Origin: a virus
Lineage: Duplodnaviria > Caudoviricetes
IMG/VR virus record: IMGVR_UViG_3300032243_001247
Location: 1-29,331 of that record
DNA: 29,331 bases
Direction: 5' to 3' (one strand)
The notes beneath the pieces were generated by a model. That model ran no database searches and had not been told where the DNA came from. It saw nothing but the letters and a program-made list of their open reading frames with translations. The position numbers and the translations under genes were made by a program. The number at the start of each line of letters is the position of its first letter. Positions within the stretch are counted from its first letter, which is position 1. This document shows positions 1-29,331 of the stretch, in pieces.

Positions 1-931
1 CTTCGTAGGTGTAGCCCAGGGCCAGCAACTCATCACGCATGGTGCCACCGCTTTTGCCCATAGTGGTGGCCAGTGCTTTGGCACCTTGTGCCATTACTCT
101 AGCACCTTCGCCTTGCGTCAAACCCATGTTGCGAATTTCTTCGCTACTTGCCACTGCGGCCGCTGTGAGCTGTTTGATACCCATACCCGAGTCATGCGCT
201 ATGTCGCGCATCTCCATCATGCCGCCGGCAAAACTGGCGCCCACCTTGGTGTACTCTTTTAAGGCATCTGCTGACTTTTGAAATTCTTTGGCAAATATCT
301 CATTGGCCATCTTCAGGATAGTGGTGGCAAAGTCAATCACAGCCTTGGTGGCCGCACTCATTGCATTTACAAATCCTGTACCAACACCACTAAACGGACC
401 CAATATGCCGGCGGCCGCTGTGCCCAGACCTGCGGCCACATCCACTGCGGCCTTGGCGGCCGCTCCGGCCAGGTCAATATTGGTTGACAACATGGTTGCG
501 GCCGCACCAATGGGATTTTCTGCCATCGAATCATAGCTGGTGGCAAATGCAGTGGCCACTGCGGCCGCTGACTGCGCCAAAGTTGAGCCAAAGCCCAACA
601 GAGCATTGCCCACCTGCGAAGCTCCAGTGGATATACTACTGCCCAAGTTCTTCATGTACTTGCTGGTTGTTTCAGCTTGTTGATTGCCCTTGCCAGTTTG
701 TTTGGCTTCTTCTTCTGCGGCCTTGGTGCTCTTCTTACGAGCTTCTGTTTCTTTTTCTTGTGCCTTCAGCAGGTCCTGTGAGTTGCCAGCACCTTTGTTG
801 CCAACCATACCACCACCTGCGCCTCCCTTGCCCTGCATGGCCGCAAGAATCTTCAACATCGTTTCTTCGGATGCGGCATTTTCAGCAACTACATTGCCAA
901 TGCCGGGAATATTTATTTGTACGCTAGCCAT
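1..931 (-). CDS. Tape-measure-like tail protein, N-terminal part (runs off the left edge; absent from the ORF track)
   Basis: ATG at 931 on the - strand. Manual translation MASVQINIPGIGNVVAENAASEETMLKILAAM...AAAKAAVDVAAGLG...EFQKSADALKEYTKVGASFAGGMMEMRDIA...LLALGYTYE stays open to the edge. Ala/Gly-rich helical composition, adjacent to baseplate-hub/chaperone genes, TAAATA upstream. Confidence 0.7.
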   Translation of the reverse strand, partial: MASVQINIPGIGNVVAENAASEETMLKILAAMQGKGGAGGGMVGNKGAGNSQDLLKAQEKETEARKKSTKAAEEEAKQTGKGNQQAETTSKYMKNLGSSISTGASQVGNALLGFGSTLAQSAAAVATAFATSYDSMAENPIGAAATMLSTNIDLAGAAAKAAVDVAAGLGTAAAGILGPFSGVGTGFVNAMSAATKAVIDFATTILKMANEIFAKEFQKSADALKEYTKVGASFAGGMMEMRDIAHDSGMGIKQLTAAAVASSEEIRNMGLTQGEGARVMAQGAKALATTMGKSGGTMRDELLALGYTYE

Positions 932-943
932 GAATTTCCCAGG

Positions 944-967
944 TAAATAGAACTATACATCTATTTA
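944..967. promoter_or_regulatory. Bidirectional late-promoter candidate (TAAATA on both strands)
   Basis: TAAATAGA (944-951), 8-nt spacer, TCTATTTA (960-967) form a perfect inverted repeat between divergent genes. Resembles the T4 gp55 late promoter TATAAATA. GGAG RBS at 969-972 serves the 981 gene. Confidence 0.65.
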
Positions 968-980
968 TGGAGATCAAACC

Positions 981-1835
981 ATGGTGAATAACGCCGCTAG
1001 TAACCCTTTGTTCAAACACTTTAGACAGCCTGCTGTTTATTTGAAGTTGCCCAGCGGGGGACAATACTACCCTGAAGGCACGCTGGATTTCCCTGCCACT
1101 GGCACAATTCCAATTTACCCAATGACAGTCAAAGATGAATTGACACTAAAAACGCCCGATGCGCTGATGAACGGCCAGGGCATGATTGATGTTATACATA
1201 GTTGTTGTCCCAATATCAAGGACGCTTGGGCCATGCCTGCTGTGGATGTGGATGCTGTGTTGATTGCCATTAGATTGGCCAGTTACGGTGCAGAAATGGA
1301 AATAACCACTGCTTGTAAAGAATGCGGTGAAAGCAATGAACACAATGTTGCATTGAATCATCTGCTGGACAATGTCAAAATTGCAGACTACAGCAAACCA
1401 GCATTTTTTGACGATTTGAAGTTTCAATTCAAACCACAGAGCTATCGTCACATCAATGATTTGAACATAATCACTTACGAAGAACAACGTTTGGTAGACA
1501 GCGTGATACGAAACGAAGCCTTGAGCGATGAAGAAAAGGCCACACGATTCACGGTCAGCTTCAACAAACTCAAGCAGATGAATGTGGACTCAATTGCTGT
1601 GTGTATCGAAAGTATCACTGTGGAGGATCAGGAGCCAGTCACAGATAGAAAATTCATCACCGAGTATCTGGAGAATTGCAGTAGAGATTCGTACAATGCT
1701 GTAAAAGAAAAGATTGATACCATCATAAAAGAAAACAAACTGGCACCATTGAAGTTGACCTGTTCAGAATGTCAAAAAGAATACGAGTCAGGATTGGAGT
1801 TTAATCAATCAAATTTTTTCGACAAAGGCTTTTGA
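981..1835 (+). CDS. T4 gp26-like baseplate hub subunit / tail assembly chaperone
   Basis: 284 aa with LKLPSGG and PMTVKDEL motifs, D(V)DAVLIAIRLASYG, two CxxC pairs (CKEC, CSEC) and C-terminal NFF. GGAG RBS. Confidence 0.7.
   Translation: MVNNAASNPLFKHFRQPAVYLKLPSGGQYYPEGTLDFPATGTIPIYPMTVKDELTLKTPDALMNGQGMIDVIHSCCPNIKDAWAMPAVDVDAVLIAIRLASYGAEMEITTACKECGESNEHNVALNHLLDNVKIADYSKPAFFDDLKFQFKPQSYRHINDLNIITYEEQRLVDSVIRNEALSDEEKATRFTVSFNKLKQMNVDSIAVCIESITVEDQEPVTDRKFITEYLENCSRDSYNAVKEKIDTIIKENKLAPLKLTCSECQKEYESGLEFNQSNFFDKGF
1811..1820 (+). promoter_or_regulatory. Candidate programmed -1 ribosomal frameshift site
   Basis: In-frame A AAT TTT (1811-1817) overlaps T TTT TTC (1814-1820). Both fit X XXY YYZ. 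The -1 frame is open from here into ORF 1832-2050. Confidence 0.65.
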
Positions 1836-2050
1836 TTCTCAACAATGAAGAAGTCATTGCTTGGCTAGATAGCCTAGAACGAGATTCAAAAGCCCTAAAA
1901 CGAGAAATAATGCAGTTGTGCTGGTACATGCGAGGCAGTGTGTCATATACCGAAGCCATGGAAATGAGCCCATTGGAGCGTGAAACCATAGTCAAGTTAG
2001 TCAAAGAGAATTTAGAAACTGCTAAGAAATCAGGAATGCCATTCTTCTAA
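1832..2050 (+). CDS. gp51-like small baseplate/tail chaperone domain, probably the C-terminal part of a frameshift product
   Basis: 72 aa, LCWYMRGSVSYTEAMEMSPLERETIVKL. Weak TTG start overlaps the upstream TGA and lies in the -1 frame. Confidence 0.65.
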   Translation: MILNNEEVIAWLDSLERDSKALKREIMQLCWYMRGSVSYTEAMEMSPLERETIVKLVKENLETAKKSGMPFF

Positions 2051-2073
2051 GATCTCTAACGAGATCTGTTGTT
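2050..2073. terminator. Hairpin at a convergent junction (terminator or 3' stem of the ncRNA)
   Basis: AGATCTC-TAAC-GAGATCT (2050-2067) followed by GTTGTTT on +, immediately after the stop codon. Confidence 0.4.
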
Positions 2074-2462
2074 TCGCTTGCGCTCACAACACTGTTTCTC
2101 TGACTTTAGTATCATCCAGATTAATCGGTCACACTTTGCCCGCACAGGGCAAAGAGAGCATCATCCGAGTAGCACGATCACTAGTATTAGAACATTGCAG
2201 AGGCGGTTGTCCGGTACCTCGAGTTCAGTCTTTATCACAACGGCGGATCGACGATAACATACTAGCGTAATTGTCGACCGTGCAGTATCACTACTGCGTC
2301 TTTTTAGCCTTAAAATTTTCTTCAAACAATCAAACCGCGGCCTTTGGCGATCTTCGTCCTGTCAAGGATAGTGATTGAGTGCTCTGCACGGCGCAGAGAC
2401 TTCCGTCCCAGTGACCCGAGGTCCTGTTTTCTTAGGCACACGTTATTTGACTTGTGCGAGTC
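2050..2462 (-). ncRNA. Putative large structured non-coding RNA of unknown family, downstream of the GIY-YIG gene
   Basis: By far the longest intergenic gap in a tightly packed window. At least 8 helices, a long-range stem (GGTCAC 2127-2132 / GTGACC 2411-2416), GNRA loops and G-U wobbles on the - strand, and an 8-bp pseudoknot-like complementarity (2259-2266 with 2180-2187). Confidence 0.65.
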
Positions 2463-2894
2463 TTAACCGTTTAATTTCTTTATGTGGGAGCCATGGACAC
2501 GGACAGAGATTTGTCCGTTGTAGTATTCTTGTGATTCTAGCACTTTGTGTGTAAATTGTTCTCGAGCTTCGATATAACTACATTCGGCCTTGGAGCAACA
2601 GTAGTACATGATTTCTCTTGTAAACTGATCTGCGCCCAAAGCCGCAACATCTTTATTCAATTCATCGTTTGAGCCATAATATGTTTGCCAGTCAGAATCT
2701 ATTTTGCTTCTGATCTTTTTCTTCTTCTTTGTGCCGTTTTTGAGTTTTACTACTTTGTATGTGGTCTTTGCGAATTTCGCTAGTTTTTTACCTATGTATT
2801 TGCGCCCTGATACAAGATTCGTGATGATATAGACAAAGCCCACGCAGTCTTCGGGTAATTCTTGAACTGGTAAACCTTGATAAGTCCATGTCAT
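2463..2894 (-). CDS. GIY-YIG family endonuclease (Seg/EndoII-like, stand-alone)
   Basis: 143 aa with GFVYIITNLVSGRKYIGKK (GIY-YIG motif), DWQTYYGS, F(T)REI, a likely catalytic E in YIEAREQ and YYN. Lys-rich insert KNGTKKKKKIRSK. Confidence 0.85.
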   Translation of the reverse strand: MTWTYQGLPVQELPEDCVGFVYIITNLVSGRKYIGKKLAKFAKTTYKVVKLKNGTKKKKKIRSKIDSDWQTYYGSNDELNKDVAALGADQFTREIMYYCCSKAECSYIEAREQFTHKVLESQEYYNGQISVRVHGSHIKKLNG

Positions 2895-2945
2895 GCATTG
2901 TAATTATGCCTTTGTGTGCCATGATTAAATATTATTAAAATTGTG

Positions 2946-4715
2946 TTACACTATCTCAACATCAGTGTTGTAAGTGGTAAATCCGTTTTCTTTGACCACG
3001 TGCAAGGTGTTGTTCACACGCCCTGCAAGTTCGTCCTTGTGACTCACCAACCAAATTGATTTATTGCTGTCTCTGCTCATCTTCTTGAGAATGGCCAGAC
3101 TGTTTTCAACACCGCTGGAATCCATGCCAGAATCAACCAGTTCGTCGATAAACAACAAGTTGATGGGTTGGTACAGGCTTTCCCACACATCGCGGAATGC
3201 CCACGACAGGCTTAGGATCAGTCGGTTGCGTTCACCACGGCTCAAGTTGTCAAAGTCTAGGTCTCTGCCCAGTTCGGTAATGGCCACAGTCAAGTCGTTG
3301 TTGAATTTTACAGTATGCGGCAAGCCGATGCGATCCAGGTACTGCCCTAGTCTAGCATTCAGGTAACTCAAATTCTGATCAATAATGCGCTTGCGGATAA
3401 AACTGTCTTTGTTGGTCAGCAGTTTCAACAAGAAATCTTGATGCTCTCTCAAACTTACCAGTTCGTTCATAACACCAAAATCAATTTCTTCCAGCGCCTG
3501 CTCGCTCATGTCTTGTATTTGTTCGCTGTAAGGATCCACTTCGGCTTCTTTGGCAGTCAGTTGTGCCAACACACTGGCCATACTCGACCGGTGTTCGAAT
3601 GCATCACTTTCGCGATCGTAAAACACTTTGGGCTGTGTGCCCAATTCACCCAATGCTTGTAGCGAATCGGTATGCTCTATCCACTGCCCGTTGGTTGCCA
3701 GTGCTTGTAGTGCAGTTTCTTGCAGGTCCCGGCGCTTCTTTTCCAACAATGCTTCTTGCTTTTCGTCATGAAACCCTTGCCCACAACTGTGACAGGTATG
3801 ATTTTCCAAACTGGCAATTTCAGCCTTGAGTCGTTCTATGTCTTTCAACTCTCGAGCTTCGTCCAGTTTGCAACGCTGTATCCAGCCAGTTAAATCTTTG
3901 ATTGTTTTTGCTTTTTCGTTGTAGGCCGACAAGGCCATGTGCGCCGCCAGTTCGGTTTCGATATCAATTCGGCTCAGTTCATCAAATGCAGATTGGAATC
4001 GAGCAATATCTTCTGTGTGTTTGGCCTGCCACATGCGCTGGCGTTTACGCAGATTTTCTATCTGTTCTTCTATGCGCCGATTGGCATCGCTCACAGCCTT
4101 GATGCGAAATTCTTCGGCTGTGATGGCATCTTTGGTGGCTTTGCCTAGTTCTTTGAGTCGTTCTGCCTTTTCACTCAGGAGTGTAATGCCCAACAACTGT
4201 TCAATTATGAGTCGTTGATCGTTGGCCTTTAAACTTAAAAAAGGCTCAGTATAAGTGTTGAGTGCCACAATGTGTTTGAACATGTCGTGACTCATGCCCA
4301 ACATGCGTTCAATTTCGGCCTGTGTTTCTCTACTATCGCCTTGACTGTCGTCGGTGATTTCTTTTTCGTTACCACCAATCCAGAATTTCATCACGCCCGG
4401 CTTGCGCCCGCGCTCAATGCGATAGTCAACACCGTCTTTTTCAAAATCAATCGTGACCATCATGCCTTTGCTGTTGGTCTTGTTGATCAGGTTGTCTTTC
4501 TTGATATTGGTAAGGGCGTTGCCGTAAAGGGCATAGGACAGAGCATTAATTATGGTTGTCTTCCCGGTCCCGTTACGAGCTCCTGAGTCATCGCCCCCTA
4601 GGTCTAGGTTTTCGCCCAGCACCAAGGTCAAGTCTCTGCGGTCAAAGTTAACCGCCTGCGTGGTATTGCCCACACTCATAAAGTTACGAACAGTTAAATC
4701 TTTTATTTTAAACAT
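2946..4715 (-). CDS. gp46: Rad50/SbcC-like recombination ATPase (T4 gp46-like)
   Basis: Walker A GARNGTGKT, coiled coils around a CHSC zinc hook, signature LSRGE, Walker B/D-loop LLFIDELVDSGMD, H-loop VSH. Start overlaps the upstream stop (TAATG). Confidence 0.95.
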   Translation of the reverse strand: MFKIKDLTVRNFMSVGNTTQAVNFDRRDLTLVLGENLDLGGDDSGARNGTGKTTIINALSYALYGNALTNIKKDNLINKTNSKGMMVTIDFEKDGVDYRIERGRKPGVMKFWIGGNEKEITDDSQGDSRETQAEIERMLGMSHDMFKHIVALNTYTEPFLSLKANDQRLIIEQLLGITLLSEKAERLKELGKATKDAITAEEFRIKAVSDANRRIEEQIENLRKRQRMWQAKHTEDIARFQSAFDELSRIDIETELAAHMALSAYNEKAKTIKDLTGWIQRCKLDEARELKDIERLKAEIASLENHTCHSCGQGFHDEKQEALLEKKRRDLQETALQALATNGQWIEHTDSLQALGELGTQPKVFYDRESDAFEHRSSMASVLAQLTAKEAEVDPYSEQIQDMSEQALEEIDFGVMNELVSLREHQDFLLKLLTNKDSFIRKRIIDQNLSYLNARLGQYLDRIGLPHTVKFNNDLTVAITELGRDLDFDNLSRGERNRLILSLSWAFRDVWESLYQPINLLFIDELVDSGMDSSGVENSLAILKKMSRDSNKSIWLVSHKDELAGRVNNTLHVVKENGFTTYNTDVEIV

Positions 4716-5731
4716 TAGAGATTTCTATAGATATCTAGTAGTAAGTTCTTGTTAAACTTATCGCTTTCGATGTTGCTGAGCTGTCCTGTGACAATTTGAT
4801 CAACACTTTCAAATTCAATATTGCCTTGAATTTCATACTCTGTTAAATCCGTTACTTTGGCTGGAATCAAGGTGATTTCACGCAGATTATATTGTCCAAT
4901 GAAAGTTTCCTTGATAAAGGTAGCTTCTTCGTAGCTGATGTCAATGTCCAAGTTTACCCGTACGTGCATGTTGGGTTGCAACATCACTTCGGTATGCTTT
5001 AGTACATCACTCAAATTGAACACACGATAGCGCGGTTGGTCAGGCCAGGCATGATAAACCGGATCCTGCCCCCATTCAATGATGGTCAAGCCTCTATCAT
5101 CGTCACCGGCATCGGCGTAGTTGTGCGGAAAGCAGTTGCCAATGTAGGTGATATTCTTTTGTGTTTGGCGTTTGTGAAAGTGCCCAGTGAACACATGATC
5201 AAATCCACCAAAGTGTTCTCTGCGTACTTCACCGTGTTCGGGCATGGCAACCATGGCATTCATCAAGTAGCCAGGCAGTTCAAAATGTCCGAACATGTAT
5301 CGGCCCTTCAGTCGCGGAATCCGTTTATGGTCATCACCACATAACCAAGGTGCGATAACGACATCACCATCACTAAACCAATCGTTACATATTTGTACAT
5401 TGGAGAGATGCTTTGCCCATTCGACACTTTGTATATCGCGTTTATCGCGATAATATAAATCGTGATTTCCAGGAATAAAATAAACACGCTCAAAATTCGC
5501 ATTCAAGTGCTCCAGTGCCTGCAGGCTGTAGCCCAAGGTCAATATGTTGATGCTGGCACGATTGTTGTGCCAGTCGCCCAGAAACATGGCTGTTTCGCAA
5601 CCTTCTTCTCGAGCTTTGGCAGTGGCCCATTTAACAAATGCCAAACAATCTTCATTGTGTAGTACACTATTGCTTTTCAAGCCAAAATGGATATCCGTAA
5701 AGACAGCCGTCTTTTTAAAGAGGTTACTCAT
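4715..5731 (-). CDS. gp47: Mre11/SbcD-like metallophosphoesterase nuclease (T4 gp47-like)
   Basis: Phosphoesterase motifs DIHFG, GDWH, GNHD, GHF, GHFH. Directly upstream of the Rad50 homologue. Confidence 0.95.
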   Translation of the reverse strand: MSNLFKKTAVFTDIHFGLKSNSVLHNEDCLAFVKWATAKAREEGCETAMFLGDWHNNRASINILTLGYSLQALEHLNANFERVYFIPGNHDLYYRDKRDIQSVEWAKHLSNVQICNDWFSDGDVVIAPWLCGDDHKRIPRLKGRYMFGHFELPGYLMNAMVAMPEHGEVRREHFGGFDHVFTGHFHKRQTQKNITYIGNCFPHNYADAGDDDRGLTIIEWGQDPVYHAWPDQPRYRVFNLSDVLKHTEVMLQPNMHVRVNLDIDISYEEATFIKETFIGQYNLREITLIPAKVTDLTEYEIQGNIEFESVDQIVTGQLSNIESDKFNKNLLLDIYRNL

Positions 5732-6617
5732 TGATTAATAAATTTCTTAAATCGGTTGTATTCGTAGGAAACACATCAACATTGTAGCATCTCATGGCCA
5801 GGCCATGCAAGTCTCTTAATGCCCATTGGACAAATGCTTCGTCATACAGACTCAAATTTTGATCAGCCCAATCGTATTCGGTGCCGTTGACTGCGGATTC
5901 GATTATGTGTTGGCACACAGCATCTTTGTTTAGATGACGCTGTAGGCTTAACCATTTTGCAGTTACCAAACCGATGTGTTGGCGATGCTCGTTGCTCCAG
6001 CTCAATCCCAATTGGCCAAACAGTTGATCCAGCGCATTTTCCAGATTGCTGATCAAATTAGGCAATGGCAACACAACACAGTTTCGATCAATGCTGTAGT
6101 ATTTGCTGTAGAAATATCGTGTGCCCAAAATGAAATTTGAAATGGCCTCCCTGGTTTCCCAACGAGCCATTCCTTCTTGCACGTGTGTGTGCAACATATT
6201 TTTAATACCACTACCGCCGGCAATTTTGTCTATGGCATTGTTGATCAACAGTAGAAAATTGGTTTCTGCTGGTTGTATACACACAACATGGGCCAACTGC
6301 GAGCAGTATTGATCTATGTACTCTTGCATGTCTTGCTCGTCGGCATGAGTACGAGCAAACTGTACCACTCCCTCGCTGTTGAGGTATGTGTCTATACCGC
6401 TCAGTTCGGGTGCATTTTGAAAGGTATAGCTGGGCCGTTTGATTTGATTGCCACGAAACCGGTGTGCCGACCCGCTTCGGTCCACAAATGGCCAAGACTG
6501 TTCGCCTGCTGGCAAAACTCCGGTAAAATAATTAAAACACCATTCTAGGAATGTGCCGTAAGCACCTGGCGGATATGCAATAAGGATGGTGTCTTTGTGG
6601 TTATTCGTCTGCGTCAT
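5724..6617 (-). CDS. Hypothetical protein, possibly a degenerate sulfotransferase-like P-loop fold
   Basis: Likely start is ATG 6617 (MTQTNNHKDTILIAYPPGAYGTFLEWC), preceded by GGTGG. The N-terminal beta strand plus YPPGAYGTF resembles a PAPS-binding loop. Overlaps both neighbours. Confidence 0.6.
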   Translation of the reverse strand: MTQTNNHKDTILIAYPPGAYGTFLEWCFNYFTGVLPAGEQSWPFVDRSGSAHRFRGNQIKRPSYTFQNAPELSGIDTYLNSEGVVQFARTHADEQDMQEYIDQYCSQLAHVVCIQPAETNFLLLINNAIDKIAGGSGIKNMLHTHVQEGMARWETREAISNFILGTRYFYSKYYSIDRNCVVLPLPNLISNLENALDQLFGQLGLSWSNEHRQHIGLVTAKWLSLQRHLNKDAVCQHIIESAVNGTEYDWADQNLSLYDEAFVQWALRDLHGLAMRCYNVDVFPTNTTDLRNLLINE

Positions 6618-7500
6618 ACCCACCGCCACCACCACCCCAAGTGCCGCCTTGTCCTTGGCGTGTGTAGCTGGGTGTAAGTCCATTCATTTCTAATATGTCA
6701 TCACGCAGGTTTTGGCTACGCTTTTCAATATTCAAGACACGAGTAAAGCTATTAGTGATAGCGGCAGTATAATACGCAAAAGGGTTCTGCGATTTTGATT
6801 CATCAAATTGCAATCCGATTTGACTGAGTTGTAACAGGGCTTGGCTTCGCATTTCGTCATTGTAGGTATATCCTCTCCAGTTTGATCTTGTGGCATAACG
6901 CTCACACAACTTCATAAACATGTGCGCCAGTGTTTTGGTCATGGCACCGTGGTCCTTGCTGAATTCCCCAGTAATCAAATCGCCACGCCAATGACTTTTG
7001 CCCACCAAGTAAGGTGTACCATCTTCGGCCACCTTGTAGTGAAAAAATGGAGGGAAATTGCATTTGGTATACTTGGTGGGTGCCTTGACCACATCGGGAT
7101 CGTCATACTCGGTTAGCAATTCTTCTTCAATCACAACAGCACCTTTTTTGACCTTGGGCGCGGCAGCCGGCACATGTTCCCAGGTCATAACCCTAAATAC
7201 CACATCTTCTGCGGCGACTTCTTTGAGTCGGACTTCAAAATCTTCTAATCTTTTCTTATTGGCTTTGGCAGTACCGTCTATGTTGGCCAAATCAAATGCG
7301 GCCTTGGTCAGTCGGTCTGCACGGAGTCGTCGTGCTTCCAGTATGTTTTTTTTGTTTATCTTGGCCACATCCAACAAAATCATATCATAGTCTGCATAAC
7401 TGGGATCCAAATAGGTGCAGTATGTGTTTTTGCTTTTGTGTATTTCTTTCAGTATGTCTTTATTATTGAGATAATTTTTAACTTTAATTGGTGGTATCAC
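6601..7500 (-). CDS. gp55: Late-transcription sigma factor (T4 gp55-like)
   Basis: NYLNNKDILKEI; KLCERYATRSNWRGYTYNDEM; FDESKSQNPFAYYT...NSFTRVLNIEKR match gp55 family motifs. Linked to gp47/gp46 as in T4. GTG start with AGGA RBS (7511-7514). Confidence 0.85.
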   Translation of the reverse strand: MIPPIKVKNYLNNKDILKEIHKSKNTYCTYLDPSYADYDMILLDVAKINKKNILEARRLRADRLTKAAFDLANIDGTAKANKKRLEDFEVRLKEVAAEDVVFRVMTWEHVPAAAPKVKKGAVVIEEELLTEYDDPDVVKAPTKYTKCNFPPFFHYKVAEDGTPYLVGKSHWRGDLITGEFSKDHGAMTKTLAHMFMKLCERYATRSNWRGYTYNDEMRSQALLQLSQIGLQFDESKSQNPFAYYTAAITNSFTRVLNIEKRSQNLRDDILEMNGLTPSYTRQGQGGTWGGGGGGYDADE

Positions 7501-7531
7501 GATAACATGTTCCTTTTACATAGTTGTGCCT

Positions 7532-7561
7532 ATGTTAACATATTTACTACTGCAAGGTCAA
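7532..7561 (-). promoter_or_regulatory. Sigma70-like promoter candidate with a nested TAAATA, upstream of the gp55-gp47-gp46 operon
   Basis: - strand TTGACC (7561-7556), 18 nt, then TAACAT (7537-7532) with an extended TGn. TAAATA at 7546-7541 lies in the spacer. Confidence 0.4.
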
Positions 7562-7603
7562 CCTTTTAATACAAAATCTTTATAGTAGCATATTTTAAAG
7601 CCC

Positions 7604-7610
7604 ATAAATA
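7604..7610 (+). promoter_or_regulatory. Late promoter candidate ATAAATA
   Basis: 18 nt upstream of ATG 7629, followed by an AAGGA RBS. Heads the baseplate operon. Confidence 0.6.
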
Positions 7611-7628
7611 TTGTAACAAGGATTTGCA

Positions 7629-8654
7629 ATGGGATTATTTGACAGCTCGCTCAGCAGTATTACACAAGGTGCAGTAGGTGCGGCCGGCGCAGGTCTGGGC
7701 TTTGATCCTACCAATGCTCGCTTGGCGGTGGCAGGATTGATTCCGGGTGGCAGTATTGGTCTCAAAATTGGCGGAGCCAAAGTCAACTTGAATCTGGGCG
7801 GTGGTGCACCAGACTGGCGCTTGCGTGTTAGTCTAGCAGACAGTGCCAACTATTTCTATCATGCACAGAGTCCTACTGATCGCGGCATAATGAGCCCTTT
7901 GTTTGGATCCCAAACACAGAATGGTGTGATATTCCCTTACACCCCACAAGTACAAGTAACACACACAGCCAGTTACAGCCAGCAGAAATTCACGCACAGC
8001 AACTACCCTGGTTACTATTATGAAAATTCAGAAGTTGCTGCCATAACCATCAACGGTGACTTTACAGTACAAAACAACATCGAAGGGCAGTATCTGCTGG
8101 CAGCCATCACATTCTTTCGTGCCGCTACCAAAATGTGGTTTGGACAAAGCAAGGGCAATTTGGGTTTCCCACCACCCATGGTTTTCTTAAACGGCTATGG
8201 TGCCAACTACTTGCCCAATGTGCCCTGTGTGATTACCAGCTTTAGTCATACCATGCCCAGCGACTGTGACTACATTGAAGTGCCCATGGTCATGCCCGGT
8301 AGTGTGGGTGCTGGCGGTGTTGGCGGAGCAATTGCTCAAGGTGTTGGCGGCATAATGAACGGTGGCAACGCTGGCGATGCCATTGGCGGAGCACTGTCAG
8401 GTGGACTCAACAGTGTGCTGGGCTCTACCATGGGTCCTAGTGGTGCTGGCATCAACGGCCTAATAGGATCATTGTCTGGCGGCAAGTTTGGCGCCGGAGC
8501 CGGAGGAACACAATCTACTAGACTGCCAACTTCCAGCCAACTGTCGGTCAGCTTGCAACCCATATACAGTCGTACAGCAGTCAGCAATTTCAATCTTGAT
8601 GATTTTGCCGCAGGCCGTATGGTCGGTAAAGGCAACAAAGGAGGGTTCATATAA
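7629..8654 (+). CDS. Baseplate/tail-tube initiator-like protein (gp48/gp54-type)
   Basis: 341 aa with GVIFPYTP, G(F)PPPMVFLNGYG and VPCVITSFSHTMP, typical of tube-initiator/CIS tube-fold proteins upstream of gp53. Gly-rich N-terminus and insert. Confidence 0.6.
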   Translation: MGLFDSSLSSITQGAVGAAGAGLGFDPTNARLAVAGLIPGGSIGLKIGGAKVNLNLGGGAPDWRLRVSLADSANYFYHAQSPTDRGIMSPLFGSQTQNGVIFPYTPQVQVTHTASYSQQKFTHSNYPGYYYENSEVAAITINGDFTVQNNIEGQYLLAAITFFRAATKMWFGQSKGNLGFPPPMVFLNGYGANYLPNVPCVITSFSHTMPSDCDYIEVPMVMPGSVGAGGVGGAIAQGVGGIMNGGNAGDAIGGALSGGLNSVLGSTMGPSGAGINGLIGSLSGGKFGAGAGGTQSTRLPTSSQLSVSLQPIYSRTAVSNFNLDDFAAGRMVGKGNKGGFI

Positions 8655-8956
8655 TGCCCGCCAACTACAGCAAAGCCAGTCCTTACTACAGCAGTGATCG
8701 GTTTGGACAATTTTTAGATGTCATGATAGATAGGCCCATCACCAGCCGTGCCACAGATGTGCTGTACCGAATAGACAAAGTATACGAGCATCGACCAGAC
8801 CTGTTGGCATTTGACTTGTATGGAAATTCATCCTTGTGGTGGGTGTTTGCACAGCGCAACCCAGATACCATACAAGACCCCATCTACGATTTCAAAGCAG
8901 ATAAAAAAATTTATATTCCACCCAAGGACCAGCTGATGCTAGATTTGGGATTATAA
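8654..8956 (+). CDS. gp53: Baseplate wedge protein, gp53-like (LysM-like)
   Basis: 100 aa, YEHRPDLLAFDLYGNSSLWWVFAQRN...IYIP. TAATG coupling with the upstream gene. Confidence 0.8.
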   Translation: MPANYSKASPYYSSDRFGQFLDVMIDRPITSRATDVLYRIDKVYEHRPDLLAFDLYGNSSLWWVFAQRNPDTIQDPIYDFKADKKIYIPPKDQLMLDLGL

Positions 8957-8959
8957 CCA

Positions 8960-11900
8960 ATGACTATCTACATCAACTATCCCACTCAAGAAGAAAAAGA
9001 CGCTTCCTTAGCCGAACAGCGTGAGCAAATAGCCACACTACAAGAACAACTCAGTGTGGCCGAGGCAGAAAGAAGCTCAACCTGGGCCGATAGAAAAGTT
9101 GCAAGGCAAGAACTGATATCGGCCAAAGCTGGGTTGGTCACAGCCAAACAATCAGAAATACAGTCATCTATTGCTGCCGCAGAAGCGGCAGTGGCTGCCG
9201 CACAGGCCAACTTGGATCGAGCTGTTGGTGTATACGAAAATGCCAGAGACCGATCTGATGCATTGCTTGACAAAGTTACTCGCGCCGAAAACAATCTAAC
9301 CAGCAATGCTAGTGCACCTATTTTTGAACAAAAGTCTCCTGCGGCGCAGGCACAAGCGGCGCAAACAGCCGAAGTTGCCACCGGGGACACCAAGGGTGAA
9401 GATCTTGACAGCAACGAAAAAACAAATTTAACCAACAAAGAAGAAGCAGGTGACAGCCCTGCAGAACAAAAATCCAGTACAAGTGCCGAAGAAGCAGATG
9501 ACAATGCACGAGAGCAACAACGACTATTGGCCAAATATCAAAGTAAAACCAATGCCATAGATCATACTCCGGGTGCCACAGATACACAACAAAAAGCTAC
9601 TGCCACAGACAAAAAAGGATCAGTACCTACCTATATTCCTAGGACCAATCCGTTGCATGACTATGCCAGTTATACCTACAGCATTGCTTTGTACATTTTG
9701 ACCAGGGATGACATCAACCTGTTAACCACCAATCCTGAAGAGTGGAGCCCTGGCACTGGAAAAATAAAAACTTGTTTGATTGCCAGTGGCGGCAAAAACA
9801 CCGGCCCCTATGTACGCAACGACAACTTCACTGATGACTTCTATTTTGATAACTTAAAAATGACCACAGTGATTGGCATGAATAATAGAAGTAAATCCAG
9901 CAATGCTATAGAAATATCATTTGGATTGCTTGAACCCTACGGTATGAGTCTGCTAGATCGTATAATAGCTGTTGCATCAGAAATTGAAGCACCCAATTTT
10001 AAAGCCATGCCTTACCTGTTGGAAATTGATTTCTACGGATACGACGACACAGGCAAAGCAGTCAAAATTGAAAAGCAACGCAAACGAATACCAATACAAA
10101 TACTTGAACTAAAAATCAAAGTGGGCACTAAAGGTGCAGAATATGCAGTACGAGCTGTGCCGTGGAATCATCAGGCATTGAGTCAAAGTGCTGGTACCAC
10201 ACCGGTCAATTTGGAAGTCAAAGCTGCCACTGTGGCAGAATTTTTCCGTAACAACAAAGATGATCAAATTGCCATTACATCAACCAACAACGCAAAACAA
10301 ACTGCCAACTCAGCAATACAACGCAAAGAATCTGATCTCAAAGCCAAAGACGCCCAAGATGTAGCGGCTCGTCAGAAAGCGGCCGAAGAAGCCGCAATAG
10401 CAGAAGGTGTTACTCCGCAGGATGCTGCCAGCTATAAAGTATCAGCGGCAGCCCGGACTCCAGAAGATCAAGCAGACCTTAACAAGTACAAAGGTATTGT
10501 TAACCATGCATTTGCTGTGGCCAGTTACTGCGGAGGTGTCAATGCATGGTTTACAGATCTGCTGTTGAGAAAACAGCGTGGCACAATAGATGAAATACGA
10601 GTTGAGTTTGGATCAAGTCCTCCGGACTGTCCCTACGACATAGCCTCTAGTAAAATCACTGTGCCCAACAACAAAGACCTTACACGAAGTGCAACCAAGG
10701 ACGACAAGCCAGTATCTGCAGCCGCCGCAGCCGCAAAAGATGCCAATCGAGTATTCACTGATGCCAGCGCATTTGCAGTCAGTGCAGGTACTTCTATAAC
10801 TCAAGTCATTGACATGGTCATGCGTAACAGTTCATACATCACAGACCAAGTCAAAGATCCACAAAATACTGCTCCGCAGAGCCTGGCTGAAAAAGAAGGC
10901 AAGCCGCTTTGGTGGTACAAAGTCATTCCCAGTATAAAACTGGGGCAATACGACTATGCACTCAACAAGTTCAGTACTATCATCACATACCATGTGGCGC
11001 CTTATCGCATATACGACAGCAAACACCCCAACGGTCCCAGTGTAGCACCGCAAGGCAGTATAAAAGCATACAACTACAGTTATACCGGCAAGAATGTTGA
11101 TATCTTGGATTTCCAAATTGATTTTGATACTTTGTTCTATACCGCAGTTACCGCAGGTTCGGCCAAATGGGAAGCCGGGCAGATTTCACGGGTTGAAACA
11201 CAAAAAGACTCTGCGGCCAAAGTGGCTGCCGAAAGCCAACCGGCTGCGGCCGAATTGGTTAACAGACAGATACGAATGGTATCAACTCAGCCGCAGGCCG
11301 CAGGTGCAGGTGGTACTCAAAACGGAGTCAAACCGGTACTGGCCGCAGACATACAAAAAAGTCAATACAGCAACAGTCGTGGCGACATGTTGAATCTAAA
11401 GTTAAAAATTGTGGGAGATCCCGAACTGATCAAACAGGATGACATTTATACCAATCCTGCACAAGGTGGCTATGCTGATCAATCAAGAACCACCGGTGTG
11501 ATGGAAAACGGCAGCATAGTGATGGATTCTGGCGAAGTGCTGTCGCAGGTATCTTTTAGAACCATTGTGGACATGGACGATAAAACAGGCGTACCCAGAA
11601 AAGATGCCTATGCAGAAAACAGCGTGTTCACTGGCCTGTACAGAATGTTAACTGTGGAAAATGTGTTCCAGAACGGCAAATTTGAACAAACTGTAGACAT
11701 GGTGCGTGTACCTGATGCCATCAACTCCGGCGGCAAAAACGACAAACAAGGACAACAAACTGCCAACAACAAAGCACTGGGCACCGCCGCACCGGACACA
11801 GCACCGGGCACCAGATCCATTGCCAGCCAAGACGGTGCACCGGCAGACGACACAGGACAGTTCCAGGGCATTGATATGACTCAACCGCCGGCTACCACAG

Positions 11901-12121
11901 TTGATCCAATCACCACGGAAGGATACGGGGTGGACGAAGTAGGTGCCACACCAGCCGAAGTAACATTGACTGAACCGCCGCCATTGAGCGACAACGATTT
12001 ACAATTAGCAGCCATAAACCAGTCTGCACCGGAAATAAACATCGATGACTACCGCGGCCAACAATCAGTTGATCCTGAAGCACCTGTGCCACGCAGTTTT
12101 TTCACCAGCACGATATCATAA
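8960..12121 (+). CDS. Baseplate hub protein, gp27-like, with N-terminal coiled coil
   Basis: 1053 aa between the gp53-like and gp5-like genes. Core starts at NPLHDYASYTY and ends with LKIVGDP...FTGLYRMLTVENVFQNGKFEQTVDMVR, typical of hub/gpD-like proteins. Confidence 0.6.
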   Translation: MTIYINYPTQEEKDASLAEQREQIATLQEQLSVAEAERSSTWADRKVARQELISAKAGLVTAKQSEIQSSIAAAEAAVAAAQANLDRAVGVYENARDRSDALLDKVTRAENNLTSNASAPIFEQKSPAAQAQAAQTAEVATGDTKGEDLDSNEKTNLTNKEEAGDSPAEQKSSTSAEEADDNAREQQRLLAKYQSKTNAIDHTPGATDTQQKATATDKKGSVPTYIPRTNPLHDYASYTYSIALYILTRDDINLLTTNPEEWSPGTGKIKTCLIASGGKNTGPYVRNDNFTDDFYFDNLKMTTVIGMNNRSKSSNAIEISFGLLEPYGMSLLDRIIAVASEIEAPNFKAMPYLLEIDFYGYDDTGKAVKIEKQRKRIPIQILELKIKVGTKGAEYAVRAVPWNHQALSQSAGTTPVNLEVKAATVAEFFRNNKDDQIAITSTNNAKQTANSAIQRKESDLKAKDAQDVAARQKAAEEAAIAEGVTPQDAASYKVSAAARTPEDQADLNKYKGIVNHAFAVASYCGGVNAWFTDLLLRKQRGTIDEIRVEFGSSPPDCPYDIASSKITVPNNKDLTRSATKDDKPVSAAAAAAKDANRVFTDASAFAVSAGTSITQVIDMVMRNSSYITDQVKDPQNTAPQSLAEKEGKPLWWYKVIPSIKLGQYDYALNKFSTIITYHVAPYRIYDSKHPNGPSVAPQGSIKAYNYSYTGKNVDILDFQIDFDTLFYTAVTAGSAKWEAGQISRVETQKDSAAKVAAESQPAAAELVNRQIRMVSTQPQAAGAGGTQNGVKPVLAADIQKSQYSNSRGDMLNLKLKIVGDPELIKQDDIYTNPAQGGYADQSRTTGVMENGSIVMDSGEVLSQVSFRTIVDMDDKTGVPRKDAYAENSVFTGLYRMLTVENVFQNGKFEQTVDMVRVPDAINSGGKNDKQGQQTANNKALGTAAPDTAPGTRSIASQDGAPADDTGQFQGIDMTQPPATTVDPITTEGYGVDEVGATPAEVTLTEPPPLSDNDLQLAAINQSAPEINIDDYRGQQSVDPEAPVPRSFFTSTIS

Positions 12122-12130
12122 GGACAACAC

Positions 12131-15100
12131 ATGGATTTAAGATTAGGACGCAAGTTACCAGATTGGGCCAACCAAGACACAGTTGGCGGCATGAAGTTCG
12201 ACAAAGGCATCTACTCTGCTATTGTGAAATTGAATGTGGACCCGTTGCGTCTTGGTAGACTGCGTGTGTGGATTCCAGACTACGGTGGCAACGAAGATGA
12301 TGCAACCAACTGGCGCTGGGTAAGATATGCCAGCCCATTCTATGGCAGCACCATGCAGAGCGAGCACACCAAAACCAACAGTTATGCACAGACAGAAAGT
12401 GTGTATGGCATGTGGATGACCCCACCCGATGTGGGCAATGAAGTACTGTGTTGTTTTGTCAACGGTGATGCTGATCGCGGCTACTGGTTTGCTTGTACCA
12501 CCACGCAGAATTTGAGTCACGGGGCTGTGCCGGCCATTGGTAGATACAGCGAAGCAGTTGATAGAGAAACTGTGGAAAGTGCCTTGGTACGCAGTAGTCT
12601 CAATAGACCAGAGCCAGTGTATTTGCCGCAGTCTGAATTCAACGAAAACGACCCTGCCAACATGACAGCACAGTTTTTGACCAACAAACTGCCAGTGCAT
12701 GAACCACAAGCTGAGATTCTTATCAATCAGGGACTAGACACAGATCGAGTTCGCGGAGCAATCAGCTCCAGCAGTATGCGAGATGCTCCCAGTGCGGTGT
12801 TTGGCATCAGCACACCAGGTCGTGCCACCGACGGCGGAGTACTGCCCAAAACTCGCCAGGGTGGACACACATTTGTGATGGACGACGGTGATGATGCTGG
12901 AACAGATCAATTGATTAGACTGCGTACTGCAGGTGGCCATCAAATCTTGATGAATGACGCCGAACAGGTGCTGTACATTGCCAACAGCGCAGGTTCTTCT
13001 TGGATTGAATTTGGCAATTCGGGTCGTATTGATCTGTACAGCGCACAAGGACTGGCCATTAGAACACAGGGCACATTGGACCTGCACAGCGATTCTAGTG
13101 TGAACATACAAGGTGCCAGTGTAAACATCAAGGCTCTAGGCAGTTTGCAAATGCAAAGCAGTTCTCTAACTGCCAGAGCCAGTACAGGCATGACATTGTA
13201 CAGCGCAACATTGGGTGTGGCAGCATCTGGTGCATTGACAGTCAATGCTGGTGGCGAACTGGGCATAGCATCCACTGGTGCTGAATTGAAATTGGTTGGC
13301 ACAATGATTCGTCTCAATGAAGGCGGTGTGGGCACAGTTAGTGATCCAGGCGAAATCAGATCAAACAGTCTGCCAGACACCAACAAAGACCAAGCCACAC
13401 AGCTATGGAGCACAGTCTTGAGTTCATTGGACTCAATTGTGACGGTGGCACCTGCACATGAGCCATGGCCTAGAAATACTGTTGCAGTACCGTCATCGGG
13501 TGTGTCTTCCACTGCGGTGACTCCGGTGTGTACCGATGTTGCCCCACCGGCAGTACTGCCATCGGGCGGCACAGGTGGCACAGGACCGCTGGGTGACATG
13601 ATCAGCAAATACGAGTCAGGCGCCGCTGGCTACAATGCGTTCAATCGTGGATCAAGCCCACCAAAAGGCACTGGCACAGTGGGCGGAGAAAAAATGAATT
13701 TGGTGGGCATGACCATAGATCAAATTTTGACAGCAATGAGCAGTTCAGATCCATACACTAGATTGTTTGCTGTTGGCCGTTATCAGTGTATTCCTGACAC
13801 ACTAAAAGCCGCATGTAAAAAGTTAAACATACCAACAACTTCTTTGTTTTCTGCCGAAGTGCAAGATAAAATATTCATTGGTGCATTGTGTGATGTCGGG
13901 TCATTGCGAGCATATCTCAAAGGTGGCGATCAAAACGATGATGCCGCTTTGACCAATGCGGCTTCGACCATTGCAGGCATATGGGCATCAGTTGAAGACC
14001 CCAAGTTGGGGCGCGGTCGCTACGATGGTGTCGGTACCAACTCGGCACATTGCAAAACAGCCGAAACAAAAGCCGCACTAAAAGCACAATGGGGATTCTT
14101 GCGCCAAGGCGCGGTGACATCTGGATCAGGTTCAGTTGTTACAGATGGTTCGGGCAATGCAATTAAAACAGGATCCAGTCTGGAAGACATTGGTATAAAA
14201 GGCGCCGCAGGGCAAACTGTGGTCAAACAAGCTCCGGCCGAGTTTATGAAGAAGGCAGATGCTCCCAGCCCTGATCTTGCGCTAGAAGGTCGCGGCACTC
14301 CGGGCGAAGCCAATGCTATACCCGGCTTGACCATACTACAGGTCAAAGCATTGGCAGTACAGATGTCTTTTGCAGAAAGCGACAGCAGTCCACAATTCAA
14401 ATCCAAATTCAGAATTGGTCGTTACGGAGTCAATGCTGTGTTGTTGGCTGAATACGGATTTATCAAACCCGACTACATGCGTAAGTACGGACAGGATGCA
14501 ATTAACCAGCCCAACAGTTGGACCGGCAAGGGCGGAATAACATCTACAGACAATTTCTTAGGAAACCCTGCCGCACAAGACGAATGCATGTTTGGGTTCA
14601 TACGAGATGCCTACAAAAAACTAGTCACCAGCAGTCCGCGCGGCATTGATTTTGGTGACAGTATATGTGTGGCAGCCGGCATGATCAACGTGGCCTATTT
14701 CTTTAGAGAACAAACACAGACATTTGGCAGTGATGTCAATGCCATGGTGTTGGCAGCCGCCCATTGGCGTAAAACTGGTATGGGCAAAGACAATGCCGGG
14801 GCTTCTCCAGTTAACAGTTACAATCAAGGCAGATATGCAATTGATGTGTTGAGTCAGGCTCCCATTGCGGCTTCAACTGCTGGAGTTGGCACAGGGTCTG
14901 GCATAGACTACGGAACAGAATCTGGTGTGGATCCAACCACTGTGCTGATCTTTACTTCAGGATCAGGCGACTTTGCACACTACAAACAGTTACCAGCCGG
15001 CATTAGAACTGCAATGGAACTGATGGCCAAAGAGTACAAGACCTTGACAAAAGGATCAATGATCACAATCAACAGCGCATACAGATCACTTGATGAACAA

Positions 15101-15334
15101 ACAGCAATCTACAATGCATGGCAAGCCGCAGGTGGAAGTCCAACCAACAAGAAAGCTGGCGGGTACTACATGCCCAGCAAGCCCAGCACAAATTCTCCGC
15201 ACTATAGAAAAGTTGCGTTTGACATAGCCAGCGCAGACATTGCACAATTGAGCAAATTGGGACTGTTGGACAAGTACAACTTTGGTTATCCTTTCCCAGT
15301 GAATGATCCAGTACACATTCAATACATAGGGTAA
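12131..15334 (+). CDS. gp5: Baseplate central spike (gp5/VgrG-like) with lysozyme-like and M15 peptidase domains
   Basis: OB-fold DPLRLGRLRVWIP...PPDVGNEVLCCFVNGD...GYW, beta-helix repeats, HEPW. Then ES...YN...AVGRYQ...QD...WAS muramidase, a second ES...IGRY domain, and C-terminal SAYRS..EQ / SPHYRKVAFD / DPVH. AAGGA RBS. Confidence 0.85.
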   Translation: MDLRLGRKLPDWANQDTVGGMKFDKGIYSAIVKLNVDPLRLGRLRVWIPDYGGNEDDATNWRWVRYASPFYGSTMQSEHTKTNSYAQTESVYGMWMTPPDVGNEVLCCFVNGDADRGYWFACTTTQNLSHGAVPAIGRYSEAVDRETVESALVRSSLNRPEPVYLPQSEFNENDPANMTAQFLTNKLPVHEPQAEILINQGLDTDRVRGAISSSSMRDAPSAVFGISTPGRATDGGVLPKTRQGGHTFVMDDGDDAGTDQLIRLRTAGGHQILMNDAEQVLYIANSAGSSWIEFGNSGRIDLYSAQGLAIRTQGTLDLHSDSSVNIQGASVNIKALGSLQMQSSSLTARASTGMTLYSATLGVAASGALTVNAGGELGIASTGAELKLVGTMIRLNEGGVGTVSDPGEIRSNSLPDTNKDQATQLWSTVLSSLDSIVTVAPAHEPWPRNTVAVPSSGVSSTAVTPVCTDVAPPAVLPSGGTGGTGPLGDMISKYESGAAGYNAFNRGSSPPKGTGTVGGEKMNLVGMTIDQILTAMSSSDPYTRLFAVGRYQCIPDTLKAACKKLNIPTTSLFSAEVQDKIFIGALCDVGSLRAYLKGGDQNDDAALTNAASTIAGIWASVEDPKLGRGRYDGVGTNSAHCKTAETKAALKAQWGFLRQGAVTSGSGSVVTDGSGNAIKTGSSLEDIGIKGAAGQTVVKQAPAEFMKKADAPSPDLALEGRGTPGEANAIPGLTILQVKALAVQMSFAESDSSPQFKSKFRIGRYGVNAVLLAEYGFIKPDYMRKYGQDAINQPNSWTGKGGITSTDNFLGNPAAQDECMFGFIRDAYKKLVTSSPRGIDFGDSICVAAGMINVAYFFREQTQTFGSDVNAMVLAAAHWRKTGMGKDNAGASPVNSYNQGRYAIDVLSQAPIAASTAGVGTGSGIDYGTESGVDPTTVLIFTSGSGDFAHYKQLPAGIRTAMELMAKEYKTLTKGSMITINSAYRSLDEQTAIYNAWQAAGGSPTNKKAGGYYMPSKPSTNSPHYRKVAFDIASADIAQLSKLGLLDKYNFGYPFPVNDPVHIQYIG

Positions 15335-15337
15335 ATA
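15332..15337 (+). promoter_or_regulatory. Late promoter candidate TAAATA overlapping the gp5 stop
   Basis: Only 4 nt separate it from ATG 15342. Confidence 0.45.
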
Positions 15338-15341
15338 CAGT

Positions 15342-15716
15342 ATGGCAATATACAAAGGATTCAGCACACAGGGGCAAACTAAGAAATTTAGAGCCACCGA
15401 TGCGGCCCTGATCAAGCAGGATTTGATCAATCATTTCAACATCCGCAAGGGCGAAAAGCTGATGAACCCCAACTTTGGCACCATTATCTGGGGCATGTTG
15501 TTTGAACCCATGACAAACGATCTTAAAAATGCCATCGTCACAGACATCACTGACATTATCAACTACGACCCTAGAGTCAATGTCAACAATGTCACAGTGA
15601 ACGAAATGGAGCACGGGCTACAGATCATACTGGATCTAACCTATATCAACAACAATCAAAGCGATGCTCTGTTGATGAACTTCAACAAGCAAACTCAAAA
15701 AATCACCTACGCTTAA
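15342..15716 (+). CDS. gp25: Baseplate wedge subunit / sheath initiator, gp25-like
   Basis: 124 aa, LIKQDLINHFNIRKGEKLMNPNFGT...LFEP...YDPRV is the GPW/gp25 signature. Confidence 0.92.
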   Translation: MAIYKGFSTQGQTKKFRATDAALIKQDLINHFNIRKGEKLMNPNFGTIIWGMLFEPMTNDLKNAIVTDITDIINYDPRVNVNNVTVNEMEHGLQIILDLTYINNNQSDALLMNFNKQTQKITYA

Positions 15717-15737
15717 TATAAGCCGTTTTTATCTTGA

Positions 15738-15744
15738 ATAAATA
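15738..15744 (+). promoter_or_regulatory. Late promoter candidate ATAAATA
   Basis: 18 nt upstream of ATG 15763, with an AAGGT RBS between. Same spacing as the 7604 site. Confidence 0.6.
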
Positions 15745-15762
15745 CTACAACAAGGTATCGCT

Positions 15763-18700
15763 ATGGCTTTAACAACTCGTCAAACTAATCTTTTGGTCCA
15801 GCAGGATTGGACCAAAATCTATCAGACATTCCAGTCAGCTGATTTTACCAGCTACGACTTCGAAACACTTCGCAAGACCATGATTGATTACTTGCGTACC
15901 ACTTATCCTGAAGATTTTAACGACTTTACAGACTCTAGTGAATACATTGCCCTGATTGATCTTATTGCGTTCATGGGGCAAAGTCTAGCGTTCCGCGGCG
16001 ATTTAAATGCTAGAGAAAACTTCATTGACACAGCACAACGCCAGGACAGCGTGTTCAAACTGAGCCGCTTGGTGGGTTACAGCCCCAAGCGCAATGTGGC
16101 CGCACAGGGATTCTTAAAAATTGACAATGTCAGTACCACCGAGCAGGTGTTTGACAGCAACGGCACAGACTTGACCAACTTGATTGTGAACTGGAACGAC
16201 AGTGCCAACGAAAATTGGTACGAGCAGATGACTGCCATCATGAATGCCACTTTGGTCAACACACAGGTCATTGGCAAGCCCGGTAGTACGGCCATGATCA
16301 ACAACATACAGACCGACACCTACGGTATCAGTATCATTCCCAAACAAACTCCGGTTTACAGCTTTAATGCCGCAGTTGAAAATCGCACAACTGCATTTGA
16401 AGCAGTCAGTGCCACAACTTCGGGCAAGAGCTATGTGTACGAACCCGGTCCTACACCCCGTAGCATCTTTAATATCCTGTATCGCAACGACAATCTAGGC
16501 AACAACAGCAACAACACCGGCTTCTTTGTGTTCTTTAAGCAAGGCTCGTTGAACAAGATCGATTTCAGTATCACAGACTCAATTCCAAATCGTGCAGTTT
16601 CTATCAATTTCAACAACATCAACAACACCGACACCTGGTTGTATGGCGTCAATGCTCAGGGAGTTGTAAATCAATCTTGGACACAAGTATCAGCAGTGGC
16701 CGGCACAAATGTGATTTACAATCAAACTGCCAACAGATATGTGTATCAGATCAATACTCGTGCCAATGATCAAGTTGACCTGGTGTTTGGTGACGGTGTG
16801 TTTGCAAACTTGCCCACAGGTAACTTTACTTTTTACTATAGACAAAGCAACGGCTTAAACTACAAGATCACACCCAACGAATTAAATCGTGTCAGTATTC
16901 CCATTGCGTATGTGAGTAGAACTGGACGAGTAGAAACACTCACAGTTACAGCCAGCTTGCACTACACCGTGACCAACAGTTCGGCAGCCGAATCGTTGGC
17001 CAATATTAGAACCAACGCACCACAACAATATTACACACAGAATCGCATGATCACCGGCGAAGATTATAATATTTTACCTTTCAGTTTGTTCAACACAGTT
17101 ATCAAAGTCAAAGCAGTGAACCGTACCAGTTCAGGTGTTAGCCGCTTCTTGGATGTGCTTGATGTAACAGGCAAATACAGCAGTACCAATATTTTCTGTG
17201 ATGATGGTTATCTATATCGTGACGCACAGAGCAACGACTCATTCAACTTCACATTTGAAACCATTGGTGATGTGAACGAAATTGTATACGACCGAATTCG
17301 TCCCATAATGAGTTTGCAGAAGCTAACACATTTTAGATACAACACTTCTCCGCGTTATGTGCTAACGGACAACTCGGGTGCTAATCCAGTGTACTGGCAC
17401 AGCCTAACAAATATAACCAATGCTGGTACCGGGCAATTGGTAAACTCTTCAGGTTCTGCATTGAGTTTTGGCAAAGGCGCCAGTGTCAGCGTGGGCAATA
17501 GAAATTATGTCAACGAAGGTGCACTGATCAAATTTACAGCACCTACTGGGCAATTCTTTTCTGCACAAAACACACTCAAAACTGGAGTGGCACAATACCA
17601 AGGTGAAAAGAACTACATCTACGCAACAGTATTGATAGGCACTGGATTAGAAACCAATAGACAGATGTCAATCAATCAACATATTCCCGAAGGAGCAGTG
17701 GTATCAGCAGTTATACCCATGCAGGCCACAGACTTTGCTCTTGACAACAAGGTTAGATTGTATGACAACGAAGTAACTGCTTCTCGCATATCGGCATTGA
17801 TTAGATCGTATCAAAGTTTTGCATTGCGCTATGACCTTGACACACAAACATGGCGTATAATTACTGCTTCCAACATTGACAGCGGCAACAGTTTTAGTTT
17901 GGCCAATGCTGGCAACAACTCGGGAACAGGTTTGGATGCCAGCTGGTTGATAGCAATAATTTACAACAACAATCAATACACAGTGACCAACAGAGGATTG
18001 ACCTATGTGTTTGAGAGTTCCGCAGAAACCACATTCTATTATGATACCAACTTGAAAGTGTATGACAGCAAGTTGGCAAAAACAATACACGACCAAATCA
18101 CCATTCTAAAAATCAATCAACAGGCTGACAGTCAAAGTCCAATTGGTCAAGACATCAAATGGCAAATATACGAAAATATAGTATCGGCCGACGGATACAG
18201 AGATCCGTCTAGGGTATTGGTCACATTCCCAGACAGCAACAATGACGGAGTTCCTGACGATCCTGATCTGTTTGAAACCATTGTGAATCCAACAGTTAAT
18301 CCTATTAGGAAATTGGTATTCTTTAGACAAGTGGTTGATCCCAACAACAATGCATTTATCAATCTAGTGCCACTGGATTCAACTACAGTGGTTGCAGATT
18401 ACGCAACACTGGGCGAAATCAAGTTGGCTGGTGCCAGCTATGTTCCTGGGCAGATTTTTTACGCCATAGGCGAAGATAAATTTTACAATTTGCTCAGCAT
18501 TGGCCCCACAGTGATAAGCTCAGCATTATCTAACTACATAGCCTATGCTGGTCGCCAAAGACTCAGCTTTCAATATCAACACGTAAGTCCCAATAACCGT
18601 CGCATCGACCCAAGTCCAAACAACATCATGGACTTGTTTATATTGACCAAGGACTACTCATCCAGCTTTCAGTCCTGGATACAAGATACCAGCGGAACAG

Positions 18701-19203
18701 TTAAACAGCCTTCTGCACCTACCAACGAAGAGTTGAGCAGTGCATATGGAACATTGAGCAACTACAAAGCACTCAGCGACACAATTGTGTATAATCCGGC
18801 CAAATTCAAACCGCTATTTGGCGACAAAGCTGATGTGAGTTTACGAGCAACCTTTAAGGTTGTAGCCAATCCCAACTTGGTCACAAGCGAAAGTGAAATC
18901 AAGAGCGCAGTGATTGCAGCCATCAACTCTTACTTTGACATCAACAATTGGGACTTTGGTGAAACATTTTACTTCAGTGAATTGAGTGCTTACCTGCATC
19001 AAAAGTTAACTCCCATGGTGGCCAGTATCATCATTGTACCAGCAGATCCTAGAATACAGTTTGGTGCCATGTATCAAGTCAACTGCGACTCAAACGAAAT
19101 TATAACCAGTGCTGCCACGGTTAATAATGTAGAAGTCATTGCCTCTATCACAGCAAACCACCTGAATCAAACCAACAGCTCTAGCGCACAACTCGGAATT
19201 TAA
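15763..19203 (+). CDS. gp6: Baseplate wedge protein, gp6-like (baseplate J family), enlarged
   Basis: DFETLRKTMIDYL...FNDF..SSEYIALIDLIAF...ENFIDTA, LVFGDGVF, ESLANIRTNAPQQYYTQNRMITGEDY, C-terminal WDFGETFYFSEL. Follows gp25. Confidence 0.88.
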   Translation: MALTTRQTNLLVQQDWTKIYQTFQSADFTSYDFETLRKTMIDYLRTTYPEDFNDFTDSSEYIALIDLIAFMGQSLAFRGDLNARENFIDTAQRQDSVFKLSRLVGYSPKRNVAAQGFLKIDNVSTTEQVFDSNGTDLTNLIVNWNDSANENWYEQMTAIMNATLVNTQVIGKPGSTAMINNIQTDTYGISIIPKQTPVYSFNAAVENRTTAFEAVSATTSGKSYVYEPGPTPRSIFNILYRNDNLGNNSNNTGFFVFFKQGSLNKIDFSITDSIPNRAVSINFNNINNTDTWLYGVNAQGVVNQSWTQVSAVAGTNVIYNQTANRYVYQINTRANDQVDLVFGDGVFANLPTGNFTFYYRQSNGLNYKITPNELNRVSIPIAYVSRTGRVETLTVTASLHYTVTNSSAAESLANIRTNAPQQYYTQNRMITGEDYNILPFSLFNTVIKVKAVNRTSSGVSRFLDVLDVTGKYSSTNIFCDDGYLYRDAQSNDSFNFTFETIGDVNEIVYDRIRPIMSLQKLTHFRYNTSPRYVLTDNSGANPVYWHSLTNITNAGTGQLVNSSGSALSFGKGASVSVGNRNYVNEGALIKFTAPTGQFFSAQNTLKTGVAQYQGEKNYIYATVLIGTGLETNRQMSINQHIPEGAVVSAVIPMQATDFALDNKVRLYDNEVTASRISALIRSYQSFALRYDLDTQTWRIITASNIDSGNSFSLANAGNNSGTGLDASWLIAIIYNNNQYTVTNRGLTYVFESSAETTFYYDTNLKVYDSKLAKTIHDQITILKINQQADSQSPIGQDIKWQIYENIVSADGYRDPSRVLVTFPDSNNDGVPDDPDLFETIVNPTVNPIRKLVFFRQVVDPNNNAFINLVPLDSTTVVADYATLGEIKLAGASYVPGQIFYAIGEDKFYNLLSIGPTVISSALSNYIAYAGRQRLSFQYQHVSPNNRRIDPSPNNIMDLFILTKDYSSSFQSWIQDTSGTVKQPSAPTNEELSSAYGTLSNYKALSDTIVYNPAKFKPLFGDKADVSLRATFKVVANPNLVTSESEIKSAVIAAINSYFDINNWDFGETFYFSELSAYLHQKLTPMVASIIIVPADPRIQFGAMYQVNCDSNEIITSAATVNNVEVIASITANHLNQTNSSSAQLGI

Positions 19204-19206
19204 TAC

Positions 19207-22200
19207 ATGGCCATCAACAGTAGCACTTTAAAATTCTTACCAGCAATTTTTCAGACTGACACAAACGAGAAGTTTTTAAATGCCACCCTGGATCAACTGA
19301 CAGCCGATGCTGACCTGCGTCGCGTCAATGGCTATATTGGTCGCAAATTTGCACCCACTTACAAGACCACAGACAACTACATTGCTGAACCCACCGCGGC
19401 CAGACAAAACTATCAGCTAGAGCCATCTGTGGTTGTGCAAGACAAACAAGCTGGCACGGTCAGCCTGTTTTCAACCTACATCGACCTGATCCAACAAATA
19501 AACACACTGGGCGGCAACACCACAGACCACAGCAGACTGTTTGCCAACGAAAGCTACACATTCAGCGGACTGTTTGATTTTGACAAGTTTGGCAACTACA
19601 ACAACTACTACTGGTTGCCTGACGGTCCAGCGGCAGTGGATGTGTATGCAGGAACAGTTGACACAGCAGAAACATTCACAGTTACACGAAATTTGGCAGC
19701 CAATGGATATAATTTTTCAGGCAAAGGTGCAGGCGCTAATCCTGTGCTGACTTTGGCTCGCGGCGGCACATACAAGTTTAACCTGGGACAACAAGGCAAC
19801 CGCTTTTGGATTCAATCTGAGCCTGGTATTGCAGGCACAATGGCCACACAGTCCAATGTCAGCACACGCAATGTTTATGGTGTGTCCGGCAACGGCGCCA
19901 GTGTTGGTCAAGTAGTGTTCTCGGTGCCCAGAAGCACAGCACAAGATTACTATAGCAAAATGACACAGGCAGCCTCAGTTGACATTGCCACAACATTTAG
20001 TTATAAACAAATACAACATCAAATGTTGAGTGTGCTGTTGGCACAGCATCCAGATGTATTTGACGGCGTGGTAACAAACCTAAACAAAAAATCTTTAATC
20101 TTTGTCAACACTGACATTGATGATGCACTATGGGAAACTCCCGGCATATTTGATAAAACTGGTGAGCCATATGATTCAACTGTGTACGATCCCGGTGACA
20201 TTGTGGCGGATTCGCATCGCAGAGGCAGTTGGATAATTGATCTACAACCATCAGACGATGACGATTATTTGGTAGTATTGACTCCGGACAACCAAGTACT
20301 GCCCAATCAACGAGTGTATGTGGCCAGTGGTTTGACCAACGCTAATCAAAATTACTGGCTCGAGCGCACCCAATTCTATTCGTTGGTGCCCGAAAACACA
20401 GCCGCATTAAATAGACTGTACTATCAAGATGGATCAGATCCCAACCTGTTTGGTGTTATTGAAATTGTTGAAGCCGACGGATACAGCATTGATGTCAACA
20501 ACAACATCATTGGGCAACGAGCCTACACCAGTCCAAACGGTGTGATATTCACCAATGGATTAAAAGTTCGCTTTGACAACACAGTGGCCGATACAGCCTA
20601 CATTGACAATGAGTATTATGTTGAAGGAGTAGGTACCAGCATAGCATTGGTCAAGGTTACAGACCTAGTAACACCTGAAGCCTATGCAGCCAATGGTATC
20701 AACACACTGGACTACATTACCATCAACAGAGACAGCATTGATCACAATGCCTGGAGTCGTAGTAATCGTTGGTTTCACATTGATGTGATACAGGCCGCTG
20801 CCAAGTACAACAACACAGTGGCATCACCGGATCAAGCATATCGTGCTCAACGCCCTATCATTGAATTTGAAGGACATCTACAACTGTTCAATGCCGGCCG
20901 TGTGGCTAAAACGCCGGTAGATCTACTGGTCAACGGAAATGTCATAACAGATGTTATGACTCAAGTTGAAGGTTACCCAACCATGGGCAACAGCTATGTC
21001 ACCGTTAGTGGCATTACCTTTGCTGATGGACAGCGTGTAATTTTTGCTGACGATAACGATCTTGGCATAAGAAATTCTATTTTTGTAGTAAGTGTAATAG
21101 ACACCACAGGCGGTAGTTATGCCGATAGAAAACTACATTTAACTTTAGCAGATGACTATGAAGTGTTGGAAGGTAATTGTATAAATATCACCAGTGGTGC
21201 AAACGCAGGACTGAATTTCTGGTACAACGGCTCAACTTGGGCACAAGGACAACTAAAAACCAAAGTAAATCAATCGCCGTTGTTTGACATAGTGGATGCC
21301 ACGGGCACTAGTCTTGGCGATATAGCAACATACCCAATCAGTAGTTTTACTGGAACTGCTGTATTTTCCTACAAAGTTGGCACCGCAGCCAACGACAAGG
21401 TGTTGGGATTTCCGTTGAGTTATAGAAACTTCAACAGCATCGGAGACATACAATTCATCAACAATTTTGACACCGAAGCAGTGACCTACGCCAGCGGAAC
21501 CAGCACAGTATCGGTGCCAGTCAATTACAACTTCTTAAAGCAAAATACCAACATATCAGAATACAAGAACAGAAATATTTGGGTCAAAAACAACGAAAAT
21601 ACCAAACAGTATCAGATATTTTCTTATGCTTATAATGGTAGTACCAACTATTTCCCTGTGGATATTGCGCCCGAAGCTGAAACAGTTGTCCCTTACACCA
21701 AAGTTTTTCTCAACAATCAACTGCTAAAAAGCAGTAACTACTCGTACACTCTGGTGGGCAGTAGACCCACTGTTAGAGTTGATTATCAACTGTTAAACAA
21801 CAATGACAAAATTGATATTTTGATCTACAGCAAATCTGTGAGCAAGACCGGCTATTATGAAATACCCAACAGCCTGGACTACAACAGCAAGAACAGCAAT
21901 TTCTCTTCGCTAACACTGGGGCAAATTAGAAATCACATCACAAAGATCAAAGAAAATACCAAATTGGCTGTGGAAGTTGGCAGCACTTTCTCCGGATTGC
22001 GTGATATCAGCTACAAAAACAACGGCGGCAATATTGTGCAACAAAGTGCTCCGGCCATGTACAGCAATATTTTCCTAACAGACAAAAACTTAAACTTTGC
22101 ACAGGGCATAGATTATGCCGCAAAAGAGTATACTCGCTTCAAAAACAAGTTCCTTGAGTTGGCAACCAAGTTGGAGGCTGTTGATCCAAATGATGTGGCA

Positions 22201-25200
22201 GCCAGTGTTGATGCAATATTAAAAAGCATAAATGTTATTAAAAACAAAACATTTCCTTGGTACTACAGCGACATGGTTCCTTACGGGGACAATGCCAACA
22301 TAATCAACTACAGCATTATTAATCCGCTGACCAAACAATACGAAATCACACAAGTATTTGTTGATATAGAACTAAGCAACCTTGCTGTGTTAGTTTACTT
22401 GAATGGAGTACAACTGGTCAACGGTGTTGATTTTGTATTCCCACAAGATCGTAGTGCAATTATACTTGATGACTCTATCACATTGACTGCTGGCGACTCG
22501 TTGAAGATTGTTGAGTACTACAACACCGACGGCAGCTTTGTGCCAGAGACCCCCAGCAAACTGGGCTTGTATCCAAAGTTTGCACCGCAACAATTCGTGG
22601 ATTACAGTTATATCACACCAGTAGAAGTGATACAAGGACACGACGGATCAATCACACCAGTGTTCAACGATGTGCGCGACAGTCTGTTGTTGGAATTGGA
22701 AAAACGCATTTATAACAATATCAAAATCAACTATGAAACACACATATTTGATTTGTATGATCACTTGCCTGGCAAATTCAGAAACAACGAGTATACTTTG
22801 ACTGAATTCAACCAGATCCTGAGCAACAAGTTTTTGCGCTGGGTTGGTGATAACAAAGTTGATTACAGTACCAATAACTATTTTGAGTCAGGCAATGCTT
22901 GGACTTGGAACTATAAGAAATTCAAAGACCGTGTAGACGGAAGCACACTGCCTGGCACCTGGCGTGCCATCTTCAGTTACTTCTTTGACACATATCGTCC
23001 CAACACACACCCTTGGGAAATGTTGGGCTTTGGTCAAAAGCCCACCTGGTGGGAGGACCGGTATGGTCCAGCACCTTACACAGGCAGTAACCGATTGCTA
23101 TGGGAAGATCTTGAAGCCGGCTATATTCATGCTGGAACAAAAGCCGGCATAGACAAACGCTTTGCTCGTCCAGGCCTGAGTCAAGTGATTCCGGTTGATG
23201 ACTACGGTAGTCTACTGAGTCCTGAGAAATGGGTAACAGCCACGTTTGACAGCCTAAAAGCCAACAGCAGTTATAGCGTGGGTGATCAGGGTCCTGTAGA
23301 GTTTGCCTGGAGAACCAGTAGTTATTTTCCTTATGCTATGCAATATGCCTTGGCCTTGAGCAAGCCTGGCTACTACTTTGGCAGTCTGATCAATGTTGAC
23401 CGCTATTATCGTAACACCATCATTGACCAGCTGGTCAACAAAGACACACATCAACGCATCACCCCCGATACTGTGGTCATCAACGGTGATACCACTACAG
23501 GCACTGCTACTCGTAGTGCTGGTTATTTGAACTGGATCAGGGACTATGTGTTGAGCTTGGGCATAGACCCAACTGTGTTGCTGAAAACTTACTTGAACAC
23601 AGTCAACATCCAACTTGGCTACAAAGTGGGTGGATATACGGATAAAAATTTCATTGAAGTGTTGGCTGAACAAGGGTCGCCGACCAATACCAGCAACAGT
23701 ATTATTATCCCAACAGAAAATTACAGCGTACAGTTAAATGCCAGCACACCCATTCGCAAGGCCGTGTACAGCGCCGTGGTGGTTGAGCGTAGTTCAAATG
23801 GATTCACTGTCAACGGCTATAATCAAAACAGTCCATACTTTACCATTATACCCAGTTTGGCCAACAACAATTTCTACATAGTAGAAGCACTGAAACGCCG
23901 TGGCGTGATTTACAAAGATTATCAACCTGTTAAACTGACTGTGCCCTATGGATTTGAATTCAACACCGAACAAGAAGTGGTTGACTTCCTGGTCAGCTAT
24001 GGCCGTTATTTGACAGCACAGGGATTCAAGTTTGAAACTCAAGATGACAACCTGGGCGAAACTCGCAACTGGGTGTTGAGTGCAAAAGAATTTTTAAATT
24101 GGGCACAACAAGGATGGCAACCTGGCAGTATTATTGTGTTGAGTCCAGTTTACAACGAATTGGTAAACATACAGCCCGACGGTGTGATTGGCACAATTGA
24201 AAATACTCCCAATGGCACAAAGGTATTGGATCAAAATAGCAATTTTATCAATAATACACAATTTACAGAAAGTCGCATTGGCAACAGGTTTGTGTTAAAC
24301 AGCCTGTCAGATCAGACCATTTGTCTGGCCGACTTTACTGTTATACAGTACGAACATGCCATCCTGTTTGACAATGTCACGGTGTTCAATGATATTTTGT
24401 ATGTGCCTGAACTGGGCAATAGACAGTATAGACTAAAACTGATTGGCAGTAAAACAGGGTCGTGGACCGGCACAATGAGCCCTCCTGGATTTGTTTACAA
24501 CAGCACACAGGTTGATCCATGGCAACCAGGTGTTGATTACCTGTTGGGCAGTATTGTTCAGTACAAAAACTTGTACTATACCGCACTGGACAATATCACA
24601 GCCAGTGCAGAATTTGTGCAAAATAAACAATGGCGCCAAATAAATCACAGCAATATCAAGACTGGACTACTGCCTAATTTTTCTTACAATGCCACCAGAC
24701 TGGAGCAGGTATACGACGTTGACAACTTGCCCAGCGACATGACATTTGAAGGCTACGGAACCAGCCTGATTGGATTCCGCAAGCGCGGCTATCTAAGTAA
24801 CTTTGGTCTAGATGAAACCAGTCAAGTGAAGTTTTTCCAAGGCTTCATCAAAGAAAAAGGCACATTGAATGCCATCACTGGTTTGACCAATGCCAAAGTC
24901 AACGAATGGGCTGGTGGCATAGATATCTATGAAGAATGGGCATTGCGTGTTGGTGAGTATGGATCTTTAAACAGCGATCAAGTAGTTGAATTGATCTTGG
25001 ATGAAACTGTGGTCACAGCCAATCCAGCGGCCATAGAATTGCTAAACAACGGAGACATTGAAACTTTATCCAGTGTGGTCAAGTTCCATCCCACAGATCT
25101 ATACCGAGCACCTGCCAATTTCCAGAAAAACATATTCTTCAATCGCAACGAGTTGGCCGACACAGTCAGCGACATACAAACAGCAGGATATGCCAGTTTG

Positions 25201-28200
25201 ACCGATGTAGATGATACACTATTCAGTTTTACAACCTACGGCAGTCTCGACACAGTGCTCAACAAGATAGGCCCTGGATATCACATATGGGTGGCCAAAG
25301 ATTATACCAACAACTGGAATGTTTATCGAATCACAGAAACACAAATAAATGTCACCAGTTTGGTCTACAACATTGACAATTTGATGACAGTGAACTTCAG
25401 CGCAGATCCCATGTTGACCGCAGGCGATGTGTTTGCAATCAAGGCATTTGATTCAAGGTTAGATGGATTTTACCAGGTCTATGCTGTGAATGGACTGACC
25501 AGTGTACAAGTGGCCATTACCAATACTGCAACTGTTGCAACCAGTACCGGAGTAGACAACTCTAGAACCAGCACAGTAAAAGAACTCAAAACCATAAATG
25601 GCTACGGAGTATACTACAAACTTCAATCAGTTAGATTGAACAGTCTAATAGAAGCCAATGGCATTATTCCTTTAAACGGATGGGAATCCGGGGACAAGTT
25701 ATGGGTTGATCACACCACTGTGGAAAACGACTGGGGTGTGTTTGAAAAAGTTGATGCTTGGACACCTTTATCCAAGGCTGTCACAGACGAAGCCGCCAGT
25801 GCAAATGCAAATTTTGGCACTACCATTACCAGTAGCAAGTTGGCCAACAACTTCTTTGTCGGATCACCAAACTACAGCAACAGCAATGGCTCTACCGGCA
25901 TAGTCAAAACATTTTCTAGAACAGGAACAAAAGTAACACAGACCAGTAAGTTTGATCCAAGATCCAGCTCAGTGGGCCGTTACGGTCAAGCAATCACAGC
26001 ATCAGACTATGTGGTAGCAGTTGGTGCGCCAACTAGCAACACCAACCGAGGCTATGTGTATGTACACACCTTGTCCACTGGAACTCTGCAAATCTTAACC
26101 AGCAATGTGGCCGCTGTCGGTGATTTCTTTGGCAATGCTGTGGCCATTGGTGATAACAATGATTGGTTATATGTTGGCGCTCCAGGTGTAAATTCTGTTT
26201 ATGTATATAATCTTCAGGACAGCATTGCCACCCGGAGCAACACTGTCACATACACCACCACTTTGGTTGCCAATGTGACCAGCGGCAATGCCAACATCAC
26301 GGTGAGTTATCCATCGTCCATTGATATCAATAGAATTTTTAACGGAACCACAGTAACTGGACCCAATCTGCCAAGCGGAACCACAGTGGTATCAGTAAAC
26401 GGCAATTCAATACTGCTGTCCCAGCCAGCATCGGCCACATCAAACTATGACACGGTAGTTGTCACATCCAACACCTGTCAATTGAGCTATACACCGGCCA
26501 GCAAATATGCATTAGAAATCAGCGATCAATACAACAATTACATTGTGGATGTTGATTTTACACTGAGTGGAAACACCATTACATTTGCAAATCCTCCTGT
26601 TGATGCAACCAAAATCTCTATCTTGCAGGCAAATTACTACACGCCAACTGGTCGAGTAGTAATACCCACCGATGTGGTTGCCGGCGACGGATTCGGCGAA
26701 GCAGTACAAACCACCGATGATGGCAAAACACTATTTGTTGGTGCGCCAGGTCAAAACAGCAACGCAGGTGCAGTTTACATATACAAATTGTTTGAAGAAA
26801 ACTACAACAGCAACTTGGACAACTTGTATGTGTCGGCCAAGTCATTTGGCACATATACCAAAGTCTATGTGGACGATGTACTGCAAGTGCCTGGTCTATA
26901 CACAGTGACCAGTGGCATTAGACTCAGTTTTGTGACACCATTGACACTGGGACATGTGGTCACCATTGTGAGCGATCAGTGGGTGTTGGTACAGAAGATC
27001 ACAGAACCCAATGCCGCTGCCGGCAACCGATTCGGCAGTTTGATCACCATTGACCATATCATGGGATCTGCGTTCTATGTGTCTGCCCCCAACACAGCAC
27101 AGACCACCAAGGAAACTGGTGCAGTATACAGATACTCAGACACAGCCAAAATCACTGGATCGGTGGTGGCTGCCAACTATCCCGACTATATCAAACGATC
27201 AGTGATCAACGGCAACACATTCAACAGCAACATTGGAATCTACATCAACAATTACTTTGTTGATTTGAGTTCTGCTGTAGAAACAACAAATCAGTACGAT
27301 ACTGCAACTCCTCCCAACCTGGTAACTCCAGCAGGTTATGCATATCCAGATGTGTGCGTGTCCTTGATCAACTTGGCCAGAATACCATCAGTCAGTGCCA
27401 CAGTGATACCAGATGGATTCTTTGCCATCACCAGTTCACGCAAGAATAACAACAACAAACTGGCCATCAGACCCAATGGATCAAATCTATTGGACACCAT
27501 TGGGCTATCGGTCTATAACTTGGATCAGGTAATCAAGCATCCTGCTGGATCGCTGGGCATTGGTTTTGCATCTGCAATCAAATACAGCCCCGACACAGAG
27601 ACCCTGCTGATATCCAGTACACAAGACAGTGTTTACTATGTGTCTGAAATTGACACAGGTAAAACCACATTCGACCGTAGATCTACCAGACCCATTGATG
27701 CTGTTAAATCCACCGGCTCAGTTTACATGTACGAGATGTTGTACGACATCAATACCGGAACTGTCAATACCGGAACAATGAGCTATGTGCAACACATCAA
27801 GTCAGACTCGTTGAAACTGAACGACCAATTTGGATCCTGTGTTGAAGTCAACAAAGATCTACTATTGGTTGGGTCGCCTGGCAATGACAGTGTGGCCACA
27901 AATGCCGGTGCGGTGTATGTTTACACAAATATTGATCAGAAAAAGAATTGGACACAGATACGCAACAGAGAAGCTCGCGTTGACCTCAATAACATCAACA
28001 AATTGTTCATATACGATAAGCTCACAAATTTGATCAATACCAGCTTGGACTACATAGATCCAGTCAAGGGCAAAATATTAGGCATCGCAGAACAAGAACT
28101 AGATTTCAAAACAGCATTAGATCCTGCTGTGTACAATGCAGGTACCAAAGCCGGTGTAGCATTCAACAATGGTTATCACTGGAATGAAAGATACGTTGGT

Positions 28201-29331
28201 AAAATTTGGTGGAAGTTGGACAACATCAGATTCATCGACTACGAACAAGGCGACTTGATTTATAGAACCAACAACTGGGGCAAATTGTTCCCAGGCAGTA
28301 CAGTACAGGTATGTGAGTGGGTTGAAAGCAAATATCCTCCCACACAGTACAAGGCCAATGGTGGCGACGGTACTCCGTTGTACAACAATGCGTACTGCGT
28401 GGTGACCACGGTTGTGAACGGTATAATTACTCCAGTTTACTATTATTGGGTCACAGACAAACAGAGTGCTGCCACTAGTAAAAACTACAGCGTATCTGTG
28501 TTGACCAATATTATAGAAAATCCGCAGTTGCAGGGCATTCCGTATGCATTCTTAATGAAGGACAATGCCATTGGTTTGGTAAATGTGCAAGACTACTTGA
28601 ACGACGCCAACAGCGTGTTGCACATTGATTATCAACAGATCACCAGTCACAACAGCGTTCATGCTGAATACGAATTGGTCAATGAAAATCAACCCAATGT
28701 GCAAATACCAAAACGAATCATTGACAAAATGATTGATAGTCTATCGGGCATTGACAGTATAGGTCAAGTTGTGCCTGATCCAACACTAAAAGCATCGGAA
28801 ACAATTGGCCTGGGTATTCGTCCAATCCAGACTCTGGTAATCGATCGTGCTATGGCGGTACAAAACGTTATCAAGTATGTCAACAGCGTACTGATTCAAT
28901 ATCCCATTGTGTATCAGTACAGTTTACTGGGATTAGAAAAAGTAGATCCTATCCCGCCTGCCACCGAATACGACAAAACAGTTGCAGTCATTGACGACAT
29001 TGGCTATATTGATACCAGAGTCAACACAGTTAACCCGTTGCCGGTTGGGTATCGTGTGTTGGTCACAGCCGACAGCAACAACAGCGGACTCTGGACCATC
29101 TACACGTTAAACAGCAATCGTGTGTTCAACATCAGTCGCATACAGTACTACAACACAGCCTTGTATTGGGACCGTGTTGATTGGTATGCCGCCGACTACG
29201 ATCCAACTGGGCGTGTAAATTACACAGTGGCCACGTACAAAGAAGTGGCCGCACTGACCTTGACCGTAGGTGATATTGTCAGAGTCAACTACGATGACAA
29301 CGGCCAATTTGCCATATACCGCGCAAACAGC
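19207..29331 (+). CDS. Giant virion structural protein (gp7-position baseplate wedge/fibre-like), >3375 aa, truncated by the window edge; absent from the ORF track
   Basis: ATG 3 nt after the gp6 stop (MAINSSTLKFLPAIFQTDTNEKFLNATLDQL...GYIGRK). The same frame reads sensibly at the end (RVNYDDNGQFAIYRANS). The track reports no terminated ORF in this frame, which implies no internal stop. Confidence 0.88.
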   Translation, partial: MAINSSTLKFLPAIFQTDTNEKFLNATLDQLTADADLRRVNGYIGRKFAPTYKTTDNYIAEPTAARQNYQLEPSVVVQDKQAGTVSLFSTYIDLIQQINTLGGNTTDHSRLFANESYTFSGLFDFDKFGNYNNYYWLPDGPAAVDVYAGTVDTAETFTVTRNLAANGYNFSGKGAGANPVLTLARGGTYKFNLGQQGNRFWIQSEPGIAGTMATQSNVSTRNVYGVSGNGASVGQVVFSVPRSTAQDYYSKMTQAASVDIATTFSYKQIQHQMLSVLLAQHPDVFDGVVTNLNKKSLIFVNTDIDDALWETPGIFDKTGEPYDSTVYDPGDIVADSHRRGSWIIDLQPSDDDDYLVVLTPDNQVLPNQRVYVASGLTNANQNYWLERTQFYSLVPENTAALNRLYYQDGSDPNLFGVIEIVEADGYSIDVNNNIIGQRAYTSPNGVIFTNGLKVRFDNTVADTAYIDNEYYVEGVGTSIALVKVTDLVTPEAYAANGINTLDYITINRDSIDHNAWSRSNRWFHIDVIQAAAKYNNTVASPDQAYRAQRPIIEFEGHLQLFNAGRVAKTPVDLLVNGNVITDVMTQVEGYPTMGNSYVTVSGITFADGQRVIFADDNDLGIRNSIFVVSVIDTTGGSYADRKLHLTLADDYEVLEGNCINITSGANAGLNFWYNGSTWAQGQLKTKVNQSPLFDIVDATGTSLGDIATYPISSFTGTAVFSYKVGTAANDKVLGFPLSYRNFNSIGDIQFINNFDTEAVTYASGTSTVSVPVNYNFLKQNTNISEYKNRNIWVKNNENTKQYQIFSYAYNGSTNYFPVDIAPEAETVVPYTKVFLNNQLLKSSNYSYTLVGSRPTVRVDYQLLNNNDKIDILIYSKSVSKTGYYEIPNSLDYNSKNSNFSSLTLGQIRNHITKIKENTKLAVEVGSTFSGLRDISYKNNGGNIVQQSAPAMYSNIFLTDKNLNFAQGIDYAAKEYTRFKNKFLELATKLEAVDPNDVAASVDAILKSINVIKNKTFPWYYSDMVPYGDNANIINYSIINPLTKQYEITQVFVDIELSNLAVLVYLNGVQLVNGVDFVFPQDRSAIILDDSITLTAGDSLKIVEYYNTDGSFVPETPSKLGLYPKFAPQQFVDYSYITPVEVIQGHDGSITPVFNDVRDSLLLELEKRIYNNIKINYETHIFDLYDHLPGKFRNNEYTLTEFNQILSNKFLRWVGDNKVDYSTNNYFESGNAWTWNYKKFKDRVDGSTLPGTWRAIFSYFFDTYRPNTHPWEMLGFGQKPTWWEDRYGPAPYTGSNRLLWEDLEAGYIHAGTKAGIDKRFARPGLSQVIPVDDYGSLLSPEKWVTATFDSLKANSSYSVGDQGPVEFAWRTSSYFPYAMQYALALSKPGYYFGSLINVDRYYRNTIIDQLVNKDTHQRITPDTVVINGDTTTGTATRSAGYLNWIRDYVLSLGIDPTVLLKTYLNTVNIQLGYKVGGYTDKNFIEVLAEQGSPTNTSNSIIIPTENYSVQLNASTPIRKAVYSAVVVERSSNGFTVNGYNQNSPYFTIIPSLANNNFYIVEALKRRGVIYKDYQPVKLTVPYGFEFNTEQEVVDFLVSYGRYLTAQGFKFETQDDNLGETRNWVLSAKEFLNWAQQGWQPGSIIVLSPVYNELVNIQPDGVIGTIENTPNGTKVLDQNSNFINNTQFTESRIGNRFVLNSLSDQTICLADFTVIQYEHAILFDNVTVFNDILYVPELGNRQYRLKLIGSKTGSWTGTMSPPGFVYNSTQVDPWQPGVDYLLGSIVQYKNLYYTALDNITASAEFVQNKQWRQINHSNIKTGLLPNFSYNATRLEQVYDVDNLPSDMTFEGYGTSLIGFRKRGYLSNFGLDETSQVKFFQGFIKEKGTLNAITGLTNAKVNEWAGGIDIYEEWALRVGEYGSLNSDQVVELILDETVVTANPAAIELLNNGDIETLSSVVKFHPTDLYRAPANFQKNIFFNRNELADTVSDIQTAGYASLTDVDDTLFSFTTYGSLDTVLNKIGPGYHIWVAKDYTNNWNVYRITETQINVTSLVYNIDNLMTVNFSADPMLTAGDVFAIKAFDSRLDGFYQVYAVNGLTSVQVAITNTATVATSTGVDNSRTSTVKELKTINGYGVYYKLQSVRLNSLIEANGIIPLNGWESGDKLWVDHTTVENDWGVFEKVDAWTPLSKAVTDEAASANANFGTTITSSKLANNFFVGSPNYSNSNGSTGIVKTFSRTGTKVTQTSKFDPRSSSVGRYGQAITASDYVVAVGAPTSNTNRGYVYVHTLSTGTLQILTSNVAAVGDFFGNAVAIGDNNDWLYVGAPGVNSVYVYNLQDSIATRSNTVTYTTTLVANVTSGNANITVSYPSSIDINRIFNGTTVTGPNLPSGTTVVSVNGNSILLSQPASATSNYDTVVVTSNTCQLSYTPASKYALEISDQYNNYIVDVDFTLSGNTITFANPPVDATKISILQANYYTPTGRVVIPTDVVAGDGFGEAVQTTDDGKTLFVGAPGQNSNAGAVYIYKLFEENYNSNLDNLYVSAKSFGTYTKVYVDDVLQVPGLYTVTSGIRLSFVTPLTLGHVVTIVSDQWVLVQKITEPNAAAGNRFGSLITIDHIMGSAFYVSAPNTAQTTKETGAVYRYSDTAKITGSVVAANYPDYIKRSVINGNTFNSNIGIYINNYFVDLSSAVETTNQYDTATPPNLVTPAGYAYPDVCVSLINLARIPSVSATVIPDGFFAITSSRKNNNNKLAIRPNGSNLLDTIGLSVYNLDQVIKHPAGSLGIGFASAIKYSPDTETLLISSTQDSVYYVSEIDTGKTTFDRRSTRPIDAVKSTGSVYMYEMLYDINTGTVNTGTMSYVQHIKSDSLKLNDQFGSCVEVNKDLLLVGSPGNDSVATNAGAVYVYTNIDQKKNWTQIRNREARVDLNNINKLFIYDKLTNLINTSLDYIDPVKGKILGIAEQELDFKTALDPAVYNAGTKAGVAFNNGYHWNERYVGKIWWKLDNIRFIDYEQGDLIYRTNNWGKLFPGSTVQVCEWVESKYPPTQYKANGGDGTPLYNNAYCVVTTVVNGIITPVYYYWVTDKQSAATSKNYSVSVLTNIIENPQLQGIPYAFLMKDNAIGLVNVQDYLNDANSVLHIDYQQITSHNSVHAEYELVNENQPNVQIPKRIIDKMIDSLSGIDSIGQVVPDPTLKASETIGLGIRPIQTLVIDRAMAVQNVIKYVNSVLIQYPIVYQYSLLGLEKVDPIPPATEYDKTVAVIDDIGYIDTRVNTVNPLPVGYRVLVTADSNNSGLWTIYTLNSNRVFNISRIQYYNTALYWDRVDWYAADYDPTGRVNYTVATYKEVAALTLTVGDIVRVNYDDNGQFAIYRANS
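25813..27925 (+). repeat. FG-GAP / integrin-alpha-type beta-propeller repeats inside the giant ORF
   Basis: About 6-7 degenerate protein repeats: FGTT...FVGSPNY, YGQA...AVGAPTS..RGYVYV, FGNA...YVGAPG.NSVYVY, FGEA...FVGAPG...AGAVYIY, FGSL...YVSAP...TGAVYRY, FGSC...LVGSPG...AGAVYVY. Confidence 0.75.

Follow-up and report, generated by a model that had tools for sequence, protein, structure and literature searches.

The 412-nt gap that follows a GIY-YIG nuclease gene in a T4-like phage is supported, by covariation among its relatives, as a real, structured, minus-strand RNA-like element. Its 5' domain is a known RNA family, Polynucleobacter-1, whose 3' end is extended here by a testable module that matches itself: two short direct repeats, which change together, and a set of hairpins. 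The preferred reading, to which we give a little less than even confidence, is that the element acts as a primer RNA that would form an R-loop and thereby mark a replication origin of the phage. The element is independent of the nuclease that it adjoins.

The window is the whole 29,331-nt stretch of DNA that was analysed (IMG/VR record IMGVR_UViG_3300032243_001247, positions 1-29,331). It is a fragment of a T4-like phage, and the genome that hosts the element is that of a giant phage of freshwater type; each of two near-complete genomes of relatives (345-355 kb) carries one copy. On the minus strand the genes run from a late sigma factor (6601-7500) through gp47 (4715-5731) and the gp46/SbcC-like recombination subunit (2946-4715) to a GIY-YIG gene encoding 143 aa, and then to the 412-nt gap. 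The PHROGs profiles phrog_77, phrog_100 and phrog_12791 cover gp46, gp47 and the sigma factor. On the far side a baseplate hub module is convergent, with hub gene gp26 (981-1835, plus strand; PF12322) and a 72-aa ORF from the ORF list (1832-2050, plus strand). A preliminary description of this DNA had noted about 410 nt without a credible ORF, and the gap (2051-2462) does contain just short overlapping ORFs of 54-62 aa.

A putative promoter motif, ATAATTA (2901-2907, minus strand; TAA[C/T]TA class), lies directly before the start codon of the nuclease gene, and we take it to resemble the T4 late promoter consensus. Among 59 loci with the element, 39 have such a motif within 30 nt of the start of the GIY gene, and in 37 of these the distance is 11-15 nt; none of five loci without the element has one, against a genome-wide background of 22/355 and 7/307 genes. 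By eye, it also precedes several PD-(D/E)xK nuclease genes.

The preliminary description had recognised no known RNA in the gap. Positions 2324-2462 (minus strand) nevertheless match RF01718 with 102.7 bits against a cut-off of 37 (cmscan, E 1.9e-21), over model positions 1-141 of 141. The Polynucleobacter-1 motif was published in 2010 without a function, in one table row that marks it as possibly cis-regulatory, and is of freshwater and estuary origin (PMC2864571). The supplementary alignment extends to about 280 nt, with a conserved GGUACCGG...ACCGCC core and a kissing pseudoknot, and includes one copy in NC_009379.1 (PMC2864571). This downstream core and its kissing pseudoknot are present in our element. 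The supplement does not draw the second pseudoknot of the element, and neither the table row nor the alignment includes the 3' 130 nt (matched repeats, hairpin and terminal hairpins) or a jumbo-phage locus with interchangeable nucleases and 5' scaffolds. A literature search, which took in few subscription journals, found no paper that treats the 3' part or a system of GIY-YIG nuclease and RNA, and no function for Polynucleobacter-1 since 2010. Within that literature, the novelty lies in the tail, that is, in the 3' 130 nt with two 7-nt direct repeats and hairpins.

The element matches no other Rfam or ARAGORN class (GOLLD, ROOL, OLE, HEARO, introns, RNase P, tmRNA). Across 151 sampled genomes (the family of one Burkholderiaceae-labelled genome), a search in which no positive control rang gave no match to RF01718. 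RF01718 is also absent from two partial contigs and from three complete phages in culture whose GIY homologues are distant. Searches with blastn against cultured phages and against plasmids returned nothing for the element, and blastn with a divergent type of the element returned nothing either. A scan of bacterial genomes (120 loci), together with four cultured-phage loci, was set aside: none fits the profile, and the hits are chance matches in GC-rich DNA, uninformative on absence.

Relatives were collected in two ways. The nuclease protein fetched 80 loci, among which 58 carry the full-length element, six are cut inside it by the end of the contig, six match its 3' part only, one has another structured gap, in six a gene comes immediately behind the nuclease, and three are uninformative. 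A scan with an RNA pattern gave 120 further loci. After partial matches and sequences more than 93% identical had been dropped, 124 of 163 full-length elements were retained (mean identity 66%) and analysed for covariation by a G-test with a tree-based null of 12 alignments. The covariation in relatives that the preliminary description had called for is present: 36 column pairs score above every one of the 12 null alignments, comprising 27 Watson-Crick or G-U pairs, four same-letter pairs between the two repeats and five others. Applied to the 45 sequences of alignment A1, an 83-pair model reaches 89.5% pairing and shows double changes in 63 of its pairs; none of 500 shuffles attains its score, the model having been derived from the same data. 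Taken singly, the minus strand of the window folds no better than shuffled controls (z -1.09, 17 of 100 shuffles as good; z -1.95 on the plus strand), so that the reality of the structure rests on the relatives.

All eleven helix arms of the preliminary description are present in the sequence, and ten of the helices hold at least in part. The 13-position stem (2246-2258/2267-2279) has two non-matching positions on the plus strand, and in the 2200-2220 stem simple complementarity is limited to the outer GAGG/CCTC part; its inner part is better drawn as a pseudoknot. The long-range GGTCAC/GTGACC stem (2127-2132/2411-2416), which had been thought to close a large domain, fails: it is 64.6% paired against 64.0% in shuffles, with 134 of 500 shuffles as high, and its 5' arm forms part of a local hairpin, with covariation at 2425/2410.

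The resulting architecture, read on the minus strand, begins with the Polynucleobacter-1 domain, whose hairpins P1-P3 and three-way junction are supported both by cmscan and by covariation. It is followed by a doubly pseudoknotted core (2182-2323), in which helices 10-13 are 96.7-100% paired and many unpaired bases are invariant. Covariation supports the core hairpins (2282-2297 and 2246-2279), the core helices 2223-2226/2190-2193 and 2217-2219/2201-2203, and the second pseudoknot (2237-2241/2206-2210). The kissing helix (2260-2264/2182-2186) is 98.2% paired, with double changes in five of five pairs. We had also considered the TAGCG loop as a plasmid-type single-strand origin; this was dropped in view of the covariation between the loop and its pseudoknot partner.

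The tail lies beyond the core. Repeat copy 1, GGATGAT (2160-2166, minus strand), follows CTC and shows same-letter covariation with copy 2 (2111-2117, minus strand), which follows TCT and lies 49 nt after copy 1; the spacing across relatives is 47-65 nt. Between the repeats stands a hairpin (2134-2154, minus strand) that is 91.9% paired with little covariation (805 of 868 cells are Watson-Crick) and is followed by a conserved TGAC. Two hairpins close the element (2050-2091), with covariation at 2089/2069 and 2061-2064/2053-2056. The two copies are identical in 124 of 124 elements (120 found by the pattern and four that the pattern missed). The repeat takes few related forms. Parsimony places 54 changes at five of its positions, in many combinations and always in both copies together, a match as strict as that of the pseudoknot base pairs (14/14/14 changes). 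In a metagenome set, which overlaps the viral set and was scanned with copy 1 alone constrained, the repeats match in 113 of 114 elements, the exception being G versus A.

Since it is words of the same sense that must stay identical, the favoured partner is the DNA strand complementary to both, and copy 2 on the template strand is the predicted landing site for the RNA. The mismatches at the 3' edge of the repeats would fit such a pairing. At position 8, copy 1 has G and copy 2 has A in 92 of 120 elements, with no example of A/G (77 versus 2 in the metagenome set), and at position 9, T/C outnumbers C/T by 16 to 4 (21 to 5 in the metagenome set). These mismatches would mostly be wobble pairs if RNA copy 1 lay on the template strand of copy 2; alternatively, the G/A at position 8 could reflect two independent constraints. 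The trinucleotides that precede the two copies are constantly different (CTC before copy 1, TCT before copy 2), a difference that the R-loop model leaves unexplained. No third complementary site at a fixed position was found within 1.5 kb, no residue of the GIY-YIG protein tracks the repeat sequence, and the reverse transcriptase profile PF00078 is absent from five records, two of them near-complete, in a search whose controls rang. For these reasons a DNA template is the simplest partner for the repeats. A template RNA for a reverse transcriptase (retron, DRT or telomerase-like) was rejected in the absence of a reverse transcriptase gene in the same genome. A translational role for the stop codons within the repeats (URA in 124 of 124 type-A elements) was also rejected, as several divergent types have none.

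The compact core, with its two pseudoknots and many invariant unpaired bases, would suit a free structured RNA, either a ribozyme or a scaffold with the repeats as twin sites of binding or cleavage for a protein encoded elsewhere. The GNRA loops of the inner hairpin agree with this, and a repeat spacing of 47-65 nt suits a folded strand better than the phasing of a duplex. Each of the 54 concerted changes would, however, need a matching change in the protein, and no known ribozyme family matches the element even at E 10. In addition, the syntenic gap of phage PA5oct, similar to the tail by eye only, is not among the four ncRNAs that the RNA-seq report defines (PMC7318152). We regard a free RNA as rather unlikely.

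The terminal hairpins differ from the inner stems in their strand preference. The preliminary description had seen G-U pairs on the minus strand, and the inner stems bear this out, with G-U:A-C ratios of 83:0 and 180:15; the inner-hairpin loops include GUGA (19) and GCGA (13) among the 42 of 124 sequences with a called 4-nt loop. The terminal hairpins show no such bias (9:16 and 30:23). The first has tandem G-A pairs and a GNNA loop, and their loops comprise 44 GNRA, 24 GNYA and 12 GNA, a third of the four-base loops not being GNRA. From these features, the terminal hairpins are likely to act as single-stranded DNA. A review places DNA mini-hairpins of this kind at sites where G4 and RSF1010 are primed, as well as at the promoters of N4 (PMC13037366). 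Genome G003 contains just two tandem-GA mini-hairpins in 345 kb, both at the element and one on each strand; in G004 the strict pattern matches two coding sites and not the element. A CGAAG word occurs upstream on the opposite strand in 84 of 124 relatives, and is not evident in the window itself.

DNA-type loops without strand bias raise the alternative that the whole element acts as folded single-stranded DNA rather than as RNA. Six sequencing runs with small shares gave assembled contigs that cover the nuclease gene and the 5' two thirds of the element; contigs of related phages from RNA libraries stop at differing places (2178, 2201 and 2235). Such contigs speak against an element that is DNA alone, although the libraries may contain DNA and the contigs carry neither strand nor ends. 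The strong one-strand G-U bias of the inner stems, their GNRA loops and the pseudoknots also weigh against folded DNA, and we give it a very slight chance.

The preliminary description had presented the gap as a possible undescribed nuclease-RNA system, in which the RNA might bind, guide or regulate the GIY-YIG protein as a dedicated ribonucleoprotein. As stated above, the 5' part is known in Rfam, and the partner proves to be replaceable or absent. The linkage itself is close. A GIY gene is adjacent in 63 of 70 viral loci that were found through the RNA and have enough upstream DNA (within 1.5 kb in 66), and among 61 metagenome loci it is adjacent in 49 and further off in seven, with a PD-(D/E)xK gene in two and none in three. 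The junction between GIY gene and element is the tightest of the locus, at 74 nt or less in 46 of 52 loci; gp46 and GIY lie within 300 nt in 22 of 62, and the element lies within 37 nt of gp51 or gp26 in 25 of 52. These figures, like the basic beta-hairpin of the nuclease, would suit a dedicated complex. The tight junction also makes co-transcription of the GIY gene and the element likely, and the positioned promoter-like motif before the nuclease gene means that the element likely depends on the nuclease transcript, a plain reason for the linkage.

Each of the two partners occurs without the other. In two loci a PD-(D/E)xK nuclease gene (PF24608/phrog_244, a family that PHROGs names RusA-like resolvase) takes the place of GIY before the element. 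None of 28 PD-(D/E)xK loci has a GIY match; eight have the same full-length element directly behind the gene, seven a second type, two another structured gap, nine an RNase H gene and then a variant element, and two nothing within the flank. Four full elements have no adjacent nuclease. Conversely, in six of the 80 GIY loci the nuclease, 76-79% identical and with the same basic insert, lacks an adjacent element, and none of the four cultured GIY homologues viewed has a large downstream gap. Several unrelated RNA scaffolds sit behind near-identical GIY proteins, and RNA identity follows protein identity weakly (Spearman 0.26). A variable guide beside a conserved scaffold, another feature to be looked for, was not found; the variable stretches are stems, short linkers and an A/T-rich spacer. 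OMEGA RNAs (omegaRNA/HEARO with IscB or TnpB) are likewise large pseudoknotted RNAs beside a small nuclease gene, but our element has no variable guide, no transposon context was seen, and its nuclease partner is absent or replaceable by an unrelated fold, so that there is no obligate pairing. A dedicated ribonucleoprotein is thus improbable, and the claim of an RNA-guided GIY-YIG nuclease is not supported and should be dropped.

The position of the element also invites another interpretation: it could be a 3' UTR that regulates the gp47-gp46-nuclease transcript in cis, or a terminator of that transcript that works in both directions. Its start coincides with the stop codon, a convergent gene often lies opposite it, terminator-like sites occur on the plus strand at 2050-2067 and 2280-2299, and the 2010 table carries the mark 'possibly cis-regulatory' (PMC2864571). 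The element is kept, however, where the downstream gene is on the same strand and where the upstream gene is replaced or divergent, and a terminator needs neither pseudoknots nor matched repeats. We rate this interpretation as highly improbable.

The nuclease (2463-2894, minus strand) is a SegE-type single-domain GIY-YIG protein with a Lys-rich beta-hairpin, identified with PF19835 (E 1.4e-33; 116 bits, cut-off 25), phrog_447 (which carries the PHROGs label 'NAD synthetase') and an AlphaFold2 model (pLDDT 81.5; hairpin strands 41-50 and 56-64). Profiles and model agree with the preliminary description that it has a very basic insert and no separate DNA-binding domain. The model matches GIY-YIG folds in BFVD; in the PDB, Foldseek found no structure at E 0.001 and a sequence search found one weak match. 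Residues Y22, Y33, G35, E109 and N126, which we take to be catalytic, are invariant in 20 of 20 sequences. PF19835 is matched by 475 phage records, and the present protein is an ordinary member. It differs from a mobile homing endonuclease in being conserved as one copy per near-complete genome and in excluding the PD-(D/E)xK gene at one locus: two near-complete GIY phages each have one full SegE gene and neither a PD-(D/E)xK_15 nor an Endo VII gene, and two partial PD-(D/E)xK phages lack a SegE gene. The GIY-YIG protein likely serves as the junction-resolving nuclease of the phage, an interchangeable part, and it and the PD-(D/E)xK nuclease probably do the same job of resolving DNA branches. 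Endonuclease VII was not found in five uncultured records, in a search that did detect it in the T4 control, and Endonuclease VII-type domains occur in two of four GIY phages from culture; the proposal that GIY replaces Endo VII therefore has partial support.

In the reading that we prefer, transcription from the motif before the nuclease gene would run through the element, and the knotted core would position repeat copy 1. When the polymerase opens copy 2, about 50 nt downstream, RNA copy 1 could pair with the template strand there and seed a persistent R-loop. RNase H or a branch-cutting nuclease would trim the hybrid to a primer, and the GNA/GNNA hairpins in the displaced DNA would serve as loading sites for helicase or primase. 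The GIY-YIG protein, as an interchangeable junction-resolving nuclease, would share a transcript with the element.

Several lines of evidence favour the primer reading, among them the edge mismatches and the search for other partners described above: the repeats always change together and divergent types keep their own matched pairs; each of the two near-complete genomes has a single copy, and in G003 the tandem-GA mini-hairpins lie at the element; siphoviruses that carry a relative show no recognisable replication genes; and an RNase H gene lies directly before the variant in nine of 28 resolvase loci and beside the gap of phage Phosso. Others weaken it. The preliminary description had listed a structured replication origin among its options, and that option is the one favoured here, but strand skew gives no clear mark of an origin at the element: the GC skew (corrected and detrended) has its maximum some 10 kb from the element, to one side of it in G003 and to the other in G004. 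No RNase H gene was found in these two genomes, so that a host RNase H would be needed. The upstream motif is presumably late-promoter-like, whereas T4 origins fire from middle promoters.

Divergent relatives extend the comparison. A pattern for the divergent type retrieved 120 loci. The expected stem partner is present in 71 of them, and 67 of these 71 have a matched repeat pair of another sequence. This type has its own covarying fold; homology of its 5' part to that of the present element is not established, and 11 divergent loci have no match in Rfam. Two complete siphoviruses of 29-30 kb (G008 and G011) carry a divergent relative, and no polymerase, primase, helicase or initiator was found among their 87 ORFs of at least 55 aa (83 searched against PHROGs and 43 against Pfam). 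Many small siphovirus ORFs are unannotated and could hide an initiator, and there is no base rate for such phages. Among cultured phages, PA5oct carries a syntenic gap of 660 nt, in which a hairpin-TGAC module and a near-repeat look like the tail, a likeness judged by eye only. Phosso has a 1-kb syntenic gap between RNase HI and resolvase; SCTP-2 has no such gap. Neither a strict search for a perfect 7-nt pair nor either of the two profiles gave a match in PA5oct or Phosso. The absence of the PA5oct gap from the four RNA-seq-defined ncRNAs assumes the same coordinates, the genome length being a match (PMC7318152).

These relatives bear on a further possibility, that the RNA-DNA hybrid marks a site of packaging, termination or concatemer processing rather than an origin. 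The divergent relative lies just upstream of terminase genes at eight loci of small phages, the element is near the skew maximum, transcription is convergent in 25 of 52 loci, and a resolvase-like neighbour and a promoter motif that is presumably of late type would also suit such a site. Yet in the complete phages G008 and G011 the relative is several kb from the terminase genes, the T4-like loci have no adjacent terminase gene, and the look-alike gap of PA5oct, at about 77 kb, is away from the terminal-repeat region. We consider a packaging site unlikely.

The closest likeness to the proposed primer is RNA II of ColE1, in which an upstream tract of the RNA pairs with the template strand downstream; an upstream RNA tract of our element would be able to do the same. 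RNA II is a long non-coding transcript whose fold decides whether a persistent hybrid forms, with processing by RNase H and no initiator protein of its own (PMC5043065). It is about 550 nt long, has an antisense RNA I and bears no sequence relation to the element. In the element the matched sites measure 7 nt, lie some 50 nt from each other and are of changeable sequence, no antisense RNA was seen, and an R-loop and priming are inferred. The R-loop origins oriF and oriG of T4 are about 100 bp, sequence-independent and served by middle promoters, and need no folded RNA (PMC3016281). The likeness to them lies in a T4-like phage, in the transcript-primed initiation proposed here and in a promoter followed downstream by an A+T-rich stretch; the element differs in being folded and in having specific matched repeats.

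An estimated 1,400 or so stored stretches in IMG/VR carry the element. It is conceivable, though we hold it as doubtful, that these and the divergent types form a widespread class of phage origin, common to 350-kb jumbo phages and 30-kb siphoviruses, in which interchangeable knotted RNA scaffolds would present a reprogrammable 7-nt anchor that invades its own template, without an initiator and retargetable through a change of two words. If the primer reading is true, the Polynucleobacter-1 family would gain a function and a candidate origin would be named for a large group of uncultured jumbo phages. The element would then offer a simple system for how a folded RNA seeds an R-loop.

The gap that follows the nuclease gene does not always carry the Polynucleobacter-1-type 5' part found in the window. 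At least four further 5' RNA scaffolds occupy this position in related loci (L023, L030, L073, L054, L080, L037, L326, L348 and L350), and in each of these gaps a similar tail, with its repeats and hairpin, lies at the end. Eleven loci with alternative 5' scaffolds matched no family in Rfam. One alternative scaffold type has a covarying fold of its own.

The gene preceding the element can also differ. In L326-L333 and L335 an RNase HI gene (for example, L326:3636-4055) is located directly before the variant element. An RNase HI gene also flanks the syntenic gap in the cultured phage Phosso (L652:1100-1486).

Variation is also observed within the element. In L001, L002, L018 and L021 an optional A+T-rich hairpin insertion after the conserved ACCGCC core enlarges the post-core loop, and in the first two it contains a tandemly repeated decamer. 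In L189 the element is truncated at its 5' end and the GIY-YIG gene reads into it; the gene's C-terminal end seems to have been deleted along with the first RNA hairpins. L552 carries a stand-alone full-length element in a stretch of small genes; tandem iteron-like repeats lie upstream of it, some 300-420 nt before the site matched by the pattern.

Upstream of the GIY-YIG gene, the junction with gp46 is an insertion hot spot (L003, L005, L008, L011, L029 and L031). The inserts are often genes with a CxxxCxxC motif, which look like radical-SAM enzymes. A conserved ORF of 80-110 amino acids lies between gp46 and either nuclease gene, GIY-YIG or PD-(D/E)xK (L010, L015, L040 and L119:462-740); the L119 copy has no match in Pfam or PHROGs.

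Elsewhere in the window, 12131-15334 encodes a baseplate protein with an OB fold, whose C-terminal part weakly matches D-Ala-D-Ala carboxypeptidase, and 19207-29331 holds a tail-region ORF of more than 3,375 amino acids with FG-GAP repeats. The two complete siphoviruses of 29-30 kb, G008 and G011 (L523-L526), include several methyl- or glycosyltransferases and no recognisable replication or integration gene.

The GIY-YIG family itself (phrog_447; window 2463-2894) is labelled 'NAD synthetase' in PHROGs and in many GenBank records, an attribution at odds with both the Pfam match and the fold of the window protein.
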